The position numbers and the translations under genes were made by a program. A DNA stretch of 64,000 nt from an uncultured bacterium (GTDB lineage: Bacteria > Verrucomicrobiota > Lentisphaeria > Victivallales > UBA1829): NCBI GenBank assembly GCA_900548385.1, contig URKJ01000005.1:67793-131792 (forward strand). The letters are read 5' to 3'. A model generated the notes under the pieces. That model worked only from the letters and a program-made list of their open reading frames with translations. It was not told where the DNA came from and did not search any database. Shown in pieces: positions 1 through 64,000 of the stretch. Numbering within the stretch: the stretch's first letter is position 1; every line of letters begins with the position of its first letter.

Positions 1-69
1 TTTTCCGGGCTCGGCTCCATAAGCGGAAACGGTGATGCAGGTAAGAAAAAACAGAAAAAAACGCATCAT
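1..69 (-). CDS. First 23 codons of an exported protein that runs off the window edge; its position after cpaB suggests a CpaC/RcpA-type secretin
   Basis: Minus-strand ATGATG at 69..64 opens a classic signal peptide, MMRFFLFFLTCITVSAYGAEPGK. It starts 9 nt after the cpaB stop. The product is guessed only from tad-locus gene order. Confidence 0.35.
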   Translation of the reverse strand, partial: MMRFFLFFLTCITVSAYGAEPGK

Positions 70-78
70 AATGCAACC

Positions 79-879
79 TCACCGATGGTTTTTGTTCGGA
101 ATTTCCGGCAGTTCCGCCGGTGTGAGTCCCTGCCGGAGTTTGGTAAATGTGCTGGCATTAATCACTCCGCCGTCTTTCCGATTCAGTGCGGCGGAATCGT
201 TCCGTTTGCGCAGGACGGGGTAAAGTTCAGATTCCCGCTGTGCGGCGATCAGAAGCATCGCCTGCTGAGGAGGCAGAGAAACGAAAATCGTACCGCTGGA
301 ACTTCCGCTTTCCCTGAACGAGCCGCGTTCATTGGCGATCCCGATTACCCGCACACATGGCAAAAGGACGGAGGTCTCTCTCGACTCGGTCATCTTAACT
401 CCGGAACCGTCGCTTGCCGTCATATTCTCGTTGACAACAACATGGGGGGAAACATAAGTAGAAATAATGGCAATTTCGTCGTCCGGCATCAGCATCCTTA
501 CAAGGGCAGGATCTGAAAATGTTACCGGGAGAGTCCATTCCCCCGGACGTGCACAGTCGCTGAGCGTTGTCTGAATCCGGATATCCGTCATCAGAATATA
601 GTCGTCCTGAGAAACTGCATGAGGCAGTTCCTGACCGTATGCCAGCCCCACATTTTCCCAGAGCAGAGCATTTTTGGGAACAGCGGACTGTGGAATGTCC
701 TTATAGGTAAGTGCTCCCTGGGACAGTTCATCATGAGCCTCCAGATCCCGTGCGGCCACAACGACAGAGATCTTATTTTCCGTATCTGCCTTTTCTTTTT
801 CAAAAAGAAGTTTGCTGACGATATAGACTGCGGCCAACCCTAGGATAACCGATACGACGAGTGGAATAATATTTTTCAT
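79..879 (-). CDS. cpaB: Flp/Tad pilus assembly protein CpaB (RcpC family)
   Basis: ORF 79..960, with the start moved to ATG 879 (MKNIIPLVVSVILGLAAVYIV membrane anchor). It has a SAF-like segment (ISVVVAARDLEAHDELSQGAL) and a CpaB-like C-terminal half. Confidence 0.75.
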   Translation of the reverse strand: MKNIIPLVVSVILGLAAVYIVSKLLFEKEKADTENKISVVVAARDLEAHDELSQGALTYKDIPQSAVPKNALLWENVGLAYGQELPHAVSQDDYILMTDIRIQTTLSDCARPGEWTLPVTFSDPALVRMLMPDDEIAIISTYVSPHVVVNENMTASDGSGVKMTESRETSVLLPCVRVIGIANERGSFRESGSSSGTIFVSLPPQQAMLLIAAQRESELYPVLRKRNDSAALNRKDGGVINASTFTKLRQGLTPAELPEIPNKNHR

Positions 880-1172
880 TCCATTTGCTCCCGGAATCAA
901 TTTATTTGCTGTCTGACTGAGCGGAATGAAATAATCTATCACTGATAAAGAAAATTTCAAGAGGTAATTTCACAAGTTTTTATCAATATGGAAAAGACGA
1001 AAATAGTTAAGCCTTGCAGCTCATGATCTTATCACTGTCAGATATGGATCAATAAATTCGCGTTCCGGCAATCGGCAGGCATTTCCCGCGGTGAATCCGG
1101 TTTTCATCGCGGCAATGCAGACCGGAAAGCAGAGTATTTTCATTTTTTACTCTTGATTTTTTTGTGATCCGC

Positions 1173-2447
1173 ATGTATTGTAGACGTTTATTTCAAGATT
1201 CAGCAATGGAAAACAGTATGAACAGCAGACATTTTGCGGAGTATTTCAAACCGGGCGGGGGAGCGCGGCAGTTTTTCAGCAGTATTTTGATCTGGGGAAT
1301 CGGGTTCGGCTGCTTTCAGGCTGTGATGAACAATTACCTGGTGGATGTTGTGGGAATGACGCCGTTTCAGCGGGGAACGCTGGAATTTTTCCGGGAGATG
1401 CCGGGGCTTCTGCTGGTTTTCATTATTGCGCTGATGCACCGCTGTTCCGAATGGCGGATCATGAAGATCGGGACTCTGGTTTCTCTGGCAGGCATTATCG
1501 GGTTGCTGTTTACCACCGCGCCGGGCCTGGCGCCGGTGACGCTGCTGATTGTTCTGTGGTCGACCGGCGAACATATCATGCTTCCGGTCCGCAGTACACT
1601 TGCGATGAACATTGCCAAAGAGGGTAAGGCGGGGCGCTCTCTCGGATTTGTGACCGGGGCGACGAATGCCGGAAACGTGATCGGGAGCGTGATGGTTGCC
1701 GCGATCTTTTACATCGGTATGAATTTGTTTCATGCGTCCTCCGGTGTGCGGCTTTACAATGTGGTCTGGGGTGTGATTGCGGTTCTGCTGATCGCGAGTT
1801 TCATCTGCATTGCCCGCTTCCGTTCCGGAGAAGGGCTCACGAAGCGTCCGCGTCTTTATTTCAACGGGAAGTACGGCAAATTCTATGCGCTGGAACTGTT
1901 CTACGGCGCCCGGAAGCAGATTTTTCTCACATTCGCGCCGTATGTGCTGATCAGGGTTTACGGTATGGACACCACGATGATGGCGGTGCTGATGGGGGCT
2001 TGTGCGCTGATCAATATTTTCTGTGCGCCGCTGATCGGCAGGCTGACCGATTATCTCGGCTATAAGAATATCATGATCTACGACACGGTGATTCTGTTTT
2101 TTGTCTGCCTGATGTACGGATATGCGGACCGTCTGTTTGCGGCGGACGTCGCATACATTGCGGTCTGTATCAACTTTCTTCTGGATGCGGTGATCAGCAC
2201 AACGTCGATGGCGACGAGCATGTATGTCCGGGAGATTTCCGATTCGGCGGAAGAGACAACGGCGTCGTTGACAACCGGTATTTCGATCAATCATCTGATC
2301 AGCATTTTTGCCGCACTTGCGGGCGGACTGATCTGGGAAAAATTCGGGTTCGGCGTTCTGTTTTCGTTTGCGGCGGTGATGGCGCTCTGCAACAGCGCGT
2401 TCGCCATGACGATTCCCCGTCCGGGGACCTGCCGCGCGCGGGGCTGA
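1173..2447 (+). CDS. MFS-type transporter, substrate unknown
   Basis: About 12 predicted hydrophobic helices and an MFS-like layout. Possible starts are GTG 1164, ATG 1173 and ATG 1206. The antisense 423-aa ORF is an R/H/Q-rich shadow. Confidence 0.7.
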   Translation: MYCRRLFQDSAMENSMNSRHFAEYFKPGGGARQFFSSILIWGIGFGCFQAVMNNYLVDVVGMTPFQRGTLEFFREMPGLLLVFIIALMHRCSEWRIMKIGTLVSLAGIIGLLFTTAPGLAPVTLLIVLWSTGEHIMLPVRSTLAMNIAKEGKAGRSLGFVTGATNAGNVIGSVMVAAIFYIGMNLFHASSGVRLYNVVWGVIAVLLIASFICIARFRSGEGLTKRPRLYFNGKYGKFYALELFYGARKQIFLTFAPYVLIRVYGMDTTMMAVLMGACALINIFCAPLIGRLTDYLGYKNIMIYDTVILFFVCLMYGYADRLFAADVAYIAVCINFLLDAVISTTSMATSMYVREISDSAEETTASLTTGISINHLISIFAALAGGLIWEKFGFGVLFSFAAVMALCNSAFAMTIPRPGTCRARG

Positions 2448-2584
2448 TATTTTTTCCGGGAATTCTTGCAAAAGAGGGATTCCCGCTGTAATGTATCGGA
2501 AAGTGTTTTTTACTGGAATTCCGGACTGCGGGATGAGAACCCGGAGGTTTTTGCCCGGAAAAATTTACAGAGCGAGGGTTTATC

Positions 2585-3832
2585 ATGTTGGAACATCATG
2601 TCGGGGTGCCGTTTTTTCAGACAAAAAAATTTATGGTCCTGGTATTGTTTTTCGTGACATTCCGGATTCTCTGCGGGATATTGTTTTCCGGCAGACCTGT
2701 CACGCAGCTGGTGGATACCTACGTTTATTCGCATTATCTGATTTCCTATGATCTGGGCTTTATTACGCGTGGACTGGTCGGAACGGTGTTCAATTATCTG
2801 TTTCCCCTGATGAACGTCACGGTCTATTTTCTGTTGACGATTCTGCTGCCCGCCGGCGTGTATTTGTGGCTTGCGGTCTTTTTTGTAAAGGAGGTCCGCC
2901 GGTCTGCCAATCCGCATTTTCTGCTTCTGCTCGGTCTGCTGTTTTTTTCTCTGCCGCCGGTGTTTTTACCGTTCCGGGATCTCGGACGGTTCGATATTCT
3001 GCTCTATGTCATTACGCTGCTTTGTCTTGGCGCGATCTATTCCAGGCCGGAATCACGGCTGAAGTGGAGTATTCTGCTTCTGCTGCCGCTGGGGGCGCTG
3101 ATCCATGAAGTGATTTATTTCATGTTTATTCCGTCGATTCTTGTGATGCTGCTTCTGAAGGCCGGAAAAGACGGTATGGAAAACCGGGTGCTGTTTGCAG
3201 TTTCCGCAGTTCTGCTGACGGGATTGTTTGTTCTGCTGTTTTTTGCTCAGCAGAATCTGCCGCCATGGGCGGAACTGGAAAAATATCTGCGGGAGAATAA
3301 TGTGCTGAACTACAATCCGCCGGATGAGGTGACACTGGATTGTTATTCCGGTTATACGTTTTCGGAACATCTGAAAATGGTCCGGAATTTTTATATCAGC
3401 AGGTCGTCGCCGTTCGGATTCACGTTTCTGTGGACGATTCCTGTTGTTCTGCCGCTGATTTTCCTGCTGGTGCGGATGTGGCGTGCGGTGCTTTGCCAGC
3501 TGTATCAGCGGAAGTTCGCGGGGCGGTTCCTGCTGTTTCTGCTTTGTGCCGCGCCGCAGAGTGCTTTGATCATGGTTGTGGTCGGATTGGATTTCACCCG
3601 CTGGATCTGGGCGTGGCTTTTCAGTAATTTCACGCTTCTGTTTCTGCTTGGTTCCGACCGGCAGTTTTCGCTTTCTCTGGAAGAAAGCGGGAACGCGATG
3701 CGGTGGTGCGTTCCGGGATGTTGCCTGTTTTATTTGCTGATGGGGCAGTGCACCCTGTTCGCATTTGCCGATCTGCCGTACAATCTGGGGCTGCTGACGA
3801 TGAATATCGTTCAGTATTTCGGCTGGCAGTGA
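2585..3832 (+). CDS. Polytopic integral membrane protein, function unknown
   Basis: A 415-aa ORF that is very hydrophobic (about 10-11 helices). I recognised no catalytic motif. Confidence 0.6.
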   Translation: MLEHHVGVPFFQTKKFMVLVLFFVTFRILCGILFSGRPVTQLVDTYVYSHYLISYDLGFITRGLVGTVFNYLFPLMNVTVYFLLTILLPAGVYLWLAVFFVKEVRRSANPHFLLLLGLLFFSLPPVFLPFRDLGRFDILLYVITLLCLGAIYSRPESRLKWSILLLLPLGALIHEVIYFMFIPSILVMLLLKAGKDGMENRVLFAVSAVLLTGLFVLLFFAQQNLPPWAELEKYLRENNVLNYNPPDEVTLDCYSGYTFSEHLKMVRNFYISRSSPFGFTFLWTIPVVLPLIFLLVRMWRAVLCQLYQRKFAGRFLLFLLCAAPQSALIMVVVGLDFTRWIWAWLFSNFTLLFLLGSDRQFSLSLEESGNAMRWCVPGCCLFYLLMGQCTLFAFADLPYNLGLLTMNIVQYFGWQ

Positions 3833-3850
3833 ATTCTGTTACCGCCGGAT

Positions 3851-3879
3851 TTGAATTTTTCCGTTTCCGGTGCTATATT
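3851..3879 (+). promoter_or_regulatory. Sigma70-like promoter of efp (TTGAAT-N17-TATATT)
   Basis: TTGAAT at 3851-3856, a 17-nt spacer, then TATATT at 3874-3879. An AAGAGGT Shine-Dalgarno sequence sits just before ATG 3920. Confidence 0.5.
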
Positions 3880-3919
3880 ATAAGGCTTTAAATACAATCA
3901 ACTCAATTAAGAGGTAACC

Positions 3920-4489
3920 ATGTACAGTGCATCTGATCTGAAAAAAGGACTGAAAATCGAAATCGACGGTATGCCGTGGGTCATTACGGACTTTGACTTC
4001 TGCAAGCCCGGAAAAGGCACGGCGCTCTATCGTTGCAGACTCAAAAACCTCGTCAACGGCGCAGGTATGGACCGTACGTTCCGCCCGGTCGACAAAGTCG
4101 GCAAACCGGACCTTGAAGAACGTGAAATGCACTACATTTATCAGGAAGGCGAGAACTTCGTGTTCAGCGATTCCGAATCTTATGAGGAAATCCGCATTCC
4201 CGGAGAAAAACTCGGCAACAAGAGCAAATTCCTCGTGGAAGACGCTCTCTGTTCCGCAGTATTTTTCAACGGAACACCGATCGACATCACCCTGCCGACC
4301 TGGTATATCGCCGTTGTTTCCGAAACGGAACCCGGCGCCCGCGGCGATACCGCTTCCTCCAACGTGATGAAACCCGCCAAGATCGAGAACGGTTATGAAC
4401 TCATGGTTCCGCTGTTCATCAACTCCGGCGACACCATCAAGATCGACACCCGCACAGGCGAATATGCCGAGCGCGTCAATAAAGCCTGA
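3920..4489 (+). CDS. efp: Translation elongation factor P
   Basis: The 189-aa protein is full-length EF-P-like. It has the KPGKG loop (DFCKPGKGTALYRCRLKNL) carrying the modifiable Lys. Confidence 0.95.
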   Translation: MYSASDLKKGLKIEIDGMPWVITDFDFCKPGKGTALYRCRLKNLVNGAGMDRTFRPVDKVGKPDLEEREMHYIYQEGENFVFSDSESYEEIRIPGEKLGNKSKFLVEDALCSAVFFNGTPIDITLPTWYIAVVSETEPGARGDTASSNVMKPAKIENGYELMVPLFINSGDTIKIDTRTGEYAERVNKA

Positions 4490-5396
4490 GTCGCTGGTTT
4501 ATCTGTCGGATCGTATCAGGGCATTCGAGTTCCGCTCGAATGCCCTTTTCCTGACCCGTGATTTTTTCCGGCGCAATGATTTCTTTGAAGTCGAAACACC
4601 GATTGCCATCCGCGCACCCGCCGCCGAAGAATACATCGAAGCTCCGCAACTGAAGAACGGACTCTTTCTGCGTTCGTCGCCGGAGCTGGAGATGAAACGT
4701 CTTCTTGCCGCCGGGCTGAAGCGCATTTATGAGCTCGCCCCCTGTTTCCGTGCCGGAGAAAACGGACGTCTCCACCGCCAGGAATTCACGATGCTGGAGT
4801 GGTATATGGCGGGGGCGGATTACCGGGAGATGCTGGAGTTCACCATTGCTCTGATCCGTCATCTTGCAAAAGAACTTCATGTTCCGGAAACGGTTTGCGA
4901 TGTGGCGCAGGAGTGGCAGCTGATTTCCGTTCGCGACGCTTTCCGCGAGTTCGCCGGGGAGAACGCCGACCGCTGCGCGGAGGAAGAGGCGCTGTTTGAG
5001 ACGGTTCTGGTGGAAAAAGTGGAACCGAACCTTCCGAAAGACAAGCCGTGCGTTCTGATTGACTATCCGATCCGTTTCGGCGCGTTCGCTCGTCCGAAAC
5101 CGGAGGACCCGACGCTCGCCGAACGGTGGGAGATCTATATCCACGGCGTGGAAGTCGCCAATGCTTACGGAGAGCTTGTGGATCCGGTGGAGCAGGAGGC
5201 GCGTTTTTTGAAATACAACCGGAAACGCGCGGAAAACGGGTTGTCGCAATATCCCGACGCGACCGGTTTTCTGGAGGCGATCCGCTATGGCATTCCGCCG
5301 TCTTCCGGCTGTGCGCTCGGATTCGACCGGATTGTGATGCTGCTGTTCGGAGCAAAAACTCTTGCGGATGTTTCGTTTCCGCTTGATCTTGACTGA
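4464..5396 (+). CDS. epmA: EF-P lysine lysyltransferase (EpmA/GenX/PoxA, a truncated class II LysRS paralog)
   Basis: Class II aaRS core motifs are present (FFEVETPIA, RSSPELEMKRLLAAG, FRAGENGRLHRQEFTMLEWY, GCALGFDRIVML). There is no anticodon-binding domain. I placed the start at ATG 4464, which overlaps the efp end by 26 nt, but this is uncertain. Confidence 0.85.
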   Translation: MPSASIKPESLVYLSDRIRAFEFRSNALFLTRDFFRRNDFFEVETPIAIRAPAAEEYIEAPQLKNGLFLRSSPELEMKRLLAAGLKRIYELAPCFRAGENGRLHRQEFTMLEWYMAGADYREMLEFTIALIRHLAKELHVPETVCDVAQEWQLISVRDAFREFAGENADRCAEEEALFETVLVEKVEPNLPKDKPCVLIDYPIRFGAFARPKPEDPTLAERWEIYIHGVEVANAYGELVDPVEQEARFLKYNRKRAENGLSQYPDATGFLEAIRYGIPPSSGCALGFDRIVMLLFGAKTLADVSFPLDLD

Positions 5397-5407
5397 AAGG
5401 TTTTACG

Positions 5408-6202
5408 ATGAATATCCGGTCGTTGATGGATGAGCTGTTCCGCTGGTGCGAGGATGGCGGCCCGCATGATTATTCCGCCACCTGTGATACCCTGAAAGCC
5501 GGTGATCCCGGTACGGAACTCCGCAAGGTTGCCGTTGCCATGTTTGCGACGCCGGATCTGATCCGTGAGGCGCATGCGTGGGGCGCCGAACTTCTGATTG
5601 TTCACGAACCGACTTTTTACGATCATTATGACCGGATGCCGGAGCATGATCCGGTTGCAGACGCCAAAGCGGCGCTTCTGAAAGAAACGGGGCTTGCCGT
5701 TTGGCGGTATCACGATCATCCGCATGTCAAATATACGGATATGATCGGAGAGGGGGAAGTGAAGTATCTCGGGCTGGAGGGCGAATGGACCAAAGGTCCG
5801 CATATTGCGGTCAACCGGTTCCGTTTAGCTGCGCCGATGACGCCGCGGGAGCTGGGCAGACGGTTCCGGGAGAAGCTGAATGCGCGGCATGTGCGCATTT
5901 GCGGAGCCGCGGATGTTCCCTGTTCCAACCTTTCCCTCTGCTTCGGGACTCCTGCCGGAGTGTTTGAAGAGCTTTGCGATCCGGAAATCGACATCGTTCT
6001 GACCGGGGAAGCGTGTGAGTGGAAGCTCGGAGAATATGCCCGCGACGCCGGACAGCTCGGATTCCGCAAGGCGCTGATGATTCTGGGGCATATCCCGTCC
6101 GAACGCGAGGGGATGCGTCTGCTGGCGGAATTGATGTGTCAGCGGTTCGATCAGTTCGAGACCCGTTATTTTGAATGCGGTGAAGTATACTGTGCTCCCT
6201 GA
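5408..6202 (+). CDS. Nif3-like dinuclear metal-centre protein (DUF34 / GTP cyclohydrolase 1 type 2 family)
   Basis: The 264-aa protein has LLIVHEPTFY and WRYHDHPH motifs and a C-terminal GHIPSEREG motif, typical of the NIF3 family. Confidence 0.75.
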   Translation: MNIRSLMDELFRWCEDGGPHDYSATCDTLKAGDPGTELRKVAVAMFATPDLIREAHAWGAELLIVHEPTFYDHYDRMPEHDPVADAKAALLKETGLAVWRYHDHPHVKYTDMIGEGEVKYLGLEGEWTKGPHIAVNRFRLAAPMTPRELGRRFREKLNARHVRICGAADVPCSNLSLCFGTPAGVFEELCDPEIDIVLTGEACEWKLGEYARDAGQLGFRKALMILGHIPSEREGMRLLAELMCQRFDQFETRYFECGEVYCAP

Positions 6203-6204
6203 TG

Positions 6205-6222
6205 CCGTATTTCCGAATACGG
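6205..6222. terminator. Short hairpin between the convergent Nif3-like gene and mrdA
   Basis: CCGTATT-tccg-AATACGG forms a 7-bp stem. The flanking T-tracts are weak, so this is only a possible bidirectional terminator. Confidence 0.3.
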
Positions 6223-6229
6223 ATTCCGT

Positions 6230-8101
6230 TCAGCGTTGTTCGCCGGTTCCGAGCCAGCGGGTGAAGAATTCCGCGGCGAGCGGTGCGCAGGTTCTGCCGC
6301 CGGCGATTCCGCGTTCCACCAGAATCGCGATCGCATAGGTTTTGCCGCTGTGTGTTCCGAAGCCGATGAACCAGGTATTTTTATAGCGTTTGTCGCGCGG
6401 TCCCACTTCTGCGGTTCCTGTCTTTCCGGAAAGCTGAATCGCCTCGTTGTGCGCCCGGCGCGAACCGCCGACATCGGAGTTGACGGAGAGGAACATGCCG
6501 TAACGGATCATTTCAAGAGTCTGCGGAGATGCGGCGAGCCGTCCGTTTGCTTCCGGCTGTTCCGAATAGACCGTCGATCCGTCCGCCGCGAGAATGGATT
6601 TCAGGATATTCGGTTTCCAGAGTGTTCCGCCGTTGGCTATCGCCGCGGTATACAGAGCCGCCTGAAGCGGGGAGACCAGTACGTCGCCCTGTCCGATTGA
6701 GATCAGTGCGGTATCGAAGGCGGTCCAGCGGCGTTTGTGGGCGCGCGACGGCAACCGTCCCGGTGTTTCCGGCAGGACAAAGCCTGTTTTTGAGCCGATG
6801 CCCGCACTTTTATAGGTCGCCGCGAGACGTTCCAGACCGAGTTTGAGTCCGGATTCGATAAAGTAGTCGTTGCAGGAGACGGCGATTGCATCGTTGAGCG
6901 TCACTTCGCCGTGCCCGTCCGCTTTGATCCAGCAGCGGATCGGATGTCCGCCGACTTTCGTATAGCCGTCGCAATAGACGGTTTCGGTCGGCAGGCTGCC
7001 ATTTTCCAGAAGCGAGATCCCGATGAGCGGCTTGATGATGGAGCCGGGGCTGAACGCGCCCTGATAAGCGCGGTTGAAAAGCGGTTTGCGCGGATCGTTG
7101 CGCAAACGTGCATAGTCGGCGGTGGAGATGCGCGGCACGAATTCCGAAGGATCGTAGGAGGGATTGGATGCCATCGCGAGAATATTGCCGTTGGAAGCAT
7201 CGAGCAGAACGATTGCTCCGGTTACGCCGGCAAGAAGGGATTCGGCGATTTTCTGGGCGCGGAAATCAAGAGTGAGGACAAGATCCTTTCCATTGTCCGC
7301 CGGAATTTCCGTTCCGATCGTTTCCCGGACAAATCCGCGGCTGTCCACCAGCACCAGTTTTTTGCCGGGGACTCCGCGCAGAAGAGCCCGTTTTTCATTC
7401 GGGACCTCCGGATTCTCCGCATCCGTTGAGAGCGGCGCCGCGGACCGCAATCCGGCGGGATCCCAGCTGTCATACGCTTTTTCGAGTCCGGACCGCCCGA
7501 TGGTGTCCGGAACGTAATAGAAATAACTGTGGCGGTCTGCGGCGGCACGGGGATCTTCGCGTCCGACGTAACCGATCAGCTGCCCGGCGGTTTTGCCGTG
7601 CGGATAGGTGCGCACCGGTGAGGTGACGATGTCCATTCCGCGGATCATCGGTGAGATTTCGTATGCTTTTGCAAGTTCAAACGCGGAGATTTCCCGGAAG
7701 ACGGTGATTGGCAGGCCCGGGTAATAGTTCATGTGCCGGTTGATCGCCTCGCGCGTCAGGATGGGTGTCCGGCCGATTGCCGCCGCCAGACGGTCCGCTT
7801 CAAACAGCACATGATTGACGGTGCGGCTGCGTTTTCCCGGCCGCCTCATTTCCGAAATATGGAATACGATTTCATAGGACGCCGTATTGCCCGCCAGCAT
7901 GACGCCGTCCGCCGTGAAGATGCGTCCGCGCACCGCAGGGATGCGGATCTGGCGGACATACTGTTCGGAGACCTCCCGGCGGATTTGTTCCCCCTGATGG
8001 ACCTGAACCGCCCACAGCCGGATCAGGATCACCGCATAGATGAAGAATACAAAAAATGCGATGATGACGATTCTGAGTTTTGAGACAAATGACGCGTCCA
8101 T
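6230..8101 (-). CDS. mrdA: Penicillin-binding protein 2 (peptidoglycan D,D-transpeptidase)
   Basis: An N-terminal membrane anchor is followed by SxxK (GSIIKP), SxN (SCN) and KTG (SGKTGTAE) motifs in the correct order. Confidence 0.9.
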   Translation of the reverse strand: MDASFVSKLRIVIIAFFVFFIYAVILIRLWAVQVHQGEQIRREVSEQYVRQIRIPAVRGRIFTADGVMLAGNTASYEIVFHISEMRRPGKRSRTVNHVLFEADRLAAAIGRTPILTREAINRHMNYYPGLPITVFREISAFELAKAYEISPMIRGMDIVTSPVRTYPHGKTAGQLIGYVGREDPRAAADRHSYFYYVPDTIGRSGLEKAYDSWDPAGLRSAAPLSTDAENPEVPNEKRALLRGVPGKKLVLVDSRGFVRETIGTEIPADNGKDLVLTLDFRAQKIAESLLAGVTGAIVLLDASNGNILAMASNPSYDPSEFVPRISTADYARLRNDPRKPLFNRAYQGAFSPGSIIKPLIGISLLENGSLPTETVYCDGYTKVGGHPIRCWIKADGHGEVTLNDAIAVSCNDYFIESGLKLGLERLAATYKSAGIGSKTGFVLPETPGRLPSRAHKRRWTAFDTALISIGQGDVLVSPLQAALYTAAIANGGTLWKPNILKSILAADGSTVYSEQPEANGRLAASPQTLEMIRYGMFLSVNSDVGGSRRAHNEAIQLSGKTGTAEVGPRDKRYKNTWFIGFGTHSGKTYAIAILVERGIAGGRTCAPLAAEFFTRWLGTGEQR

Positions 8102-8208
8102 GTTTCTGCCGGGTTCGATCCTTATTGATGCATCGGGGCTGTTACTTTATCGTGCTTTTCTGCGGAAATCAAATATGGAATGCAAGAAAACCGGATTTTT
8201 GTTTCCGT

Positions 8209-8508
8209 TCAGCGGAAGGCGGCGATCAGCAGAGCGGCGAACCAGAAGAGCAGAACCAGCACCGCGAATCCGCGCAGACAGTGGCGGAACGCGGTGCGGA
8301 AGACCGCTTTGCCGGAGATTTCCCGTTCCTGCTCCCGGTTCGTCCAGTTGGCGATCCGGTGAGTCAGAAACAGAAAGACCGTCACGAATTCCGCCGCAAC
8401 GATCAGGGCGGAATGCAGACGGAACAGCAGAGCGACCGTGAACACCAGAGCAAACAGTGCAAAGGTGTCCCACAGCAGATAACAGATCCGTTTCAGTTCT
8501 CCGTTCAT
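8209..8508 (-). CDS. Small three-helix membrane protein, function unknown
   Basis: The 99-aa protein has three hydrophobic helices. Its ATG at 8508 overlaps the upstream stop as ATGA, which suggests translational coupling. Confidence 0.55.
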   Translation of the reverse strand: MNGELKRICYLLWDTFALFALVFTVALLFRLHSALIVAAEFVTVFLFLTHRIANWTNREQEREISGKAVFRTAFRHCLRGFAVLVLLFWFAALLIAAFR

Positions 8509-9434
8509 CGTTTCACTTGGGGAAATTCATCCACGGCTTTCTGGGCGGTTTCGCGGAGGAACGCCGCGTCTTTATTGCCGATCATATCGGGAACGAACGT
8601 CACTTCGGAGGTCTTGTGCCCGAACAGAGCGGCGAACCAGACGCACGCCTGAAGATACTGTCCGCGTGCATTCAGATGGATTGTGTCGCGCCGGAGTTCC
8701 ATTTCTCCGGTTTCCCCGTTTTTCGCCCACCAGATATTGCCGACGAATTCCGAAGCCTGCGGCGGGAGGTCCGGCCAGCGGAGCGTATTGAGCAGTTCGG
8801 GGTCATAGTTCGGAAACAGACCGTCCTGCGCTTTCCGGGCGAGCTGGACGGCGTAACCGGTGGGGATGATCCGGCAGTTGAGTTCCGTTGCAAGTTTGGT
8901 GTATGCGGCGGTCAGGCTGTTGTACATATCCGTCAGGCTGATGTGCCACGGACCGGGATCAAGCGTGACGCCGAGTTCCCGGCAGCGTTCGTATATTCCG
9001 GGATTGAATTCCCAGACTCCGCCCGGACGGATGCGCGGATCATCCGCACGGTATGCCCAGGTCTGCTGAATCACAACTTCCGCCTGCGGTGCGTGCTGTT
9101 TCACATAATCGTAAATATAGCCTGCGAACGGCTGCTGGGTTTCCGGCCGCCAGCTGAAATGACTTGCCTGCTGAATGGTGACGATGTCCCACTGTTCCCG
9201 GGCGAGGATTTCGCGCATTTTGGCGGAGTAATTCTGATACATCCGGTAAACTTTGTCTTTTTCCTCGTTGGTGATGTAGTTCCAGTGACGGTGCAGTTCG
9301 CATCCTCCGTGGTTTGCGCGTTCAAAATGCAGTTCGCATCCGGCGGATTCCACGACCTGCTGCCAGAATGCGGCGAGACTGTCCGTGAAACTGTTGCCGA
9401 TGGTCAGAACTTTCAGACTGTTTTTGCTGTTCAT
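8505..9434 (-). CDS. SGNH/GDSL-fold hydrolase-like protein (DUF4886-like)
   Basis: An N-terminal block-I-like motif (VLTIGNSFTDS), a 309-aa length and no signal peptide. Confidence 0.55.
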   Translation of the reverse strand: MNSKNSLKVLTIGNSFTDSLAAFWQQVVESAGCELHFERANHGGCELHRHWNYITNEEKDKVYRMYQNYSAKMREILAREQWDIVTIQQASHFSWRPETQQPFAGYIYDYVKQHAPQAEVVIQQTWAYRADDPRIRPGGVWEFNPGIYERCRELGVTLDPGPWHISLTDMYNSLTAAYTKLATELNCRIIPTGYAVQLARKAQDGLFPNYDPELLNTLRWPDLPPQASEFVGNIWWAKNGETGEMELRRDTIHLNARGQYLQACVWFAALFGHKTSEVTFVPDMIGNKDAAFLRETAQKAVDEFPQVKR

Positions 9435-9572
9435 GAAGTTGCTCCCTTTGATTTATATATGAGTTGTATTTTTGAATATGTGTGATTTCAGGTACTATAG
9501 CACAAAACGGGAAAAAGCAAATTCCGCTATCCGCTGGAAACGGGTTTTCCTGAAAATTTATCCCCTGTTTTG

Positions 9573-9601
9573 TTGATTTTCGACCGAAGGAAACGTATAT
9601 T
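9573..9601 (+). promoter_or_regulatory. Sigma70-like promoter of gltS (TTGATT-N17-TATATT)
   Basis: TTGATT at 9573-9578, a 17-nt spacer, then TATATT at 9596-9601, about 50 nt upstream of ATG 9650. Confidence 0.4.
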
Positions 9602-9649
9602 AACAAGTTCCAGAGTATTCTGTCAATTTCGGAAAGGGAAAGACTTGTC

Positions 9650-11011
9650 ATGGATGCGGTTACATCGTTTTGCGGACTCTGTCTGCTGCTGATTCTCGGA
9701 AAGATCCTGCGGATGTACATTCCGTTGTTTCAAAAACTGTATCTGCCGTCTTCTGTGATCGGCGGCGGGATCGGGCTTCTGCTTGTTTCTGTTTTCAGGG
9801 AGGAGATCCCGCAGAACTGGACCGCCGGCTGGGGACAGATTCCCTCGTTTCTGATTAATATCGTATTTGCCGGGCTTTTTCTCGGAGTCGCCACCCCCGG
9901 CCTGCGGAAAATCTGGAAAGTGACCGCCCCGCAGCTCTGTTACGGACAGATCGTCGCCTGGGGACAGTACATCGTCGGTGTACTTGTGGTGTTTCTGATT
10001 CTGGAACCGCTGTTTCATGTCGGCCCGGCGTTTGCGGCTCTGTTGGAAATGGGATTTGAAGGCGGGCACGGGACAGTTGCCGGGCTTGTGGATACGTTCA
10101 ACGAATTCGGCTGGACGCAGGGAAAAGACCTCGGATTTACTGTGGCGACGGTCGGCATGATCTCCGGCGTGGTTCTCGGCATGTGGCTGGTCAATCTTGC
10201 CGTCAAATACGGCTGGGTGAAGAACATCCGGCTGTTTGAGGATCAGAGTTCCCATGAACGCAAGGGGATTTATCCCAGTGACGAACAGCCTCCGGCGGGC
10301 AAACAGACCGTGGCATCGGATTCCATCGACTCGCTGGCGCTTCATGTGGCGATCATCGGACTTGCGGTGACGCTGGGGTATCTGATCCGCGAACTGCTGA
10401 TCATGGTCAACACCGTGATGCCTCGGAAAGTTCAGGATCTCCGCTTCCTTGCCAGTTTTCCGTTGTTTCCGCTCTGCATGATCGGCGGATTGATCCTGCA
10501 GAAGCTCTTTACGTTGCTGAGAATGGATTATCTGATCGACCACGGGCTGATGCAGCGTCTTGCCGGCACGTCGCTGGATTTCCTTGTCGTGGCTGCTGTG
10601 GTATCAATCCGTATTGAATTTGTTGCCGCAAACTGGATGCCGCTGACGATCCTGTGTGTGGCAGGAATCATTTGGAATGTTTCTCTGACCCTCTTTTTTG
10701 CTCCGCGCGTTTTTACGAATTCCTGGTTTGAACGTGCGATCGCCGAGTTCGGGCAGGCTTCCGGCGTCACGGCGACGGGGCTTCTGCTTCTGCGCACGGT
10801 CGATCCGGAAAACAAGACGGTTGCCGCAGAGGCGTTCGGTTACAAACAGCTTCTTCACGAGCCGTTCATGGGGGGCGGCATCTGGACGTCGCTTGCTGCT
10901 TCCCTGCTGCTGACGCAGGGCTTTACCGTGGTCTTTGTTACCAGCATTGTCATGATGGTTTTCTGGCTTCTTTTCTGGTTTTTCGTTCTCCGCAAAGGAG
11001 CATATATCTGA
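9650..11011 (+). CDS. gltS: Sodium/glutamate symporter family protein (GltS-like)
   Basis: The 453-aa polytopic protein has a GltS-like N-terminus (ILGKILRMYIPLFQKLYLPSSVIGGGIGLL) and a matching overall layout. Confidence 0.7.
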   Translation: MDAVTSFCGLCLLLILGKILRMYIPLFQKLYLPSSVIGGGIGLLLVSVFREEIPQNWTAGWGQIPSFLINIVFAGLFLGVATPGLRKIWKVTAPQLCYGQIVAWGQYIVGVLVVFLILEPLFHVGPAFAALLEMGFEGGHGTVAGLVDTFNEFGWTQGKDLGFTVATVGMISGVVLGMWLVNLAVKYGWVKNIRLFEDQSSHERKGIYPSDEQPPAGKQTVASDSIDSLALHVAIIGLAVTLGYLIRELLIMVNTVMPRKVQDLRFLASFPLFPLCMIGGLILQKLFTLLRMDYLIDHGLMQRLAGTSLDFLVVAAVVSIRIEFVAANWMPLTILCVAGIIWNVSLTLFFAPRVFTNSWFERAIAEFGQASGVTATGLLLLRTVDPENKTVAAEAFGYKQLLHEPFMGGGIWTSLAASLLLTQGFTVVFVTSIVMMVFWLLFWFFVLRKGAYI

Positions 11012-11031
11012 GCCGGGACAATCCGTTGCGG

Positions 11032-11055
11032 ATGTTAAAAGTGTAACATTTTTTA
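11032..11055 (+). terminator. AT-rich hairpin plus T-run after gltS
   Basis: ATGTTA-aaagtg-TAACAT is followed by TTTTTTAT. The stem is weak (6 bp, AT-rich), so it could instead be a regulator site. Confidence 0.3.
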
Positions 11056-11080
11056 TCGTAACAGGCAGCGTCTTCCCCTA

Positions 11081-11109
11081 TTGACATTTTCCGGGAAATA
11101 GAGTATAAT
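11081..11109 (+). promoter_or_regulatory. Consensus sigma70 promoter (TTGACA-N17-TATAAT) of the LacI/pseudopilin/GH operon
   Basis: Exact TTGACA at 11081-11086, a 17-nt spacer, then exact TATAAT at 11104-11109. This argues against the ORF-track start at 11108 and for ATG 11150. Confidence 0.6.
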
Positions 11110-11149
11110 GTATACCGGAAAACAAAGATATGGAAGGGCGTCAGCCGGT

Positions 11150-12145
11150 ATGGAACGGGTCAATTTCAGAAAAATTGCGGAAGAACTGAACATCAGTCAC
11201 ATGACGCTTTACCGCGTGATCAACAATGCGCAGGATGTGAAAGAATCCACCCGTGCGCGAGTGATTGATGCGCTCAACCGTCACGGTTATTACCGGAATG
11301 AGCGGAGCAAACCGAAGACCGTGATCATCGACGTCGACAGGTCCGGTCGTTCCGACTATATGCGTTCGCTTGTGGAAACGCTGACGGAACGGCTTTCCGT
11401 TCATGCGTTTCAATGCATTGAGACGAATCATGCCGAAAACCGCCGGCAGTTTCTTCTCGCCTGCCGTAATGCGGATGTTGCGGTTCTCGCTCCGATGAGG
11501 GACCGCACGGTTTATGACGAAGCGAAAGACATCAATCCCGATCTGTTCATTCTGAATCTTCAGGGCGATACCGTCGGCGACGTCGCGATTGCCAGCAACG
11601 ATTTTCTGGGCGGGGAACTTGCCGCGCGCCATCTTCATTCTTTCGGCCACGACCGCCATGTCGCCGTCATGCTGCCGGAAACTCAGGAGCAGCGCCACTC
11701 TTTCCGCAACCGTTACAAAGGATTCCTTTCGGAAATGCTTCTTCTTTCTCCGAAGTGCCGGATTGACATCCTGAAATATCCCCTGTTGGGGTCGTTACGG
11801 AGAAACAAGACTTTGGACACCTTTTTCTGCCGTAAAAAGCGTCCCGGCGCGCTCTTCTGCCCGGGAAGATTTTTTGCGGACAGAGTGGTCGAATACTGTC
11901 GTTGTCACGGGATTTCCATTCCGGGCGAACTTTCGCTGCTCGGATATGACAAACGGCCGTTCAACCAACCGGAACTGCCGGATTACGACCGTGTTGTTTT
12001 TGATCCGGAGCAGTTGGTGAACTGGGCAGAGTATTTCATCATGAACCGTCCGGTGATGAAATGCCGCTCCCCGGTACATCTTCTGCTGGATATGAAAATC
12101 GAATTTCATCAAACCGTAATATCAACAGGAGAAAAGAGAAAATGA
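11150..12145 (+). CDS. LacI-family transcriptional regulator
   Basis: An N-terminal HTH ([37 protein letters not shown]) is followed by a periplasmic-binding-protein-like sugar-sensor fold. The stop overlaps the next start as ATGA. Confidence 0.85.
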
Positions 12146-12870
12146 GGAAAAACAACTTTAGTCTTATAGAACTTCTGGTCGTAATCTCGATTATTGCAAT
12201 CCTTGCGGGTCTTCTGTTGCCGGCTTTGAACTCGGCAAGGGAAAAAGCACGGCAGATTACCTGTGTTTCCAACATGAAACAGATCGGAACCGCTTATATC
12301 GGCTATCTGGATTCTCACGATATGCAGTCTCCCGATTCGGACGGGAATCATCACTATGTCAGCCAGGCGTATTACGGAGACAGCGCTTACCGGAGGAGCG
12401 TCAGCGAAAATCCGGGGGCGAAAAAGTTTTATAATCCCGTCGGTTTTCTGTATTGCCCCAATGCGCAGACCTTTCCCGGTTCCCTCCACAGTTCCAGCTA
12501 TGTGCTTTCCCAGGGATTGGATCGCAATACGCATCCTTACGGAGGGAGCTGGTATTACGATTCCGACTCAAAACCTGTTGCTAAGAAAATGTATAAAGTG
12601 CGTCCGGACAGTGTGATTTTTGTGGAGAAACGCATGTATCAGCTCTGGGCTGGCTGTGCCGGCGGTGAGCGCGGAATTGTGCTGCCGTATTATACCCGTC
12701 CCGGTACAGGTTACGTTCCCGGAATGTCTGTGGAGAGCTGGAGCAGTTGCGGCAAATATCCCGGCTGGGCAAATCATGGCGGCAACATTACGTCGTTTCT
12801 GTTTTTCGATGGACACGCGGAGCTGATTCGATTCGGAACATCGTTCAATGATGATTGGATTAAAAAATAA
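12142..12870 (+). CDS. Prepilin-type N-terminal cleavage/methylation-domain protein with a C-terminal H-x(9-10)-DGH motif (DUF1559 / H-X9-DG pseudopilin-like family)
   Basis: The N-terminus reads [37 protein letters not shown]. The C-terminus carries [20 protein letters not shown] moved the start from the ORF-track 12061 to ATG 12142. Confidence 0.85.
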
Positions 12871-12888
12871 CCAAAGGAGAAAATAAAG

Positions 12889-13818
12889 ATGAAAATGATC
12901 TTGTCAGCAGTGCTTTGCGCTTCCGTTCTGACGGTTTCCGCGGCGGAGACCGTTCTTAATGCCGGGTTTTCCGCGCAAAAATGGAGCAAGGCTTCCGAAT
13001 GGAATTTCACGAATGACTCCGCACAAGCGGTGCAGACACCGGGCAAATACCCCTGGCTTTCCACTGCGGTTCCGCTGGAAGCGGATGCGTTCTATGAATT
13101 GACGTTTGATTACAGGACTTCGGGCGCGAAAGATCCGGGGGATGCACTGCTTTGCCACTGTTCCGGCAACGATTTCCGGTTTCCGCCCGTGACCGGCTGG
13201 ACACAGGGAAAAGGGTATTTCCATAACGTGGAAAAAAAGAACGGAAAGCTGGTTTTCCGGCTCACGGGAAAATCCGCATACCGTCTGGAACTGCGCAACG
13301 TTATTTTGAAAAAACTTGCACCATCGGACCTGAAACGGATTCCCGTGGATTTTGAGAAAGACGGCGGTCCCATGCCTGCTTTTTTCAGGAAACATGACTG
13401 GAACGGTGTGACGGGATCGCTGGAAGTCGTTGAGGCGGAAGATCATATCAGCGGCGGGAAAGCCATGAAAGTCTCTTTGCGGGGCGGAGAGAAACGGAAC
13501 GCGGCGGTGTTTTCGCTGGTTCTTCCTTTGGAGCCGGAAAAAAAATACAGTCTCTCTTTCTGGGCGAAAGCCCGGACGCAGACTTCGCTCCGGTTTGGCA
13601 TTGACGGCTATATTCGCGGTTACCGTCACTGGTACCGGCAGCGGACCGTCTCTGTGGAGACCGGATGGCGGAAGTATGCGCTGGAGTTTTCCGGTCCGTC
13701 GCTTGCGGAGTTTCCCGGAATGGCAAAACGGACCGCGTATCTGAATTTCGGGCTAAGCGCACAGGAGGAAAATACTGTGCTGATCAAAGATATTGTACTG
13801 GAACAGAGAGGAAAGTGA
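12889..13818 (+). CDS. Secreted protein made of two CBM4/9/22-like beta-sandwich modules with no catalytic domain
   Basis: It has a signal peptide (MKMILSAVLCASVLTVSAAE) and an AAGGAGA Shine-Dalgarno site. Two internal halves each carry the W..F...Y.L.F..(K/R) pattern (FYELTFDYRTSG and YSLSFWAKART). Confidence 0.6.
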   Translation: MKMILSAVLCASVLTVSAAETVLNAGFSAQKWSKASEWNFTNDSAQAVQTPGKYPWLSTAVPLEADAFYELTFDYRTSGAKDPGDALLCHCSGNDFRFPPVTGWTQGKGYFHNVEKKNGKLVFRLTGKSAYRLELRNVILKKLAPSDLKRIPVDFEKDGGPMPAFFRKHDWNGVTGSLEVVEAEDHISGGKAMKVSLRGGEKRNAAVFSLVLPLEPEKKYSLSFWAKARTQTSLRFGIDGYIRGYRHWYRQRTVSVETGWRKYALEFSGPSLAEFPGMAKRTAYLNFGLSAQEENTVLIKDIVLEQRGK

Positions 13819-13823
13819 CAGTT

Positions 13824-16775
13824 ATGAACCGTCTTTTTCTAAGTTTGCTGATTGCGGGGGCTGTTCCGCTTTCCGGAGGAAATCTGCTGCATAATTCCAG
13901 TTTTGAACTGGGGATTTGCGGATGGCAGATCTGCAATTTCATTCCTTTGGAAAACAGAATTCTGACTTATCAGAAGCCGGAGTTTGACAAGAAATCAAAA
14001 ATTCACGGCAGTCAGAGTTTAAAATGTGTAAATCCCCGTGGGGAATGGATGCAGATGATCTCCCACGAGTTCCAGTTGCAGGATGGAAAGGAATACACGT
14101 TTTCCGCATGGATGAAAAGTGATCGTCCGCTTACGTTGAAAATGGATTTCTTTACCGTGACGCATAATCCGCCGGAAGTTCAGAACAAATGGTATTCCCG
14201 GTCGAAGAGTTTCCGGCTTTCCCCGGACTGGAAGCGATACAGCTTTACGATCCGCGGAGAGAAACCGCATCTGTATCCTTTTCTGCGTCTCAGCTGGAAC
14301 GGCGGGAGCGTCTGGTTTGATGCAATGCAGGTCAATCCGGGAAAGATCACGGATTATGCTCCGTCAGCCGGACTGGAATTTGCCGTCGAAGGCGCGGAAC
14401 GGTTTGCCGGAGTGGGAGAGGAAAGGCTTGTATTGAAAGGCGTCAACTACACGGACGCTCCGGCGGATGGCGTGTTCGGGATGGAATACCGGGACATCTA
14501 TTTTGATAAAGTTTTTGCTGCACGGAAATATCCGGTGAAGCTTGCCGCAAAAGGGAGTTTCAGAACCCGTCTTCGGGTTCCGTCCCGTTACGGCGTTTTC
14601 CGTGTGGCAGGAAACGTGAACTGCAAGGGAAAAGAGTATTCCGTCATCCCGTGGGATTTCGGCTGTGCGCCGGAGTTGTCCGCCGCACGGATTGATCCGG
14701 ACCGCTCTTTTGTTCTGGGGTACAGTTCCGCCGCGGGTGCGTTTCCGAATCCGGCGGGGAAGCGGGAGTACCGGGCTTTGGGTGTGGATTATGAGAAATA
14801 CTATAAAAACCTGCGCCGGCAGGGGATCCGGATCAACCGTCTGCATGACGACGGCGTTTTCGGTTGGGAGAACATTGAGCGGGAACCGGGAGTTTATGAC
14901 TGGCGTGTGTTGGACAATGTGATAGATACCGGGCTCAAATACGGAATTGAGACAATGCCCGTTCTGGGCGGAAGGGCAATGTTGGACAACGTAAACAGGA
15001 AAGATCTTGACCATTGGCATATCCGCAAAGGCAGTCGGAAGACCAGAGGCTTTCATTCCAGCTGCGGCTGGCTTCCACCGGAAAAAGCGTGGTCGGATTT
15101 CGTATACAATCTTGTCCGGCACTGCAAAGGCAGGGTCCGTTACTATGAGATTGTCAATGAACCGAACCTTTATATGACGCCGGAAGATTACACCCGTTAT
15201 CTGAAGCTGGCATACGAAGTGGCGAAGAAAGCGGATCCCGCCTGCCGGATCGTCGGGATTTGCAGTACGGGAGATCTTGGGGGACGTCTGGGTGATTTCA
15301 TAGAAGCCTGCGGAAAACTTGGAGCATTCCGCAGTTTGGACATTCTTTCGTTTCATCCTTACAGTGCGCAGTTGGACAGTTCTCCCACTCCTGCGGAGGT
15401 GCAGCTGCGGGAAATCCGGAAGATCGCGGATCAATACCGCATAGGTGTTCCCCAGTGGAATTCGGAGCTGTACTATATCAAGTCAAACGAAGAACATGGC
15501 AGGATCGGCAATTTGACTGACTGGATCCTTTCCGGGAGGTTTCCCGCCTGCAATACGCTCCGCCGGTATCTGATCGACCTCGGAGGCGGATTGAAAAGCT
15601 CCATCAGCCTGACAGCGGCACAGAGTCTCCACAACGATCTCCGCCCCCATTTCGGTTATTCGAATCACTGGGCGGTTGCCGAACAGATTCCCAGTTCCCA
15701 CTGTATTGTCGGCAATTCGTTCGCCCGGTTTCTGGAGGGGGCGGAACCGGTGCGTCAGCTGAAACTGCTGTCCGGGGTAAACGGATGGCTTTACAGGGAC
15801 CGATCCGGCGGTCAGGTGGCTGCGTTTTGGGCGAAAGACGATGACGGACGGTTCAAATTCCGGTTCGACGCCGCCGGAACGGAGCTTTACGACCTCTTCG
15901 GCAATCCGGTTCCTGCGCGGTCCTGGATTCCATTGACTGCCAATCCTTATTACCTGACAGGGAAAGATCTTTCCCCCGCACTGGCTTCCCTGACGATTGT
16001 TCCCGAGCGGCTCTATACGGTGACGGGAGTTCATTCCATCGTTCAAAACGGTCGTCCGGTGCTGGCGGTTGAATTGAGAAACAACTCCGCAGCTTCCCTG
16101 CCTCTTTCTGTCCGGATTATGGGGGGAAAGACGTTCCGGAGCGTTACCCTGAAAGGCGAGGAGGCGCGCACGCTCTTCTTCCCTGCGGTCAGCGCTGAGA
16201 CGGAGCCTGTCACTGTCCTTGTTTCCGCAGGCGAGACGGTGGAATCGTACAGAATCCGTCCGGTTTGCCGGAAAACGGTCGGGAATGGAGAAACGGTTTC
16301 GATGAACGGATACCGTTTCCGGATAAATTCGGATGCCGCCGGGCTGACGGTTTCCGTGGAAGTTCGGGATTCCGTTCGGGGAGAACGGCGGAACGGCGCC
16401 CCATGGGAAGGGGACTGCGTCGAGCTGTTTTTTGACGGCTGCCCGTGGGAACGGCTGGACCGTAATTCCTATACGGATGACGTGGTCCGCCTGTTTCTTG
16501 CTCCGGGCTCCTCCAATGGACTGCCGGAACTGTTTTCCGCCAGCCGTAATTTCAGAACGGAAACATGCAAATATGAGATCCGCGAAACGAAGACGTCCTA
16601 TTCCGTCACGGTTACAATTCCGTGGAGTTCTCTGAATCGGTCTGCACCGGAACCCGTCGGTTTCGATATTATTGTAAACAACTCAAACGGAAAGAAACGG
16701 GATTCCGCTGAACCCTGGGCAGGGAATGAATATAATTGGCGGGACCGTTTCAATTTCGGGATTTATATGCCCTGA
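13824..16775 (+). CDS. Secreted multidomain glycoside hydrolase: N-terminal CBM-like module, clan GH-A TIM barrel, and C-terminal CBM9/DOMON-like module
   Basis: The start is ATG 13824, which opens a signal peptide (MNRLFLSLLIAGAVPLSG). NSSFELG marks the CBM start. WENIEREPGVYDW and the YYEIVNEPN acid/base motif mark the barrel. The C-terminus has GDCVELFFD. The GH family is not assignable by eye. Confidence 0.75.
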   Translation: MNRLFLSLLIAGAVPLSGGNLLHNSSFELGICGWQICNFIPLENRILTYQKPEFDKKSKIHGSQSLKCVNPRGEWMQMISHEFQLQDGKEYTFSAWMKSDRPLTLKMDFFTVTHNPPEVQNKWYSRSKSFRLSPDWKRYSFTIRGEKPHLYPFLRLSWNGGSVWFDAMQVNPGKITDYAPSAGLEFAVEGAERFAGVGEERLVLKGVNYTDAPADGVFGMEYRDIYFDKVFAARKYPVKLAAKGSFRTRLRVPSRYGVFRVAGNVNCKGKEYSVIPWDFGCAPELSAARIDPDRSFVLGYSSAAGAFPNPAGKREYRALGVDYEKYYKNLRRQGIRINRLHDDGVFGWENIEREPGVYDWRVLDNVIDTGLKYGIETMPVLGGRAMLDNVNRKDLDHWHIRKGSRKTRGFHSSCGWLPPEKAWSDFVYNLVRHCKGRVRYYEIVNEPNLYMTPEDYTRYLKLAYEVAKKADPACRIVGICSTGDLGGRLGDFIEACGKLGAFRSLDILSFHPYSAQLDSSPTPAEVQLREIRKIADQYRIGVPQWNSELYYIKSNEEHGRIGNLTDWILSGRFPACNTLRRYLIDLGGGLKSSISLTAAQSLHNDLRPHFGYSNHWAVAEQIPSSHCIVGNSFARFLEGAEPVRQLKLLSGVNGWLYRDRSGGQVAAFWAKDDDGRFKFRFDAAGTELYDLFGNPVPARSWIPLTANPYYLTGKDLSPALASLTIVPERLYTVTGVHSIVQNGRPVLAVELRNNSAASLPLSVRIMGGKTFRSVTLKGEEARTLFFPAVSAETEPVTVLVSAGETVESYRIRPVCRKTVGNGETVSMNGYRFRINSDAAGLTVSVEVRDSVRGERRNGAPWEGDCVELFFDGCPWERLDRNSYTDDVVRLFLAPGSSNGLPELFSASRNFRTETCKYEIRETKTSYSVTVTIPWSSLNRSAPEPVGFDIIVNNSNGKKRDSAEPWAGNEYNWRDRFNFGIYMP

Positions 16776-16790
16776 CTACGAGGAAGCTGT

Positions 16791-17708
16791 ATGAAAAGCA
16801 TTTTCAAACGTTATTCGAAAAATCCGATCCTCCGCCCGGAGGATATGCCGTCCGACTGTTTTGCCGTGTACAACGGCGGCGTGGTGAAAACGCATGGCGG
16901 ATACATCGCGCTGGTTCGCACGGAAGATTCCGTCCGTTATCAGCGCGTCTGGTGTGCGCGCAGTTCGGACGGATACCGTTTCTCCCCTGATCCGGAGCCG
17001 GTACGCTTTATCGCCGATGATATGGAGCAATACCGGAAATATACCGCCGATTCTTTTTTTGATCCGCGGATTAATCCGGTGGAAGGGAAATTTTATATTA
17101 CATATGCGGCGTATACGTTCCGTTACGGCTGCCGGATCGGGATCGGGGAAACGGAGGATTTCCGGACGGTCCGGCATATCTCGTTTCCGCATCATGTGCA
17201 GAACCGCAATGCGGTGCTGTTTCCGGAAAAGATCAATGACATGTATGTGATGCTGCACCGTCCCGAAACCGGCGGAATCGGCAATCTTTGGATTTCCCGC
17301 TCTCCCGATCTGCGGTTCTGGGGCGATTGTGAAGTCGTTGCCGATCGTGGAAGCGGACGTTGGGACAGTATCAAAATCGGGGCCGGAACTCCGCCGCTCA
17401 AAACGTCCCGCGGCTGGCTTGTCGTGACTCATGCGGTCGATTCCAACTGTTCCGGACAGTTCTATACGGTCGGAGCGGTTCTGCTGGATCTTCAGGAGCC
17501 GTCGAAACTTGTTGCCCGTTCCCGGATGTTGATGTGTCCGGAAATGCCGTATGAGACAAACGGTTTTGCGCCGAATGTGGTTTTTCCCTGCGGAGCGGTT
17601 CCGGAGCCGGACGGATCACTCAAGCTCTATTACGGAGCGGCGGACAATTTTGAGTGTCTTGCTGAAACGACCGTTCAGGCTCTGCTGGATGAATGTCATC
17701 CGGTCTGA
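16791..17708 (+). CDS. GH130-family glycoside phosphorylase/hydrolase (beta-mannoside-acting family)
   Basis: The 305-aa protein has no signal peptide. GH130-like motifs are KRYSKNPILRPEDMP, NGGVVKTHGGY, RNAVLFPEKI and KLYYGAADN. Confidence 0.8.
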   Translation: MKSIFKRYSKNPILRPEDMPSDCFAVYNGGVVKTHGGYIALVRTEDSVRYQRVWCARSSDGYRFSPDPEPVRFIADDMEQYRKYTADSFFDPRINPVEGKFYITYAAYTFRYGCRIGIGETEDFRTVRHISFPHHVQNRNAVLFPEKINDMYVMLHRPETGGIGNLWISRSPDLRFWGDCEVVADRGSGRWDSIKIGAGTPPLKTSRGWLVVTHAVDSNCSGQFYTVGAVLLDLQEPSKLVARSRMLMCPEMPYETNGFAPNVVFPCGAVPEPDGSLKLYYGAADNFECLAETTVQALLDECHPV

Positions 17709-17769
17709 TGGTATTCCGCCCTGTTTGAACTCGTTTCAGCGATATTCCTGCAACAAAGGGACACGAGAA

Positions 17770-19029
17770 TCAAGTGTCTGCGCGGTCCGGCTTTTTCCGG
17801 ATCAGGGCGGCGAATGCGCCGTCGTGCTTCCGGGCGGGGGCAAGAAGACGTTGCGAGACCAGTTCACAGCCGGGGTGTCCGGCAAGAAAGGCGTCGATTT
17901 GCAGCCGGTCTTCTTCCGGTTCAATGCTGCAGGTGGAATACAGCAGATGACCGCCCGGACGGACAAGCCGGATTTGTGCGTTCAGTATCTGTTTCTGAAG
18001 CTCTGCGATTTCCATCAGGCGTCTGGGGCAGAACCGCCAGAGCGCATCGGGCCGACGGCGGGGGACTCCGGTATTGGAGCAGGGAACGTCCAGAAAAACA
18101 AGGTCGAAACTTTCGGCATCGAACGGGGGACGGACCGCATCCGCCTCCACAACCCGGACTGTATTCAGTCCGAGCCGTTCAAAGTTGGTTTTCATCGGTT
18201 TGAGCCGCGCGGCGGAGCGGTCGGCGGCTGTGAACTCCGCGTTTCCGCCGCATGCGTCGTACAACATTACCGTTTTGCCTCCGGGGGCGGCGCAACTGTC
18301 GAGAACGCGTCCGCGCAGGACCGGACGGCAGAGAGAAACGCTCATCGCGGTTGCGGGATCCTGAATGTAAAGTCCGCCGTCATGAAAAGCGGCGGAAGCG
18401 AACAGCGCATCCGGCTCCGGGCACTCGAAAAAGCGGAAATCTCCGGCAAAATCCAGTTCAACAGGAAGGCTGTTCGCCAGTTCTCCGGGGAGCTCGCCGT
18501 GCCGCAGACGGAACGTCAGAGGCGGATTGACGGAACAGGCGTCGATTGCGGCGTTTGCTTCCGCTTCTCCGAGCTCCGCTGTCCACCGGGACCGCATGGA
18601 GGCGGGAAACGACGGCGGAAACGGACCTTTCCCCGCCGCGCGCAGGGAGTTCCGCAGGATCGCGTTCATGAAGCCTGCCGCCATGCGGTGCTTTTTCGAG
18701 TGTTTCACAACGTCCACCGCGATGTTGACGGCGGATTCTCCCGCGATCGCCGATTGGAACAGCGCCTGGGTCAATGCGCAGAGCGCGATCATTTTCAGTT
18801 CCGGTTTGATTCCGCGGGAAACGGCGTTTGACAGCAGGGTGTCGACAAGCTCCTTATGGCGGAAATATTCAAACAGGATCGACGTTGCGGAACGTGCGAT
18901 CTCCGGTTCGGCGGCGCGGAGACGTTCCACGCAGTCGTCAAGCGTGAACGAGCCGCTGTGCCAGTCGCGCAATGCGGACGCGGCGGCGGTGAGAATCTTT
19001 TCCGAACAGCCGGTTCCGGTGTGTTTCAT
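17770..19029 (-). CDS. rsmB: 16S rRNA (cytosine967-C5)-methyltransferase RsmB/Sun
   Basis: An NusB-like N-domain is followed by an SAM motif (VLDSCAAPGGKT), DVPCSNTGV and the catalytic YSTCS. The start overlaps the lnt stop as ATGA. Confidence 0.88.
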   Translation of the reverse strand: MKHTGTGCSEKILTAAASALRDWHSGSFTLDDCVERLRAAEPEIARSATSILFEYFRHKELVDTLLSNAVSRGIKPELKMIALCALTQALFQSAIAGESAVNIAVDVVKHSKKHRMAAGFMNAILRNSLRAAGKGPFPPSFPASMRSRWTAELGEAEANAAIDACSVNPPLTFRLRHGELPGELANSLPVELDFAGDFRFFECPEPDALFASAAFHDGGLYIQDPATAMSVSLCRPVLRGRVLDSCAAPGGKTVMLYDACGGNAEFTAADRSAARLKPMKTNFERLGLNTVRVVEADAVRPPFDAESFDLVFLDVPCSNTGVPRRRPDALWRFCPRRLMEIAELQKQILNAQIRLVRPGGHLLYSTCSIEPEEDRLQIDAFLAGHPGCELVSQRLLAPARKHDGAFAALIRKKPDRADT

Positions 19030-20801
19030 ACGGTTTCTCCTTCCCGGATTTTCCGGTTGATCCCGGCGTCCGCCTGAGCGTTCCGGTACAGTTTCCAGTT
19101 TACAAAAGCGGCAGCCAGTGCACAGAATGCGAGAAAACCGCAGACTGCAATGAACAGATTTCCATACCGTGCGTAGAACGTCGTCCGCGGATTGATCGGA
19201 ACCGGCACGCGGAAAACTTTGGCGGCCCGTTCCGGCTTGCCGAGAGAGATGGTATCAAGCAGTTCCCCGCGCGGAGAGACCAGCGTGGAATAGTTGGAAT
19301 TGCCGTTGCGCAGCTGAGGCAGACGCAGTTCCACCGCCCGGAACAGGCCGTTGACAAAATGCTGGTCGGATTCCCAACTTGCCGGATACCAGGCGTCGTT
19401 GGCGATGGTCAGAAGCAGGTTCGCGCCGTTGACCGCGTGTCCGCGCGACAGAAACGGAAACACCGATTCAAAACAGATCGAGATTCCCGCCCGAACGCCG
19501 GGAAGGACTTCCAGCGGATTGAAGCGTTTGCCGGAAGTGAGGTCGCGTCCCATGCCGATCATTCTGCCGAGCCACGGGAATTTGTCGCCGAACGGTACAT
19601 ATTCACCGAACGGCACGCGGTGGTATTTGTAGAAATAATCCTTTACCGCACCGCCGGGTTCGGTAATCAGCAGAGCGGCATTGTATACCTCGTATTCTTC
19701 CGGGGAATTGCCGGGAATCTGAAAGTCGATGCTGCCGACGAGGAACGGCACGCCGTGACGGTTCAGCAGTTCGCCGATACCGTTGCGGTATTCCTGCGAG
19801 AGTTCCGCACCGCCGCGATAGGCGTAGGGGACCGCGGTTTCCGGCCACACGATCAGGTCCAGTTTCCGGTTCGGAGCATTGCCGACCGGAGTCAGATTCC
19901 GGAGCTTTTCATCGCGTTCCAACAGCTGTCCGGAGAGGGAGAGGCAGACATCGAGCGCTTCTTTTGCTTCGGCGTATCCGGCGTCCCGGCGCTGGGAAAG
20001 ATCGGGTTGGACGAGTCCGATGTTCACATACCGCACCGTATCATCACGAAGCGCGTTGACGCGCATCAGGTGGAGTCCGGACACATAACACGCCAGTACG
20101 GCGGTGAATGCGGCGATCAATGGCCAGGGGCGCTGGTAACGGCGGGTGATCAGCGCCCGGCGGTATGAGATCAGTGCGAGCCCGGATGCGACGTTGACCA
20201 GTGCGATCAGAAAACTGACGCCGAACACGCCGGTGTATTCGCAGATCTGAATCAGGGGCAGATTGCGCCACTGCGAGGTGGCGAGGTAATCCCACGGGAG
20301 CCCCGTCATGATCCAGCCGCGCAGCCATTCGAGTACGCACCACGCGCCCGCATCGGCAAGAACGAAGAAAATACCGTTCAGCGGATTGCGGAACGGGACG
20401 GTTCCGGCGCAATACTCAAATCCCCGGAGTTTGTCTGCGACCGGATAAGCGAGATACCGCCAGAGAAAACGGTGGAACACCGCCCATGCCGCGGGAAACG
20501 CTCCGAGTACGAACGCAAGGATAAACGGAAGCGGCGGCGCGATCTCCCGGAGCCAGAAAAACGAGCAGAGACTCCAGAAATATCCCCATGTCATGCCTCG
20601 TCCGGCGGCGCCCCATGCGGAACAGTTCCGGCAGAGAAGAACCATCGGCAGAAGCGCGATCCATGCGATGAGGCTCCAGTTCGCCGCGGGAAACATCAGC
20701 GCGGAACATGCACCGGCCGCCGCAAGAAACAGATATTCCGCCGCTGTTCCTGTCCGGGTCGCAAAAAATGGATGCGGCCCTTCCTGTTTCCAAATATTCA
20801 T
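19026..20801 (-). CDS. lnt: Apolipoprotein N-acyltransferase
   Basis: A polytopic N-terminus is followed by a CN-hydrolase domain with DLIVWPETAVP and ISICFESVFP, which supply the Glu and Cys of the E/K/C triad. Confidence 0.88.
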   Translation of the reverse strand: MNIWKQEGPHPFFATRTGTAAEYLFLAAAGACSALMFPAANWSLIAWIALLPMVLLCRNCSAWGAAGRGMTWGYFWSLCSFFWLREIAPPLPFILAFVLGAFPAAWAVFHRFLWRYLAYPVADKLRGFEYCAGTVPFRNPLNGIFFVLADAGAWCVLEWLRGWIMTGLPWDYLATSQWRNLPLIQICEYTGVFGVSFLIALVNVASGLALISYRRALITRRYQRPWPLIAAFTAVLACYVSGLHLMRVNALRDDTVRYVNIGLVQPDLSQRRDAGYAEAKEALDVCLSLSGQLLERDEKLRNLTPVGNAPNRKLDLIVWPETAVPYAYRGGAELSQEYRNGIGELLNRHGVPFLVGSIDFQIPGNSPEEYEVYNAALLITEPGGAVKDYFYKYHRVPFGEYVPFGDKFPWLGRMIGMGRDLTSGKRFNPLEVLPGVRAGISICFESVFPFLSRGHAVNGANLLLTIANDAWYPASWESDQHFVNGLFRAVELRLPQLRNGNSNYSTLVSPRGELLDTISLGKPERAAKVFRVPVPINPRTTFYARYGNLFIAVCGFLAFCALAAAFVNWKLYRNAQADAGINRKIREGETV

Positions 20802-21000
20802 TGATCGACTCTCCGAAATTGATGTTGTTGCGCCGTTCCGCCCGGTACGGCTGCGGATAATATGCTATTGCCACGGATTTTTTCAAGTCCGATCCGTTTA
20901 TTTTTCCATGATCCGTTTGATTTTTCCGAAAACGCATGGTATTGTCTTTCCATTGCTTGAGGCTTGCAGTGTGCCGCATGGATTGCATAACACGGGAGAC

Positions 21001-21939
21001 ATGGTAATGAAGATCGTTGTTGACGGATTGACCCGTTCGTTCGGCCGGACTCTGGCGCTGGATCATATCTCATTTGAAATTCCGGATGGAACCGTTTACG
21101 GTTTTATCGGGACCAACGGAGCCGGCAAGACCACCGCCTTGCGGATCATGGCAGGACTCGACAGACCGGACTGCGGGGACGTCCGCTATGGTTCTCTGTC
21201 CGCTGTGGATTACCCGGAACGGATTCCCGGCGTCGCCGGATTCATGCCGGATACGCTGATGGACGCAAAGGATCTGCTCGTCTGGGAGTATCTTGATTTT
21301 TTCGCCCGCGCATACGGTCTGCGTGGAAAAGCGAAGGCGGACGCTCTGGCGCGGGTCAGTGAATATACCAGTCTTGACGGTCTTTCGGACCGTCCGCTTT
21401 CCGGACTTTCCAAAGGGATGAAACAGCAGGTTTCGCTTGCGCGGGTGCTGATTCACGATCCGCCGGTTCTTCTGCTCGATGAACCCGCCGCAGGACTGGA
21501 TCCCCGTGCGAGAGTGCTGCTGCGGGAGTCGCTCGGCAGGCTTGCGGCGACGGGGAAAACGGTTTTGATTTCCTCGCATATCCTCTGTGAGTTGGAAGAG
21601 ATGATCGGCGGGGTCGTCATCATTGAGCATGGCAGACTCTCCTATGCAGGGAGCCTTGACAATGCCGTTTCCCGTGCCGGTGCGGCGGGCTGTTCCGTAC
21701 TGCTTTCCCTGCGCGGAAAGGCGGAAGAATATCTGGAGGAACTGCGCCGTTTCCCGTTTGTTGCCGCGGTCCGTCCGACGGGAGCGCGGCAACTGCTGCT
21801 GACGCTTGGCGGAGAGGAGGAGTTCGGCGGGCAGATGGCGGAGCTGTTCCGGGCGGGACTGCCGATTACCGCGATGTCGCGTCCGGATCTGTCGCTGGAA
21901 GGTGTGTTTATGGATAATACGACCGGGGAGGTGCAGTGA
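21001..21939 (+). CDS. ABC transporter ATP-binding protein
   Basis: Walker A (GTNGAGKTT), the signature motif (LSKGMKQQ) and Walker B (LLLDEPAAGLD) are present. The start ATG 21001 (MVMKIVVDGL) replaces the ORF-track 20593. Confidence 0.88.
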   Translation: MVMKIVVDGLTRSFGRTLALDHISFEIPDGTVYGFIGTNGAGKTTALRIMAGLDRPDCGDVRYGSLSAVDYPERIPGVAGFMPDTLMDAKDLLVWEYLDFFARAYGLRGKAKADALARVSEYTSLDGLSDRPLSGLSKGMKQQVSLARVLIHDPPVLLLDEPAAGLDPRARVLLRESLGRLAATGKTVLISSHILCELEEMIGGVVIIEHGRLSYAGSLDNAVSRAGAAGCSVLLSLRGKAEEYLEELRRFPFVAAVRPTGARQLLLTLGGEEEFGGQMAELFRAGLPITAMSRPDLSLEGVFMDNTTGEVQ

Positions 21940-23252
21940 TGAGTATGAATTCCGCTTTTGTTCAATGGATTTCCCGGCGTTTCCCGGAAAATCTCAATCC
22001 GGTGTTTGTCAAGGAAATGCGGCAGATTCTCCATAGCGGCATTCCGCAGAGTCTCATTTTAATCCTGATTCTGTCAGGAGTGGTTTCCCTGCTGCTCGGT
22101 GCCGGATGTTACAACAGTAATGACCTGGTTACTTCTTTCTCTGTTTATCAGGTTTTTCTCGGGGGCATGATGCTGATCACCCCGCTTTGGTCTACTGCGC
22201 ACAGCGCTCAGGAACGGGCGCAGGACGGAATTGCGCCGGAGCTTTCCACCGTTCTTTCCCCGTCTGTGATTTTCAACGGAAAACTTCAGGCGGTGCTGCT
22301 GACGGATCTGGTGATTTTCCTTGCCGGACTGCCGTTTTTGATTTGTTTTTATGCCAGACAGACGGAACTGGCTCTGCTGAGTGTTTCGCATTGGACGACG
22401 CTGCTTCCCTGCACGATTCTGTTTCTGGTCGGAGAACGGAAGTCCGGTAAAAATCTCCATTCCAACAATTTCTGCCAGTTTGTCAGTCTGCTGTTCGTCG
22501 TGTTGCTGCTGTTTTTCGATTTTTCGAGGGAACGGGGAATGCCGGAGTATATGAGCATTATTTTGAAACTTTTTCTTGCCGTTTACTTCTATGTCTGGGG
22601 GATTGCCTGTCTGAAGCCGGAGAATTCAAACCGCATGTTTCTGCCGCGGCTTGCCGGACTGTTTCTGCTTGCGGCGTCGCTGCTCCTGATTCTCATGGGA
22701 AGCGGCATGGAATTCCTGCACACAGGAGGCTGTGCTTTTGCATATATCTGCGGATTTTATGCGGCGTTCAGTCTGCTGCTCTCACTCAATGAACCGTTGA
22801 AACCGTCCGCACGCTGTCTGCGCGGGATGCCGAAGGCTCCGTTTGACCGTCTGACGGCGGTGTTCCGCACGGGGGCATATCCGGGATACTGGTATTCCGC
22901 CGGTATTATGGCGGTCGGACTTGTCATTCTTTATCATGCAAGACCGCTGGTAAGGAATGTAGATGCGCGGATTGTGCTCCCGTTCGGGATGATGCTGACG
23001 ACTTTGTTTTACGCGACCGTTGCACTGCTGCTGAAACCGTATTTCAAAATCTCCGGGGCGTTTCTTTTCCTGCTTGTGCTTGGCGCGGGTGCCATTCTGG
23101 CGACCCTGTCGCCGTACATTCCGGATGCGCAGATTTTCTGTTTCTTCTATTCGACGGATGGGATCAGCAGCCGCCAGATAGCGGTCTGTCTTGTTCCGGT
23201 TGTTCTGCTGCTGATCCGGCAGCTGTATCAGCGGTTCAGAGATCGTTCCTGA
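21936..23252 (+). CDS. Polytopic membrane protein coupled to the ABC ATPase (putative atypical permease)
   Basis: The start overlaps the ATPase stop (GTGATGA). The 438-aa protein has about 10-12 helices and no motif I recognise. Its 3' end overlaps the convergent uvrA by 17 nt. Confidence 0.6.
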   Translation: MMSMNSAFVQWISRRFPENLNPVFVKEMRQILHSGIPQSLILILILSGVVSLLLGAGCYNSNDLVTSFSVYQVFLGGMMLITPLWSTAHSAQERAQDGIAPELSTVLSPSVIFNGKLQAVLLTDLVIFLAGLPFLICFYARQTELALLSVSHWTTLLPCTILFLVGERKSGKNLHSNNFCQFVSLLFVVLLLFFDFSRERGMPEYMSIILKLFLAVYFYVWGIACLKPENSNRMFLPRLAGLFLLAASLLLILMGSGMEFLHTGGCAFAYICGFYAAFSLLLSLNEPLKPSARCLRGMPKAPFDRLTAVFRTGAYPGYWYSAGIMAVGLVILYHARPLVRNVDARIVLPFGMMLTTLFYATVALLLKPYFKISGAFLFLLVLGAGAILATLSPYIPDAQIFCFFYSTDGISSRQIAVCLVPVVLLLIRQLYQRFRDRS

Positions 23253-26100
23253 GAATATCCGCCAGATAGCGCCCCGTATGGGAGCTTTTTACCTTGACGA
23301 TCTGCTCCGGCGTGCCTTTTGCGACGATCTGCCCGCCGGCGTCGCCGCCTTCGGGCCCGATGTCGATGATGTAGTCCGCCATCTTGATTACATCCAGATT
23401 GTGTTCGATTACAATGATCGTATTGCCTTTGTCGCGCAGACGGATCAGTACGTCGAGCAGCTGTTTGATGTCTTCCAGATGCAGTCCGGTCGTCGGCTCG
23501 TCGAGAATGTAGACCGTGTGCCCGCGCGACTGTTTGGCGAGTTCGGTTGCGAGTTTCACGCGCTGAGCCTCCCCGCCGGAAAGCGTGGTCGCCGGCTGAC
23601 CGAGAGTGATATAGCCCAGACCGACTTCCTGAAGCGTTTTGAATTTGCGGTGGACCTGCGGGATTGCGGAGAAGAAATCGACCGCTTCGTCGACCGTCAT
23701 TTCGAGAATTTCCGCAATGTTGCGCTTCTTGTATTGAACGGTGAGAGTCTCTTTGTTGAAACGCTGTCCGTGACAGGCGGAACAGGTCACATAAATGTCG
23801 GGAAGGAACTGCATTTCAATTTTCTTGATACCGTCGCCCTGACACTCTTCGCAGCGTCCGCCTTTGACATTGAAGCTGAATCTTCCGGGAGTGAATCCGC
23901 GGATTTTGGAATCGGGAAGCGATGCGAACAGGTTTCGGATTGCGCCGAAGGCTTCCGTGTAAGTGACGGGATTCGAGCGCGGGGTGCGCCCGATGGGGCT
24001 CTGGTCGATCACGATTGCCTTGTCCACATTGTCGAGCCCGGTAATGCGTTTGTGCGGACCGGGGATTGCGGCGTCCGCCATCTTGAATTTCTGTTCAAGC
24101 GCGGCGCGGAGAACGCCGTTCACCAGGGAGCTTTTGCCGGAGCCGGAAACGCCGGTTACACAGCAGAACGTTCCGAGCGGGAAATCGACCGTCACGTTTT
24201 TCAGGTTGTGGTGCGTCACGCCTTCCAGCCGGATCGTTTTTCCGTTGCCTTTTTCGCGTTTCGGCGGAATCTGGATCTTGAGTTCGCCGGAGAGATACTG
24301 TCCTGTCAGGGAGCCTTTGGTTCCGGCGATTTCATCCGGCTTTCCCGCGGCAACGATTTCGCCGCCGTGCACGCCGGCGCGCGGACCGAGGTCCAGCACA
24401 TAGTCGGCGGCGCGGATGGTGTCCATGTCATGCTCCACCACGATGACCGTGTTGCCGATATTGCGGAGCCGTTTGAGCGTGGCGAGCAGTTTGTCGTTAT
24501 CCCGCTGATGGAGTCCGATACTCGGTTCGTCGAGGATGTAGAGCACGCCGACCAGTCCGCAGCCGAGTTGAGTCGCCAGCCGGATGCGCTGTGCTTCCCC
24601 GCCGGAAAGCGTTCCGCTTTCGCGGTTGAGCGTCAGGTACGGAAGCCCCACGTCCACGAGGAACGAGAGGCGCGAATGGATCTCCCTGACGATGTCGTGT
24701 GCGATTGCGCGGCGCTCCTCGTCGAGTTCCAGTCCGGCGATGAACGCCTGTGCATTTTCCACGGAGAGCGCGTTGAATTTGTCAATGGAAAGCCCTCCGA
24801 CCGTGACAGCGAGGCTTTCCGGCTTGAGGCGCGCGCCGTGGCAGACGGGGCATTCGCAACGGGTCATATATTCGGACAGACGTTCCCGGACGGAGTCGCT
24901 TTCCGATTCCGCCTGCCGCTTCTGCATGTTTGCAAGAATGCCTTCAAACGGCTTTACCATGTTGTATTTCTTGTGGCGGAGATAATAGCTGAAGTCGATC
25001 GGGGTTTCTCCGCTTCCGTAAAGCAGAAGATGCTGGACCTCGTCGGGCAGTTTTCCGAACGGCGTCGTCATCATCTCCGGCATGTTGAGGTGTGCGGCGA
25101 TGGAGCGGAGCAGATGATTGTAGTACATGATGAGATGCCGGGGACCGCGCCGCCAGCCGGGGATTGCGCCGTTGCGCAGGGATTTCGTGTAATCGACCGC
25201 CAGTTTCGGGTCCATCACCAGCATGGAGCCGAGTCCGTTGCAGTGCGGACAGGCGCCGAACGGACTGTTGAACGAGAAATTGCGCGGTTCCATACTGCCG
25301 AAACTGACGCCGCAGTCGACACATGCCAGCCGTTCGCTGATGCGTTCGTCTTTCCAGGAACGGGTATTGTCGTGCGCGGTCTCTTCGAGAACGACGATCA
25401 ATTCCCCGCCGCCGCATTTGAGCGCGGTTTCCACGGAATCGTTCAGCCGCGACCGTTCCAGCGATCCGGTGACCAGACGGTCCACGACCGCTTCTATGTC
25501 ATGCCGGAGCGTCTTGGCAAGCGGCTTCATCTCGTCGGTCAGTTCCACGATATGACCGTCTATCCGGGCGCGGACAAAACCGTCGCGCCGGATTTTGTCG
25601 ATCACGTCGCGCAGTTCGCCTTTCCGTCCGGTGATGTACGGCGCGAGGATCATCATTTTTTTCCCGGCGGGGATCGCGAGGATTTTTTCGCAGATTGCTT
25701 CCGCGGACTGAGCGGCGAGTTCCTTGCCGCATTTCGGGCAGTGCGGGATTCCGGTGTGCGCGTAAAGCAGGCGCAGGTAGTCGTAAATCTCCGTCACGGT
25801 GGCGACGGTTGAGCGCGGATTTGAACCGGCGGAACGCTGTTCGATGGCGATGGCGGGCGAAAGCCCTTCGATATGTTCGACTTTCGGTTTCTGCATCCGG
25901 TCGAGAAACTGACGCGCATAGGCGGAAAGGCTTTCCACATAGCGCCGCTGTCCTTCCGCATAAAGTGTGTCGAACGCAAGCGAGGATTTTCCGGAACCGC
26001 TGAGTCCGGTGACGACCGTCAGACTGTTGCGGGGAATTCTGACGTTAATATTTTTCAGATTGTGCTCGGAAGCACCTCGGATGATGATATCGCCGTTCAT
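23236..26100 (-). CDS. uvrA: Excinuclease ABC subunit A
   Basis: The 954-aa protein has two ABC modules (GLSGSGKSS and GVSGSGKSS), Zn-finger CxxC pairs and LSGGEAQR signatures. Confidence 0.97.
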
Positions 26101-26187
26101 TGTCGTTGTCTCCTGTCATAATCCGGTAATTTACATGGTTTCCCGGAAAAGACAACAGAAAACAGGAAATAGTTGCAAAAATATCGG

Positions 26188-27117
26188 TCATCCGCCGATG
26201 ATGTAATCGACCAGAACGTCCTGGATGCGGTATTTCCCGGCGAGGAGTTCCTTGAGCAGCGCCACCGCCCGGCGGGCAAGAGCGGGAAAATCCTGACGGA
26301 TCGTGAACTGACCGGGCATCAGAGTGTCGGAGATATGCGGAATGTGCCAGTGGATCAGTTCCACGTCCTGCGGGATACGCAGTCCCTGACGCCGGAGATC
26401 GGCAAACAGGCTCAGATCCGTCATTTCAAACGGGCAGATGATCGCGGTCAGTTTTTCCCTGCGGAGATAAGCGCCCCAGTCGGAGCGGTCCGACAGTCCG
26501 GCATGGAAGGGTGTGATGCCGGACTGTGCGGCGAGTTCCCGGAAGCACTCTTTCCGCCGGGTGTGGTTGAGATTTCCCGCCATCGGTTTCCGGTCGATGT
26601 AAAGAACGCGGGAGTGTCCTGCCGTGCGCAGGTGTGTCACGATGGCGGACATCGCCATGCGGTCGTTGGAACAGACGGAGTAGATGCGGTCGGAATGATA
26701 GCTGAAATCGTTGATGCAGACCAGCGGGATCGGGTTCAGTTCCGACCATCTGCGTGCGGTTTTTCCTGTGTAGCAGAGAGAAATCGCGCCGTCGATGATT
26801 TTTTCGTTGAAAGAACGGAGATGGTTTTCCGGGATCAGTTCGTACTGGAACTCTTCGCTGTCCAGCTGTGCGGAGAGAGCATGAATGATTGAGGTGTTGT
26901 AAAAGCAGACGTCGTTGCCGAATGCGGGAACGACGACTGCGATATTAGTTCTGTTTTTTCCGATATACCCGAGTTCGCGTGCGGCGGAGAGAATCCGGCT
27001 TCTGGTTTCAACCGCCACATTTCCGGCATCCGAGAGAGCCCGTGCCACGGTGCAGTGTGCGTATCCGGTCCGCCGGGCGATCTCCCGGACCGTGATTTTT
27101 TGCGTTTTTTTCAACAT
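26188..27117 (-). CDS. LacI-family transcriptional regulator
   Basis: The HTH reads [44 protein letters not shown]. The gene is divergent from the glycoside hydrolase gene at 27219. Confidence 0.85.
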
Positions 27118-27154
27118 TCTGAACTCATACTTGTTTCATTTTGTCTCATTTCCG

Positions 27155-27168
27155 GCGCTTGCAATCGC
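27155..27168. promoter_or_regulatory. Candidate LacI-type operator (imperfect 14-bp palindrome GCGCTTGCAATCGC)
   Basis: 12 of 14 positions are self-complementary around a TTGCAA core. It lies in the divergent region and overlaps the putative -35 of the GH promoter. Confidence 0.4.
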
Positions 27169-27187
27169 TCTTTTTTCAGAATATACT
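27159..27187 (+). promoter_or_regulatory. Sigma70-like promoter of the GH gene (TTGCAA-N17-TATACT)
   Basis: TTGCAA at 27159-27164, a 17-nt spacer, then TATACT at 27182-27187. An AAGGAGA Shine-Dalgarno site precedes ATG 27219. Confidence 0.45.
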
Positions 27188-27218
27188 ATATGCGGAACAG
27201 AAAAACAAAGGAGAAACG

Positions 27219-29114
27219 ATGAATATTTTTGAGAAAAACGATTTTTTCACCGGATGCAACTACTGGGCGTCCCATGCCGGGATTTACATGTGGCGCAACT
27301 GGAGCGCGGCGGATGTGGAACGGGATCTGGAATTGCTTGCCGCACATAATATGAATGTTCTGCGCGTGTTTCCGCTCTGGCCCGATTTTCAGCCGCTGAC
27401 CCGTTTTTACGGCGGCTGCGGCAGCAGGCAGGAGTTCGGGCAGAACGGCGGGCCGCTTCAGAATCCCGCCTGTATGGATATGGAAATGATGGAACGTTTC
27501 CGGTTTCTCTGCGACGCCGCGGAAAAAAACGGACAGAAACTGATTGTCGGTCTGCTGACCGGATGGATGAGCGGGCGCCTTTTTGTTCCGCCGGCGCTGG
27601 AGACGAAAAACGTGCTTACGGACCCGGAAGCGATCCAGTGGGAAGTCCGTTTTGTGCGTTGCTTTGTCAAAGCGTTGAAAGATCATCCGGCGATTGCCGC
27701 GTGGGACCTCGGCAATGAATGCAACTGCATGGCAGAAACTTCCGGTCCTGCGGAAATGTGGTTGTGGATGAATTCCATCGCCTCCGCGATCCGTCTGGAG
27801 GATCCGGTCCGCCCGGTCGTGTCCGGAATGCACAGCATCAGTTCAAGTCAGTTCGACAGCCAGAATCTTCAGACGCAGGGCGAACTGATGGATGTTCTCA
27901 CGACGCATCCCTATCCGCTGTTTACACCGGAATGTCATCATGAACCGTTCAACACCATGCGCAACGAACTGCATTCGTCGGCGGAATCGCTTCTGTATCA
28001 GGGCGTTGCCGGAAAACCGTGCTTCCCGGAGGAAGCCGGGGCGCTTGGTCCGATGGTCTGTTCCGTAGACCGTGCGGCGCTGAATCTGCGTGCGGCGCTC
28101 TTTTCCTCCTGGGCAAACGGACTTTCCGGATTCCTCTGGTGGTGTGCGTTTGACCAGACTCATTTTGATTATCCGCCGTATGACTGGACCGCGATCGAAC
28201 GGGAACTCGGCTTGTTCCGTACGGACCGTTCTGCGAAACGGACGGCGGAAGTGATGCGCGATTTTACGGCATTCCGCAAGAGCCTTCCGTTCGAGCTGCC
28301 GCCGCGCAGAGTCGATGCGGTCTGTCTGATTTCAGAAAAGGAGAACGGCTGGATCAACGCGTTCGGTGCGTTTCTCCTTTCCCGTCAGGCAGGATTTGAT
28401 ATCCGGTTTGCCGGAGGGGAACAGGAACTGCCGGAATCGGATTTCTACCTGCTTCCGTCGGTTGGTTCCTCGCAGGCCTATTCCCGCAAGACCTGGCTGG
28501 CAGTGCTTGAGAAAGTCCGCGCCGGGGCGGATCTGCTTGTTTCCGTGGAAGGTTCCGGTTATCTTTCCACGTTCCGGGAAGTTACCGGTGTGGAGGTTGA
28601 CGCCCGTTACCGCGAAGCGTGCAATCTGGAATTTTCGTTGAAATCGCATCCGGAACAGACGATGCGCGGAGTCAGTGCGTTCCGCTCTCTGGTGGTTGCC
28701 GAACGCGCCGAAGTGCTTGCCGCGGATACGGACGGCAATCCGGTGATGACCGTTGCGGATTATGGCAGAGGCCGGATCTTTTTTGTGAATCTCGCCGTTG
28801 AAAAGATGTCGGTTGCGGAGATGCCCGGCTGTTTCCATGGCGAAGCGCTGAATCCGCTTTACCTGCTTTACCGCGAGGCGGCGGATCGTATCGGGATCAA
28901 GCGGACGGCAACGAAACTTCTGCCGGGTGTCGGGATCACGGAACATGCGTTGGAAGATGGCCGTACGGTCTGCGTCGCGGTCAATTATGAACCGGAAGAG
29001 GCTGTCTGTCCGGTGGCCGTGAACGGCAAAGTCGTTCAGACCTGGAACGGGGAATGGAGTTCCGGAACTCTGCGGATCGCCGGCAATGACGCCGCGGTTT
29101 TCCTGGTGGAATAA
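27219..29114 (+). CDS. Cytoplasmic clan GH-A glycoside hydrolase with a GH42-type middle/trimerisation-like domain (family not assigned)
   Basis: There is no signal peptide. The TIM-barrel start reads NMNVLRVFPLWPDFQP, and the acid/base-like motif is AAWDLGNECN. The second half is flavodoxin-like (VDAVCLISEKENGW...FYLLPSVG). Confidence 0.65.
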   Translation: MNIFEKNDFFTGCNYWASHAGIYMWRNWSAADVERDLELLAAHNMNVLRVFPLWPDFQPLTRFYGGCGSRQEFGQNGGPLQNPACMDMEMMERFRFLCDAAEKNGQKLIVGLLTGWMSGRLFVPPALETKNVLTDPEAIQWEVRFVRCFVKALKDHPAIAAWDLGNECNCMAETSGPAEMWLWMNSIASAIRLEDPVRPVVSGMHSISSSQFDSQNLQTQGELMDVLTTHPYPLFTPECHHEPFNTMRNELHSSAESLLYQGVAGKPCFPEEAGALGPMVCSVDRAALNLRAALFSSWANGLSGFLWWCAFDQTHFDYPPYDWTAIERELGLFRTDRSAKRTAEVMRDFTAFRKSLPFELPPRRVDAVCLISEKENGWINAFGAFLLSRQAGFDIRFAGGEQELPESDFYLLPSVGSSQAYSRKTWLAVLEKVRAGADLLVSVEGSGYLSTFREVTGVEVDARYREACNLEFSLKSHPEQTMRGVSAFRSLVVAERAEVLAADTDGNPVMTVADYGRGRIFFVNLAVEKMSVAEMPGCFHGEALNPLYLLYREAADRIGIKRTATKLLPGVGITEHALEDGRTVCVAVNYEPEEAVCPVAVNGKVVQTWNGEWSSGTLRIAGNDAAVFLVE

Positions 29115-29215
29115 TTACCGGGAAACATTGAAAAGAACGAAGCACAAGAGCTGCTCGGTCATTTGTGGAAAATTTCCGCGATATGAGGCGGAGCGGCATT
29201 TCTTTGCGGAGAAAA

Positions 29216-29243
29216 TTTGACTTTTTTATATTCCGGATTATAT
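29216..29243 (+). promoter_or_regulatory. Sigma70-like promoter (TTGACT-N16-TATATT) of the CNNM/TlyC gene
   Basis: TTGACT at 29216-29221, a 16-nt spacer, then TATATT at 29238-29243. Confidence 0.4.
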
Positions 29244-29286
29244 TGTATTCATCCGCCGGGGAAAATGTCGGCTGAAGGGAGTTATT

Positions 29287-30609
29287 TTGCCGGACAACGA
29301 TAATTTATTTGCTCAGATTCTGTTGTTGTTGATTCTGATCGGGCTGAATGCGTTTTTTGCATCGTCGGAAGTCGCTTTGATCTCATTGAAACAGACCGCG
29401 CTGAGGCGTCTGCTTGCGCGGGGAGGCATTCGGGCACGGGCGCTGAAAGCGTTGACGGATGATTCCGGGCGTTTTTTAGCGACCGTTCAGATCGGTGTGA
29501 CGCTTGCCGGTTTTCTCGCCAGCGCGTTTGCCGCAAATTCGTTTTCTGATCCGTTGACCGACTGGCTGGAGAGTCTCGGCGTTACGTTTCTGGCGCACGG
29601 AGCGCTGGATAAAGCGGTGGTTGTGCTGATCACTCTGCTGCTTTCGTATGTTTCACTGGTGTTCGGGGAACTGATCCCCAAGCAGATCGGATTGCGTTAT
29701 ACGGAGTTTATGGCGTATCATGTCGCTTTGCCGATCAATCTGCTTGCCGCGGTTGCCAGACCGTTTGTTTCGTTTCTGAATATTTCCGTGGAATCCTGCA
29801 TGCGGCTGTTCGGACGGAAAGCGGTTGTTTCGGACGGTGTTACCGAAGAGGATATCCGCGCTTTGCTGGAGATCGGGCGCGAACAGGGTGTGATTCCGGA
29901 GGATAAGAAAGAGCTGCTGGAAAATGTTTTTACATTCAGTTCCCGTACTGCTGCCGAGATCATGACGCACCGGACCGGGATTACCGCAGTCGGAGAGAAC
30001 GACCCGCCGGAAAAGATCGAAGCCGTTTTTCTGAATGTCCATTATTCCCGGATTCCCGTTTACCGGGAGGATATTGATAATATTGTCGGCGTGGTGCATC
30101 TCCGTGATTATTTCACGCTCCGCATGAAAAACGGGACCCCGCCGCCGCTGAGCGAGATCATGAAGCCCGTTTACCTGGTGCCGGAGACAATCCGCGCGGA
30201 CCGGCTGTTCCGCAATATGAAAGCCGACCGGATCGGGATGGCGGTACTGCTTGATGAATTCGGCGGAACTGCGGGGATTGTGACGGATGGCGACCTGGTG
30301 GCGGAGATCGTCGGTTCTTTGGGTGACGACCCGCCGTCGTGCCGCAACAAATTGGAGCAGATCGCGGAGAATGTCTGGCGTGCGGATGGTTCCGTCCGGC
30401 TTTCCCGTTTGAAACGGGAGCTTCATCTTGCGCTTCCCGGAGAGACCCGGTATGATACGCTCGGCGGCTTTCTGCTCGCGCGTTCCGGCGGCGTTCCCGA
30501 ATCCGGGACCGTCCTTGACCTGCCGGAGCATCATGTTTCCATGCAGGTGGAAACGATCCGCAATCACCATATCGGAGAAGTGATCATCCGCAGAACGCCA
30601 CAGGAGTGA
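29287..30609 (+). CDS. CNNM/TlyC/CorC-family membrane protein (DUF21, CBS pair, CorC_HlyC domains)
   Basis: The DUF21 N-terminus reads LLLLILIGLNAFFASSEVALISL. A CBS-pair region and a C-terminal CorC_HlyC-like segment follow. The start appears to be TTG. Confidence 0.85.
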   Translation: MPDNDNLFAQILLLLILIGLNAFFASSEVALISLKQTALRRLLARGGIRARALKALTDDSGRFLATVQIGVTLAGFLASAFAANSFSDPLTDWLESLGVTFLAHGALDKAVVVLITLLLSYVSLVFGELIPKQIGLRYTEFMAYHVALPINLLAAVARPFVSFLNISVESCMRLFGRKAVVSDGVTEEDIRALLEIGREQGVIPEDKKELLENVFTFSSRTAAEIMTHRTGITAVGENDPPEKIEAVFLNVHYSRIPVYREDIDNIVGVVHLRDYFTLRMKNGTPPPLSEIMKPVYLVPETIRADRLFRNMKADRIGMAVLLDEFGGTAGIVTDGDLVAEIVGSLGDDPPSCRNKLEQIAENVWRADGSVRLSRLKRELHLALPGETRYDTLGGFLLARSGGVPESGTVLDLPEHHVSMQVETIRNHHIGEVIIRRTPQE

Positions 30610-30620
30610 CGTTCTTATTT

Positions 30621-32474
30621 CTATTCTTCCAGCAGTTCCGCAAGAATGGTTTCCGGTCCGGAAAATTCATACTCGAATTCCATCGTTTTCTGTTCCGGGA
30701 CCGGATTGCCCAGAAGAATACGGACTTTCGCCGGATGGTTGAGGCGGATTGTCCGTTTTCCGCTTTCGGTTGTATGCACCATCAGCAGATCGTGTGCCGC
30801 CCATACCGGGCACTGCATATCGGTGTAGAGATGCACTCCGGCATTCCGGGCGCAGCTTTGCAGCAGTTCCGGTGTCAGCAGGTCCGATTCCGGAATAAAG
30901 AGACTGTGCCAGTCCGGCATTTCCACTGCGGTGACGGATGATGTTCCGAAAGGAATTCCGGTGAGTTCTTTCATGCGTTCCGGGGTTTTGCGGAGACCGT
31001 CAAACAGTGCCGCGCCATAGGTCCAGATGACGGTCCGTCCGTTTTTCAGAATATGCTTATGCAGAATCGCTTCTTTTTCCGGAGTGAGCTCAAACAGGCC
31101 GGAGAAGATGATCAGCCTGAAGCGGGACAGATCAGGGATTCGCGGAATATCCCGGAAGGAAAAGACCCGGTACGGAGTTCCGATCCGGTTGCAGGAGACG
31201 ATCAGCTGGGGGTTGAGCTTGTGTGCAATGGTTTCCCTGTGTTCGTCATTGATGTAATAGGTGCTTTCCGGATCGACGATTACAGCGATTTCGGCTTCCG
31301 GTTCGCGCTCCGGAGATGCCAGACGGTCACTGATCCGTTTGAATTCGCCGATTTCATCGACCAGTTTTTGGGAATCATAATAACCGCCCCACATATCGAA
31401 CCACCAGAGCGATGCTCCGTGGAACAGCGAACGGCAGAACTCCCGCCGGTTGCCTGCAATATCGGCTTTTTCATCGGGCCATCCATGCATCCATTTCAGA
31501 CGGACATGCGGAGTCAGCTGATAGTTCGCAGTGCTGGTTCCGTGGTCGATCTCGTGAAAATAGTTTTTACCGAACAGATGAAGAGTTCCGTTCGGACTCA
31601 TAAATCCGGAGCCGCCGCCCATTTCCCTGTCATAGTAACAGCCGGGACTGATGAAAAAGTCAAGATCCGGGGAAGCGTACACCTTTTCGTATGCGAGATG
31701 TCCGCACTGCACCAGCCGTTCTCCGGTCAGCTGCAGGATATAGCCGAAAAATGCGCCGAGGGCGGTTGCGCGCGGAATAAGCGTCCGCGCTTCCCGCGCG
31801 AAAAGGCCGATTCCGTCTGCAATGCATTCGCTGATGAAACGCCAGTAACGCAGGGCGCCGGCATCGGTTTCCGGATCGCGCAGATGCAGCGGCGGATCGG
31901 AGCGGAACCGCCGGCTGAGCGTCGGGATGGAATCCGGTTCCCCGAATCCGTGTTCGCGGCTCCATTGGCGGTATGCGTCCAGCTTGCCCGCCAGTTCGCG
32001 CCCTTTGGAATAATCCATCCATTCATCCGTCATTCCACAGGCGAGAATATAACCCTTGATTCGTCCGGGATAAGCGGTTTCGAGGTGTGTGATGAGTGCC
32101 CGCATATAGTTCAGAGTTTCTTTGCGCCAGCGTTCCGTGGTGAGCGCATCGCTGAGTCCCATTGTGCTGTCGGCGAGAGTCCCCATCAGCTGACGGATCA
32201 GCCAGTTCGGGGAATTGAGGTCGATCATGCAAAGCAGTTCCGCTTCCGGAGCAACGGAGAGGATATCGTCGATCTGCCGGTCGGCGTGTCCGAATTCGCA
32301 GGCGTCGAAATAAAGCCAGTTCGGCGGATAATCAACATAGGGTTGACCGAGCGAATTGGTGGTATTGGATGGAAACACGCAGAACTGGCGGATTCCTGCA
32401 TCATAGAAACGCTTGACGGTATGCAGTTCTTTGCGGAATGAACGGTAAGCGAAAAACGGTTTTATCGGCATCAT
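30621..32474 (-). CDS. Cytoplasmic GH42-like glycoside hydrolase candidate (TIM barrel plus trimerisation-like domain, family unassigned)
   Basis: The 617-aa protein has no signal peptide. Candidate acid/base and nucleophile segments are GMTDEWMDY and YFHEIDH. The second half is GH42M-like (AEIAVIVDPESTYY...RLIIFSG). The function call is weak. Confidence 0.5.
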   Translation of the reverse strand: MMPIKPFFAYRSFRKELHTVKRFYDAGIRQFCVFPSNTTNSLGQPYVDYPPNWLYFDACEFGHADRQIDDILSVAPEAELLCMIDLNSPNWLIRQLMGTLADSTMGLSDALTTERWRKETLNYMRALITHLETAYPGRIKGYILACGMTDEWMDYSKGRELAGKLDAYRQWSREHGFGEPDSIPTLSRRFRSDPPLHLRDPETDAGALRYWRFISECIADGIGLFAREARTLIPRATALGAFFGYILQLTGERLVQCGHLAYEKVYASPDLDFFISPGCYYDREMGGGSGFMSPNGTLHLFGKNYFHEIDHGTSTANYQLTPHVRLKWMHGWPDEKADIAGNRREFCRSLFHGASLWWFDMWGGYYDSQKLVDEIGEFKRISDRLASPEREPEAEIAVIVDPESTYYINDEHRETIAHKLNPQLIVSCNRIGTPYRVFSFRDIPRIPDLSRFRLIIFSGLFELTPEKEAILHKHILKNGRTVIWTYGAALFDGLRKTPERMKELTGIPFGTSSVTAVEMPDWHSLFIPESDLLTPELLQSCARNAGVHLYTDMQCPVWAAHDLLMVHTTESGKRTIRLNHPAKVRILLGNPVPEQKTMEFEYEFSGPETILAELLEE

Positions 32475-32488
32475 GGCGGAATGGATTC

Positions 32489-33253
32489 CTATTTTATATG
32501 GTTGAGAGCGTATTTCCGGGAGATTTCACGTCCGTAGACCGTAAGAAATTCCACATCGAAACGCTGTTTTTCCTGAGTGACGAGATTGAACGGACGGGCG
32601 GAGGCGAAAGCCGCAATACATATCCCGTCCAGAAAAATCGGGACCGCGGTGATGCCCCACATCTCTGTGACAAGGGAAACGTATCCATTGCTGCGGACTT
32701 CATTAAAATAGCGGTTTCTGCTTTCCGCGTCTCCGAAAACTCTGTGCATGAACGAGGTCACAGAGAGTATCTCCGAATGGCGGCGGAACAGTTCTTCCCG
32801 TTCCGCGGGTGCCATGCAGGCGAGAAAGACGTGCCCCGAAGCGGTGAATGCGAGATCGTTGTTTCCCAGCGGGCGGAGGTCGATGGAAAGCGACGGACAG
32901 CCGTTGCACTCAAGCAGATTGTAGCGCTGTCCGTTGTACATCAGGGAAAATGTGATGAATGTTTCGAGCCGTTCGGCGGCTTTTTTGACATACGGCGCGG
33001 CAATCTGCCGGAGATCCGGTTCGTAGCGGACCTGTTTGCCGAATGCGAATGCGCGTATTCCCGCCCGGAATCCTTTCCGCGGCCCGGCGTGTTCCAGATA
33101 GCCGAGTTCGACCAGATCGGCTACCAGCCGCGCACAGGTCTGTTTATTGAGTCCGGAAATGGAAACCAGTTCCGGAAGCAGGACCGGTTTCGGGGAATGG
33201 GTTACAGCACATTCCAGAACCCGGAACATCTTGTCCAGTACTTTTGTTTTCAT
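32489..33253 (-). CDS. IclR-family transcriptional regulator
   Basis: A winged HTH (VLDKMFRVLECAV...LPELVSISGLNKQTCARLVADLVELGYLE) is followed by a GAF-like effector domain. The gene ends 14 nt upstream of the GH42-like gene. Confidence 0.85.
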   Translation of the reverse strand: MKTKVLDKMFRVLECAVTHSPKPVLLPELVSISGLNKQTCARLVADLVELGYLEHAGPRKGFRAGIRAFAFGKQVRYEPDLRQIAAPYVKKAAERLETFITFSLMYNGQRYNLLECNGCPSLSIDLRPLGNNDLAFTASGHVFLACMAPAEREELFRRHSEILSVTSFMHRVFGDAESRNRYFNEVRSNGYVSLVTEMWGITAVPIFLDGICIAAFASARPFNLVTQEKQRFDVEFLTVYGREISRKYALNHIK

Positions 33254-33256
33254 AGT

Positions 33257-33404
33257 CTCGTATTGTGTTATTAATGTTGTTCTCTTTTATTTTCTTTTTA
33301 AATATATCTGCAACTGAAAGAAATCAAGAGAAAAGGAAAAAGAATTTTTTATAATCCCGTATTGTGATTCTAAATAAATTTTATAAAATCTGTTATAATA
33401 CGGG
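33257..33404. promoter_or_regulatory. AT-rich control region with three copies of a C(T/C)CGTATT(G/A)T motif (candidate IclR operators)
   Basis: CTCGTATTGTG lies at 33257-33267 and CCCGTATTGTG at 33356-33366. An inverted copy, ATAATACGGG, lies at 33395-33404. The region is clearly more AT-rich than its flanks. Confidence 0.4.
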
Positions 33405-33482
33405 ATGGAGAAGCTGAATTGTGAGAACAGGGGCAATTCGGTTTGTTACTTCAGACTCCGGCCGGGGGTGTTTCGGGACGGC

Positions 33483-34043
33483 TCAATCCGCAGGAGAATC
33501 CGACTGTATTTTTTTGGCGGACGATGCCAGAATCCTGATCAGCATGAGCAGATCAAGAGGGATCAGGATGAAGATCGGCAGAATAATCATGATCCCGAAC
33601 TGGAAATGTTCCGGACGCTCCTGCAATGCAACCGAATAACAGAATGGGATGCTGACCAGTGCCGTCAGGAGTGGAATGCAAATCCGGAATTTCCGTTTCA
33701 GGCGGATCGAACAGGAGGTCACTGCCAGCATAACCGGAGGAAAGGTGCAGCATATTGTTATCTTGAGCATCATGGGGGCTAAACCTTCCATTCCGCCGAT
33801 TACCGGTGTTCCGAATAACAGCAGAACGGCAAGAATAAGGGCGTAGCCCAGCGGATACAGCAGAACGGGAACATAGTCACTCCATTTTCCGCAGAATGCC
33901 GGATAAGCCAACGGAATCGTTATCAGAAGATAGGAGCAGAAGAAATAGAGAAAATGAGGAATTCCCCCGTGTGTCGGCATCACCACCCCGGCAAAGACTG
34001 CTCCGGACAGAAACAGGAGGAGTTTTGCCGCGGTTCGTTTCAT
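33483..34043 (-). CDS. Polytopic membrane protein, function unknown
   Basis: The 186-aa protein has about 6 helices. Its start overlaps the ispE stop as ATGA. Confidence 0.55.
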   Translation of the reverse strand: MKRTAAKLLLFLSGAVFAGVVMPTHGGIPHFLYFFCSYLLITIPLAYPAFCGKWSDYVPVLLYPLGYALILAVLLLFGTPVIGGMEGLAPMMLKITICCTFPPVMLAVTSCSIRLKRKFRICIPLLTALVSIPFCYSVALQERPEHFQFGIMIILPIFILIPLDLLMLIRILASSAKKIQSDSPAD

Positions 34044-34849
34044 CGGTTTTTCAGCTCCTGTTCCGCCCGGTCCCGCGCAGCAGAGTCTGCGAACAGAGCG
34101 AAAAGAGTCGGTCCGCTTCCGGTAATCTGAACTCCCAGTGCGCCGAGGGATTTCAGCCGTTCCGCCGCGAGGGTCAGATATGGAAATTTCCGCCAGGCGG
34201 CAACGGCAAGGTCGTTGCGCAGGAATCTGCCCGCACGTTCATAGTCGCAGACCTGAAGCGCGTCAATCAGAGCGTCGATCGGGCGGTTGTCATCCGTATG
34301 GACGATGTGGCGGTAAGACCACGGCGTTGAAACTGGAAACGGCATCGGCAGGATCAGGACCGGAGGCGGGGGAAAGACCGCAAGCGGGGTCAGCTGCTCT
34401 CCGAGTCCGCGGCCGATACAGGGAACCGGATTCAGAAAGAACGGCACATCCGCTCCGCATGCCAGCGCGGCAGCGGCTCCATGGTCCGGCAGAGAGCCGT
34501 AACGGGACTGCACTGCGCGTATGACGGCGGCGGCGTCGGAACTTCCGCCGCCCATTCCCGCCGCGATGGGGATTCGTTTGCGGATATGGATGGAAAGCGA
34601 TGGACGGATCTTCAACGCTCCGCAGACCGCTTCCGCCGCTTTGCCGCAGAGGTTGTCGCGTCCCGTCGGGATCGCGGCGTCGGAAGAGACTTCGATTTCT
34701 CCGCGTTCATCGTCCCGGAATGTGATGTTGATCTCATCCGCGGGCGTATCCAACGGCAGAAACAGCGTTTCGATTTCGTGATAACCGTTTGACCGCGTTC
34801 CGCAGACCCGCAGATAGAGATTGATCTTGGAACATGCCCGGATTTTCAT
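34040..34849 (-). CDS. ispE: 4-diphosphocytidyl-2-C-methyl-D-erythritol kinase
   Basis: GHMP kinase motifs are present (KINLYLRV, GYHEIETLF, IPIAAGMGGGSSDAAA). I placed the start at ATG 34849, 1 nt after the upstream stop. Confidence 0.88.
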   Translation of the reverse strand: MKIRACSKINLYLRVCGTRSNGYHEIETLFLPLDTPADEINITFRDDERGEIEVSSDAAIPTGRDNLCGKAAEAVCGALKIRPSLSIHIRKRIPIAAGMGGGSSDAAAVIRAVQSRYGSLPDHGAAAALACGADVPFFLNPVPCIGRGLGEQLTPLAVFPPPPVLILPMPFPVSTPWSYRHIVHTDDNRPIDALIDALQVCDYERAGRFLRNDLAVAAWRKFPYLTLAAERLKSLGALGVQITGSGPTLFALFADSAARDRAEQELKNR

Positions 34850-34850
34850 C

Positions 34851-35861
34851 TCAGGGCTTCCGCAGCTTATAGAGTCCGTATTTGTTGTTGTAAGAAGAGA
34901 TTTCATCGGTGATCCGCACGGCAAGCGCAAGAGCGTTCAATCCGTCCTGACCGGAAACGCGCGGTTTGACCACGGTTCCTCCGTTGGCTTTGGTGGCGGC
35001 GACGCAGGCGATGAAGTTTTCCAGTTCGGCGGCGAGAGCGTTTTTCTCGCAGAGGTCGATCTGTTTCTTGGAAACGCCGATCAGTCCGCGCCGGTAGATT
35101 TTTCCGCTGTGGCTGGCGTAGTCCATTGAAATGTAGGAATCCGTCTGAAATACGCGGAATTTGCGCATGGGGTCCGGGCTCATGCGGCTTGCCGTGACGT
35201 TGGCGACTGCTCCGTTGGCGAATTTGATTCGGACGTTTGCGATGTCTTCCGTTTTGCTGAGGACGGGAATTCCGACTGCGTCGATGCGTTCGACGGGAGT
35301 GCCCACCATCGTCAGAATGAGGTCAAGATCATGGATCATCAGGTCGAGCACGACGCTGACTTCCGTTCCCCGCCGGTGCAGTCCGGGACGCGGCGGCGGA
35401 TATTTCGCCAGCCGGTGTGCTTCGATGAACAGCGTGTTCGAGTGGTGTTTTTCCAGATAATCCATTGCCGGATTGAAGCGTTCCACATGGCCGACTCCGA
35501 AAACGAGTCCGCGTTCTTCCGCGACTTTCACCATTTCCTCCGCTTCGGCAACGGTTGCGGCGATCGGCTTTTCCATGAGGATGTGTTTGTTCATTGCCAT
35601 AAGTTCCATCGCGGCGGCATGGTGTCCGGTTGCGGGAACGGCGACGCTGAGAGCCTCGCACTGTTCTGCGAGTTCCCGGATCGTGGCGAACGCCTTTGTA
35701 CCGAACTCTTTGGCGACGGCTTCCGCGGCTTTGGGGTTTACATCGTAAACACCCACAAGTTCCGCGTTTGCGGATTCACTGTAAATTTTCGTATGGTATC
35801 TGCCGAGCACGCCGACACCGACGACTCCGACTTTGATTTTGCTGGATGGATTGCCGAACAT
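34851..35861 (-). CDS. Gfo/Idh/MocA-family NAD(P)-dependent oxidoreductase
   Basis: A Rossmann N-terminus (KVGVVGVGVLGRYH) and the EKP motif (ILMEKPIA) in a 336-aa protein. Confidence 0.8.
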   Translation of the reverse strand: MFGNPSSKIKVGVVGVGVLGRYHTKIYSESANAELVGVYDVNPKAAEAVAKEFGTKAFATIRELAEQCEALSVAVPATGHHAAAMELMAMNKHILMEKPIAATVAEAEEMVKVAEERGLVFGVGHVERFNPAMDYLEKHHSNTLFIEAHRLAKYPPPRPGLHRRGTEVSVVLDLMIHDLDLILTMVGTPVERIDAVGIPVLSKTEDIANVRIKFANGAVANVTASRMSPDPMRKFRVFQTDSYISMDYASHSGKIYRRGLIGVSKKQIDLCEKNALAAELENFIACVAATKANGGTVVKPRVSGQDGLNALALAVRITDEISSYNNKYGLYKLRKP

Positions 35862-35897
35862 GGGACCCCCTCAGGCTGGTTTGTTACAGAAACGAAA

Positions 35898-35924
35898 CCG
35901 GACGAACCGTTATTGTTCGTCCGG
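35898..35924 (-). terminator. Rho-independent terminator after the TIGR04073-like gene
   Basis: A perfect 10-bp stem, CCGGACGAAC / GTTCGTCCGG, encloses a 7-nt loop. On the minus strand it is followed by TTTCGTTTCTG. Confidence 0.6.
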
Positions 35925-35950
35925 CGGCGGAAATCCTGGCTGGAACCGCG

Positions 35951-36385
35951 TCAGTTCAGGATCGCCGAATTCGGATAAACGAAATTGTAAGCGTTCTTAT
36001 CCGGTGTGATGATCCATTCGGGGCGCATGATCGGGCCATATCCCCAACCGGCTTCGCGCTCATCGGGCATGCAGCCGGGCAGCGGGACCGGGAAAGTGAC
36101 GATATCGACCACGCCGACGATTTCGCGTTTGATGACGTTGTAGACGCCGTAGAGCACGCCGTAGGTGCACGCTGCGAGTCCGCCCTCTTCAAAGTTGACT
36201 TCGTACATCTTCAGCGGAAGCTCCAAGGCTCCGAAGCCGACATTGACGATGCCGCGTCCCAGTTTCCGGGTGATGTTCTCCATATAGGAGTCCACTTCCT
36301 TGCCTTCGGCCGCCATCGCAGGGGTGACGGTTCCAACGACGCAAAGAACGGCGGCTGCAACCATGATTGTTTTCCAGAATTTCAT
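35951..36385 (-). CDS. Exported small protein resembling the exosortase-system-associated TIGR04073 family
   Basis: A signal peptide (MKFWKTIMVAAAVLCVVGTVTPAMA) is followed by the family-like core RKLGRGIVNVGFGALELP. The family assignment is from memory. Confidence 0.55.
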   Translation of the reverse strand: MKFWKTIMVAAAVLCVVGTVTPAMAAEGKEVDSYMENITRKLGRGIVNVGFGALELPLKMYEVNFEEGGLAACTYGVLYGVYNVIKREIVGVVDIVTFPVPLPGCMPDEREAGWGYGPIMRPEWIITPDKNAYNFVYPNSAILN

Positions 36386-36551
36386 GTTCTCTCCTTACTT
36401 TTTGCATATTTTTTAAAAGATTTCTTCATTTCTTCCGGAAATGACAGTGGCATTTCTGAAAATATAAGCTAATATATTGCTGACTTCCGTTCTCTTCAAG
36501 TGAAAGTTGCAGAAGTTTTTTAAAAAACAGAACAATAAATACGGATTTTTT

Positions 36552-37037
36552 ATGAAAAAAGAGAAAAAAAACGCCGAAACATCGAAAAACGCCGTCCATC
36601 AGGGACTTACCCTTCTGAACCGGAACCATAAAGATTACCCGGATTCCCCGGAAAAAGCAAAACTGGAGGCGTTCGACAATAAATTCCCCGGAAACGATTA
36701 TGTCATCGAATTTGACTGCCCGGAGTTCACCAGTCTTTGCCCCGTTACCGGACAGCCCGATTTCGGGCACATCAAAGTGCGGTATATTGCGGATAAACGC
36801 TGCGTGGAAAGCAAATCTTTAAAACTCTACTTGTTTTCTTACCGGAACCATAATACATTTCATGAAGAAGCGGTCAATCAGATTCTGACCGATCTTGTGA
36901 AACTGCTTTCTCCGCGCTGGATGCGCGTGGAGGGCGTATTCCGTCCGAGAGGCGGGATCGCGATATCCGTTGCGGCGGAGGGCGGTTCCTCGCCGGAACT
37001 GGCATCCAAAACAGAGAAACCTATTCAATTAACATAA
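36552..37037 (+). CDS. queF: NADPH-dependent 7-cyano-7-deazaguanine (preQ0) reductase, type I
   Basis: The catalytic Cys context (SLCPVTGQPDF) and the QueF motif (ESKSLKLYLFSYRN) are present. ATG 36552 is preferred over TTG 36507. Confidence 0.9.
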   Translation: MKKEKKNAETSKNAVHQGLTLLNRNHKDYPDSPEKAKLEAFDNKFPGNDYVIEFDCPEFTSLCPVTGQPDFGHIKVRYIADKRCVESKSLKLYLFSYRNHNTFHEEAVNQILTDLVKLLSPRWMRVEGVFRPRGGIAISVAAEGGSSPELASKTEKPIQLT

Positions 37038-37052
37038 GGTTGAAACAGAAAA

Positions 37053-38276
37053 ATGAACATGGATTTCATTGAAAACGGCGGTGTGACTTCTCCGATGGGA
37101 TTTCAGGCGGCGGGCGTTTGTGCCGGGCTCAAACGCAGTCAGGCTCCCGACATGGCACTGCTCCGCTCCGAAACGCCTTGCAGCTTTTCGGGCACTTTCA
37201 CGTCCAATCTCTTTCCGGCGGCTCCCGTTCAGCTCTGCAAGGAACGCGTTCTGAAGCAGAAGAAGATTCAGGCGGTCGTCATCAACAGCGGCGTGGCAAA
37301 TGCCTGCACGGGGATCGAAGGGTACGGCAATGCTGAAAAAATGGCGGAACTGACCGCGCGCGAACTGAATATTGCTCCGGAAATGGTGATGGTTTCCTCC
37401 ACGGGGCGGATCGGCAACCAGCTGCCGATGGATAAGATTGAAAAAGGGATCGTCATGGCGGCGAAGGCCCTCCGTTCCGACGGCGGCGCGGAAGCCGCGG
37501 AAGCCATCATGACCACCGATACCAAACCGAAAGAGATTGCGCTCTCTTTTGGTGCCGGGAACCGCAAAGTCACGATCGGGGGAATGTGCAAGGGCGCAGG
37601 AATGATCGCTCCTAAAATGACCGTACCTCATGCGACCATGCTCTGCTATATCACAACCGACTGCGCAATTTCCAACGAACTGCTCGGTTCCATGCTCGGT
37701 GAAATCGTCGATGACTCCTTCAACAAAGTCACTGTTGATGGCGATATGAGCACAAACGACACGGTCGTTGTGATGGCGAACGGTGCGTCCGGCGTTGAGA
37801 TCCGGAACGGTTCCCCGGAAGCGGAGCATTTCAAAGTGGCTCTGACGATGGTTGCCCAGCATCTTGCAAGAGCGATTGCGATGGACGGTGAAGGGGCGAC
37901 GAAGTTCGTCAGCGTCGAGGTTCGGGGCGCCGCAACCTCCCATGACGCTGAAATGTGCGCCCGCACCGTAGCCAACTCGCTGCTCTGCAAGACCGCATGG
38001 TTCGGCTGCGATCCGAATTGGGGACGCGTTCTCGCCGCGGCGGGACGTTCCGGCGCGAACTTTTCCGCAGAGAACGTTTCTCTGGATTACGATGAAATGC
38101 CGGTCGTCCGCAACGGAATGGATGCCGGAACGCCGGAAACGGAACTGGCGCAGGTGATGAAGCGCGGCGAATTCACCATCAAGCTGGATCTCGGTGAGGG
38201 ACACGGGACGTTCACGGTCTGGACCTCCGATGTTTCCTATGAATATGTAAAGATCAATGCGGATTATCATACCTGA
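37053..38276 (+). CDS. argJ: Bifunctional ornithine acetyltransferase / N-acetylglutamate synthase
   Basis: The 407-aa protein has the autoprocessing site context HATMLCYITTD and a typical ArgJ N-terminus (GVTSPMGFQAAGV). Confidence 0.92.
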   Translation: MNMDFIENGGVTSPMGFQAAGVCAGLKRSQAPDMALLRSETPCSFSGTFTSNLFPAAPVQLCKERVLKQKKIQAVVINSGVANACTGIEGYGNAEKMAELTARELNIAPEMVMVSSTGRIGNQLPMDKIEKGIVMAAKALRSDGGAEAAEAIMTTDTKPKEIALSFGAGNRKVTIGGMCKGAGMIAPKMTVPHATMLCYITTDCAISNELLGSMLGEIVDDSFNKVTVDGDMSTNDTVVVMANGASGVEIRNGSPEAEHFKVALTMVAQHLARAIAMDGEGATKFVSVEVRGAATSHDAEMCARTVANSLLCKTAWFGCDPNWGRVLAAAGRSGANFSAENVSLDYDEMPVVRNGMDAGTPETELAQVMKRGEFTIKLDLGEGHGTFTVWTSDVSYEYVKINADYHT

Positions 38277-38293
38277 TTCGGAGGACAGATAAA

Positions 38294-39169
38294 ATGAATC
38301 ATGCAATGGAACGGGCGGAAGTGTTGACCGAAGCGCTTCCCTACATTCAGAAATTCCGTGACGACCTGATCGTCATCAAATTCGGCGGCAGTGCGATGGA
38401 GGATCCCGACCTGATCCGGCGGACGATGCGCGACATCGTTCTGCTGGAGGCGACCGGCATGAAACCGGTTGTGGTCCACGGCGGCGGAAAAGCCATTACC
38501 GCGCGGCTGAAAGAACTCAATATCGAAACGAAATTCATCAACGGACTGCGCGTGACCTGCGAAAAGACGATCGCCGTGGTTGACGACGTTCTTCACAACA
38601 ACACGAACCGTCTGCTGGTCAACGGGATCCTGGAAGCGGGCGGAAAAGGCTGCCAGATCTCCGGCAAGAAGATGCTCCGCGCAGAGCGGCTGACTTCCCG
38701 TGACAAAGAGACCGGGGAGGAGCTTGACATCGGATTTGTCGGCAAGGTTGTAGCCGTGGACGTCGCGCCGATCCGCGATGCTCTGAATTACGGTTTTATT
38801 CCGGTGATCGCTCCGCTTGCAGCCGACTTTTACGGTCAGGTGTACAACATCAACGCCGATATGGCGGCGTGTGATATTGCACGCACTCTCAAGGCGCGCA
38901 AGCTGATATTCCTGAGCGATGTCCCCGGAATTCTCCGCGATCCGAAAGACGAAAAATCGTTGATTTCTTCGATCAAAACATCGGAAGTGGAGCCGCTGAT
39001 CGCCGAAGGAGTTCTTTCCGGCGGAATGCTTCCGAAGATCCGCAGTTCGGTTGCCGCGCTCGAAGCGGGGACCCGTGAAGTGCAGATGATCGACGGACGT
39101 GTTCCCCATTCCCTGCTCCTGGAAATTTTCACGGACAGGGGTATCGGTACGGAGATCGTCAAAGGCTGA
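38294..39169 (+). CDS. argB: Acetylglutamate kinase
   Basis: Amino-acid-kinase fold motifs are present (VIKFGGSAM, VVVHGGG, NINADMAA). Confidence 0.92.
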   Translation: MNHAMERAEVLTEALPYIQKFRDDLIVIKFGGSAMEDPDLIRRTMRDIVLLEATGMKPVVVHGGGKAITARLKELNIETKFINGLRVTCEKTIAVVDDVLHNNTNRLLVNGILEAGGKGCQISGKKMLRAERLTSRDKETGEELDIGFVGKVVAVDVAPIRDALNYGFIPVIAPLAADFYGQVYNINADMAACDIARTLKARKLIFLSDVPGILRDPKDEKSLISSIKTSEVEPLIAEGVLSGGMLPKIRSSVAALEAGTREVQMIDGRVPHSLLLEIFTDRGIGTEIVKG

Positions 39170-39195
39170 AACGGACAAGCATCAGTCAGTTGAAG

Positions 39196-39223
39196 AAGAG
39201 CGGACCGGAGACGGGACGCTCTT
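39196..39223 (+). terminator. Weak hairpin after argB
   Basis: AAGAGCG-N14-CGCTCTT is followed by TTCAT. It sits between convergent operons. The loop is long and the T-tract poor. Confidence 0.25.
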
Positions 39224-39243
39224 TTCATATCAGGGGGAAACGG

Positions 39244-40008
39244 TCAGCGCAGTTTGCGTCCGAGAAAACGGATCAGCGCTTCCAGAAGCGTTGCCGGATG
39301 CGGCGGGCAGCCCGGAACGTAAAGGTCGGGTTTCAGGATCTCTTCCACGCCGCCGCAGGTTTCCGGATTGTCCGCATAGAGTCCGCCGGAAACCGCACAG
39401 GCGCCGCATGCGATTACGAACGACGGCTTCGGCACGGCGTCATAAGTCTTTTTCAAAGCCAGCAGCATGTTCCTGCTGACGGGACCCGTTACCAGAATGC
39501 AGTCCGCATGACGCGGTGAAGCGACAACCTGAATGCTGAAACGTCCCATATCCCAGGCAAGAGTATTCAGCACATTGAAATCAAGTTCGCAAGCGGCACA
39601 GCCTCCGGCGGAGACCTGACGGATTTTCAGGGAGCGTCCGCAGAGATCGGCAATCTGCTTATTGGGCTGTAATTCATATTCGTAACCGGAGTCTTTGGTC
39701 CGGATCAGAGCATCCCGGCGGAACGCGGCAAGGTCGTGCTGTCCGGTGAACGTGATCGTTCCCGCCGGGCATGCAGCCGCACATTTGGAACAGAAGAGAC
39801 ATTTGCCCATGTCCAGCGAAACGGAGTCTCCGGAACGGACAATGGCGTCAGTCGGACAGGCTTCCGCACAGCGTCGGCAATCGGTCGGACAGGCGGCGGA
39901 CGCGATTTCCGGAAGTCCTGCAAAACGGTCCGGCATCTGCGGAGCGGCGTATGGGAATTTATTGGTCCGGTATCCCTGTGTCAGCCTGGCTTTCAACGTT
40001 TTCAGCAT
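39244..40008 (-). CDS. Fusion of a 2x[4Fe-4S] ferredoxin (HyfH/HycF/NuoI-like) with a NuoB/HycG/HyfI-like small subunit
   Basis: The N-terminal half has CPTDCRRCAEACP and CLFCSKCAAACP. The C-terminal half has GGCAACE, ACGACAVSGG and VPGCPPHP. The start is ATG 40008 (MLKTLKARL), preceded by an AAGGAGAG Shine-Dalgarno site. Confidence 0.85.
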   Translation of the reverse strand: MLKTLKARLTQGYRTNKFPYAAPQMPDRFAGLPEIASAACPTDCRRCAEACPTDAIVRSGDSVSLDMGKCLFCSKCAAACPAGTITFTGQHDLAAFRRDALIRTKDSGYEYELQPNKQIADLCGRSLKIRQVSAGGCAACELDFNVLNTLAWDMGRFSIQVVASPRHADCILVTGPVSRNMLLALKKTYDAVPKPSFVIACGACAVSGGLYADNPETCGGVEEILKPDLYVPGCPPHPATLLEALIRFLGRKLR

Positions 40009-40021
40009 GGAACAGCTCTCC

Positions 40022-41512
40022 TTACAGGTCATGTCCGCAGTAGGACAGATTGAAACTTTTGTTGCAGATCGGGAAATTGGAAATCTGCTCGCCGCGCAAA
40101 GCCATTGCCAGACCGAACCAGTTGTGGAACGAGGGATCGACGATCTTGTAGGCGGCGAATGACCCGTCCGCTCCGGTTACGGCAGCATGGCAGAGCTCGC
40201 CGCGCCAGGCTTCCACAAGAGAGACGGCGATGGTGTCCGGCATTCTTTTTCCCGGCAGGGTTCCGGGAGCCGCATCGGGAAGAGCGGGAAGCAATTCCCG
40301 GACGAAGCGGAGCGATTCCCGCAGTTCGCGCCGGCGGATCTCCGCGCGGGCGAATACATCGCCGGATCCTGTGCAGCAGACCGCCGGAGCGGCATTGCGG
40401 TACCATCCGTAAGGATGATCTTTGCGGATGTCGCGGCGGATTCCTGCCGCGCGTGCGGCAACGCCGACGAGTCCGATCTCCCGCGCTGTTTTATTGGTGA
40501 CGGTTCCGGTATTTTCCAGACGGTCCAGAACGGACGGCGCGTCAAACATCAGGCCGAGTGCATTATTGAGTTCCGGGGTGACGCGGTCCAACCAGTCGCA
40601 GAGCCGCTGAATCCGTTCCGGTTCCAAGTCAAAACCGATTCCGCCGGGAACGATGATTCCGCGTCCAAACCTGTTCCCGCAGATCGTGGCGGTCATGTTG
40701 AGAAATTCGCCGCGGATGCGTCCGCAGTAGGAAGCGGTCGGCAGGTAGGCAACGTCGCCCGCCAGTGCGCCGAGGTCTCCGGTATGATTGGCGATTCGCT
40801 CCAGTTCCCAGGCAATCGCCCGGATCGCCTGCGCCCGGTCGGATACCCGGCTTGCGGGATCCAACGCTTCCAGAATCTGGCAGTATGCGGCGGCGGACGA
40901 GGTGGAAGTGTCTCCGGCGGCGGTTTCCATAACATGCAGAGTCCGTTTGCCGGGACCGCCCCGGAGCATGTTTTCGATACCCCGGTGCTGATAACCCAGT
41001 GAAATTTCCAGAGAATATACGTCTTCTCCCATGCACTGAAAACGGAAGTGTCCGGGTTCGATGACTCCGGCATGAACGGGCCCTACAGCGACTTCATGGG
41101 CAGCAGAGCCATGAAGCGTAAAATAATCCGTCACTCCGGGATGATTTCCGTCATTTCCCGCTGTGAAGCGGATCGGTTTCAGCCAGGGATGCCCTTCCGG
41201 GACAATGCCGGCCTGTTCGTGGATTTCCCGTTCAAACCAGTGAAATTGTGCGCAGTCGCAGGTCAGGGATGCATAGGATTTTTCAACCCGTGTGGAGGAA
41301 AGACGGATTGACGGATCACTGTCGTCCGTCAAAATGGTGATCAGACGAAAGCCGTCATTCTGTTCCGGCATGGCGAAAAATGACGAAACGTGCCATCCGT
41401 TGTTCCGTATTGCATCAATCACCGTCCGGCGGAATTCCGGGAACGGCAGACACGGCAGAGTGTTCATCGGCGCGGAGCCGGGATTGTTCAACTTCAAAAA
41501 TGAGGATTCCAT
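40022..41512 (-). CDS. HycE/HyfG-like NuoC-NuoD fusion (large-subunit homolog) lacking the [NiFe]-binding cysteines
   Basis: VGPVHAGVIEPGHFRF and LGYQHRGIE are typical of group 4 large subunits. The L1 position reads METAAGDTSTSS and the C-terminus reads SFNLSYCGHDL. There is no CxxC anywhere in the 496 aa. Confidence 0.85.
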   Translation of the reverse strand: MESSFLKLNNPGSAPMNTLPCLPFPEFRRTVIDAIRNNGWHVSSFFAMPEQNDGFRLITILTDDSDPSIRLSSTRVEKSYASLTCDCAQFHWFEREIHEQAGIVPEGHPWLKPIRFTAGNDGNHPGVTDYFTLHGSAAHEVAVGPVHAGVIEPGHFRFQCMGEDVYSLEISLGYQHRGIENMLRGGPGKRTLHVMETAAGDTSTSSAAAYCQILEALDPASRVSDRAQAIRAIAWELERIANHTGDLGALAGDVAYLPTASYCGRIRGEFLNMTATICGNRFGRGIIVPGGIGFDLEPERIQRLCDWLDRVTPELNNALGLMFDAPSVLDRLENTGTVTNKTAREIGLVGVAARAAGIRRDIRKDHPYGWYRNAAPAVCCTGSGDVFARAEIRRRELRESLRFVRELLPALPDAAPGTLPGKRMPDTIAVSLVEAWRGELCHAAVTGADGSFAAYKIVDPSFHNWFGLAMALRGEQISNFPICNKSFNLSYCGHDL

Positions 41513-41513
41513 A

Positions 41514-42959
41514 TCACAGTTCCCCCTGATTGAGAATGAATGTCAGAAAAGTTCCAGCCGCCAGCGCGATGATGACGGCAGCGGCAGGAATGACCCAAAG
41601 CCGTTCCGCCGCCGTCGTGCGTTCCGGCTCTGTGACGGAATCCTGCGGATTTCCCATGCACATTTTCAGGCATGCCATCGACATTCCCGCAAAGACGGCG
41701 AAAAGCAGCAGAAGCACGACCGCTCCGAACAAAAAACCGGATTCCCGCACCAGCAGGTATTCCGTGACGAACAGCGGAGAGGGCGGTGTTCCGCAGATCA
41801 GCAGGATTGCCGTTATCCACAGAACGGCGTTGCGCGGAATCCTGCCGAACATGCCGCCGACAGCTGCCACTGAACGTGTTCCGTAGGCCAGGAGAATGTT
41901 GCCTGCCAGCAGAAACAGCGCCATCTTGAGGACCGAATGACCGCAGAGATGCAGAAAACTGACGCTTTCCAGTCCGCTGCCCCACAGGAGGGCGGCGAGT
42001 CCCATGTGTTCCACGCTGGAATATGCGAGCATTCGTTTGAAATCGCTCTGCCGGATGATGAAGAATGCCGCGACGATCAGGGAAAGGAAGCCGAGAGCAA
42101 TCAGCAGGTTGCTGCAGAACGGTTTCAGCTCTTCCGGCGTAATCTGGCAGAAACGGATAATTCCGAGAAACGAACAGTTCAGGAGCGATCCGGAGAGCAG
42201 GGCGGAAATCGTGCCGGGTGCTTCGCTGTGCGCGTCGGGCAGCCAGGTATGGAAAGGGGCAAGGCCCATTTTCGTGCCGTAGCCTGCAAGGATGAAGATG
42301 AACGCCGCCTTGAACCATCCCGTATGGAAAGAATCCGAGTGTTTGGCAAGTTCGGTCATATTCATTCCGATGTGTCCGGCGGATTCTGCGGCGACCGCCA
42401 TCAGCATCGTTCCGAACAGGGCGAGTCCGATGCCGACCGAGCAGATCAGCAGGTATTTCCACATCGCCTCCAGAGAGCGGTCGGAGCGGTGAAAACAGAT
42501 CAGCGGAGCGCTGACCAGTGTTGTCGCTTCGACTGCAACCCAGAGAAGCCCGAAATTGCGGGCGGTGATGACCAGTGTCATGGTGGAAAGAAACGCGAGC
42601 ATACAGGGGATGAACACCGAGTCCCGCTGGAATCCTGCGGGCTTGTGCGTATGACCTTCCGCCGCCCGGTCCGCGGGAAGCCACATCAGAGTGTGGAGAC
42701 TCACAAACAGAAACAGCAGTGAAGTGATAAGAAGAAAAATCGTTCCGGCGTCATCGAGTCCGATGTCAATCCCGATCCATTCCTGTCCGCGCCAGAAAAA
42801 AGATGCCGGACTCTGGCTGCAGATGGCGCAGATGGTCAGGACCGTATGGGAAAGCGCGGTCAGGAGCAGAATGGAGCGGATCAGCCATGTGCGGCTGCCC
42901 GCGAACCACGCGGCAAAAGCCGCCGTAAGCGGAATGAGAATCAACAGGAGCAGAATCAT
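41514..42959 (-). CDS. HyfF/NuoN/NuoM-like antiporter-type membrane subunit
   Basis: The 481-aa polytopic protein has FHTWLPDAHSEAPGTISALLSG. Confidence 0.85.
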   Translation of the reverse strand: MILLLLILIPLTAAFAAWFAGSRTWLIRSILLLTALSHTVLTICAICSQSPASFFWRGQEWIGIDIGLDDAGTIFLLITSLLFLFVSLHTLMWLPADRAAEGHTHKPAGFQRDSVFIPCMLAFLSTMTLVITARNFGLLWVAVEATTLVSAPLICFHRSDRSLEAMWKYLLICSVGIGLALFGTMLMAVAAESAGHIGMNMTELAKHSDSFHTGWFKAAFIFILAGYGTKMGLAPFHTWLPDAHSEAPGTISALLSGSLLNCSFLGIIRFCQITPEELKPFCSNLLIALGFLSLIVAAFFIIRQSDFKRMLAYSSVEHMGLAALLWGSGLESVSFLHLCGHSVLKMALFLLAGNILLAYGTRSVAAVGGMFGRIPRNAVLWITAILLICGTPPSPLFVTEYLLVRESGFLFGAVVLLLLFAVFAGMSMACLKMCMGNPQDSVTEPERTTAAERLWVIPAAAVIIALAAGTFLTFILNQGEL

Positions 42960-43657
42960 AAGTCGGTATCCTCCGCGGGGTCGGTTGCTTCTTCGGCGCC
43001 GTGCCAGTCGTCGAGTTTGTTGAGACGGTCGGAATCGATATGGTCGAATTCGCGGCTGATCTGGAAAACGGCGATTCCCATGACGAACACCAGCACGAAA
43101 ATATCAAGCAGGATACCGAGTTCGACAACGAATCCGTATTCCAGCGCCATTCCGGTTCCGAAGATTGCAATTCCGTTTTCAAAGACCAGAAAGCCGATTG
43201 CCTGTGTGATCGCTTTGCGTCGTGCCACGATGATGAAGAGACCGATCAGGATCGTTGAGAACGCCACCGGAGCAGACAGCGGGGATACCGCCAGATCCGC
43301 CAGATCAATGCGTCGGCAGACAAGGAAAGACCCGCCGGCGATCAGCAGGGCAATCAGAATTGAGAAAGAGTAGCCGATCATCGGTTCCAGTTCGCGGCAG
43401 ACGTGCGCCGACCGCATTGTCCGCGCCAGCAGGTACGGAAGCGCAATACATTTGATTCCGATATTGACCGCCGCCATGAGAATCAGCTCCGTGTGGGGCG
43501 GTGCATCGTGCCAGTTCCATATTACGAGCGGAAGAAATCCCAGCAGGAGCCCTTGCACCGCCACCAGCCGGATGCAGTGCAGCAGCCGGCTTGACGCCAC
43601 CAGGAGCAGATCCACCGCGAGGATCGCCGCAAACAGGATTTCCGTCAGTTCCGTCAT
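42956..43657 (-). CDS. HyfE-like membrane subunit
   Basis: The 233-aa protein has a HyfE-like core (AIGFLVFENGIAIFG). ATGA overlaps occur at both ends. The C-terminal tail is acidic. Confidence 0.75.
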   Translation of the reverse strand: MTELTEILFAAILAVDLLLVASSRLLHCIRLVAVQGLLLGFLPLVIWNWHDAPPHTELILMAAVNIGIKCIALPYLLARTMRSAHVCRELEPMIGYSFSILIALLIAGGSFLVCRRIDLADLAVSPLSAPVAFSTILIGLFIIVARRKAITQAIGFLVFENGIAIFGTGMALEYGFVVELGILLDIFVLVFVMGIAVFQISREFDHIDSDRLNKLDDWHGAEEATDPAEDTDL

Positions 43658-44604
43658 TGTATGGTCCCTTCAAATATCAGCAGCAGAACGATGGCGATCA
43701 CGGCAAGGCAGAGAGCCGCCATGAGCATTTGCGGCACTTTAAGGAAGCGGAAACGCGCCATTACGGATTCCACGATCCCGATAATGACCGCCGTTGCAAA
43801 GATTGCGGCAAAATAGATCAGAGCGCCGTTGAGCCCGACGAAAAGTCCTGCGGGCAGGAGCGCTGTAATAAAGAATGTGGCCAACAGCCAGAGTTTCACC
43901 GCTGCGCCGTAATGAATCAGTGCAAGGTCGGGACCGCCGTGATCAAGAATCATGGCTTCATGGATCATCGTCAGCTCCAGATGAGTTTCCGGATCGTCGA
44001 ACGGAACGCGGCAGGTTTCGGAGAGCATTACAATGAAGATTGCTCCCGCCGTCAGCAGGATTGACGTTCCGCTGATACTCCAGGCGGCGGAGCCGGTGCT
44101 GTTAAGCATTCTGCTGAGGGAAACGGAACCGGTCAGCATGATGAAAAACACCACGATGCAGAGGAACACCACTTCGGCAAGGGCGGAGAACTGAATTTCC
44201 CGGCTGGCGCCCATTCCCTCAAAACTGGAACCCGTATCAAGCGCGCCAAGCACGGTTGCGACGCGGGCGAAACCCAACAGATAAAGAAACAGCAGGACAT
44301 CTCCCCCGAACGAGAGCGGGGAGTTGCAGAACGCATAGGGCAGAAACAGCATCGCGCTGAACAGTGCCGCCAGATTGCAGAGCGGAGACAGACGGACGAG
44401 TCCGCCGGAAGTGGAACTGTATACGCTTTCTTTGCGGAGCAGTTTCGCCATGTCGTAATAGAGCTGAAGCAGACGCGGACCTCTGCGTCCGGCGAAAAAC
44501 GCCTTGACCTTGTTGATGATTCCCGGCAGGAGCGGACTCAGAGCCAGGGACAGGACGAGCGCCGCCGCCCAGATGAAGTCATTGAAGTAAACGTATTCCG
44601 GCAT
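43654..44604 (-). CDS. HycD/HyfC/NuoH-like membrane subunit
   Basis: Motifs are GRRGPRLLQLYYDMAKLL, DTGSSFEGMGASRE and RVPFDDPETHLELTMIHEAMILDHGG. Confidence 0.88.
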   Translation of the reverse strand: MPEYVYFNDFIWAAALVLSLALSPLLPGIINKVKAFFAGRRGPRLLQLYYDMAKLLRKESVYSSTSGGLVRLSPLCNLAALFSAMLFLPYAFCNSPLSFGGDVLLFLYLLGFARVATVLGALDTGSSFEGMGASREIQFSALAEVVFLCIVVFFIMLTGSVSLSRMLNSTGSAAWSISGTSILLTAGAIFIVMLSETCRVPFDDPETHLELTMIHEAMILDHGGPDLALIHYGAAVKLWLLATFFITALLPAGLFVGLNGALIYFAAIFATAVIIGIVESVMARFRFLKVPQMLMAALCLAVIAIVLLLIFEGTIQ

Positions 44605-46598
44605 TATTTCACCTTCACGATCTGCGCGCTGTTCTGCGGCGAGACGACCGGCTCCGGTTCCGGTTCAAAGAGGAACCCCCATGCCAGCATGGTCAGCAGG
44701 GCAAGCACCATGACCAAAATATACAAATGCAGGTAACCGGATTGAAGATGATGGAAACGGTCTGCCAGTTTCCCGGTGAACGAAAAGAGCGGACGCCAAA
44801 GTCCGCGTTCTGCAAGATCTTCAGTCGAGACAGCGATTTCGGCGTGTGCCGGGAAAAGCCCGTCAGGACGATGCAGTCTTTTTTTCGGTCGCAGGAACCC
44901 GGCGAAGAGATCGACCAGCGGTTGGACAAACGCGGTTCCGGTATACTCCATCCGGGGAGTCGGTTCGGCGAATCCGCAGTCCCAGGTCCCGCGTACTTCC
45001 TGTTTGCGTCCGTTCGGGAGCGTCAGGCGGTAAATGATGAGAACGGCAAAGAAAAGCAGGACGATTCCGGAAAAGAGCGCAATCTGGAAGATGTATTCGG
45101 AAAGACGGAACATCTCCGTCATCACGGTGTCCGGAGGAAAACCGGAAAAGTGCTGGATCAGCGGTGTGAATGCTCTGCAGAGGAACGGAGCCCCGGCGGT
45201 CATGCCGACTGTCGCAAGCAGCAGGAGGACCAGCGGAAACTGCATGACGGAAGAGAGCGGTTTTGCGTTTGCCGCGTTTTCCGACCTCGGTTCACCGAGG
45301 AAGACCGCGCCGATCGCTTTGGTGAAGACCCCGGCTGCGATTCCGCCGATCAGGGCCAGCGCGATCACTGTTAAAACAGAGGCGGCGAAAACTGCACCGC
45401 GGTGGGTCATGATTCCGGCAAATGCCGCCATATAGATCAGAAACTCGCCGAGAAACCCGTTGAACGGCGGAAGTCCGCTGATCGAGAGGGAGGAAAAGAC
45501 AAATACCGACCCCGTCCACGGCATCCGTTTAAGCAGTCCGCCGAGACGGTCCATGTTGAGCAGTCCGGTTGCTCTGAGCACCGAGCCCGCGCAGAGAAAC
45601 AGAGCGCCTTTGAGCACCGCATGGTTGAGCATGTGCAGAAACGCCCCCGCGCAGCCGAATACCGCCATTACATGGTCGCCGTGTTCCACTCCGAGAAAGC
45701 CGAGTCCGAAGCCGATGCTGATGATTCCCATGTTTTCCACACTGGAATAGGCAAGCAGACGTTTGAGATTACGCTGGGCGAGAGCGAAAAGAACACCGCC
45801 GAGCGCTCCGATAAGTCCGAGAACGAGAAAAGCCCAGCCGAAAATGCCGAGCGGGCCGTCGGAATTGATCAGCATTCGCAGAATGCCGTAGAAACCGAGA
45901 TTGATCATGGATGCCGACATTACCGCTGAGACGGGCGCCGGTGCGGCAGGATGTGCCTCCGGCAGCCAGACGTGCAGGACCGGGAACCCGATCTTGAGTC
46001 CGAAACCCGCCATGCCGAGGACGATCACGGCTGCCATGAACGAGGGAGGAACATTGTCGGAACCTCCATATACGAACATCAGGATCAGGAATGCCGCCCC
46101 CGCATGGCAGGCGAGCAGATAGACCCATGCCGCCCGCATGGTTTCACGGGCATGATACTCAAAAGCGACAAGAGCGAAACTCATCATTCCCATCAGTTCC
46201 CATGCGAGGAGAAATTCAATGGGCGTTACGGCAACGGTTACCCATGTCATTGCCGCAAGCGTGGCGTTGAAAAAGAACCAGAACCAGCCGTTCCGTCCGT
46301 CGGCATGGCCTTCCAGATACCCGACGGCGTGGGTCGCCGCAAGGATGCCGATGACATAAACCGGCAGAAGAAAGAGGGCGGAAAGGGTGTCGAATGAAAA
46401 CGAAACAGTATAGATAACACTTTGAATTTCGTTACGGAATCCGAAAAACGTTGACACGGCGGGTACCAGTCCGCAGATGCAGCCTGCAACACAGGTGAAA
46501 TATCCGATTCTTACAGCCAGTCCATCCCGTCTGTTCGCAAGGAGGGCAAAAAATCCTCCTGCCGCGAGGATGAGTATTGCTGTCAGAATCTGTATCAC
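44604..46598 (-). CDS. HyfB/HycC/NuoL-like antiporter-type membrane subunit
   Basis: The 664-aa polytopic protein has HVWLPEAHPAAPAPVSAVMSA. It starts at GTG, with GGAG 10 nt upstream. Confidence 0.88.
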   Translation of the reverse strand: MIQILTAILILAAGGFFALLANRRDGLAVRIGYFTCVAGCICGLVPAVSTFFGFRNEIQSVIYTVSFSFDTLSALFLLPVYVIGILAATHAVGYLEGHADGRNGWFWFFFNATLAAMTWVTVAVTPIEFLLAWELMGMMSFALVAFEYHARETMRAAWVYLLACHAGAAFLILMFVYGGSDNVPPSFMAAVIVLGMAGFGLKIGFPVLHVWLPEAHPAAPAPVSAVMSASMINLGFYGILRMLINSDGPLGIFGWAFLVLGLIGALGGVLFALAQRNLKRLLAYSSVENMGIISIGFGLGFLGVEHGDHVMAVFGCAGAFLHMLNHAVLKGALFLCAGSVLRATGLLNMDRLGGLLKRMPWTGSVFVFSSLSISGLPPFNGFLGEFLIYMAAFAGIMTHRGAVFAASVLTVIALALIGGIAAGVFTKAIGAVFLGEPRSENAANAKPLSSVMQFPLVLLLLATVGMTAGAPFLCRAFTPLIQHFSGFPPDTVMTEMFRLSEYIFQIALFSGIVLLFFAVLIIYRLTLPNGRKQEVRGTWDCGFAEPTPRMEYTGTAFVQPLVDLFAGFLRPKKRLHRPDGLFPAHAEIAVSTEDLAERGLWRPLFSFTGKLADRFHHLQSGYLHLYILVMVLALLTMLAWGFLFEPEPEPVVSPQNSAQIVKVK

Positions 46599-46715
46599 GA
46601 AAGAATCTCCAAAAATATTAGAATCTTTTAAAATACACCGTTTTTACTATTTTTCAAGGAGCATTCTGTTTCTTTCCGTTTCAATTTCCGCGGGAGATGG
46701 AGAAGAAACGAGCCG

Positions 46716-49232
46716 TCAGATTTTTTCGCGTTCGCGGTTCTCTGCGGTGTCAGGCTGAACCGCTCTGTTCAGGAACCGTTCGCGTGCCAGCTGAAACAGC
46801 CTGGCGATGGAGTAGACCATCTGAATATCACTGTCGGAGAAGATCCGCCGTTCCCGGATGAAATCCACGCTGACAAAACCATAAATCTCACCATTGATCC
46901 GGATTCCCGCAACCAGAGCGGAACGGATGTTCAGATTGCGCAGATGTTCCGTTTCACTGTAAAACTTCTTCGGCAGTTCGTCGACGTCAGAGATCGCAAT
47001 GGCGGTTTCGCTTTGAATCTGTTCTTTCCATGCGTCGATATCCGGCATGGCGGCATCCTGCAGGGAGGCCCGGACGGAACGGATGCCTTCCCGGCACCAT
47101 TCGTATTCGCAGGTTGCACGGGAGAAATGAGCGGCGGTGTAGCGGAAAATATAACAGCGGTCGGCGCCGGAATGGCTGCCGATGACGGCAAGCATGTCGT
47201 TGATGGCTGTGTGCAGATCCGGTGCGGTCATGATCCTAGTCAGGGATTCGTTGATGATCTGTTCCGCTTTGACGGCGGCATCCAACTGCCGGATCGTCTC
47301 TTTCTGCTTCTTTTCCAGCTCATGCAGTTTGGTGGTGTTGATGCCGATTCCGAGCAGCAGCCGGGTGCCGTCGGAAAGCGTGAGACTGTCTTTCATGGTC
47401 CGAACGATATATTTCTTCCCGTGTTTGTCGATCAGTGTTTCCTGAAATTCATGAAGTTTGCCTGAATTCAGTGCTTCCAGATCATCCGCGTGATATTTGT
47501 CTGCTAATTCCGGCGCATGGGAAAATATTTCGCTGTCAGTGTGTCCGATGATCTGTTCCTTGGGAAGGTTGATCATTTCGGAAAACCGGCTGTTCGCAAG
47601 CATGTAACGGAAATCGTCGTTGGCTTTTTTGACGAACAGATAGCCGGGCAGATTGTCGATCAGGGAATTGAGCAGAAGCAGGTTGTCCTGACAGAGCATT
47701 TCGTTTTTCCGTGCTTCGGTAATATCCTGAATGATCCCGAAGAATTCGCTGCCGCCGGAAGGCTTCGGCACTTTGCGGATCCGCATTTCGAAATAGAATT
47801 TCCGTCCGGGGGCGCCGGCGATATACTTCAGACTGGCGGAATCCGTTGTTCCGTTGCAGAGGCGCTGCCAGACGGACCGGAATTCTTTCATGTATTCTGG
47901 GAAAATCCACAATTCCGCCGGGACGGATTTCCCGTTCTGCATTGGCCAGAAGTGCGGATTGCGGATCGGTTGTTTGATGCGTCCGTTCAGGTCACAGCGG
48001 AAAGCGACCACTTCTGCCATCTCCGCCGCGGTTGTCAGCATCGTTTCGATTCGCCGGGTCTGATGGCGACGGTAAAGCAGGATGAACATTCCGGCGACAA
48101 GTATGAAAACACAGAACAGCACATCGGCGAGCCACTCCTGACGATACAGTCCGAACAGAGTCGGCGGAGGGTTGACAAGTTCCGTTCCGACAGGAATGGA
48201 GGAACTGGGGATGTCGAACCGTTTCAGGGTATCGTATTGAAGCAGCGTATGAGTCGGTCCCTGTTGAACGGGCAGAGAGGATGCGGGGATTCCGGAGAGC
48301 AGCTGGTATGCGATTCTTCCGGCGAGTTCTCCCTGAAGCCGTCCCGAGTTGGTGACGCCGCCTGCCGCGCCGTGTTGTACATAGGACTCGTATTTCCCGA
48401 TGATGAGTCCGGGAAATATGCTTCTGAGACGGGGAAGCACCAGGTTGCCGCCGGCAAGTTTTGTATCTTTGACGGAACTCCAGGAGTGAAAGAACAGGAT
48501 GGTTTGCGGCGGCAGGGAAAGTACTTTATTGAACATTTCATCCGTGGAATATTCATCGCCGGAGATCAGCTGAATGGGGATGTTCAGAAGAAACTGATTT
48601 TCCGCAAGCATTTCCTGATAGCTTTGCAGTTGTGCTTTCCCGGCAGCTCCCGCCTCGATGACCAGTGCGAAAGAACGGGTTTCCGGGAACAGCTTCGTTG
48701 CAAAAAACGTGTTTTGGAACCAGAGACTTTTCGTTTCGATTCCGGTAATGTTCGTTTTCCCCTGAAGTTTGAGTCCGAGAGGCCCGTGATAGGAGGCGAT
48801 CAGGATCGGCGTTCCCTCCGGCTGTGGAATCCTGCCGTCCAGAAACAGATCGGCTGCGGCATTGTCGTTGAGGATCAGCAGATCATAACTGGTGTTCTTC
48901 AGTTTGGTCCGGATTGCTTTGATATCCTCCGGTGAAGGAGAGTTTTCGAGACGATAGCGGATGCCGAGCTCGTATCCTTCGTAATGCGTCATGATGTCTT
49001 TTTGATTCAGAGTCTTTTTGATCCCTTTGCTGAGATTACTGGAAAAAGGATCGCCGGAGGTGTAGGAATCAATCTGAAGAATCCGGTATGTTTTCCCGTC
49101 CAGCCGGGGGATTGCCTGAGCCATAATGCCCGTGCAAAAAAGCAGGTACACCAATACCGCCGAAAAGAAAAAAGATGGAAAAGCAGTCTGTCTGCTGCCG
49201 GATTTTGCAAATATGAAGCCAGACCGATTCAT
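46716..49232 (-). CDS. Membrane sensor: periplasmic ABC-substrate-binding-like domain, TM helix, two PAS domains and a GAF domain, with no recognisable output domain
   Basis: The N-terminal anchor is followed by a PF04392-like pattern (NITGIE, GELAGRIAYQLLSGIPASSLPV) and a TM helix (LADVLFCVFILVAGMFILLY). Two PAS-like blocks and a C-terminal GAF-like block follow. I saw no H-box, GGDEF, EAL or HD-GYP motif. The start is ATG 49232 or GTG 49265. Confidence 0.7.
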   Translation of the reverse strand: MNRSGFIFAKSGSRQTAFPSFFFSAVLVYLLFCTGIMAQAIPRLDGKTYRILQIDSYTSGDPFSSNLSKGIKKTLNQKDIMTHYEGYELGIRYRLENSPSPEDIKAIRTKLKNTSYDLLILNDNAAADLFLDGRIPQPEGTPILIASYHGPLGLKLQGKTNITGIETKSLWFQNTFFATKLFPETRSFALVIEAGAAGKAQLQSYQEMLAENQFLLNIPIQLISGDEYSTDEMFNKVLSLPPQTILFFHSWSSVKDTKLAGGNLVLPRLRSIFPGLIIGKYESYVQHGAAGGVTNSGRLQGELAGRIAYQLLSGIPASSLPVQQGPTHTLLQYDTLKRFDIPSSSIPVGTELVNPPPTLFGLYRQEWLADVLFCVFILVAGMFILLYRRHQTRRIETMLTTAAEMAEVVAFRCDLNGRIKQPIRNPHFWPMQNGKSVPAELWIFPEYMKEFRSVWQRLCNGTTDSASLKYIAGAPGRKFYFEMRIRKVPKPSGGSEFFGIIQDITEARKNEMLCQDNLLLLNSLIDNLPGYLFVKKANDDFRYMLANSRFSEMINLPKEQIIGHTDSEIFSHAPELADKYHADDLEALNSGKLHEFQETLIDKHGKKYIVRTMKDSLTLSDGTRLLLGIGINTTKLHELEKKQKETIRQLDAAVKAEQIINESLTRIMTAPDLHTAINDMLAVIGSHSGADRCYIFRYTAAHFSRATCEYEWCREGIRSVRASLQDAAMPDIDAWKEQIQSETAIAISDVDELPKKFYSETEHLRNLNIRSALVAGIRINGEIYGFVSVDFIRERRIFSDSDIQMVYSIARLFQLARERFLNRAVQPDTAENREREKI

Positions 49233-49275
49233 TTTGTGGAACTCCCCCTTGTTTACCCCGGTCACATGAAAATAG

Positions 49276-49304
49276 CTCTATAGGGAATATAATACGGAAG
49301 AATA
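49276..49304 (-). promoter_or_regulatory. Consensus sigma70 promoter of the sensor gene (TTGACA-N17-TATATT on the minus strand)
   Basis: The plus strand shows TGTCAA at 49299-49304 and AATATA at 49276-49281, with a 17-nt spacer. This favours ATG 49232 as the start. Confidence 0.55.
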
Positions 49305-49434
49305 AATCTGTCAAGGGGGAAAGCATGAAATATCAGAATATATTGTTCATATTTTCCCTGTTACCGGACCGGGATTTCCCGGAGCCGGTGACAGAAGGGA
49401 GCGTGTTTTTCCCGTTTTCCCGAACGGCGGGACT

Positions 49435-50112
49435 TCAAAAGCGGCGGACGATGTCGGCAACGTCGATCCATTGCGTTTCCGGGTCGGAGGAAATATACGC
49501 GAGGCGCTGTTCAAATTTTTTCCATTCCGGTTCGCTGTCCTGCATTTCACAACTGTGTCCCCAGAAGTAAAAAACGCCGTTTTCCCGTTTGGCGGCTTCA
49601 AAACGGGCGATAAAGTCATCATGGCGGAAGTGGGCGGAACTTTTCAGCAGAAGCGGATTTTCGCAATCAAGCACATGCAGGGTGTTTTCCGTGGTCCGTC
49701 CGTAGAGAAAACCGGCGTCGGCGAGCCCTTTGGCGGTGTCTTCCGTGGAACAACCGGAGCCATAGACGAATCCGGGGATTTCCATTTGAAACAAGTCTTC
49801 GAGCACGAGCCGCGCCTCGGTGGCATCGTACACGAATTCTTTGACCGGGACTTTGAGCGCGTTGGCGTGAAAATAACCGTGCGATGCGATCCGGAAGCCT
49901 TTATAGATATCCGCCGCCTCTTTCAGAGAGACGACCCGGTTGACGAATCCCGGATTTTCGGGAAACTGCCATGCGCTTGTCCGGCGGATTCCCGGATACA
50001 TCAGCCCCGGATTCAGGTTGAACGTGGCTTTGGCATGACAGTTGTTCAAAAGTTCGATAAGGCGGATGTCGGTTTCGACTCCGTCGTCCCAGCAGCAGGC
50101 GACTTGCACCAT
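49435..50112 (-). CDS. CE4-family polysaccharide deacetylase/deformylase-like protein (cytoplasmic)
   Basis: A DD motif (CWDDG) and an H-x3-H motif (HGYFH) are present. The 225-aa protein has no signal peptide. Confidence 0.75.
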   Translation of the reverse strand: MVQVACCWDDGVETDIRLIELLNNCHAKATFNLNPGLMYPGIRRTSAWQFPENPGFVNRVVSLKEAADIYKGFRIASHGYFHANALKVPVKEFVYDATEARLVLEDLFQMEIPGFVYGSGCSTEDTAKGLADAGFLYGRTTENTLHVLDCENPLLLKSSAHFRHDDFIARFEAAKRENGVFYFWGHSCEMQDSEPEWKKFEQRLAYISSDPETQWIDVADIVRRF

Positions 50113-50129
50113 GGCGATACTCCGTTATT

Positions 50130-50948
50130 TTATGATTGTGTCAGATACAGCGGTTTCTGGATGGCTTCCGAATAATCAACCGTGTGTACCGGATGCCCAT
50201 CGTAGGTCAGAGTCCCGTCCGGAGATTCTCCGAAGCGGCCTGCGGCAAAATCAGCGGCGACGCGGGGAAACAGATCCCAGTCCCCTGCGCGTTTCAGAGT
50301 TTCCAGATTATGTGCGGCGACTTCTTCCAGCAGATCGCCGTTTTCCCGGAGCTCTTTCAGCGGATGACCGCAGAGATCGACCGGGATTCGTGCTGAAATG
50401 CCGGGAATGTGCCCGTGATCCATCTCCGGAGCGCCGGGTGTGAACGGCGTCGCAATCAGAACGCTGCTGCGCAGATGATCAAATCCTGCGAGGATCGCTT
50501 TCCGCACGGGAAGCGTGTGCAGACCGGTCAGCATGCGTTTTCCGTCCTGTTTTACGGTCAGATCGCCGGGGTGAACGTTCAGACACGGGAAATCTCCCAC
50601 AATATTGGTCAGCGGGACGAATCCGGCGAGAAGCCCGAAATCCGGCTGAAAAACGGCGAGCCGTTTCCGCAGGGCGTCGGTCCAAAGCTGCCGGACCCGA
50701 TACCCTTCTTCCGTTGCAATGGAGATTTTAGAGAGTCCGTGCTCCGCGTAAAAACGGAAAATATCCTCTTCGACAAGCGGGATTCCGTACTGTTCCGCCA
50801 GAAGTCGCGCACGGGACTTTTCCGGCCGGTCCGTGACGATTGCACAACAATGCCATTCTCTGCCGTATGACGGCGATGACAGCAGTTTTTCCGCGTTTGT
50901 TCCTGTTCCGCTGAGGAAAATCACGGCTTTTGCGTATTTTCTTTTCAC
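50130..50948 (-). CDS. Formyl_trans_N-fold formyltransferase (PurN-like) with a C-terminal extension of about 90 aa
   Basis: Motifs are AVIFLSGTGTNAEKLL, LLAGF and LNVHPGDL. I chose GTG 50948 as the start because an AGGAGAG Shine-Dalgarno site lies 8 nt upstream. The ORF-track start is 50999. Confidence 0.65.
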   Translation of the reverse strand: MKRKYAKAVIFLSGTGTNAEKLLSSPSYGREWHCCAIVTDRPEKSRARLLAEQYGIPLVEEDIFRFYAEHGLSKISIATEEGYRVRQLWTDALRKRLAVFQPDFGLLAGFVPLTNIVGDFPCLNVHPGDLTVKQDGKRMLTGLHTLPVRKAILAGFDHLRSSVLIATPFTPGAPEMDHGHIPGISARIPVDLCGHPLKELRENGDLLEEVAAHNLETLKRAGDWDLFPRVAADFAAGRFGESPDGTLTYDGHPVHTVDYSEAIQKPLYLTQS

Positions 50949-51067
50949 AAAAACTTCTCTCCTGATTTGAAATTTGCGCATTTGATGTATAAAATACATA
51001 GTGTTTCAATTTTCGGCAAGTGAAAAGACAAAAAAAATTAAAATATCATAATTTCAGGAGAACGAAT

Positions 51068-51640
51068 ATGATCAGAAATTTTGTCGGCAAAGTGGTGACC
51101 GCCCTGTTGATTTCCACGGGTGCCATAGCTCCCGCTGCGGCGGTTGCCGCAGCGTGGGACGGCGGCGATTGGCCGAAACAGGTGGAGGGGCGCGTGATCG
51201 AATACCTGATCATCACCGCAAACTATGAGAGTCCGCGCGATCTTGCTGCGGCGATTCAGGAGGCTACCCGCAATCCGATTCTTCTTCTGCCCGCTGCCGA
51301 TGCGGAGAGCTCCACGATCTATCTGATTCTGCCGGACGGCAAGGCACCGGTTCCGCTGGATCAGGACCAGTTCAGCGCTTACATTTCCTCGCTGAACCCG
51401 AAACGGATCGTGGTAATCGGCGACAGTTCAATCGTAAGCCCGGAATACCGTCTTGCGATCGACAAAAAGTATGAAGTGATTGACTTTGCCAGTAAAAGCT
51501 GGGTTGTCAACGCGATTTCCGCCGCCAATCTGTTCAACACGGGCAAGATCAGGACGAAGTTTGAGGAGAAACGTGCCGTGTCTGCGCAGCCGTTGCCGTC
51601 CACTGCGCCTGAGCAGACTTCCGCACCGGAGGCAAAATGA
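51068..51640 (+). CDS. Exported protein of unknown function
   Basis: A signal peptide (MIRNFVGKVVTALLISTGAIAPAAAVAAA) is present. The core pattern (LIITAN...NPILLL...RIVVIGDSSIVS) faintly resembles cell-wall-binding-repeat-2 / alpha-beta modules. The C-terminus is a P/S/T/A-rich tail. Confidence 0.55.
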   Translation: MIRNFVGKVVTALLISTGAIAPAAAVAAAWDGGDWPKQVEGRVIEYLIITANYESPRDLAAAIQEATRNPILLLPAADAESSTIYLILPDGKAPVPLDQDQFSAYISSLNPKRIVVIGDSSIVSPEYRLAIDKKYEVIDFASKSWVVNAISAANLFNTGKIRTKFEEKRAVSAQPLPSTAPEQTSAPEAK

Positions 51641-52599
51641 ATATCTTTTACCGTCTTACGCTGAATACGTTCAAGGAGTGCGTGCGGGAGCCGGTCTTTT
51701 TCCTGCTTCTGCTGGTCGGGCTTGTGCTGATCTGCGTTCTGCCGATGTTTTCCATGTTTGTGTTCCGCGAACAGGTGAAACTGGTGGTGGACAGTTCCAT
51801 GGCCGCTACAATGGTGCTGGGGCTGATTGTTGCCGCGCTGTGTTCCAGTCACACGATCACGCGCGAGATGCGCAACGGAACGGTGCTTCTGCTGCTTTCC
51901 AAACCGGTTCCGCGCTATTCTTTCATCGTGGCGAAGATTGCAGGGGTGACAATGGCGCTGACGATCTTTACGTTTGCGATGATCTCCGCATCGTTTGTCG
52001 CGGTCATGATCGCCAAAGACCAGTTCCGTCTGGATTTCGGAGCTATGGCGTTTTACTATGGCCTGCTCGCGGTTTGCGCATTGCTTGCGGCGGTGTTGAA
52101 TTACATTAAAAATATGTCGTTCACTTCCACGATCACGTTTTTGCTTGCGATGGCGCTTCCGGTGTATGCGGTTCTGCTGTATCTTGTGCGCGGTGCGCCG
52201 GATGACGAGGGATTTGTCCCCCCGCTTCAGTTTGTGACGGCGCTTTCCCTGCTGTTTCCCGCGATCTGGCTGATGGGGGCGATCTCTGCCGCCCTTGCGA
52301 CCCGTTGCGGGATCGTTACGAATCTGACGACCTGTTCGGTGCTCTTCTTCCTTGGACTGGTCTCAAAATATGTCTCGACCCGTTGGCTGGGCGGTGGCGT
52401 GCTCGGCGATCTCCTGTCTGCAGTGCTGCCGAACTGGCAGTATTTCTGGATGGCGGACGCTTTGGCGGCGCACACGCAGATACCGCTGCGCTATCTCGGC
52501 TGGGCGCTGCTGTACAGCATTATCTACGGCGGATTCTGGTCGGTCTGGGCGATGGCGCTGTTCAATGACCGCGAGGTTGCGAAAGACGCCATCAACTGA
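51637..52599 (+). CDS. ABC-2-type transporter permease-like membrane protein
   Basis: The start overlaps the previous stop (ATGA). The N-terminus (YRLTLNTFKECVREPVFF) and ITREMRNGTVLLLLSKP are typical of ABC-2/NosY-like permeases. No ATPase gene is adjacent. Confidence 0.7.
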   Translation: MNIFYRLTLNTFKECVREPVFFLLLLVGLVLICVLPMFSMFVFREQVKLVVDSSMAATMVLGLIVAALCSSHTITREMRNGTVLLLLSKPVPRYSFIVAKIAGVTMALTIFTFAMISASFVAVMIAKDQFRLDFGAMAFYYGLLAVCALLAAVLNYIKNMSFTSTITFLLAMALPVYAVLLYLVRGAPDDEGFVPPLQFVTALSLLFPAIWLMGAISAALATRCGIVTNLTTCSVLFFLGLVSKYVSTRWLGGGVLGDLLSAVLPNWQYFWMADALAAHTQIPLRYLGWALLYSIIYGGFWSVWAMALFNDREVAKDAIN

Positions 52600-52607
52600 G
52601 GGATGTC

Positions 52608-53597
52608 ATGGACGGACTGATTGCGATTCCGGCATCCGATCCCCGGATCTCTTATTCCGATTATCAGAACCGGATCGACAATGGCGGGCGTGTCGGGTTC
52701 AGCCGGACTCTGCCGAATGAAAAAAAATATAATCTGGACTCTCCCGGCGTGCGGATGCGTTTCCGCACGGATGCGCGGAGACTGGCGGTTGATCTGCTTT
52801 ACCGGGAACGCACCAATCCGCAGCGGATTCAGAACGGACTCGGCGTTTACCGGATCGACGGCAAGTCCGGAGACCGTTGGACTTTCGAGCGTTCCAAACG
52901 GGACGGCTGCAAGAATGAACCTGTTGCGGTCAAACTCCCGGCGGACGGGCAATGGCATGATTACGAACTGATCCTGCCGTATGGCGACATCGTCGAAATC
53001 CATGCGCTTCATGCCGATCCGGAGGCGGAGTTCGCCGATCCGGAACCGCGTCCGTCGTTCCGGATGGTGTTTTTCGGTGATTCGATCGTTCACGGTTTCA
53101 GTGCATCGCGTATCGACCGCACGTTTCCGTATCTGGTCGGTGAACTGCTGGAGTGCGAGGTGGTTAATATGGGGATTGCGGGTATCGGACTCAATCCCGG
53201 CGCAGCCAAAGTGCTGGGAACTCTGGCGATGAACCAGCTGGTTGTCTCCATTGGCGCCAACGACTGGCGGGAAGGGATGCTGCCGGATAAATTCCGTGTG
53301 AATCTGGAAAAATTTCTTCACGATTTCCGTTCGTTTCAGCCGGATACTCCGGTGGTGCTGGTCTCCCCAATGTGGCTTTCCGGGAAGTTCAAAGCGCCGC
53401 TGGCACACCATTCCCTGCAGGAATTCCGCGATGTCTATGCCGCGGTTGCCGCGGCTTCCGGTGATCCGGCGCTCCGCGTGATCGACGGCTCCGTTCTGAT
53501 CGACCACGATCCTGCATTGTATGAGCCGGACCATGTCCATCCGCGTGATGCGGGGATCGAACAGCTGGCGGAGCGTCTCGCGGAACAGCTGATTTGA
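52608..53597 (+). CDS. SGNH/GDSL esterase with an N-terminal beta-sandwich (CE2-like architecture)
   Basis: Four SGNH blocks are present: FFGDSIVHG, NMGIAGIG, IGANDW and DHVHP. An N-domain of about 140 aa precedes them. Confidence 0.8.
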   Translation: MDGLIAIPASDPRISYSDYQNRIDNGGRVGFSRTLPNEKKYNLDSPGVRMRFRTDARRLAVDLLYRERTNPQRIQNGLGVYRIDGKSGDRWTFERSKRDGCKNEPVAVKLPADGQWHDYELILPYGDIVEIHALHADPEAEFADPEPRPSFRMVFFGDSIVHGFSASRIDRTFPYLVGELLECEVVNMGIAGIGLNPGAAKVLGTLAMNQLVVSIGANDWREGMLPDKFRVNLEKFLHDFRSFQPDTPVVLVSPMWLSGKFKAPLAHHSLQEFRDVYAAVAAASGDPALRVIDGSVLIDHDPALYEPDHVHPRDAGIEQLAERLAEQLI

Positions 53598-53633
53598 AGT
53601 GATATTCATAAATGTATAAGGAAGAGTGAAACA

Positions 53634-54587
53634 ATGAAACTGACAGTGCTGGACGGTTATGCCGCCAATCATGATGAGATCATGCCCTGGAATGCGTTTG
53701 CGGAATTCGGTGAATACGAGGTGTTCGACCGGACCCCGCGTGAACTGGTCGTGGAACGGGCGAAAGAGTCTGAACTGCTGCTGACCAATAAAACCGTTTT
53801 GGATGCGGAGCTTATCGTCTCCCTCCCGAAGCTCCGTTATATCGGTGTTCTTGCGACCGGGTGGAATGTGGTGGATACCGTTGCCGCACGGCGTGCCGGA
53901 GTTGTGGTGACCAATGTTCCCGCATACAGCACGCAGAGCGTTGCGCAGCTTGTGTTTGCGCACATTCTCAATCTCTGCCGCGCGGTGGAGACGCATGCGC
54001 GGAGCGACTGGAGCCGGGCGGAGGATTTCTCTTATTCGCTGACGCCGCAGATTGAGCTGACCGGGCAGACGCTCGGCATCGTCGGTTTCGGCGACATCGG
54101 GCGTGCCGTCGCCGCGGCGGCGCTTGCGTTCGGGATGAATGTCGTTGTCAGTACGCGCACTCCGTCAAAAATAGATCTGCCGCAGGCCCGGGCGGTTTCC
54201 ATGGAGGAATTGCTGCGGACTGCCGATGTCGTTTCCCTGCATTGTCCGCTGACAAAGGAAAACGCGGGGCTGATGGACCGCGCAGCATTTGCCGCGATGA
54301 AACGGACGGCGATTTTCATCAACACGGCACGCGGCGGACTGGTCGACGAATCCGCGCTGGCGGAAGCGCTGCGTTCCGGTGAGATCCGTGCCGCCGGACT
54401 CGATGTGCTGTGCCGGGAACCGCCGTCTCCGGAAAATCCGCTTCTGAATCTTCCGAACTGCCGGATATCGCCGCATATCGCCTGGGCGTCGGAATCCGCG
54501 CGGAGGCGTTTGATGAAATGCGCCGTCGAGAATATCCGGGCGTTTCTGAACGGCGTTCCGATGAACGTTGTGAACGGAAAGGATTGA
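53634..54587 (+). CDS. D-isomer-specific 2-hydroxyacid dehydrogenase (glycerate/hydroxypyruvate reductase-like)
   Basis: An NAD-binding motif (GIVGFGDIGRAVA), the catalytic region NTARG...D, and SPHIAW are present. Confidence 0.85.
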   Translation: MKLTVLDGYAANHDEIMPWNAFAEFGEYEVFDRTPRELVVERAKESELLLTNKTVLDAELIVSLPKLRYIGVLATGWNVVDTVAARRAGVVVTNVPAYSTQSVAQLVFAHILNLCRAVETHARSDWSRAEDFSYSLTPQIELTGQTLGIVGFGDIGRAVAAAALAFGMNVVVSTRTPSKIDLPQARAVSMEELLRTADVVSLHCPLTKENAGLMDRAAFAAMKRTAIFINTARGGLVDESALAEALRSGEIRAAGLDVLCREPPSPENPLLNLPNCRISPHIAWASESARRRLMKCAVENIRAFLNGVPMNVVNGKD

Positions 54588-54589
54588 TC

Positions 54590-54793
54590 ATGACGATAGA
54601 ATTCAATGGTGTTCGGGAAGATCTGGCGGAACCGGTGACGATTGCCGCGTTTTTCCGGTTCAAAGGGATTTGCAATCCCAATCTGATTCTGGAACTCAAT
54701 GGAGAAATCCTCGCGCCTGCCGCGGACTTGGAATGTATTCCGTTGAATGACGGCGACCGGTTGAATGCGTTTTCGCTGGTCGGAGGAGGATGA
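54590..54793 (+). CDS. thiS: ThiS/MoaD-type sulfur-carrier protein
   Basis: The 67-aa protein ends in the diglycine tail ...FSLVGGG. The ATG lies 3 nt after the upstream stop. Confidence 0.8.
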   Translation: MTIEFNGVREDLAEPVTIAAFFRFKGICNPNLILELNGEILAPAADLECIPLNDGDRLNAFSLVGGG

Positions 54794-54797
54794 GAAC

Positions 54798-55397
54798 ATG
54801 CAGGTGAACCGTTATCTGACGCGGGAGGAAGCGGAACGGCTGCAGGATGTGAAGATCGGCATCGGCGGAGCCGGCGGGCTCGGTTCAAATGCCGCCATGC
54901 ACCTGGTCCGGGCGGGGATCGGACACCTTGTCATTGCGGATTTCGATACAGTGAATGAAAGCAACCTGAACCGTCAGTTTTTCTTTTGTGATCAAGTCGG
55001 CAGGCTGAAGACGGAAGCGTTGGCGGAAAATCTGTGGCGGATCAATCCGGATCTCCGGCTGGAGCTTCATTCCGTGCGGGTGACGGCGGAAAACATTCTC
55101 CCGATTTTTGAAAGCTGTGATCTGTTCATCGAGGCGTTTGACGGAGTGGAATCGAAAGCCCTGTTTGTGCATGGGCTTCTGCCGCTCGGACGTCCGGTGA
55201 TCGCCGCAAGCGGACTTGCGGGATGGGGTGCGACCAATGCGATGCAGGTCCGCAAAGCAGGAAACAATCTGTATCTGGCAGGCGATTTGAAGTCCGGGAT
55301 CGGTGAAGAACTGGCTCCGCATTCCGCACGGGTCGGCATTGCCGCCGCGCAGGAGGCCAATATTGCGCTGGCGCTCCTGCTTGGAAAAGAGATCTGA
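54798..55397 (+). CDS. thiF: ThiF-family adenylyltransferase (short form)
   Basis: Motifs are GIGGAGGLGSNAAMHLVRAGIG and DFDTVNESNLNRQ. It is 199 aa from ATG 54798. Confidence 0.8.
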   Translation: MQVNRYLTREEAERLQDVKIGIGGAGGLGSNAAMHLVRAGIGHLVIADFDTVNESNLNRQFFFCDQVGRLKTEALAENLWRINPDLRLELHSVRVTAENILPIFESCDLFIEAFDGVESKALFVHGLLPLGRPVIAASGLAGWGATNAMQVRKAGNNLYLAGDLKSGIGEELAPHSARVGIAAAQEANIALALLLGKEI

Positions 55398-55400
55398 CGG

Positions 55401-56912
55401 TTACGGAGAACTGCAGCCGGGAGCCCTGCTGCTCCGGTTTCGCCGGAAAGCATTCAGCAGAATGCGTTTTCTGGGGTTGTCATTCGATGGTACAAGGGTG
55501 TCGTCCGTCGGTCCGGCGTATTCCAGACTCCAGATTTTTGCTTCCCGGAATGCGTGATAGGTCCAGTCCCAGCCGGCTTCTTCAAATGCCCGGATGCTGT
55601 CTTCCAGATACCGTTCCGCACCGGGTGCGCATGCGCGGGCGGAGAATTCACCGACATAAATTTTTGCCTGATGTCTCCGCTGAAATTCCCGGACGGGCCG
55701 CAGGCGCGCTTTCAATGACTCAAAATCCCAGTTTGCTCCGAGAAATTTTCCGGGATAAGACGGAAGTGTCTTTCCCGCTTTCCGGTCCTTTTCGGTGAAA
55801 CGGGTATGCGTGTACACAAACGGATCGTATGAATGGAGCTGATAGATGATGTTTTTCAGTTTCAGCGGCGAAAGGTACGGGTAGGTGTACGGGGAACAGA
55901 GATGATTGGATTCGATATAGATGGGCGTTTCCGGGTCAATTCTGCGGATTGCCTCCGCCGCCAGCCGCTGAACTTCCCAGTAACCGAACCGGACGGGCCG
56001 TTGTTCGTTGGGTTCATTGATGAGATCATAGCCGTACAATGCCGGATGTCCCTTGAATTTGGCGGCAATGCGTTCCCAGATCCGGATGAAGAATTGTACC
56101 CGTTCCTCATCATCGAAGAGACAGGGATTGTTCCGGGAATTCGCCGTGCCGGGAACGGTGTGCAGGTCGATGATTATGGCGATGCCGTATTTCCTGCCGA
56201 GATCAAGAACGTTCGGGATTACCTTTTCGATTTTTTCGTCGATGAATTTCCGATACCGGAGCGGATCGCGTGCGATGGCTTCGGATGTGTTCAGCTGAAG
56301 CCGCATCAGATTGACGTTCCAGTCACGCAGGACTTTGAAGTTTTCCTCGTTTGCCTGATCGGTGATCGGGCTCATTACGCCGCGCCGGAGCGGACGGTTT
56401 TTCACGGCGTCGGAGTATTCGCAGAGGTGATCGACATTCTGTTTCGTGAATTTCACTGAAACTTTGAACGTGCGCAGATCATACTCCATTCTTCCGGAAA
56501 CATCCTGCATTCCGAAGCGCAGGTATCCGGTTCCGGCATCCGGTTCAATCATTGCCCCGAATGCGAGTTTCGTATTTCCGAATGAACCGTATCTTCCGTT
56601 GCTTTCCGCGTAATGCCGTTTGCCGTCCGGAGTGGTGTAGGAGAGAATGAACTTCTGCCCGAAATGCCGTTGCGGCGGTTTTGAAATGTTGTCGCCCCGT
56701 CCCATGACTTCCCAGACTGCATAGCGGTTGCGGAACGGTTTCAGATCAACCGTGAACAAGGCTCCGTGTATTCCTTTGGCGGAACCGGTCGGGATTTCGC
56801 AGATGACTTTGCCGTCTTTGATCTGCGAATACTCCGACATTTTGGCTTTTCCGAGCTCAAGAGCGGAGACGTTCAGAACGGAGAGCAAGAAGAGCAGGAA
56901 CAGATGCTTCAT
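55401..56912 (-). CDS. Secreted GH5 (cellulase-family) glycoside hydrolase with an N-terminal beta-sandwich domain, paralog A
   Basis: A signal peptide (MKHLFLLFLLSVLNVSA) is present. The acid/base motif is YGYDLINEPN and the nucleophile motif is IYVGEFSA. The start is ATG 56912. Confidence 0.85.
   Translation of the reverse strand: MKHLFLLFLLSVLNVSALELGKAKMSEYSQIKDGKVICEIPTGSAKGIHGALFTVDLKPFRNRYAVWEVMGRGDNISKPPQRHFGQKFILSYTTPDGKRHYAESNGRYGSFGNTKLAFGAMIEPDAGTGYLRFGMQDVSGRMEYDLRTFKVSVKFTKQNVDHLCEYSDAVKNRPLRRGVMSPITDQANEENFKVLRDWNVNLMRLQLNTSEAIARDPLRYRKFIDEKIEKVIPNVLDLGRKYGIAIIIDLHTVPGTANSRNNPCLFDDEERVQFFIRIWERIAAKFKGHPALYGYDLINEPNEQRPVRFGYWEVQRLAAEAIRRIDPETPIYIESNHLCSPYTYPYLSPLKLKNIIYQLHSYDPFVYTHTRFTEKDRKAGKTLPSYPGKFLGANWDFESLKARLRPVREFQRRHQAKIYVGEFSARACAPGAERYLEDSIRAFEEAGWDWTYHAFREAKIWSLEYAGPTDDTLVPSNDNPRKRILLNAFRRNRSSRAPGCSSP
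56350..56425. repeat. 76-nt tract identical to 57866-57941 (copy A)
   Basis: Base-by-base comparison of the two GH5 paralogs gives 76/76 identity at a constant offset of 1516 nt. Confidence 0.9.
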
Positions 56913-56916
56913 CGGA

Positions 56917-58449
56917 TTATTTTCCTTTCCTGTCATTGTTTCGGAATGCGTTCAGCAGGACTTCTTTGCGCGGAGTGGAGGGGACCTGTTTCATGGAATC
57001 CAGCGCGGGACCTTCGTGTTCCACGCTCCAGAGAGCGCCTTCCCGGAATGCGTGGTAGGTCCAGTCCCAGCCGTATTCCTCGAAAACGCGGATGCAGTCC
57101 CGCAGATAAGCGTCTGCTCCCGGTGCGCAGGCAAACGCGGAGAATTCGCCGACATAGATTTTCGCCCGGTGCTTCTTTTCAAACTCCCGGACATACGAAA
57201 GTTTTTTCCGGATCTGTACGAGATCCGGTCCCCAGAATGTGCCGTAGTAGGTTCCGGGATAGATCCGGTATTTTATTTTTCCGGTTTCAAGATCGCGTTT
57301 TTTCTGAATAAAATAGTGAGTGTAATCGAACGGTTCGTAGAAATGGCACTGATAAATGATGTTTTTCAGTTTCAGCGGGGAAAGGAAATAGAATGCCAGA
57401 GGACTGTTCATCATGTTGGATTCGATATAGATGGGCGTTTCCGGGTCGATTTCCCGGATGGCTTCCGCGGCGCGGCGCTGGAGTTCCAGATAGTCGGTTT
57501 TTGCCCGGCGGGTTTGTTTGGGTTCGTTGATGAGGTCGTAACCGTACAGTGCGGGATGTCCTTTGAATTTGGCCGCGATCCGCCGCCAGATGTGGAGGAA
57601 TTCATTCACAGCGGCTTCATTGCCGTAAATGGCGTCGGATTCTTCCGTCATGCGGGCGCTGCCGGGGACGGTGTGAAGATCAATGATGATCATGACACCG
57701 TATTTTTTCCCCAGATCCAGTACGCGGGGAATGACATCGTTGATTTTTGTGTCGATGAATTTCCGGTATGCCTGCAAGTCGGTCCGGGCGAGTTCGTCGG
57801 AAGTGTTCAGCTGAAGCCGCATCAGATTGACGTTCCAGCTGCGCAGAACCTTGAAATTTTCCTCATTTGCCTGATCGGTGATCGGGCTCATTACGCCGCG
57901 CCGGAGCGGACGGTTTTTCACGGCGTCGGAGTATTCGCAGATATGATCCCGGTTTTCTTTGCGGAACAGACGTTCCATAAGCAGGGAGTCCAGATCGAAT
58001 TCGACCCGTCCGGTACAATGTTCCAATCGGAGTTCCGCGCGGCAGGACTCCGCGTGCGGATCCAGCGAGATGGTACCCGGAAGGAGCCCGGATCCGCTTT
58101 TCCGGGCTTGGAGAAAACCGCCGCCGAGCCGTTCGTGGCTGTTATCATCCGCCGGATAGGAGAGACGAAGCCGTATTCCGGCTTTCGGATTGTTCAGATT
58201 GCCTGTCAACCTGGCTTTGAAACGGAGTCTTCCGGTCAGCATTTCTGCCCGGTATGGTTTCAGATTGAGTCGAAATGTGGGGAATGTGACCGGGGCTTTG
58301 CTGTTTTCCGGAAGAGTGAGGATAAGGCGTCTGTTTTCGACGACGGCATTGGACCCCGGATTCAGGTCCAGAATTCCCGGCTGGAACGCAGCTGCTGCGG
58401 AGAGCAGGGAAAACGGAAGAAGGGCGGTGCTCAGAAAAAACAGTTTCAT
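56917..58449 (-). CDS. Secreted GH5 (cellulase-family) glycoside hydrolase with a divergent N-terminal beta-sandwich domain, paralog B
   Basis: A signal peptide (MKLFFLSTALLPFSLLSAAAA) is present. The acid/base motif is YGYDLINEPK and the nucleophile motif is IYVGEFSA. Confidence 0.85.
   Translation of the reverse strand: MKLFFLSTALLPFSLLSAAAAFQPGILDLNPGSNAVVENRRLILTLPENSKAPVTFPTFRLNLKPYRAEMLTGRLRFKARLTGNLNNPKAGIRLRLSYPADDNSHERLGGGFLQARKSGSGLLPGTISLDPHAESCRAELRLEHCTGRVEFDLDSLLMERLFRKENRDHICEYSDAVKNRPLRRGVMSPITDQANEENFKVLRSWNVNLMRLQLNTSDELARTDLQAYRKFIDTKINDVIPRVLDLGKKYGVMIIIDLHTVPGSARMTEESDAIYGNEAAVNEFLHIWRRIAAKFKGHPALYGYDLINEPKQTRRAKTDYLELQRRAAEAIREIDPETPIYIESNMMNSPLAFYFLSPLKLKNIIYQCHFYEPFDYTHYFIQKKRDLETGKIKYRIYPGTYYGTFWGPDLVQIRKKLSYVREFEKKHRAKIYVGEFSAFACAPGADAYLRDCIRVFEEYGWDWTYHAFREGALWSVEHEGPALDSMKQVPSTPRKEVLLNAFRNNDRKGK
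57866..57941. repeat. 76-nt tract identical to 56350-56425 (copy B)
   Basis: See copy A. The flanking ~70 nt on the upstream side are also near-identical, including a further 36-nt exact match. Confidence 0.9.
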
Positions 58450-58460
58450 GTGCGGGTTCC

Positions 58461-59219
58461 TCAGCGTTCAATTTCATGGATGACGGCATCCGCGAACAGA
58501 TTGTCGTTCCGGAGCTGATAATAACTTTGAGCGGAAACGTGTCCGTCTGCGGCTGCGACATTGCACCGTTTCGTGTGACGGGTTACGACACCGACGATCT
58601 GTTTCGTGCTTGCGCCGTTATTGTTCGGGTAAGCAACGGTCACCGGCTGAAAGTCGAATTCCCATGAAGTTGTGTTTATAACCCGCTGGGAATCGGAGAG
58701 CATTGCGAACGCGGAGGGACTTGTCGGAATATACAGGCGCCATTCATTGCCCAGTACGCGGGCATCGGAGGAGGTCCCGATCTTTTTCGTATCAATGCTG
58801 CTTGCCATGGAGAGCCACCAGCCGTTGGAAACGCCGTAGCCGGTCCCCTTGTTGTCATCTTTCCACCCGGCGGCAGCTCTTTCCGCGGAGGTGAACGGTT
58901 TTGCGGGACAACGGGTGTTTTTATAAGTATTGATATATCCGAGCTTGTAAAGTCTGCTTTTCCATAGTTCCTTATCGCCGGTGTTATCCGGGCAGTTCCA
59001 TGGGGTGAAGCCGTTGAAGTCGTTGGCATAGGCATGAAAAGTGAGAGCCAGCTGTTTCAGATTATTGACACAGCTGATCGCCTGCGCCTTGCTCTTGGCG
59101 GCATTAAGGGCCGGCAGAAGCATTCCGGATAGAATTGCAATTATTGCAATTACGATGAGGAGTTCTATAAGGGTGAAGTTCGTTATGGTGCTCTGCAGTT
59201 TTTTACGGGGGATCATCAT
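58461..59219 (-). CDS. Prepilin-type N-terminal cleavage/methylation-domain protein with an H-X9-DG motif (pseudopilin-like)
   Basis: The N-terminus reads [35 protein letters not shown]. The C-terminus has [13 protein letters not shown], an exact H-x9-DG. The start overlaps the LacI stop as ATGA. Confidence 0.85.
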
Positions 59220-60232
59220 CTTTCTCCTTTCAGTTTCCGGACGGTCGCGCCCGGATGATAATTGAATTTGAACTTATATTCTTTTGTCGTCATGTCGCCG
59301 GAAAGCAGGAGCTCGACCGCTTTGGCGGCGCGTGACGGCGTATCCATTTCAAAACGGGTTACATCCAGAGGAAATGCATAACGGGGCAGTGCGGATGAGA
59401 GTGTGATCAGGGAAATATCCTCCGGAATGCGGAGTCCCAGCTGTGCGGCTTCATAAAGCAGAATTCGGCACATGCGTTCCTGCGTGCAGAGCCACGCCGT
59501 GTGACGGCCTGCTTTCAGCGCTTTTCGCAACTGTGCGGAATCGTCGAAACAATCGCTGATCACATCTTTGGCAAGATCGAATTCCTGGCAGGCATCCTGA
59601 ATGCCCGTCAGGAGTGCCCGGATCCGCATAGTATGGACTTCGTCTATGGATTTAAGTGACTTCAGAACACCGAGTCCGCCGAAAAATCCGATATGGCGGT
59701 GTCCGTTTTTCCGCAGCAGCCGGGCGGCATCGTATCCTGCCTGCCAATGATCAGGATGAAGGATCGGTCCTTCGAAAACGTCGGTTTCTCCGATCCCGAC
59801 GACCCGTATGCCGTGTTCCAACAGGTCCCGGATATGAGGAGCAATGAAATTCACCATACCGAGCACGATGACACAGGCAGGTTTCAGGGAGAGGACCCGC
59901 TGCAGAAGTTCCGCACTGCTTCCGAGAAGAAAAACCGTATCGAAGCCGTGTTTCCGCAGTCCTTCCCGGATCGCTGCGGGGACGCTGTTGTCCGACTCAT
60001 GGTCCAGCAGAGCCGGAGACGAAATGAAAATTGCGCTTTTTCCGGTGTCACGGATTGAGAGACGCTCTTTGATGTTGTTGCTGCGCCACCCGATCTCTTC
60101 AATGTATTGCAGAACTTTCCTGCGGATTTCCGCGCGTACGCCGGGCTGTCCGTTGATTGCCCGCGACGCGGTGCCGAGTCCGACTCCGCAATTCCTTGCA
60201 ATATCCTTGATTGTGATCTTTTTCTCTGTCAT
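59216..60232 (-). CDS. LacI-family transcriptional regulator
   Basis: The HTH reads [45 protein letters not shown] sugar-binding fold follows. Confidence 0.85.
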
Positions 60233-60274
60233 TTTCCGTCCTTGACTGATAACTGGAAATGTCCTTCTTTGTTA

Positions 60275-60303
60275 ATTATACAACAAAACCGGAAAAAAGT
60301 CAA
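60275..60303 (-). promoter_or_regulatory. Near-consensus sigma70 promoter of the LacI/pseudopilin/GH5 operon (TTGACT-N17-TATAAT on the minus strand)
   Basis: The plus strand shows AGTCAA at 60298-60303 and ATTATA at 60275-60280, with a 17-nt spacer. Confidence 0.55.
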
Positions 60304-60313
60304 GAGGTAAAAC

Positions 60314-60327
60314 TGGAAATATTTCCA
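60314..60327. promoter_or_regulatory. Perfect 14-bp palindrome TGGAAATATTTCCA (candidate LacI operator)
   Basis: The sequence is exactly self-complementary and lies 10 nt upstream of the -35. A related site, CTGGAAATGTCC, lies at 60253-60264 between the -10 and the start codon. AACTGGAAAT occurs twice (60251 and 60311). Confidence 0.5.
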
Positions 60328-60378
60328 AAAAAAGAAAAATGGCGCTCTGTCCCTGACGGTTTTTGACTCGCCGGAGGA

Positions 60379-63300
60379 TCATTGGATTATCATATTGCGA
60401 ATCTCCAGTTCAACGTTTTCCGAGTCTTTCCCCAAAGCCTGAACCAGCAGTTCCCCGCGCAGGCGGCACTCCGGACGGAATTTTTTTGTATTAAGGAGGA
60501 TTCTGTATTTTTGGAATTGCTTTCCACCCGGTAGAGTGAGCCGGATTTGTTCCGCATGTTTCCAGTCTGAGCATGGAATAACTATTTTGATTTGTAAGGG
60601 TTTGGATGCTCCTGCCTCCAGAGTCAGAGAGTGGAACTCCTCCGGCGATGCACCTTTCCGGAAGAAACAGATGAATCCAGGTCTGGGTGATGAGCCTTTC
60701 TTTTCAAACCGGGGAAAACGATAGGAAATTCGCGTCTCGTCGGATTTAATGTTTCCTTTGTCCGGCAGATGATAAGAACCGATTACGGAAATCCTCACAT
60801 CTTTGTTCGGAATTCGGACTGGAGAAGCGGAACATTCCTCTCCCGTGACTGCAAGCAGAATCGGGACCGATCTTTTTGTCGGCAGATAGTCAATGTTCTC
60901 TTTGTAATAGGCCCGCGCGGACAGGAAGTCGATGGAGACGATTTTTTTCTCCGGATGCGGATTCTCCCATTCAGCGACAAACGTTGTTCCGGAACGCTGG
61001 CTGTTGCTCCCTTGAATTCCCAGCTTGGCCTTCGGGAGCCCCCAGACGAACCACCAGTCAGCGACGTTTTCCTGTCCCGTCATAGGATAATCAATCCGGG
61101 AACCATCGGCATAATGGATCCTGTAATAGGCACAAACACTGTTGTTGCCCCACGCCGTTGTATGCAGGAAAAAAAGACGGGAAAAGAAACCGTCTGTCCG
61201 GATTCCCCGGACTGCTTCGGGAAAATAGGGTCTTTCCGTTCCGCAAAGGACAATGCAGGACTTTCCTCCGTTTCTTTCCGGTGCAATAATTCGGAATGGA
61301 ACTCCGGCGGCAGTCACCATTCCTGTTTGAACATGGCGGAAATCATTGTTGCCCTGGTCGGTCCATCCTCCTTTGCGATCACCGTCCTTCTCATCCCGGA
61401 ATGAGGTTGTGACGTAAGGTGTGAGTTCAATAACGCGGCATCTGTTTTTTACGGTTGTATATTCATCATTTCTATTCATGGAAAACGGGAGCGTTTTTGT
61501 CCAGAAAGCGCGGGTTTCCAATGCATAGCGGAGCAGATTGACATAAAACGCCGCGGCGGAACTGTCGCAGTCATGCAGTCCGGCTGCGTGCAGTTGGGAA
61601 GCAATGATGCGCCCCTTTCCGAGCGAGGATTCCATAATGGCTGTTCTCAAGTCACGATTCCCGAGTCCGGATACGCCTTTTGCCGCAATCGTATTCGGCG
61701 TGAAAGAGATCAGGGAATGAGTCAGCAGAGCACCATTTTTCTGTTTATTGTTCCATGTATCGAAATTGCGCTGGTCAAGTCCTGCGAATACGGGATGATC
61801 CGGCGAAACCAGATCAATGAAACTCATATTGCTGGTGACCAAATAGGAACCGTCCGGGAAACGGGTATCCGGATTCTGCTGTTCCAGAATCAGAATGACA
61901 CCGCCCGTGGTGAGAAAACGTTCCATTTTTGAAGTCATGCTCAGATTTACCGGTTTTCCGGGAACAAGTTCCGCAGGAACGATTAACGCATCACCGCTGT
62001 TCAGAGATTCGGTTGAAGAGACTGTTGTTGCTGTAACCCCGTGACGCTTCAGAAGATCGCTGGCTGCGGTGACATTTCCGGAATGTCCGGTGTCAAGCAG
62101 GAAAACGCGGCGGATCGGATTGATTTTCTGTTTCCGGATAGAGGCGTCCGCCAGAAAAATATTATAATAGTTCCGGGCGATCTCCTCGCCTTTGCTGTTA
62201 CGAAGAACCAACCGAAGTTGACGGTGCCCGTTGATTCCTCCTGGAAGTTTCAGGCGAATCGGCTGTTCATATTTAGAAAAAGAAACGGCTTCCGGGATTC
62301 GAAATGAACCGATGGAAACGGTTTGTTCATTCAAATCAGCAAGTTGCAGTTCCAGTGTCAACCCGCAAACGGTTCGTCCGGAAACGTTTACTACCGCCAT
62401 GGTCCATTCGGAAGACTCCCCGCCGAACAGGTTCCCCGGAAAGAGTCCCGTTTCATTGACCAGCATGGGGAAAATCTTTTGTGAAGTTAATGTGATGAAG
62501 TCCATATCAGGAGCAGGATTCCATGCAGCATAACCGTTCATTCTCCCGTCCAGCAGAATTGTGCTGAAAATCCGCGGCATGAATTTTTGCATTCCGTATG
62601 CTCCACCCCGTTCGGGATCCAAAGCTGCCGCAAGACCGATGGAACCGCTGAATCCGATACCCTGTGGTCTGCTCCAGGAGGAAGATGTGGCTTTTTCCGC
62701 ATATTTCCAGTACGCTTTCCGGTCTCCCGGGCGAAAGGCTCTGTCTGCTTGAATTCCCCACGAAAAGCCAATGAACTCCCATCCGACCCAGGGGAACGGA
62801 AGTTTCTTGTGCCCTGGAGCGTAAATCTCCAGCAGCTTGCGGTGATAGGCATTCAGTTCTCCGCGCATAGAGGTCCATTGGGCGGCAAGACCGGTATAGC
62901 TGTGAGTATCCACCAGATCGGTATCAAGCCGGCGGGAACCGTAACTGTATATGGTTGCCGAACCGGAATACGCACTGACTGGACGCCCGGAACGGTCAAT
63001 GCGCCGGACCAGCCGCACCAGTTCACCGAACCGGTCTGCAATCGCGGGATCCTGAATATGCGATACCTCGTTTCCCATGCTCCAGAGTACAACGGATGGA
63101 TGATTGTACGAATTTTCCACAAATTCCGTTACTTCCCGTTCCATATAAGGTTTCCATTTTTTATGGTCGATCTGAGCCGTGAAAGCCCAGCCCCATTCAG
63201 CGGCGATCAATGTGCCGCATTCATCCGCCAGTTCCAAAACGCGGTTGCGGATCGGCATGTGTGCCGTTCTGAGAATGAAATACCCCCGGTTCAGAAAACC

Positions 63301-64000
63301 GAGCAGATACTTTTCCGCAAGCGCATCCAGTTTCTTCGACCAGGGAGTATTTTCAAAATGGTGGGAAGAAATATTGGCGGAACACAGAAAAACAGGCTCT
63401 CCGTTGAATTCGAACCTGCCATTGCAGATACGGAAATCCCGATATCCGAACCGGAAGGATTCCGCATCGATGCTTCTTCCGTCCCGTTCCAAAATGAGAG
63501 TGGAAAAATAGAGGTACGGGTTTCCGATTTGCCACGGAACCGGATTCTCCAAAGCAACTTCAAGGCTTCCGGTATTCCTGCCGGGAGAAAGCGGTTTCTC
63601 TTTTGTGAATTCTCCGATTTTCTTTCCCGCTGATTGTCTCATGGCGGATGTGACAACATTTCTGAGTCGGACCGTCAAGTGTTTTCCCGTTTGATTTTCG
63701 ATGATGTAATCCATACGGATCCGCTGGTTTTTCCAGTCCGGAGTTACAAGGGCTTTTGCAATCCGTAGTTCCGGCTCCAAGGATAGCGTAACATCTCCCG
63801 TTATTCCGCCCGCGATCAGCCCCATCCACCATTGTGAACCATAAATGTGATATGCCGGACCGGTGCCGAACTGTGGACCATTGTCCGTCAGAATGCGCAG
63901 GGTGAGGACATTGCGTCCCGGACGGACAGCATCCGTTGCATCAATCTCAAAAGACGTATACTGTCCATGGTGGCTGCCGATTCTTTTTCCGTTCAGCCAG
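60379..64000 (-). CDS. GH2-family glycoside hydrolase (beta-galactosidase/beta-mannosidase-like), large multidomain, with its 5' end outside the window
   Basis: The frame stays open from 63825 to the window edge and encodes the GH2 sugar-binding-domain signature WLNGKRIGSHHGQYTSFEIDATD. The catalytic region has NHPSVVLWSMGNE. More than 1200 aa are visible. Confidence 0.85.
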   Translation of the reverse strand, partial: WLNGKRIGSHHGQYTSFEIDATDAVRPGRNVLTLRILTDNGPQFGTGPAYHIYGSQWWMGLIAGGITGDVTLSLEPELRIAKALVTPDWKNQRIRMDYIIENQTGKHLTVRLRNVVTSAMRQSAGKKIGEFTKEKPLSPGRNTGSLEVALENPVPWQIGNPYLYFSTLILERDGRSIDAESFRFGYRDFRICNGRFEFNGEPVFLCSANISSHHFENTPWSKKLDALAEKYLLGFLNRGYFILRTAHMPIRNRVLELADECGTLIAAEWGWAFTAQIDHKKWKPYMEREVTEFVENSYNHPSVVLWSMGNEVSHIQDPAIADRFGELVRLVRRIDRSGRPVSAYSGSATIYSYGSRRLDTDLVDTHSYTGLAAQWTSMRGELNAYHRKLLEIYAPGHKKLPFPWVGWEFIGFSWGIQADRAFRPGDRKAYWKYAEKATSSSWSRPQGIGFSGSIGLAAALDPERGGAYGMQKFMPRIFSTILLDGRMNGYAAWNPAPDMDFITLTSQKIFPMLVNETGLFPGNLFGGESSEWTMAVVNVSGRTVCGLTLELQLADLNEQTVSIGSFRIPEAVSFSKYEQPIRLKLPGGINGHRQLRLVLRNSKGEEIARNYYNIFLADASIRKQKINPIRRVFLLDTGHSGNVTAASDLLKRHGVTATTVSSTESLNSGDALIVPAELVPGKPVNLSMTSKMERFLTTGGVILILEQQNPDTRFPDGSYLVTSNMSFIDLVSPDHPVFAGLDQRNFDTWNNKQKNGALLTHSLISFTPNTIAAKGVSGLGNRDLRTAIMESSLGKGRIIASQLHAAGLHDCDSSAAAFYVNLLRYALETRAFWTKTLPFSMNRNDEYTTVKNRCRVIELTPYVTTSFRDEKDGDRKGGWTDQGNNDFRHVQTGMVTAAGVPFRIIAPERNGGKSCIVLCGTERPYFPEAVRGIRTDGFFSRLFFLHTTAWGNNSVCAYYRIHYADGSRIDYPMTGQENVADWWFVWGLPKAKLGIQGSNSQRSGTTFVAEWENPHPEKKIVSIDFLSARAYYKENIDYLPTKRSVPILLAVTGEECSASPVRIPNKDVRISVIGSYHLPDKGNIKSDETRISYRFPRFEKKGSSPRPGFICFFRKGASPEEFHSLTLEAGASKPLQIKIVIPCSDWKHAEQIRLTLPGGKQFQKYRILLNTKKFRPECRLRGELLVQALGKDSENVELEIRNMIIQ

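Follow-up and report, generated by a model that had tools for sequence, protein, structure and literature searches.

In the gut, in soil and in the sea, PVC bacteria break down complex glycans without the SusC/D system of Bacteroidota, which raises the question of how they secrete their enzymes and take up the polymers. Among described systems, the Sus-like polysaccharide utilisation loci (PULs) of Bacteroidota use one cassette per glycan, in which a substrate-specific regulator (a hybrid two-component system or an ECF sigma factor) is combined with exported binders and endo-acting enzymes and with intracellular finishing. In known operons GH130 is accompanied by a mannanase, of family GH26 or GH5, and by either a sugar-cation symporter or an ABC system. 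The GH130 pathways of the Bacteroides fragilis and Ruminococcus albus mannan operons, and that of UhgbMP for N-glycans, proceed by extracellular cleavage, import and energy-saving phosphorolysis of the GH130_2 type. Pilins serving one particular exported protein are known from CofB-CofJ of enterotoxigenic E. coli and TcpB-TcpF of Vibrio cholerae, where a minor pilin recognises its partner for release or display. To our knowledge, cargo-specific paralogues of the major pseudopilin do not occur in known type II secretion systems. In Akkermansia muciniphila, a PVC bacterium without classical Sus uptake, the type IV-like pilus locus MUL2 (Amuc_1099-1102) is required for mucin uptake (PMC13174399, PMC12418764), and type IV pilins have been implicated in the adhesion of Fibrobacter to cellulose (PMC3079729). 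Given these two cases, the statement in a preliminary description of our locus that no role of pilins in glycan capture, enzyme display or uptake had been established was too strong. The DUF1559 / H-X9-DG proteins rank among the largest paralogous families of PVC bacteria. In Planctopirus no paralogue group is larger than theirs, which numbers 68 copies, two of them essential (PMC10632474); the literature on DUF1559, H-X9-DG or pilins in glycan operons of Lentisphaerota and Kiritimatiellota reports no function.

We analysed a PUL-like five-gene operon of a human-gut, Victivallales-type bacterium within a 64-kb stretch of DNA (the window). It encodes a LacI regulator, a pilin-like protein, a CBM4_9 protein, a 983-aa glycoside hydrolase and a GH130, all on the + strand. 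The logic resembles that of the Bacteroidota PULs, as had been proposed: exported binding and cleaving proteins are followed by a cytoplasmic GH130 of the phosphorylase type. The operon differs from those PULs in that SusC/SusD and a TonB-dependent transporter are absent, non-catalytic binding is left to a CBM4_9 protein that has no lipid anchor, the regulator is LacI (GntR-PBP or AraC in related operons), and a pilin-like protein stands in the place expected for an envelope component. Compared with known GH130 operons, the endo-enzyme is a GH39-like member of a small unnamed family, and no carrier is encoded in the operon. MUL2, which was compared by description alone, likewise uses a pilus-type apparatus for glycan acquisition; it is a single conserved locus with PilM and an archaeal-type pilin and, unlike the Lentisphaerota operons, has neither a layout of one pilin per enzyme operon nor coupling to a sugar regulator. 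No gene similar to PilM was found within our operon. CofB and TcpB are a precedent for cargo-specific pilins, but they are single minor pilins in a type IVb pilus operon that encodes its own machinery, whereas extrapolation from family size and sampled loci suggests that here there are probably many pilins per genome, placed in catabolic operons far from machinery.

The operon is preceded by a sigma-70-type promoter, TTGACA-N17-TATAAT (11081..11109), with a 12/12 consensus match. This was the single exact match in the window and appeared in 0 of 100 dinucleotide-preserving shuffles; in orthologous loci, where the proteins are merely 49-77% identical, the -35 and -10 boxes are invariant. The five genes are separated by gaps of -4, 18, 5 and 15 nt, and a ribosome-binding site of the GGAG/GAGG type is present at every junction. 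Promoter and gap sizes agree exactly with the preliminary description, and the five genes are probably co-transcribed. About 30 nt 5' of the -35 box lies the inverted repeat TGTTAAAAGTGTAACA (11033..11048), which resembles CRP-type TGTGA-N6-TCACA half-sites. It is nearly invariant upstream of the cassettes L009 and L007 (1 substitution, in L007) while the flanking DNA has diverged, and is a candidate activator or repressor site. A second inverted repeat, TTTTCCGG / CCGGAAAA (11087..11122), surrounds the -10 box with 8-nt arms of 100% complementarity and is a candidate LacI operator. The first gene (11150..12145) encodes a 331-aa LacI-family regulator with an N-terminal LacI-type HTH (PF00356, 35.0 bits, cut-off 27, E=1.2e-8) and a periplasmic-binding-protein-like sugar-binding domain (Peripla_BP_3, PF13377, 39.2 bits, cut-off 26.5, E=9.8e-10). 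An ATG at 11108 was rejected as its start, since it sits within the -10 hexamer and independent gene calls use the equivalent of 11150.

Two exported proteins are encoded 3' of the pilin. The first (12889..13818, 309 aa) is a non-catalytic carbohydrate-binding protein with a signal-peptide-like N-terminus and a single Pfam domain, CBM_4_9, at residues 170-268 (36.2 bits, cut-off 25.9, E=9e-9). It had been taken for a secreted protein with two CBMs; the signal peptide and one CBM4_9 were recovered and the second domain was not found by Pfam, although the N-terminal half has a short CBM-like motif in common with the CBM4_9 domain (E=0.03) and may hold a degenerate second CBM. The signal peptide is plain and no anchor of its own is visible, so this protein would need a partner to remain on the cell.

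The second exported protein is a glycoside hydrolase of 983 aa (13824..16775), arranged as an N-terminal CBM4_9-like domain, a beta-sandwich, a clan GH-A TIM barrel and a C-terminal CBM9-like domain, in line with the earlier outline of a roughly 980-aa secreted CBM/GH-A/CBM9-like enzyme. Pfam matches were obtained for CBM9_1 (43.2 bits, cut-off 23.4, E=5e-11) and CBM_4_9 (28.3 bits, cut-off 25.9, E=2.6e-6), and the C-terminus aligns with the CBM9 of the Thermotoga xylanase 1i82. The AF2 model has a pLDDT of 92, above 90 in the TIM barrel, and its best superposable PDB neighbours are the GH39 enzyme 5jvk (TM 0.73, 16% identity) and PslG (TM 0.66). R339, N445-E446-P447, H511, Y513 and E548 are invariant or nearly so across 46 homologues, and the clan GH-A signature is present, with the acid/base Glu in N-E-P (N445-E446-P447) and E548 as the nucleophile. 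Against Pfam the protein gave no GH39 match and a sub-threshold GH42 match (18.3 bits against 21), and its homologues show scattered weak matches to GH10, GH42, GH5 and GH39. GH2 relatives had the top Foldseek E-values and were discarded, with rmsd of 19-28 Å and TM of about 0.2; these matches come from shared barrel and sandwich domains alone. As a clan GH-A barrel, the catalytic module comes closest to GH39 and falls in no recognised mannanase family. The small unnamed family of the enzyme is linked to GH130, and the enzyme may have a new activity on glycans that contain beta-mannosides.

The last gene (16791..17708) encodes a 305-aa GH130 without signal peptide, which matches PF04041 over profile positions 28-317 of 320 (169 bits, cut-off 26, E=1.3e-49). 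Its best PDB relatives are TM1225 (E=2e-63), UhgbMP (E=2e-50) and RaMP2 (E=2e-48). Phosphorylases, including Lin0857, scored from E=2e-63 to 6e-37, and the hydrolase-type structures 4onz, 3r67, 3taw and 5a7v from 1e-11 to 9e-6. Conserved positions of UhgbMP and TM1225 have counterparts in the motifs DPR91, NRN138, HRP156 and H214, whose residues we take to be phosphate-binding; the catalytic Asp is kept as well. No equivalog threshold was reached in an NCBIfam scan. The enzyme is a GH130_2-like beta-mannoside phosphorylase by similarity, and its earlier assignment as cytoplasmic and phosphorylase-like is supported.

A sugar carrier is missing from the operon, as had been noted: SusC/D, ABC and MFS genes are absent, and neither the operon and its flanks nor the homologous cassettes gave a Pfam match for a SusC-like TonB-dependent transporter or SusD. 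Directly 5' of the operon, on the same strand (9650-11011), is a gene for a 453-aa symporter of the ESS/GltS family, which the preliminary description does not mention; it was rejected as the missing carrier. It keeps 55-70% identity between Lentisphaerota, Planctomycetota and Oxalobacter, adjoins the cassette in the close relative L009 alone and is absent from L007 and L090-L092; it is an unrelated housekeeping gene. The distant homologous cassette L092 is adjoined by an MFS_2 carrier. Because of this carrier and of the cytoplasmic location of GH130, the pilin cannot replace an inner-membrane carrier, and the earlier suggestion that it takes part in uptake does not hold in that sense.

The pilin-like protein (12142..12870, 242 aa) has a start codon that overlaps the LacI stop codon (ATGA). 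It passed TIGR02532 (19.2 against a cut-off of 16.3). Its PF07596 score of 27.1 bits is above the cut-off of 23.3 but comes from residues 31-60 alone, aligned to profile positions 2-31 of 268; Lentisphaerota copies in general match the DUF1559 Pfam model over merely ~30 residues. Source databases label its relatives 'H-X9-DG protein' or 'DUF1559'. The description of the protein as an H-x9-DG prepilin-like protein stands for its pilin-like character and not for the spacing: the C-terminal motif is H212-X10-D223G224, X9 being the spacing in the consensus of 62 relatives, and an NCBIfam scan gave no H-X9-DG model match even at E<=10. It is probably a divergent, not a textbook, member of the family. 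F6, E10, C41, C105 and H212 are invariant and D223-G224 nearly so. With the DUF1559 / H-X9-DG proteins of Planctomycetota and Verrucomicrobiota the Lentisphaerota copies share the class-III-type N-terminal helix, the Cys pair, the C-terminal His...Asp-Gly and massive paralogy; they differ in being shorter (~220-270 aa), in almost always lacking Gly/Ala at -1 and in lying between sugar regulators and exported CAZymes. The AF2 model (pLDDT 76) has a long helix (residues 8-58) and a beta-sheet head, with low confidence at residues 170-200. The head matched no solved pilin, lectin or solute-binding protein structure and showed no known sugar-binding motif.

The genomic surroundings of the pilins follow a general rule in Lentisphaerota: a sugar regulator comes first, a private pilin follows, and genes for exported carbohydrate enzymes come after it. 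This was read from rough ORF calls at 80 loci chosen by similarity to the window pilin. In the 28 Lentisphaerota loci, GntR/LacI-PBP or AraC regulators made up 15 of the 32 genes upstream of pilins. The corresponding count was about 7 among the 119 other genes of these loci (p=2e-7) and, for the remaining PVC phyla, about 0-1 of 45 (p=2e-6). The gene directly 3' of the pilin looked exported, by a crude signal-peptide heuristic, in 13 of 19 cases against a background of 17/119 (p=2.4e-6); the genes 3' of Lentisphaerota pilins are CAZymes. Over the same-locus background the enrichment was 8- to 14-fold. Four further paralogues were inspected with the databases' own gene calls, and three of the four showed a LacI or GntR regulator, then the pilin or pilins, then enzymes (GH5, GH44-like or DUF4838/CBM9). 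In other PVC phyla the neighbours are diverse, largely of typically exported types and not CAZymes alone, and regulator coupling was not seen in the sampled Verrucomicrobiota, Planctomycetota and other non-Lentisphaerota loci. The enrichment beside exported CAZymes for which the preliminary description proposed a test is therefore strong in Lentisphaerota in this sample of public genomes, but the coupling to regulators does not extend to the other PVC phyla. The rule offers a first testable role for a large family with no assigned function and a genomic marker for glycan operons in these phyla, and it opens the question of secretion and uptake to straightforward tests in a lineage of the human gut.

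The pilin is also inherited together with the CBM protein and the glycoside hydrolase across deep divergence. The whole cassette was found again among other neighbouring genes, its proteins being 49-77% identical, with the pilin (65%) ahead of the glycoside hydrolase (58%), LacI (49%) and the CBM protein (49%). The CBM-only protein co-occurs with the glycoside hydrolase in L007, L090, L091 and L092. In the last three (glycoside hydrolase identity 28-38%), pilin, CBM-only protein and glycoside hydrolase occur together in reshuffled order, and among 230 pilins the head of the L090 pilin is the closest distant relative of the window pilin head (E=1e-19). In L091 and L092 the pilin is placed elsewhere in the cassette and not beside the regulator, which weakens a regulatory role that would need this adjacency.

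The sequences show gene content, domain families, the conserved promoter, the recurrent operon design and the joint inheritance of pilin, CBM protein and glycoside hydrolase; co-transcription, substrate, protein localisation, any contact between pilin and cargo and the machine that would assemble the pilin are inferred. The locus is probably a LacI-controlled operon for a glycan that contains beta-mannosides. The CBM4_9 protein and the 983-aa enzyme would be exported by Sec and would bind the polymer and cleave it outside the cytoplasm, the oligosaccharide products would enter by a carrier encoded elsewhere, and the cytoplasmic GH130 phosphorylase would convert them into mannose-1-phosphate and a shorter sugar. 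A pilin function in secretion, display, capture or uptake may be added to this scheme, and we tentatively favour, as a plausible reading, that the operon-specific pilin handles the operon's own exported proteins, which would be moved across the outer membrane or kept at the surface. Through the class-III-type helix at its N-terminus the pilin would be inserted in the inner membrane, and it would join, or act beside, a shared machine like type II secretion or type IV filament systems; its variable head would then guide the exported proteins through the outer membrane or hold them at the cell surface, and each such Lentisphaerota operon would bring one private pilin. Held in this way, the exported proteins would keep glycan binding and cleavage attached to the cell. 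This reading is weakened by the absence from the window of a secretin, an assembly ATPase, a platform protein and a prepilin peptidase (an RcpC/CpaB-like Tad protein at 79-960 is the sole machinery-related gene there), by a head that matches no solved pilin and by the residue at -1 described below.

A wider form of this reading is possible but more doubtful: an alternative to SusC/D in which dozens to hundreds of exchangeable pilins, each encoded in an operon and induced along with the enzymes there by the operon's sugar regulator, would programme a single shared machine like type II secretion or type IV filament systems. The head of each pilin would pick the proteins to be released or displayed, or the glycan to be captured and drawn in. 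If true, it would apply to Lentisphaerota and perhaps to PVC bacteria more widely, and the giant DUF1559 / H-X9-DG family would serve nutrient acquisition as a library of specificity modules.

It is rather unlikely that the head binds the glycan itself and that a retractile pseudopilus or type IV-like fibre pulls the chains through an outer-membrane channel into the periplasm, a process likened to the drawing in of DNA by competence pseudopili. This reading draws on the genomic evidence that also backs the handling of exported proteins. In its favour, heads vary strongly among paralogues and are conserved among orthologues, and the window pilin head is rich in aromatic residues (30 F/W/Y in 184 residues). 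The type IV-like pilus needed by Akkermansia for mucin uptake is kept in fucoidan-consuming relatives (PMC13174399, PMC12418764), and Kiritimatiella has no TonB-dependent uptake genes (PMC5148204); glycan capture by pilins would give a phylum without SusC/D a substrate-specific capture and uptake device per operon. However, three to four CBM modules already provide the cassette with glycan binding, the head yielded neither a lectin-like fold nor a known sugar-binding motif, and the non-Gly residue at -1 makes filament assembly doubtful. The many kinds of exported proteins that adjoin the pilin family in other PVC phyla also favour handling of exported proteins over sugar binding.

The residue at -1, directly before the conserved Phe, bears on a further reading. 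It is Asn in the window pilin, so that the Gly of a class III signal peptide is lacking while the Phe, Glu +5 and the helix are present; it is Gly in 3 of 45 Lentisphaerota copies and almost never Gly or Ala, against 62 of 63 copies with Gly or Ala in other PVC phyla. Cleavage by a canonical prepilin peptidase is accordingly not expected, and these proteins may not be built into filaments at all. The leaders of Lentisphaerota pilins are, in addition, very short and basic. The pilin could then stay uncleaved and unpolymerised as an N-in/C-out inner-membrane anchor whose periplasmic head binds and hands over oligosaccharides in a substrate-specific way, feeding a carrier or sensor encoded elsewhere, or acts as an enzyme chaperone. 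This agrees with the filing of DUF1559 by Pfam under the solute-binding-protein name SBP_bac_10 (PMC2754498) and with an operon that has no other periplasmic binding component for oligosaccharide products, but we consider it unlikely: Glu +5 and the whole pilin-type helix are invariant, as is typical of filament-packing subunits, searches with the head found no similarity to a solute-binding protein, and the carrier beside L092 is of the MFS_2 type, which uses no binding proteins. Least probable, and in our view very improbable, is that the pilin has no functional link to the enzymes and either landed there through the sheer abundance of an expanded family (6,960 relatives at E<=1e-5 among 8,000 candidates scored) in genomes where CAZymes and sugar regulators are common or has a general envelope role, since the enrichment over the same-locus background (p 2e-7 and 2e-6), the recurrence across loci of 4-nt start/stop overlaps with the regulator, the retention of the orthologous pilin with the cassette across genomic contexts and gene reshuffling, and its conservation, as good as that of the enzymes, all speak against it.

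The window carries a second operon of the same design on the - strand, with LacI, pilin, GH5 and GH5. The regulator (59216..60232, 338 aa) has Pfam LacI and Peripla_BP_3 domains. The gene for the pilin-like protein (58461..59219, 252 aa; Pfam PF07596 and N_methyl) starts with a 4-nt overlap with the LacI stop codon, and its product shows 26% identity to the first pilin. Directly 3' of this gene are two tandem exported GH5 genes (55401..58449; 58449-56917 and 56936-55401), each matching Pfam Cellulase (GH5) at E=4e-23 and each with a signal-peptide-like N-terminus. A third LacI of the window has a signal-less glycoside hydrolase under its control, and no pilin. The promoter of the second operon, read directly from the sequence, is TTGACT-N17-TATAAT (60275..60303); the palindrome GGAAATATTTCC and direct repeats of ATTTCCAGTT lie on its flanks, and the TTTTCCGG motif of the first promoter occurs again 3' of its -35 box.

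We rate operon 1 (11150-17708, +) as an operon resembling a polysaccharide utilisation locus (PUL), with a private pilin where the envelope component would be. It follows the same logic as a PUL, but the defining SusC/D pair is absent, and it is not a member of that class. According to the ORF listing and translation, the five genes lie in one orientation and encode a LacI-family regulator (11150-12145), the pilin (12142-12870), a CBM protein (12889-13818), a 983-aa glycoside hydrolase (13824-16775) and a GH130 enzyme (16791-17708). Human-gut metagenome contigs of identical sequence, with gene calls made independently, gave the same coordinates, and the intergenic gaps of -4, 18, 5 and 15 nt in the preliminary description agree with them exactly. 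A GGAG/GAGG-type ribosome-binding site was found at every junction, and a convergent rsmB-like gene ends 61 nt past the GH130 gene.

The promoter of operon 1, TTGACA-N17-TATAAT at 11081-11109, matches the consensus at 12/12 positions; it is the sole exact instance in the 64 kb, and none occurred in 100 dinucleotide-preserving shuffles. This promoter is conserved at orthologous loci. Since the ATG at 11108 falls within the -10 box, it was rejected as the LacI start, which was set at 11150. As the gene next to the promoter, LacI probably represses its own operon. The inverted repeat TTTTCCGG/CCGGAAAA, on both sides of the -10 box, is a candidate regulatory site. About 30 nt upstream of the -35 box lies the 16-nt element TGTTAAAAGTGTAACA (11033-11048), which is near-invariant among orthologous loci whose proteins are only 49-77% identical (one substitution in the homologous locus L007). 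It can be likened to CRP/FNR-type TGTGA-N6-TCACA half-sites and may be a further regulatory element.

In the first gene product, the HTH and Peripla_BP_3 domains both exceeded threshold. The third is predicted to be exported; it has one clear CBM4_9 domain, with which its N-terminal half has only a short motif in common. The 983-aa enzyme has a signal peptide, with a CBM4_9-like domain at the N-terminus and a CBM9-like one at the C-terminus. Its AlphaFold2 model (mean pLDDT 92, from 46 homologues) gave good PDB superpositions with GH39 enzymes only (5jvk, TM 0.73; PslG, TM 0.66), and the GH2 enzymes at the top of the structure-match list were rejected as relatives (rmsd >19 Å). R339, N445-E446, H511, Y513 and E548 are the clan GH-A catalytic set; because they are invariant throughout the family, the enzyme is predicted to be active very probably. 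The family is small, with 54 relatives detectable among 5.8 billion proteins (including P0121-P0173). None is named, and a source or context was visible for only a few, which belong to Lentisphaeria-type bacteria. Their Pfam matches to GH5, GH10, GH39 and GH42 are scattered and sub-threshold, and they may form an unclassified clan GH-A family. The last gene product (GH130, E = 1e-49) has no signal peptide and retains the DPR, NRN, HRP and His motifs. Among solved structures it is closest to the phosphorylases TM1225, UhgbMP and RaMP2 (E = 2e-63 to 2e-48), against 1e-11 or worse for GH130 hydrolases, and this step matches known beta-mannoside phosphorylase pathways. None of the NCBIfam equivalog cut-offs was reached, and the result points to no particular beta-mannoside.

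No transporter gene was found within operon 1. A 453-aa ESS/GltS-type symporter is encoded directly upstream (9650-11011, +), with a weak promoter-like site of its own at 9573-9601. Its identity is 55-70% across Lentisphaerota, Planctomycetota and even Oxalobacter. Only L009, the closest relative, has it next to the cassette, and the homologous loci L007, L090, L091 and L092 do not; owing to this broad conservation without co-inheritance past close relatives, it was judged a neighbouring housekeeping gene and not the carrier of the cassette. A cytoplasmic GH130 requires an inner-membrane carrier, an MFS_2-type carrier stands divergently beside the homologous cassette in L092, and transporters account for 1/40 genes downstream of pilins in other pilin operons, which together rule out the pilin as a substitute for a carrier. 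The carrier for the operon 1 sugars would be encoded elsewhere in this organism.

To compare the neighbours of the pilin across the PVC phyla, one genome per species was scanned with a pilin alignment and the neighbours at 80 loci, a sample selected by similarity to the window pilin and based on our own rough ORF calls, were classified by Pfam. At 28 Lentisphaerota loci, GntR/LacI-PBP or AraC regulators made up 15/32 upstream neighbours, compared with about 7/119 sugar regulators among the other genes of these loci (p = 2e-7) and none among the top families of 45 upstream genes from the other, mostly Verrucomicrobiota and Planctomycetota, loci (p = 2e-6). LacI or GntR-PBP regulators are co-oriented with the pilin and often overlap its start by 4 nt; AraC-type regulators (L007, 18147-19882; L011, L013, L051 and L082) are divergent, and there the pilin leads the enzyme operon that runs the opposite way. 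Downstream of Lentisphaerota pilins are CAZymes (DUF4838, CBM9, heparinase, GH67, GH42, GH78, GH123, GH39, GH43, GH95 and polysaccharide lyases). A conservative heuristic, which raised no false alarm among the cytoplasmic controls of the window, flagged a signal peptide in 13/19 genes directly 3' of the pilin versus 17/119 in the background (p = 2.4e-6). Three of four more paralogues, for which Pfam and the gene calls of the source databases were used, have a LacI/GntR regulator, the pilin(s) and then a GH5, GH44-like or DUF4838/CBM9 enzyme. The regulator-pilin-CAZyme design is general in Lentisphaerota.

The whole five-gene block recurs at L007, where the neighbourhood is unrelated and a GH3 follows downstream; the identities to the window are 49% (LacI), 65% (pilin), 49% (CBM protein), 58% (GH) and 77% (GH130). 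At GH identities of 38%, 34% and 28%, the pilin, CBM-only protein and GH are still adjacent in three distinct orders: GntR, pilin, CBM, GH (L090); pilin, GH, CBM, GH28 (L091); and GH, CBM, pilin, GH130 and further genes (L092). Of the distant pilins among 230, the one in L090 has the head that best matches that of the operon 1 pilin (E = 1e-19), ordinary paralogues reaching 1e-8 or worse. Judged from these comparisons, the pilin is a fixed part of the cassette; of the computational signs of a functional link, genes staying together through reshuffling is the strongest. In a cassette of 64% identity (L007, 9002-10004; L008, 768-1770), the LacI ortholog is interrupted at nine consecutive G residues, which leaves an HTH fragment of 60 aa and a sugar-binding fragment of 285 aa. 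Two independent assemblies agree on this break, for which a frameshifted regulator, phase variation and a sequencing error common to both are possible explanations.

The N-terminal domain of the operon 1 pilin is prepilin-type (TIGR02532, above cut-off), and a DUF1559 match that passes the Pfam threshold is short, covering residues 31-60 only; the protein is a divergent, shorter form of the DUF1559/H-X9-DG superfamily. The function of that family has been stated to be unknown (PMC10632474), and the Pfam label "solute-binding" was repeated in PMC2754498. Across 62 relatives, F6, E10, C41, C105 and H212 are invariant and D223-G224 nearly so, the heads being highly variable elsewhere; the operon 1 pilin has 10 residues, not 9, from His to Asp-Gly. 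Its AlphaFold2 model (pLDDT 76) consists of a helix (residues 8-58) and a beta-sheet head, with low confidence at residues 170-200, and searches of solved structures matched pilins and GspG over the helix only. Canonical prepilin peptidases require Gly, at most Ala, before the conserved Phe. When the N-termini of the window pilins (12142-12160 and 59219-59170) and of loci L007-L089 were compared, this residue was Gly in only 3/45 Lentisphaerota copies, Arg, Ser, Lys, Asn and Thr predominating, and Gly or Ala in 62/63 copies from other PVC phyla. The Glu at +5 is invariant despite the non-Gly residue, which would imply either a prepilin peptidase with altered specificity or uncleaved, membrane-anchored proteins.

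As to its role, we tentatively favour an operon-specific pseudopilin that may work with a shared type II secretion or type IV filament-like machine, and would export the Sec-exported proteins of the operon or retain them on the cell. This is suggested by the mostly exported products of the genes after the pilin, by the CBM-only protein, which lacks an anchor of its own, by the glycan-binding modules already ample in the cassette, and by the other PVC phyla, where the same pilin family adjoins many kinds of exported proteins. A glycan-binding pilin for capture and retraction-driven uptake has precedents in the MUL2 pilus of Akkermansia (PMC13174399, PMC12418764) and in Fibrobacter pilins implicated in cellulose adhesion (PMC3079729), and is the main, though unlikely, rival to the pseudopilin. 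The unusual cleavage site, taken at face value, would suit a periplasmic binding or hand-over protein that stays uncleaved and membrane-anchored, a reading which we consider quite improbable. Chance placement of the pilin next to enzymes fits poorly with the neighbour statistics and the co-inheritance and is very unlikely. No report on pilins embedded in regulator-CAZyme operons of Lentisphaerota was found in the literature, the coverage of which was incomplete.

Operon 2, a further instance of the regulator-pilin-CAZyme design within the window, has the promoter TTGACT-N17-TATAAT (60303-60275, -), followed by a LacI gene (60232-59216, -), a pilin gene (59219-58461, -) with a 4-nt overlap at the LacI stop codon, and two GH5 enzymes predicted to be exported. 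In the promoter region (60275-60340, -), a perfect 12-nt palindrome, GGAAATATTTCC, lies upstream and a direct repeat, ATTTCCAGTT, on both sides; a TTTTCCGG-like motif right behind the -35 box, as in operon 1, may be regulatory. Just upstream on the same strand is a 1148-aa GH2-type enzyme (60379-63825, -), without a signal peptide at its called start; the true start may be further upstream. A third LacI gene (26188-27117, -) is divergent from a GH-A/GH42-like enzyme (27219-29114, +) that has no signal peptide, and this locus has no pilin gene, in line with the rule that pilins go only with exported enzymes. The gene divergent from that of the symporter (8505-9434, -) encodes a DUF4886 protein (E = 2e-39). 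The 293-aa protein encoded at 79-960 (-), which matches SAF and RcpC/CpaB weakly, is a component of Flp/Tad pilus assembly and suggests that a Tad locus may extend past the left edge of the window.

Follow-up and report, generated by a model that had tools for sequence, protein, structure and literature searches.

A predicted Ehr complex whose large subunit lacks Ni-Fe and quinone ligands, encoded by a six-gene operon of a human-gut Lentisphaeria bacterium

What can a complex built like E. coli formate hydrogenlyase (FHL) do when its large subunit has no ligands for a Ni-Fe site? This question is raised by a six-gene minus-strand operon of a human-gut Lentisphaeria bacterium, located in a 64-kb window (the whole stretch of 64,000 nucleotides analysed here). 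As judged from its sequence, the operon encodes an Ehr (energy-converting, or Ech, hydrogenase-related) complex, in the order A-B-C-D-L-S, of a subtype in which a ferredoxin-like domain is fused to the small subunit (Table 1). The initial annotation had described a redox complex of the Ehr type that translocates ions, with a catalytic site of unknown nature and no established role. Our analysis supports this view, with a HycE-like EhrL devoid of Ni-Fe ligands, and as late as 2025 Ehr was described as having no known function (PMC12342949). The class itself is already published, widespread and well documented: it has been reported in Geobacter, Nitrospirales, Margulisbacteria, Melainabacteria, CPR and Lentisphaerae, and published trees place Lentisphaerae sequences among Ehr (PMC6349859). 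How common and documented Ehr is had escaped the initial annotation, as had a genetically studied relative, Azorhizobium HyqBCEFGI (PMC2650096, PMC3357923). The present study adds signature motifs, the frequent linkage of an HTH-EIIA gene, and a division into two subtypes according to whether a ferredoxin domain is fused.

Table 1. The ehr operon, its flanks and motifs of EhrL and EhrS (positions in the window)
Feature	Positions	Strand	Length	Description or basis
ehrA	44604..46598	-	664 aa	HyfB/HycC-like antiporter-like subunit, ND3-like C-terminal extension
ehrB	43654..44604	-	316 aa	HycD/NuoH-like membrane anchor
ehrC	42956..43657	-	233 aa	HyfE-like membrane subunit
ehrD	41514..42959	-	481 aa	HyfF/NuoM-N-like antiporter-like subunit
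ehrL	40022..41512	-	496 aa	NuoC-NuoD fusion 'large subunit', without Ni-Fe or quinone ligands
ehrS	39244..40008	-	254 aa	HycF-like 2x[4Fe-4S] domain fused to MbhJ/HycG-like small subunit
Promoter-like site TTGAAA-16-TATTTT, in the 117-nt gap upstream of ehrA	46630..46657	-		Consensus scan only, 9/12 matches
Hairpin past the ehrS stop, between convergent ehrS and argB, possible terminator	39191..39227	-		RNA fold
Upstream neighbour, membrane sensor-like protein (ABC_sub_bind, PAS, GAF)	46716..49265	-		Pfam; context only
EhrS ferredoxin-type motifs C48/52/55/59 and C78/81/84/88	39769..39891	-		Sequence reading; 262-aa ORF numbering
EhrS proximal-cluster ligands C145-x-x-C148, C212, C242	39307..39600	-		Alignment to MbhJ, HycG, NDUFS7
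EhrL beta1-beta2 loop, hydrogenase type, G144-PVHAGVIEPGHF-R157	41042..41083	-		Near-invariant in 80 homologues
EhrL former L1 motif M195-ETAAGDTSTS-S206	40895..40930	-		Profile alignment to HycE, Nqo4; column counts
EhrL C-terminal signature C483-NKSFNLSYCGHD-L496, in place of DPCxxC	40025..40066	-		Alignments, column counts

Layout, relatives and conservation of the operon

All six reading frames are intact, with exactly the coordinates initially proposed. Direct reading of the sequence also bears out their translational coupling, with junctions TAATG, ATGA and ATGA, a 1-nt gap, and then TAA-GGAGAG-7 nt-ATG. Because of this last junction, ehrS likely starts at ATG 40008 (M9 of the listed ORF), which gives 254 aa for a frame that is open from 40032 (262 aa); alignment of the NCBIfam HycF/HyfH models to this ORF also starts at residue 9. 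The GTG start of ehrA has a GGAGA Shine-Dalgarno sequence 7 nt 5' of it. Beyond ehrS, an 86-nt segment containing the hairpin folds at -23.2 kcal/mol (z = -2.6); its U-run is weak, and a consensus scan gave no call there. The upstream sensor-like gene has its own strong promoter-like site (49286-49314, consensus scan). Pfam recognised no output domain in its product, and no homologue was found beside Ehr operons at 80 other loci.

Compared by description, the subunit set of Geobacter sulfurreducens (GSU0739-45; PMC7894505) agrees with ours, i.e. NuoL-like EhrA, EhrB, HyfE-like EhrC, EhrD, EhrL and EhrS in a membrane-bound complex with antiporter-like subunits, and its large subunit is also group-4-like without Ni-Fe cysteines. 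Seven genes are listed there versus six here, and the name EhrA-1 points to another EhrA. Sequences from CPR group in a clade of their own. The Hyq operons of Azorhizobium caulinodans and Rhizobium leguminosarum have an identical six-gene order. HyqG is a NuoC-NuoD fusion of ~500 aa without CxxC motifs that has GPVHAGxIEPGHFRF, GD and the C-terminal FPxCNKSFxxSYxGHDL in common with EhrL, and the Hyq NuoB subunit is of the CxxC type, as in EhrS. In contrast, identity is only ~33%, the NuoB-only HyqI (177 aa) has no 2x[4Fe-4S] domain, and the second C-terminal Cys of Hyq lies at the L489 position of EhrL rather than at C492. A short HTH gene precedes the Hyq operons, which are under NifA control in aerobic diazotrophs.

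The operon is under strong purifying selection. Its gene order is kept in ~75 loci of species genomes from many phyla, and 109 indexed blocks of public assemblies (gut metagenomes) contain the identical 496-aa EhrL, which was seen on 50 contigs and has 78 members in its 90% cluster. Among the six subunits, conservation is highest in EhrL, where 28% of the columns are at least 95% identical versus 12-18% for the membrane subunits; across phyla, its motif regions hardly vary in sets of 120 and 80 homologues. That the operon is a hydrogenase in decay, or that it arose from a sequencing or assembly error, is refuted by these data and has virtually no probability left. A pseudogene-like relic would likewise have lost every catalytic cysteine, but here six coupled frames are intact, the same EhrL recurs across assemblies, and the replaced motifs themselves are nearly invariant in the best-conserved subunit.

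The former Ni-Fe pocket of EhrL

Pfam and NCBIfam agree with the family names initially given to all six subunits. EhrL comprises Complex1_30kDa and Complex1_49kDa domains (Pfam), and its best match is HycE both in sequence (202 bits by profile) and in fold (TM-score 0.86 for an AF2 model, pLDDT 87). Ligand positions were located by profile alignment to solved structures, including HycE and Thermus Nqo4. RVCGIC of HycE aligns with T197-A-A199-G200-D201-T202 and DPCYSC with N488-L-S490-Y-C492-G493, which confirms, at the level of alignment, that all four Ni-Fe cysteine ligands are replaced (A199, T202, S490, G493). Both losses had been placed in the correct nucleotide ranges beforehand. There is no CxxC anywhere in the 496 residues, as originally read, and the profile alignment shows no conserved Cys pairs at the two ligand positions. 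The NuoD-type quinone site had also been thought missing, and indeed Tyr87 and His38 of Nqo4 align with G200 and I151.

The hydrogenase proton-supply network is nevertheless kept (H147, E152, R437, H243, E396, R354); H147 and E152 correspond to HycE H188 and E193, the latter being the proton-gate Glu. The pocket gains conserved D201, C483-N-K-S, Y491, C492 and H494, and column counts show G200-D201 to be invariant. Residues C483, N484, K485, S486, S490, G493 and D495-L496 are common even to Hyq and divergent paralogues, C483 being the only EhrL Cys conserved across all subtypes. EhrL terminates where HycE undergoes cleavage, without the C-terminal extension used in protease-dependent maturation. 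The position of the canopy Asp (HycE D529), described in the FHL structure paper as strictly conserved in hydrogenases and complex I, is occupied by Asn in 75 of 80 EhrL homologues.

Fe-S clusters and membrane arm

EhrS consists of Fer4 and Oxidored_q6 domains (Pfam), and its scores against PDB entries are 108 bits for MbhJ, 95 for HycG and 42 for HycF (residues 5-102). All 12 expected Fe-S cysteines are retained, as initially claimed: eight in the ferredoxin-type motifs (conserved in 62-75 of 75 homologues), the first of which has an unusual Cx3Cx2Cx3CP spacing, and four around the proximal cluster (74-75 of 75). The proximal motif is a hydrogenase-type CxxC, as opposed to the tandem CC of complex I.

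In the membrane arm, EhrA matches HyfB (NCBIfam, 1.5e-135), EhrB NADHdh/NuoH (Pfam, 9.6e-35), EhrC the hydrogenase-4 membrane subunit HyfE (NCBIfam, 1.9e-21), with a weak NuoK-like Pfam match, and EhrD HyfF (NCBIfam, 4e-86). The best solved relatives are HycC for EhrA (169.5 bits) and MbhH for EhrD (82 bits), while EhrB scores 103 bits with HycD, 62 with MbhM and at most 29 with ND1. E134, H322/H326/K330, E385 and the loop Cys C541 of EhrA are conserved and correspond to E135, H328/H332/K336, E391 and C537 of HycC; K202 is also conserved and corresponds to HycC L208. EhrA retains the TM7 Lys, unlike HycC. EhrB has the equivalents of the HycD E-channel (Y108, R114, E136, E144, E196, E206, E216), all but E206 at least 95% conserved. 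The membrane carboxylates E89, E160 and E179 of EhrC are conserved, as are E144, K230, K308, H337, K345 and E400 of EhrD. The initial view that the antiporter-like subunits look intact needs one qualification, the TM8 Lys, which is replaced by N261-C262 in EhrD across the whole family and by Asn (N233) in EhrA of this clade. Because of this replacement, pumping in Ehr may differ from the canonical scheme.

Every subunit is closer to E. coli FHL/Hyf or MBH than to complex I. In sequence and fold, EhrA, EhrB, EhrL and the ferredoxin domain best match FHL (Hyc, PDB 7Z0S) and hydrogenase-4 (Hyf), the membrane arm fits the models for HyfB, HyfE and HyfF, and the proton path, ND3-like loop Cys and E-channel are common to FHL and Ehr. 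Unlike FHL/Hyf, Ehr has neither Ni-Fe ligands, canopy Asp nor a cleaved C-terminal extension, it comes without HycB, FdhF, HyfA, HyfD, hycI or hyp genes, and the equivalents of HycF and HycG are fused. Complex I/NDH-1 (NuoB, C, D, H, L, M, N) belongs to the same superfamily, with the same overall fold (TM-score 0.80-0.85 for E. coli NuoCD) and proton path residues in common. In contrast to it, Ehr lacks Tyr87, His38 and the tandem-Cys N2 motif, EhrB is only weakly similar to ND1, and the operon has no separate NuoA/J/K-type and no NuoE/F/G genes. Pyrococcus MBH and MBS (Mbx) are ferredoxin-fed, ion-translocating relatives; MbhJ and MbhH of MBH best match the NuoB domain of EhrS and EhrD, and the FHL structure paper cites MBS, an earlier case in which chemistry proceeds with no Ni-Fe site. 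Ehr differs from both by the absence of Mrp-type small subunits (MbhA-G), and MbsL and MbsM score far below HycE and HycD against EhrL and EhrB.

A possible reaction and its alternatives

As initially noted, the 64-kb window contains no hyp, hycI, formate dehydrogenase or CO dehydrogenase gene (gene calls, and Pfam on matching contigs), nor does it contain HycB-like connector or NuoE/F genes. Around the ~75 related operons, no neighbour family recurs except the frequently linked HTH-EIIA (Ntr-like) gene. In the 131 nearest ORFs, each Pfam family is found three times at most, and the families listed include none for hydrogenase maturation. Since no partner gene is conserved nearby, the donor or acceptor must be a general carrier, and ferredoxin is the likely electron partner. 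It is not the universal partner of the wider family, as the Hyq relatives have no ferredoxin domain.

To our knowledge, biochemical activity has been demonstrated for no Ehr complex so far. The role of ferredoxin as donor, the pumping of ions and any pocket turnover are our inferences, and the whole is probably best explained by a ferredoxin-fed, nickel-free ion pump with proton-coupled reduction. Reduced ferredoxin, presumably from pyruvate oxidation in a sugar fermenter, would dock on the HycF-like 2x[4Fe-4S] domain of EhrS, and electrons would move on to its MbhJ/HycG-type proximal [4Fe-4S] cluster. Proton-coupled reduction would take place at the EhrL/EhrS/EhrB interface, in a nickel-free pocket where the hydrogenase proton-supply network is kept, the Cys ligands are replaced and new conserved residues have appeared. 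Relay of the charge change to EhrC, EhrA and EhrD might involve EhrA's ND3-like loop (C541) and, in EhrB, the HycD-like E-channel, and the antiporter-like EhrA and EhrD would translocate H+ or Na+ across the membrane. The complex may operate in reverse as well. The coupling residues named in the FHL structure paper have conserved Ehr equivalents, which supports this mechanism, as does the detection of Geobacter Ehr subunits at the protein level (PMC7894505); the Asn at the canopy position counts against it. As to the acceptor, we tentatively consider a non-quinone small cytoplasmic compound, e.g. a sulfur or disulfide compound, and just as tentatively menaquinone, protons being an unlikely choice.

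With menaquinone, Ehr would be a ferredoxin:menaquinone oxidoreductase, a minimal ferredoxin-fed complex I whose proximal cluster reduces quinone at the EhrL/EhrS/EhrB interface or, in reverse mode, uses an ion gradient to reduce ferredoxin from quinol. The Hyq authors inferred a quinone-linked enzyme from the element homology of HyqG, HyqI and HyqC (PMC3357923), the hosts of close homologues include many respiratory lineages (Acidobacteriota, Planctomycetota, Desulfobacterota, Verrucomicrobiota), complex I has the canopy Arg/His/Glu/Arg proton path too, and the large energy span from ferredoxin to quinone would justify two antiporter-like subunits. We nevertheless regard this reading as doubtful, given the loss of the head-group ligands, with an invariant Gly facing Tyr87, the hydrogenase-like CxxC in place of the N2 signature, the far greater proximity of EhrB to HycD than to ND1, and the presence of Ehr in Riflemargulisbacteria, for which the published analysis identified no complete route to ubiquinone or menaquinone. 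A non-canonical hydrogenase that makes or consumes H2 at a non-standard site, as claimed for the Azorhizobium HyqBCEFGI 'endo-hydrogenase', is unlikely. A. caulinodans, whose HyqG likewise lacks both CxxC motifs, showed altered recycling and evolution of H2 after deletion of the hyq operon (PMC2650096, PMC3357923), but this evidence is in vivo and indirect, coming from nitrogen-fixing cultures in which nitrogenase is also an H2 source. Hydrogenase character is seen in the chassis, the Glu of the beta1-beta2 loop and the CxxC of the small subunit, and Rhizobium HyqG has the GD and FPxCNKSF..SY.GHDL signatures in common with EhrL; yet the four ligand positions are all non-Cys, C483 is the sole Cys conserved across subtypes, and both the C-terminal extension and nearby maturation genes are missing. 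Geobacter Ehr subunits were detected as proteins and are higher on formate, where H2 formation was suspected (PMC7894505), but H2 did not raise Ehr expression in N. moscoviensis (PMC12342949), and the authors of the CPR study considered such proteins likely unable to interact with H2.

It is rather improbable that Ehr is a redox-gated cation/proton antiporter, whose Fe-S chain would only monitor the redox state of ferredoxin and turn an Mrp-like transporter on or off, without net chemistry in EhrL. The acceptor site is not recognisable, the antiporter-like and HyfE-like subunits are related to Mrp, and the HTH-EIIA linkage fits a homeostatic role, by analogy with PtsN and K+ control. However, the strongest conservation of all in EhrL and a complete proton path leading to what was once the active site are hard to square with a mere sensor, and we know of no complex I relative working in this manner. 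Even less probably, Ehr forms the membrane part of a larger enzyme, with the partner encoded elsewhere. A formate dehydrogenase-Ehr complex was proposed for Margulisbacteria (PMC6349859), the up-regulation of Geobacter Ehr on formate (PMC7894505) would fit it, and FdhF is attached only loosely to FHL, through HycB (FHL structure paper). Against this, connector, formate dehydrogenase and NuoE/F genes neither occur in the window nor recur near the ~75 related operons. Moreover, the fused HycF-like domain belongs to the type of module that accepts electrons directly from ferredoxin in MBH and Ech.

Assignment and layout of the operon

The six-gene operon is a further member of Ehr, a class that is already described and common. 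The large subunit EhrL is homologous to those of group 4 and devoid of the Ni-Fe cysteines, and the operon combines NuoL-, NuoH-, HyfE- and NuoN/M-like membrane subunits with a large and a small subunit, all of which supports the Ehr-type assignment proposed in the initial annotation. The class was reportedly defined by Marreiros et al. in 2013, and the subunit names used here agree with the Geobacter Ehr list. In published trees, Lentisphaerae sequences fall within the Ehr clade (PMC6349859).

Pfam and NCBIfam matches agree with the subunit identities deduced initially. EhrA matches the HyfB model (1.5e-135), EhrB the NuoH/HycD family (9.6e-35), EhrC the HyfE model (1.9e-21) and EhrD the HyfF model (4e-86), while EhrL consists of NuoC and NuoD domains and EhrS is a fusion of a HycF/HyfH/NuoI-like 2x[4Fe-4S] domain with a NuoB domain. 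Among solved structures, every subunit is nearest to Escherichia coli formate hydrogenlyase (FHL) or Pyrococcus MBH. The best solved relative of EhrA is HycC (169.5 bits); EhrB scores 103 bits with HycD, 62 with MbhM and at most 29 with ND1, EhrD 82 bits with MbhH, the NuoB part of EhrS 108 bits with MbhJ and 95 with HycG, and its ferredoxin part 42 bits with HycF. As for EhrL, it scores 122 bits (single sequence) or 202 bits (family profile) with HycE, 163 bits with MbhL and 150 bits with Thermus Nqo4. An AlphaFold2 model of EhrL built from 64 homologues is confident (pLDDT 87.3, pTM 0.89), with uncertainty confined to the NuoC-NuoD linker, residues 173-175, the beta1-beta2 loop and the C-terminal five residues. 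In structural comparison it is matched best by HycE (TM-score 0.86) and next by E. coli NuoCD.

Comparison with the annotated pRL11 operon of Rhizobium leguminosarum shows Hyq to be related to the window operon. Both have six genes (B-C-E-F-G-I in Hyq) and a NuoC::NuoD protein free of the Cys motifs, HyqG, which is about 33% identical to EhrL and shares its GD and FPxCNKSF..SY.GHDL signatures. However, HyqI is a NuoB-only protein of 177 aa, whereas EhrS carries the additional 2x[4Fe-4S] domain; there are thus two subtypes, with and without a ferredoxin-like domain, and the window operon is of the former. Furthermore, Hyq is nif-regulated in aerobic diazotrophs, whereas the host here is a gut member of the Lentisphaeria. 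Complex I differs by its NuoE/F/G NADH module and separate NuoA/J/K, since only six genes are present here and EhrA, like HycC, incorporates the ND3-like part. MBS/Mbx has 13 subunits with an Mrp-type module and an MbsL-type large subunit, and its scores are lower than those of FHL (MbsL 96 bits against 202 for HycE with EhrL; MbsM 38.5 bits against 103 for HycD with EhrB).

Both the ORF list and direct reading of the sequence yielded the six coupled minus-strand genes described initially, which code for proteins of 664, 316, 233, 481, 496 and 262 aa (EhrA, B, C, D, L and S). The junctions are TAATG (A/B), ATGA (B/C and C/D), a 1-nt gap (D/L) and, between ehrL and ehrS, TAA directly followed by GGAGAG, 7 nt and ATG. 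The listed EhrS ORF opens farther upstream, but this Shine-Dalgarno site, the size of homologous proteins (approximately 252-256 aa) and the HycF/HyfH model alignments, which begin at residue 9, favour the ATG as the probable start. The start codon of ehrA is GTG, with GGAGA 5' of it; a promoter-like site lies within the 117-nt gap upstream, and a hairpin is found 3' of the last stop codon of the operon. An Rfam search of the leader and operon with E up to 1 gave no regulatory RNA match.

Coordinates of features in the window and at Ehr loci of other genomes (handles starting with L)
Feature	Location	Strand	Remarks
Six ehr genes	39244-46598	-	
EhrS C48-C59	39856-39891	-	first ferredoxin-type motif
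EhrS start, favoured	40008	-	ATG
EhrS ORF as listed	opens at 40032	-	within ehrL
EhrL N488	40049-40051	-	canopy Asp position
EhrD N261-C262	42177-42182	-	TM8 Lys position
EhrA N233	45900-45902	-	TM8 Lys position
849-aa (or 802-aa) protein	46716-49265	-	directly upstream of ehrA; periplasmic ABC_sub_bind-like, PAS and GAF domains
Strong promoter-like site of the 849-aa protein gene	49286-49314		
Antisense ORFs of 425 and 303 aa	37029-38306; 38267-39178	-	opposite argJ, argB
HTH-EIIA gene	L055:3793-4497; L053:3925-4629; L042:3764-4453		about 30 further loci
Two-operon locus	L042:4611-12442; L042:13217-20947	+; -	
Two-operon locus	L086:2842-10126; L086 from 13538		
Two-operon locus	L048:1018-4024		

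The former active site and the coupling machinery

In a profile alignment, the HycE motifs RVCGIC and DPCYSC lie opposite EhrL T197-A198-A199-G200-D201-T202 and N488-L489-S490-Y491-C492-G493, respectively, and therefore all four Ni-Fe cysteines are replaced. EhrL matches neither the N-terminal motif RxCGxCxxxH nor the C-terminal motif DPCxxCxx(H/R) of group 4 [NiFe] enzymes, and no CxxC is found in the whole protein. Position 199 is A or S in 78 of 80 homologues and position 202 is T or S in 77 of them. The loss of both ligand motifs and of any CxxC, as claimed from the sequence, is thus confirmed by the alignment and by rereading, and the nucleotide positions initially assigned to both replaced motifs were correct. 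A sequencing frameshift concealing Cys pairs had been envisaged. No such pairs appeared in the alignment, and public assemblies contain an identical 496-aa EhrL in 109 indexed blocks, mostly from human gut metagenomes, with contigs reaching 0.97 Mb. The Tyr87 and His38 quinone head-group ligands of complex I (Thermus Nqo4 numbering) are also missing, as they align with EhrL G200 (80/80) and I151 (78/80); the former bears out the reported absence of a NuoD-type quinone-site pattern at L1. The C-terminal L496 aligns with the HycE arginine after which the C-terminal extension is cleaved off, and thus EhrL has no extension to process.

The pocket that contained these sites is homologous to the HycE pocket adjoining the proximal cluster, and the hydrogenase proton path still leads to it. 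Near-invariant motifs of EhrL are GPVHAGVIEPGHFRFQC, M-E-T-x-x-G-D-(T/S)-(S/T) at the former L1 site and the C-terminal F-P-x-C-N-K-S-F-N-L-S-Y-C-G-H-D-L, and the conserved features of the pocket are D201, C483-N-K-S, Y491, C492 and H494. Within the ferredoxin-fused subtype, C160, C263, C278, C441, C483 and C492 are near-invariant. An extra Fe-S cluster in EhrL was ruled out, as C483 is the only one common to the two subtypes and to two divergent paralogues, and C263 and C278 are 15 residues apart on one helix of the model.

The proximal-cluster ligands of EhrS, C145-x-x-C148, C212 and C242, align with those of MbhJ and HycG and are kept in 74-75 of 75 homologues, in line with the initial reading that the NuoB-type cysteines are retained. 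They form the four-Cys [4Fe-4S] site of CxxC type characteristic of group 4 [NiFe] small subunits. The tandem N2 cysteines of complex I are absent (GGCAACE in EhrS versus LACCAVE in NDUFS7), as in membrane-bound hydrogenases (PMC9474812). The first ferredoxin-type motif is spaced Cx3Cx2Cx3CP rather than the usual Cx2Cx2Cx3CP, and most homologues keep this spacing.

Residues of FHL, as named in PMC9474812, and their Ehr equivalents from alignments to HycE, HycD and HycC
Element	FHL	Ehr
Beta1-beta2 loop His, proton-gate Glu	HycE H188, E193	EhrL H147, E152
Canopy Arg	HycE R478	EhrL R437
Canopy Asp	HycE D529	EhrL N488
Proton path	HycE H284, E437, R395	EhrL H243, E396, R354
E-channel	HycD Y102, R108, E130, E138, E189, E199, E206	EhrB Y108, R114, E136, E144, E196, E206, E216
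ND3-like loop Cys	HycC C537	EhrA C541
TM5 Glu, TM12 Glu	HycC E135, E391	EhrA E134, E385
TM11 triad	HycC H328, H332, K336	EhrA H322, H326, K330
TM7 position	HycC L208 (without Lys)	EhrA K202 (Lys retained)

The E-channel equivalents of EhrB are at least 95% conserved, with the exception of E206. The canopy Asp, for which strict conservation in both hydrogenases and complex I has been stated (PMC9474812), is Asn in 75 of 80 EhrL homologues, and the divergent paralogues of Variovorax and of locus L042 have Asp. The antiporter-like subunits had been considered intact. This holds for the TM5 and TM12 Glu and the TM11 triad of EhrA but not for the TM8 Lys, which is replaced by Asn-Cys in EhrD of nearly all family members and, in this clade alone, by Asn in EhrA (38 of 63 relatives have Lys). 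With the FHL residues kept and with these TM8 and canopy deviations, the coupling machinery looks functional and hydrogenase-like, though not textbook.

Redox partner and possible chemistry

Gene calls and Pfam on contigs with the same proteins covered the whole window. They agree with the initial statement that it harbours no hyp, hycI, formate dehydrogenase or CO dehydrogenase genes, and no NuoE/F genes were found in these 64 kb either. No hydrogenase-maturation family is listed among the 131 other ORFs nearest approximately 75 related operons, and in a Pfam census of these ORFs each family was confined to at most three loci. When 659 ORFs neighbouring the related operons were clustered by BLAST, a single recurrent family emerged, hereafter HTH-EIIA. 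An FDH-Ehr complex has been proposed (PMC6349859); with no other recurrent partner, this idea is without support at the window locus. The clustering and the census indicate that the Ehr module is self-contained. Considered together with the HycF-like domain of EhrS, this suggests a general soluble carrier, most simply ferredoxin, as the redox partner.

A working model has to accommodate three successive [4Fe-4S] binding sites, a hydrogenase-type interface whose proton path and E-channel are intact, two antiporter-like subunits and a HyfE-like one, and a pocket that has lost both Ni-Fe and quinone ligands and is under strong purifying selection. Reduced ferredoxin probably feeds the Fe-S chain, a proton-coupled reduction would take place in the remodelled EhrL pocket, and the energy released would drive the export of H+ or Na+; the complex may also work in reverse. 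A quinone as the acceptor is possible but disfavoured: the Tyr and His ligands are missing, the cluster motif is CxxC, the anchor is HycD-like, and Ehr is present in Riflemargulisbacteria, where a quinone pathway was not found (PMC6349859). H2 chemistry is disfavoured as well, as the complex has no known H2-activating cofactor site. What speaks for it is indirect, in vivo data on Hyq: deletion of hyqRBCEFGI made diazotrophic growth of Azorhizobium caulinodans slower and changed both the recycling and the evolution of H2, although the authors, noting that HyqG lacks both CxxC motifs, regarded a Ni-Fe site as uncertain, even unlikely (PMC2650096, PMC3357923). A small cytoplasmic acceptor beside the proximal cluster, by analogy with MBS and sulfane sulfur, is at least as likely as a quinone or H2 chemistry.

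It is tempting to speculate that the remodelled pocket is a catalytic centre new to the complex I superfamily, with a different mononuclear metal or a cluster-adjacent thiol site, but we consider this unlikely. If true, the complex would be a ferredoxin-driven ion pump with an acceptor new to the superfamily, or would form H2 without nickel.

Ehr is encoded in hundreds of species and lies, in evolutionary terms, where membrane-bound hydrogenases and complex I meet. Identification of its acceptor could fill in a missing energy-conserving reaction when the metabolism of gut fermenters, nitrifiers, metal reducers and numerous uncultured phyla is modelled. The window operon itself reveals no new principle, and the question of function is no more testable here than in Geobacter or rhizobia, but a bacterium recurrent in human gut metagenomes is thereby shown to carry the complex. 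Our comparison adds a map of Ehr onto the FHL structure at residue level, sequence signatures of the family at the former active site, the division into two subtypes, evidence against a conserved partner and the linked HTH-EIIA gene. It thereby provides residues to mutate (D201, C483, C492, H494 and E152) and a linked regulator.

Distribution and genomic surroundings

The 90% cluster of EhrL has 78 members, and at least 583 relatives occur in species-representative genomes. The best 80 of these are 52-79% identical and belong to Lentisphaeria with Victivallales, Oligosphaeraceae, Kiritimatiellia, Verrucomicrobiota, Planctomycetota, Acidobacteriota, Desulfobacterota, Spirochaetota, Cloacimonadota, Elusimicrobia and Eisenbacteria. 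The gene order A-B-C-D-L-S is unchanged in approximately 75 of these 80 loci. The proportion of columns at least 95% identical is highest in EhrL (28%), followed by EhrS (24%) and the membrane subunits (12-18%). Exact recurrence of the protein and this conservation rule out an artefact or a pseudogene.

Ehr has been reported in Riflemargulisbacteria, Saganbacteria and Melainabacteria, some of which group with Lentisphaerae (PMC6349859), in CPR bacteria (PMC7304191), in about half of Nitrospirales genomes (PMC12342949) and in comammox Nitrospira, where it was placed close to group 4f (PMC10284858). In Geobacter sulfurreducens (GSU0739-45), EhrA, C, L and S were detected as proteins and were more abundant on formate; according to the same report, the physiological role of this complex has never been investigated (PMC7894505). 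Ehr or Hyq operons are also present in Azospirillum, Variovorax, Paraburkholderia and Cupriavidus. Our literature search found no functional or structural study of Ehr from 2019 onwards, and nothing usable on Victivallis quinones or energy metabolism.

The HTH-EIIA protein (approximately 234 aa) combines an HTH_17 domain with PTS_EIIA_2, a PtsN-like type-2 EIIA domain with an IPH histidine motif. Its gene overlaps the ehrA start in 34 of the 59 loci with enough upstream DNA, and the protein is 50-74% identical across most such loci, in several phyla, so that it behaves as the module's seventh gene. It is missing in the window, in most Lentisphaeria, Victivallaceae and Oligosphaeraceae loci and in all closest relatives. 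The 849-aa protein encoded directly upstream of ehrA in the window has no recognisable output domain, and no homologue of it adjoins the Ehr operons in 80 other loci.

Some genomes, among them a Victivallis MAG and a Variovorax plasmid, carry two divergent Ehr-type operons next to each other. At L042, the large subunit of the second copy is approximately 41% identical to EhrL of the window and has Ala at the position of C492.

Other genes of the window code for glycoside hydrolases, carbohydrate-binding modules, LacI and GntR regulators, prepilin-type SBP_bac_10 proteins, UvrA, Lnt, RsmB, a penicillin-binding protein and EF-P, and include argB, argJ and queF. Positions 1-30000 and 50000-64000 are mostly occupied by carbohydrate-use clusters, in which a LacI/GntR regulator and an SBP_bac_10 prepilin-type protein precede GH5, GH130 or CBM proteins; such a gene content is consistent with a gut bacterium of the PVC group that degrades polysaccharides. 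The two ORFs antisense to argJ and argB, longer than these genes in the mechanical ORF list and left out of the matching-contig gene calls, appear to be shadow frames.

Follow-up and report, generated by a model that had tools for sequence, protein, structure and literature searches.

An operon of a LacI-family regulator, a DUF1559 pilin-like protein and two GH5 enzymes represents a lineage-wide gene architecture in Lentisphaerota

Introduction

Why would a gene for a pilin-like protein be placed between a LacI-family regulator and two glycoside hydrolases with signal peptides? The question is raised by positions 55401..60327 of the window, the 64-kb stretch of DNA from a human-gut Victivallales (Lentisphaerota) bacterium analysed here. 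The pilin-like protein belongs to the DUF1559/H-X9-DG family, whose function is unknown (PMC10632474). A first-pass annotation had read the region as the second instance of one cassette and had proposed that the pseudopilin serves secretion or surface tethering of the enzymes.

Organization of the operon

The region was shown to form a single operon, in the order promoter with palindrome, LacI-B, PilB, GH5-1 and GH5-2, with one strong promoter only, 5' of LacI-B. Its features and the adjoining gene are as follows.

60315..60326, unstranded: perfect 12-bp palindrome GGAAATATTTCC, candidate LacI-B operator, just 5' of the −35 box
60275..60303, − strand: sigma-70-like promoter of the LacI-B operon, TTGACT-17-TATAAT (11/12 matches), 43 nt 5' of the LacI-B ATG
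59216..60232, − strand: LacI-B, LacI-family regulator and first gene of the operon, HTH and Peripla_BP_3 domains (Pfam)
58461..59219, − strand: PilB, 252-aa DUF1559/H-X9-DG pseudopilin-like protein, start overlapping the LacI-B stop (ATGA)
56917..58449, − strand: GH5-1, 510 aa, signal peptide (MKLFFLSTALLPFSLLSAAAA), starting 11 nt past the PilB stop
55401..56936, − strand: GH5-2, signal peptide, last gene of the operon, 52% identity to GH5-1
54765..55397, + strand: ThiF-like gene, convergent with the operon end

The genes are closely packed, with a 4-nt overlap between LacI-B and PilB, a gap of 11 nt from PilB to GH5-1 and about 4 nt from GH5-1 to GH5-2, for which M9 at 56912 is the likely start, in agreement with the 503-aa call on public contigs. 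At the first junction (...AAA GGA GAA AGA TGA on the − strand) the PilB ATG occupies 59219-59217 and the LacI-B stop TGA 59218-59216; a second in-frame PilB ATG lies at 59216-59214, so that the overlap amounts to 4 nt or 1 nt. A protein at least 90% identical to LacI-B (MEI3038366.1) is named 'LacI family DNA-binding transcriptional regulator [Victivallales bacterium]' by NCBI.

Both enzymes were assigned to GH5 (PF00150, 82.6 and 82.5 bits, cut-off 23.5) and carry the Asn-Glu-Pro acid/base motif as DLINEP. Their best solved relatives, 8ag9, 8b3y and 8anx, are named 'endoglucanase' (E about 1e-48). GH5-1 and GH5-2 are also paralogs of each other.

Comparison with the other LacI loci of the window

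A six-frame motif scan of the 64 kb gave exactly two prepilin motifs, each directly 3' of a LacI gene. The second belongs to cassette A, which has the layout of operon B: a LacI gene, an ATGA-overlapping pilin-like gene and exported enzymes.

11081..11109, + strand: cassette A promoter, TTGACA-17-TATAAT
11088-11098: palindrome TTTCCGGGAAA in the promoter spacer
11108..12145, + strand: LacI-A, HTH and Peripla_BP_3 domains (Pfam)
12142..12870, + strand: PilA, 242-aa DUF1559 pseudopilin-like protein, H-x10-DG variant, ATGA overlap with LacI-A
12889..13818, + strand: 309-aa CBM4_9 protein, signal peptide
13824..16775, + strand: 983-aa CBM4_9/GH42-like/CBM9 protein, signal peptide, start at MNRLFLSLL
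16791..17708, + strand: GH130 beta-mannoside phosphorylase without signal peptide, cytoplasmic member of the cassette

LacI-A probably starts at M15 (11150), as the ATG at 11108 shares bases with the −10 box. The palindromes in the LacI-A and LacI-B promoters are operator-like candidate sites, judged by sequence and by their conservation in orthologous loci, where the counterparts are ATTTTCCGGAAAAT (locus L094, cassette A) and TGGAAATATTTCCA (locus L088, 5' of LacI).

The shared layout bears out the first-pass view of a repeated cassette, but the two are not recent copies, since the 23% identity of LacI-A to LacI-B is not significant and the likeness of PilA and PilB is confined to the N-terminal 70 residues. 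The ATGA overlaps that it had noted (12142-12145 and 59216-59219) can be read in the sequence, the PilA ATG lying at 12142-12144 and the LacI-A stop at 12143-12145. The overlap is generic, however, for it recurs in no fewer than five further same-strand gene pairs of the window (19026-29, 21936-39, 42956-59, 43654-57 and 51637-40), and it indicates only co-translation in one operon.

The third LacI gene, that of comparison locus C, and part of a neighbouring cassette also lie in the window.

26188..27117, − strand: LacI-C, regulator of comparison locus C, no pseudopilin, divergent from the hydrolase
27219..29114, + strand: TIM-barrel hydrolase of locus C, without signal peptide
60379..64000, − strand: 3' part of a GH2 gene (1364 aa in full), running off the window

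PF00356 and PF13377 scored above their cut-offs in LacI-A, LacI-B and LacI-C. The GH2 gene, with a signal peptide, follows a GntR-like regulator (347 aa) and a pseudopilin (258 aa). Signal peptides were called by a heuristic of hydrophobicity and charge, not by SignalP. By this measure they are present in GH5-1, GH5-2 and the 309-aa CBM and 983-aa GH/CBM9 proteins, and absent from the GH130, the locus C hydrolase and the cytoplasmic controls. The earlier statement that the enzymes downstream of both pilins carry signal peptides thus holds for four proteins but not for the GH130; that on locus C (26188-29114), with neither a pseudopilin nor a signal peptide on its hydrolase, agrees with the heuristic.

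Sequence and predicted fold of the pilin-like proteins

PilA and PilB both begin with a class III signal, i.e. a short basic leader ahead of a hydrophobic helix whose +1 and +5 residues are Phe and Glu; the leader is MRKNN followed by FSLIELL in PilA, and 14 residues followed by FTLIELL in PilB. In 121 sequences F+1 (F15) is invariant and E+5 (E19) nearly so, and more than 100 paralogs share an extremely conserved N-terminal segment of 24 residues. The pair C50/C104 of PilB is invariant, as expected of an extracytoplasmic domain, and the C-terminal motif H215-x9-D225-G226-H227 falls in nearly invariant columns of the family, in line with the conserved pattern C...CP...YG...D...H-x9-DG-H.

PF07596 (DUF1559, 'SBP_bac_10') was matched by PilB at 34.5 and by PilA at 27.1 bits (gathering score 23.3), with matches confined to the first 31-43 of the 268 positions of the model, and TIGR02532 by the two window pilins at 21.6 and 19.2 bits (cut-off 16.3). 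With TIGR04294 (H-X9-DG), PilB stayed below the cut-off of 19 at 11.4 bits, and PilA, with its H-x10-DG, gave no match. A protein near-identical to PilB is named 'DUF1559 domain-containing protein [Victivallales bacterium]' by NCBI. Among NCBIfam models, GspG matched the N-terminal 50 residues best; an identity as GspG was rejected at 27.2 and 29.4 bits, against an equivalog cut-off of 88.85 for TIGR01710, with only positions 3-55 of 134 matched.

In an AlphaFold model of the pilin (pLDDT 90) a long helix at the N-terminus leads into an antiparallel sheet, and Foldseek returned no significant match to the globular domain among solved structures. In the globular domains Trp (2.9% vs 1.4%), Tyr (6.3% vs 3.3%) and also Asn are over-represented, and the sequence is hypervariable between paralogs.

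Canonical prepilin peptidases need Gly, rarely Ala, at position −1. This residue is Asn in both PilA and PilB, and Gly occurs in 2 of 49 Lentisphaerota pilins and in 3 of 119 close homologs. Without Gly at −1, cleavage of these proteins and their assembly into a pseudopilus or filament are hypothetical. An uncleaved bitopic inner-membrane protein, whose periplasmic domain would be an operon-specific partner to the enzymes or to their products (for example as anchor, chaperone, scaffold or sensor) rather than part of a filament, would account for the residues found at −1, which are R, S, K, N, I or P in 47 of the 49 Lentisphaerota pilins as opposed to G or A in 63 of 64 pilins of other PVC phyla. 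It would also fit the GspG score far under cut-off and the translational coupling to a low-abundance regulator, which suggests a low-copy protein. We nevertheless regard it as distinctly unlikely: F+1, E+5 and the conservation of the N-terminal segment are hard to square with a mere anchor and are what one would expect under selection for processing, N-methylation and the packing of helices in a filament, and the canonical G or A is retained by the homologs of sister phyla.

Recurrence of the architecture in Lentisphaerota

The arrangement was shown to be a lineage-wide architecture, composed of a sugar-binding regulator (a LacI- or GntR-type HTH with a periplasmic-binding-protein fold), an operon-specific DUF1559/H-X9-DG pilin-like protein and CAZymes or CBM proteins, mostly with signal peptides. 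At least four copies are present in about 75 kb of this genome, three in 18.7 kb of locus L095 and further ones in L097-L099. A sugar-binding regulator lies directly 5' of 23 of 57 pseudopilin genes from Lentisphaerota (about 40%) and of none of 64 sampled from other PVC phyla.

Genes 3' of the pseudopilins belong mostly to GH, CBM, PL or sulfatase families. Of 37 such next genes in the Lentisphaerota loci, 29 carry a signal peptide, compared with 70/245 (29%) in the background, so that the proposed tracking of pseudopilins with exported enzymes holds in this larger sample (odds ratio 9.1, p = 9e-9, a p-value that overstates independence because the loci are phylogenetically related and the signal peptides heuristic). 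Exceptions without a signal peptide are L017 (a PGI-like protein, then a radical SAM protein), L026 (a sulfatase) and the GH130 of cassette A.

The pairing of pilin and enzyme is also conserved. Orthologs of PilB (53-58% identical) always precede two GH5 genes, while the 5' gene varies from LacI to LacI with GH28 or AraC with a transposase; orthologs of PilA keep the CBM, GH/CBM9 and GH130 proteins, and the pilins P0019 and P0020 each precede a GH51-like enzyme. Pilins with similar globular domains go with homologous downstream proteins, and the synteny is kept across species at 50-60% protein identity. The unit of pilin and enzyme is conserved across species even where the regulator changes.

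DUF1559 genes are numerous (210,179 clusters at 50% identity, E ≤ 1e-3), the genomes are rich in CAZymes and ATGA overlaps are common, all of which would suit a neighbourhood that arose by chance and has no functional meaning. This is highly improbable and already contradicted by the upstream regulators, the odds ratio of 9 for a downstream signal peptide and the synteny across species; moreover, both window pilins lie directly behind two of its three LacI genes. The component families are already known and the gene order is the unusual part, an architecture described nowhere in the literature that could be searched.

Possible role of the pilin-like protein

As a serious possibility, though one short of probable, we propose that the pilin-like protein is an operon-specific adaptor to a shared machine, similar to a type II secretion system (T2SS) or type IV pilus, for the enzymes encoded with it. 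As long as its sugar ligand is absent, the regulator would repress the promoter from which it is itself transcribed; once the ligand is present, regulator, pilin-like protein and enzymes would be made together. The class III signal sequence would take the pilin-like protein into the inner membrane, with its Cys-containing, Trp/Tyr-rich globular domain facing outside the cytoplasm. There it would act as the adaptor subunit of a machine encoded elsewhere in the genome, coupling the glycan-active exported proteins of its operon to that machine, either for crossing of the outer membrane or for display on a short pilus, at its tip. In function, the presentation of the large PilY1 protein by minor pilins comes nearest to this; we are aware of no pseudopilin known to serve one cargo alone. 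Genes for T2SS or type IV pilus machinery were found neither in the 64-kb window nor in its annotated 10-kb flanks.

Alternatively, the pilin of each operon may be the substrate-recognition subunit of a retracting pilus, which brings polysaccharide to or into the envelope; it would be a functional SusD analogue in a lineage lacking SusC/SusD, with the enzymes degrading the glycan and the regulator sensing the product. Pilus-based glycan use has examples, as the type IV-like pilus locus MUL2 of Akkermansiaceae serves glycan attachment and uptake (PMC13174399; PMC12418764) and the major pilin of C. bescii is induced by xylan and directly binds xylan and cellulose (bioRxiv 10.1101/614800), while Kiritimatiella, of a related phylum, lacks TonB-dependent glycan uptake (PMC5148204). 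Glycan capture also agrees with the Trp/Tyr/Asn-rich, paralog-hypervariable globular domains, it tolerates cytoplasmic enzymes in the operon (GH130, the L026 sulfatase, the PGI-like protein of L017), and the constant pilin-enzyme combinations would follow from substrate specificity no less than from cargo specificity. On the other hand, Pfam and Foldseek detected no glycan-binding fold or known CBM in the pilin, and the strong enrichment of signal peptides in the adjoining downstream gene is nothing that capture would lead one to expect in particular. Cassette A already has a distinct gene for a secreted CBM protein, and Gly at −1 and visible machinery in window or flanks are missing for a retracting pilus as well. 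We consider capture rather unlikely, although the data at hand fit enzyme export or surface display and glycan capture or uptake alike.

The secretion or tethering role first suggested for the pseudopilin is therefore partly supported: the association with signal peptides speaks for it, but the cytoplasmic exceptions and the lack of Gly at −1 do not, and glycan capture fits too. In a broader and somewhat more doubtful form than the adaptor proposal itself, the Victivallales may possess a pilus-based equivalent of the Bacteroidota polysaccharide utilization locus (PUL), in which one diversified pilin per substrate operon would dock on a common secretion or pilus machine for export or display of that operon's enzymes or for capture of its glycan, and a prepilin peptidase would cleave these pilins without Gly at −1, a specificity unseen in studied systems.

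Comparison with known systems

PilA and PilB pass the cut-offs of PF07596 and TIGR02532 and so resemble the DUF1559/H-X9-DG proteins of PVC bacteria (PF07596, TIGR04294 with TIGR02532), but neither reaches the cut-off of TIGR04294, and PilA has H-x10-DG. Compared with the family elsewhere, G or A at −1 is missing from the members in Lentisphaerota, and about 40% of these lie directly behind a sugar-binding regulator.

With the T2SS pseudopilins GspG-K they share the class III signal with F+1 and E+5 and the Sec-exported hydrolases as neighbours, such hydrolases being typical T2SS cargo. PilA and PilB are, however, twice as long as GspG, score far under its cut-off and have no Gly at −1, and unlike in gsp clusters the pilins occur one per operon beside cargo and regulator, with no gsp genes in the window or flanks. 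In type IV pili, minor pilins are encoded together with a large non-pilin protein, which has a Sec signal and needs them for surface display. The pilin-like genes described here, co-encoded with large Sec-signal proteins, may be analogous to these minor pilin/PilY1 complexes; here the large proteins are GHs and CBM proteins instead of PilY1, there is usually one pilin gene and not four, and dozens of units occur per genome.

The SusC/SusD PULs of Bacteroidota are likewise substrate-specific, self-regulated clusters with a sensor or regulator, an envelope 'tag' from an expanded paralog family and secreted CAZymes. In the present cassettes the tag is pilin-like and the regulator a cytoplasmic LacI/GntR-type protein, and no SusC/SusD or TonB-dependent transporter Pfam families were found in the cassette genes of the window or related loci. 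Finally, MUL2 of Akkermansiaceae and PilA of Caldicellulosiruptor are pilins tied to polysaccharide use, being glycan-induced or needed for it (PMC13174399; bioRxiv 10.1101/614800). By their description these are set apart as single conserved loci with their own machinery (PilM etc.), whereas here each CAZyme operon has one diversified pilin.

Organisation of the cassettes

Cassette B consists of four closely packed genes on the minus strand, with a GH2 gene adjoining it on the regulator side. Its parts belong to known families, namely LacI, GH5 and the DUF1559/H-X9-DG pseudopilin-like proteins (pilins).

Features of cassette B and the GH2 gene
59216..60232, minus strand: LacI-B, 338 aa, Pfam LacI HTH and Peripla_BP_3
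58461..59219, minus strand: PilB, 252 aa, DUF1559 (PF07596) above the gathering score, N_methyl just below it
56917..58449, minus strand: GH5-1, 510 aa, Pfam GH5 (PF00150)
55401..56936, minus strand: GH5-2, 511 aa, or 503 aa if the start is M9 at 56912, GH5 (PF00150)
60379-64000: GH2 gene, running past the window end; 1364 aa with a signal peptide on public contigs

The start of PilB overlaps the stop of LacI-B in the sequence ATGA (59219-59216), with a second ATG one codon on, and 11 nt separate the PilB stop from the GH5-1 start. GH5-1 and GH5-2 share 52% identity. Proteins at least 90% identical, lying together on one 4.56-Mb contig and all assigned to 'Victivallales bacterium', are named by NCBI as cellulase family glycosylhydrolase (MEI3038364), DUF1559 domain-containing protein (MEI3038365, the PilB match) and LacI family regulator (MEI3038366, the LacI-B match). 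The identical PilB protein is present on many human-gut metagenome contigs.

Cassette A (11108..17708) has the same order, with LacI-A, PilA, a CBM4_9 protein, a CBM/GH/CBM9 protein and GH130. The identical LacI/pseudopilin junction reported for both loci by the first-pass annotation was seen here as well, the LacI-A/PilA overlap being ATGA at 12142-12145. The first ATG of LacI-A (11108) overlaps the −10 box TATAAT (11104-11109); its true start is probably M15 at 11150. A six-frame scan of the 64 kb revealed exactly two prepilin motifs, each directly after a LacI gene. The third LacI gene (26188..27117), in locus C, stands divergently to a hydrolase gene and lacks a pilin. Signal peptides, called with a heuristic and not with SignalP, were found in GH5-1, GH5-2, the CBM protein and the 983-aa CBM/GH/CBM9 protein, and were absent by the same heuristic from GH130, the locus C hydrolase and the cytoplasmic controls. 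The earlier statements that downstream enzymes carry signal peptides in both pilin loci, and that the third locus combines a missing pilin with a hydrolase lacking a signal peptide, are thus borne out. An IclR-like regulator (32489..33253, minus strand) followed by a 617-aa protein (30621..32474, minus strand) forms another regulator-enzyme pair without a pilin; for the 617-aa protein neither a Pfam match nor a signal peptide was found.

ATGA is the commonest kind of gene overlap. It occurs in at least five further same-strand pairs of the window, for example at 19026-19029 and 42956-42959, and a complex I/Mrp-like membrane subunit operon (40022-46598; Complex1_49kDa, Proton_antipo_M), which served as a control for its frequency, contains several 4-nt overlaps. 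Because it is common in the window, ATGA was rejected as a special signal; it shows co-translation in an operon and nothing more specific. Recent duplication of the cassettes was also rejected as the origin of the identical junctions, LacI-A and LacI-B having 23% identity, which is not significant. The similarity between PilA and PilB is confined to the N-terminal 70 residues.

Upstream of the GH2 gene, a further cassette is completed by a prepilin-type protein of 258 aa and, before it, a GntR-like regulator of 347 aa. One step beyond, a GntR-HTH/PBP regulator of 364 aa precedes a pilin of 226 aa and a PcRGLX-like protein of 1426 aa that has a signal peptide. The region beyond the window end was read on public contigs (L001, 2893-8841; L003, 4-6099), and the genome holds at least four cassettes within ~75 kb. 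In some strains (L003, L004) small ORFs are found in place of the GH2 cassette.

Promoters and palindromes

LacI-B is preceded, at a distance of 43 nt, by a strong sigma-70-like promoter, TTGACT-17-TATAAT; inside the cassette B operon nothing comparable was found. Just upstream of the −35 box lies a perfect palindrome, GGAAATATTTCC (60315-60326), with a counterpart, TGGAAATATTTCCA, in the orthologous locus L088. Cassette A carries the palindrome TTTCCGGGAAA in its promoter spacer (11088-11098), and its ortholog L094 the counterpart ATTTTCCGGAAAAT; palindromes are also present in loci L095 (20 bp, perfect) and L098 (18 bp). We infer that each regulator would control the operon that it heads.

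The palindromes of both LacI-headed cassette promoters are of the GGAAA/TTTCC type, and related ones stand upstream of LacI in orthologous loci. The element TTTCCNGGAAA occurs in three copies in the window against 0.17 expected; besides the promoter copy, the other two lie within the first part of the gene that begins at 21936 (21980-21990) and between LacI-C and uvrA (26139-26149).

Conservation of the pilin-enzyme pair

What is conserved as a unit is the pilin together with its enzymes. In other species, orthologs of PilB (53-58% identical) always have two GH5 genes downstream, and the gene upstream varies: LacI after a 73-nt gap (L088), LacI then GH28 (L087), or a divergent AraC gene with an inserted transposase (L090). 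DDE transposases adjoin these cassettes in L090 (3312-4622) and L088 (7787-9196), the former between a melibiase fragment and the pilin, where the regulator stands in other loci. Around orthologs of PilA (64-81% identical), the regulator with its 4-nt overlap and the downstream CBM4_9, GH/CBM9 and GH130 genes are all kept, and a GH51-like enzyme lies downstream of both P0019 and P0020, two further pilins. Over 861 pilin pairs, similarity of the globular domain goes with homology of the downstream protein, most of this signal being orthologous synteny kept at ~50% identity.

Distribution in Lentisphaerota and other phyla

The PilB family is very large, with more than 7,400 of 8,000 scored candidates at E ≤ 1e-3. 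Among 1.84 billion cluster representatives, 210,179 matched at E ≤ 1e-3, 37,881 at 1e-10 and 4 at 1e-30. At least 80 loci were collected from species-representative genomes of Lentisphaerota, Verrucomicrobiota, Planctomycetota and others, the source species not being among the loci listed, and were supplemented with the annotated neighbourhoods of genes orthologous or paralogous to PilA and PilB.

Among the matches listed, the top Pfam families of ORFs ending just upstream of a pilin motif were Peripla_BP_3 (10 members) and GntR (8), and those ten upstream-regulator loci were all from Lentisphaerota. Regulators were detected with an iterated HMM, single-seed phmmer being too insensitive. By this method 23 of 57 distinct Lentisphaerota pilin genes were found to be immediately preceded by a sugar-binding regulator, versus none of 64 from other phyla (among the matches listed). 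The 4-nt overlap is possible at eight of the 23 junctions; at several others the two genes are 2-13 nt apart.

For each Lentisphaerota pilin, the first following ORF on the same strand with a length of 200 aa or more was classified, and the same procedure after any long ORF gave the background.

Next ORF after Lentisphaerota pilins (among the matches listed)
With signal peptide: 29
Without signal peptide: 8
Another pilin: 5 of 49 pilins
None found: 7

In the background, 70 ORFs had a signal peptide versus 175 without (among the matches listed), giving pilin neighbours an odds ratio of 9.1 with p = 9e-9, a value that is indicative only, as the loci are mutually related and the signal-peptide caller is crude. 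The downstream proteins are mainly carbohydrate-active (GH5, GH2, GH78, GH123, DUF4838, sulfatase, polysaccharide lyase, beta-helix, CBM4_9 and CBM9). A chance neighbourhood of pilins and enzymes is contradicted by these lineage-wide regulator and signal-peptide counts and by the conserved pilin-enzyme pairing, and is extremely improbable.

Tandem pilin-like genes precede the enzymes in L048 (9980-11602), L040 (3240-5074), L058, L072 and L008. In L015 (2575-2790) a single ORF has two in-frame prepilin motifs 186 nt apart, the first being GFTLIELLVVTAQF; this is possibly the remnant of a duplicated 5' end.

We tentatively favour the explanation that a PilB-type protein would be an operon-specific adaptor subunit of a shared type II secretion system (T2SS) or type IV pilus-like machine, since it best accounts for the signal peptide of the next gene and the conserved pairing. 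The adaptor would couple the Sec-exported glycan-active proteins of its operon to the machine, for transit across the outer membrane or for display at the tip. Searches with Pfam found no secretion or pilus machinery gene within the 64-kb window, and among the matches listed the sole T2SS-F neighbour of a pilin was in L085 (Omnitrophota), with none in Lentisphaerota.

The claim that the pseudopilin tracks with exported enzymes stands as a tendency, at 29 versus 8 among the matches listed, and has exceptions: in L017 the pilin is followed by a PGI-like and a radical SAM protein, in L026 by a sulfatase without a signal peptide, and GH130 in cassette A lacks one as well. Cassettes with such cytoplasmic enzymes are better explained if the pilin were substrate-specific and served glycan capture or uptake, for which Akkermansiaceae MUL2 (PMC13174399) and C. 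bescii PilA (bioRxiv 10.1101/614800) are precedents; the adaptor explanation has the signal peptides and the pairing on its side, and a capture role is considered possible but rather doubtful.

Properties of the pilin protein

TIGR02532, the NCBIfam prepilin N-terminal domain, scored above its cut-off for PilB, and the GspG model matched only the first 50 residues, with 27 bits against a cut-off of 88.85. The alignments, of 34 and 121 sequences, show an invariant F+1 and a nearly invariant E+5 (numbered from the canonical prepilin cleavage position) inside an extremely conserved hydrophobic segment of 24 residues. C50 and C104-P105 are also invariant, and Y128, D176 and H215-x9-D225-G226-H227 nearly invariant. 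PilB bears the H-X9-DG signature with a TIGR04294 score of 11.4 bits (cut-off 19); PilA has ten residues between H and DG and no TIGR04294 match.

The AlphaFold models (pLDDT 89.9 and 90.4) consist of a long helix, an alpha/beta loop and an antiparallel sheet, a predicted topology that is pilin-like. With Foldseek, the globular domain had no significant match among solved structures, and in a profile search against such structures the N-terminal helix was the only part of known pilins to be matched. Trp, Tyr and Asn are abundant in the globular domains. A solute-binding protein, as implied by the Pfam name SBP_bac_10, was rejected, the model being a helix plus beta-sheet and not a two-lobed binding-protein fold.

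Canonical prepilin peptidases are known to require a Gly at position −1. This residue is Asn in both PilA and PilB (window positions 12157 and 59177). Among the matches listed, Gly or Ala was found at −1 in two of 49 Lentisphaerota H-X9-DG pilins (Gly) versus 63 of 64 from other PVC phyla, and Gly in three of 119 close homologs; F+1 and E+5 are conserved in both groups alike. The pattern suggests a lineage-specific change in prepilin processing: either the peptidase of the lineage may have a different specificity, or the Lentisphaerota pilins may stay uncleaved. A role as an uncleaved protein of the inner membrane that partners the enzymes in the periplasm would fit the missing Gly and sits poorly with the near-invariant F+1 and E+5; this role is distinctly unlikely.

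Significance and relation to known systems

The DUF1559 family is still described as of unknown function (PMC10632474). No description of the regulator-pilin-CAZyme cassette or of the −1 anomaly was found in the searchable literature, outside of which most subscription journals lie. That Gly at −1 has been lost across the lineage, and F+1 and E+5 kept, suggests an as yet unstudied form of prepilin processing. The choice of cargo by T2SS and pilus machines is still poorly understood, as is polysaccharide handling at the cell envelope of PVC bacteria, which to our knowledge lack SusC/SusD. Dozens of CAZyme operons, each with a cognate pilin-like gene, offer naturally matched triples of pilin, enzyme and substrate for the study of specificity. 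Victivallales are frequent members of human and animal gut communities, and the cassettes therefore bear on how fibre and glycans are broken down in the microbiome.

The pilin gene could be used to predict operons for polysaccharide utilisation in Lentisphaerota genomes, in the way that SusC/SusD pairs mark such loci in Bacteroidota. For the adaptor explanation, the closest analogy known to us is provided by the minor pilins that present PilY1.
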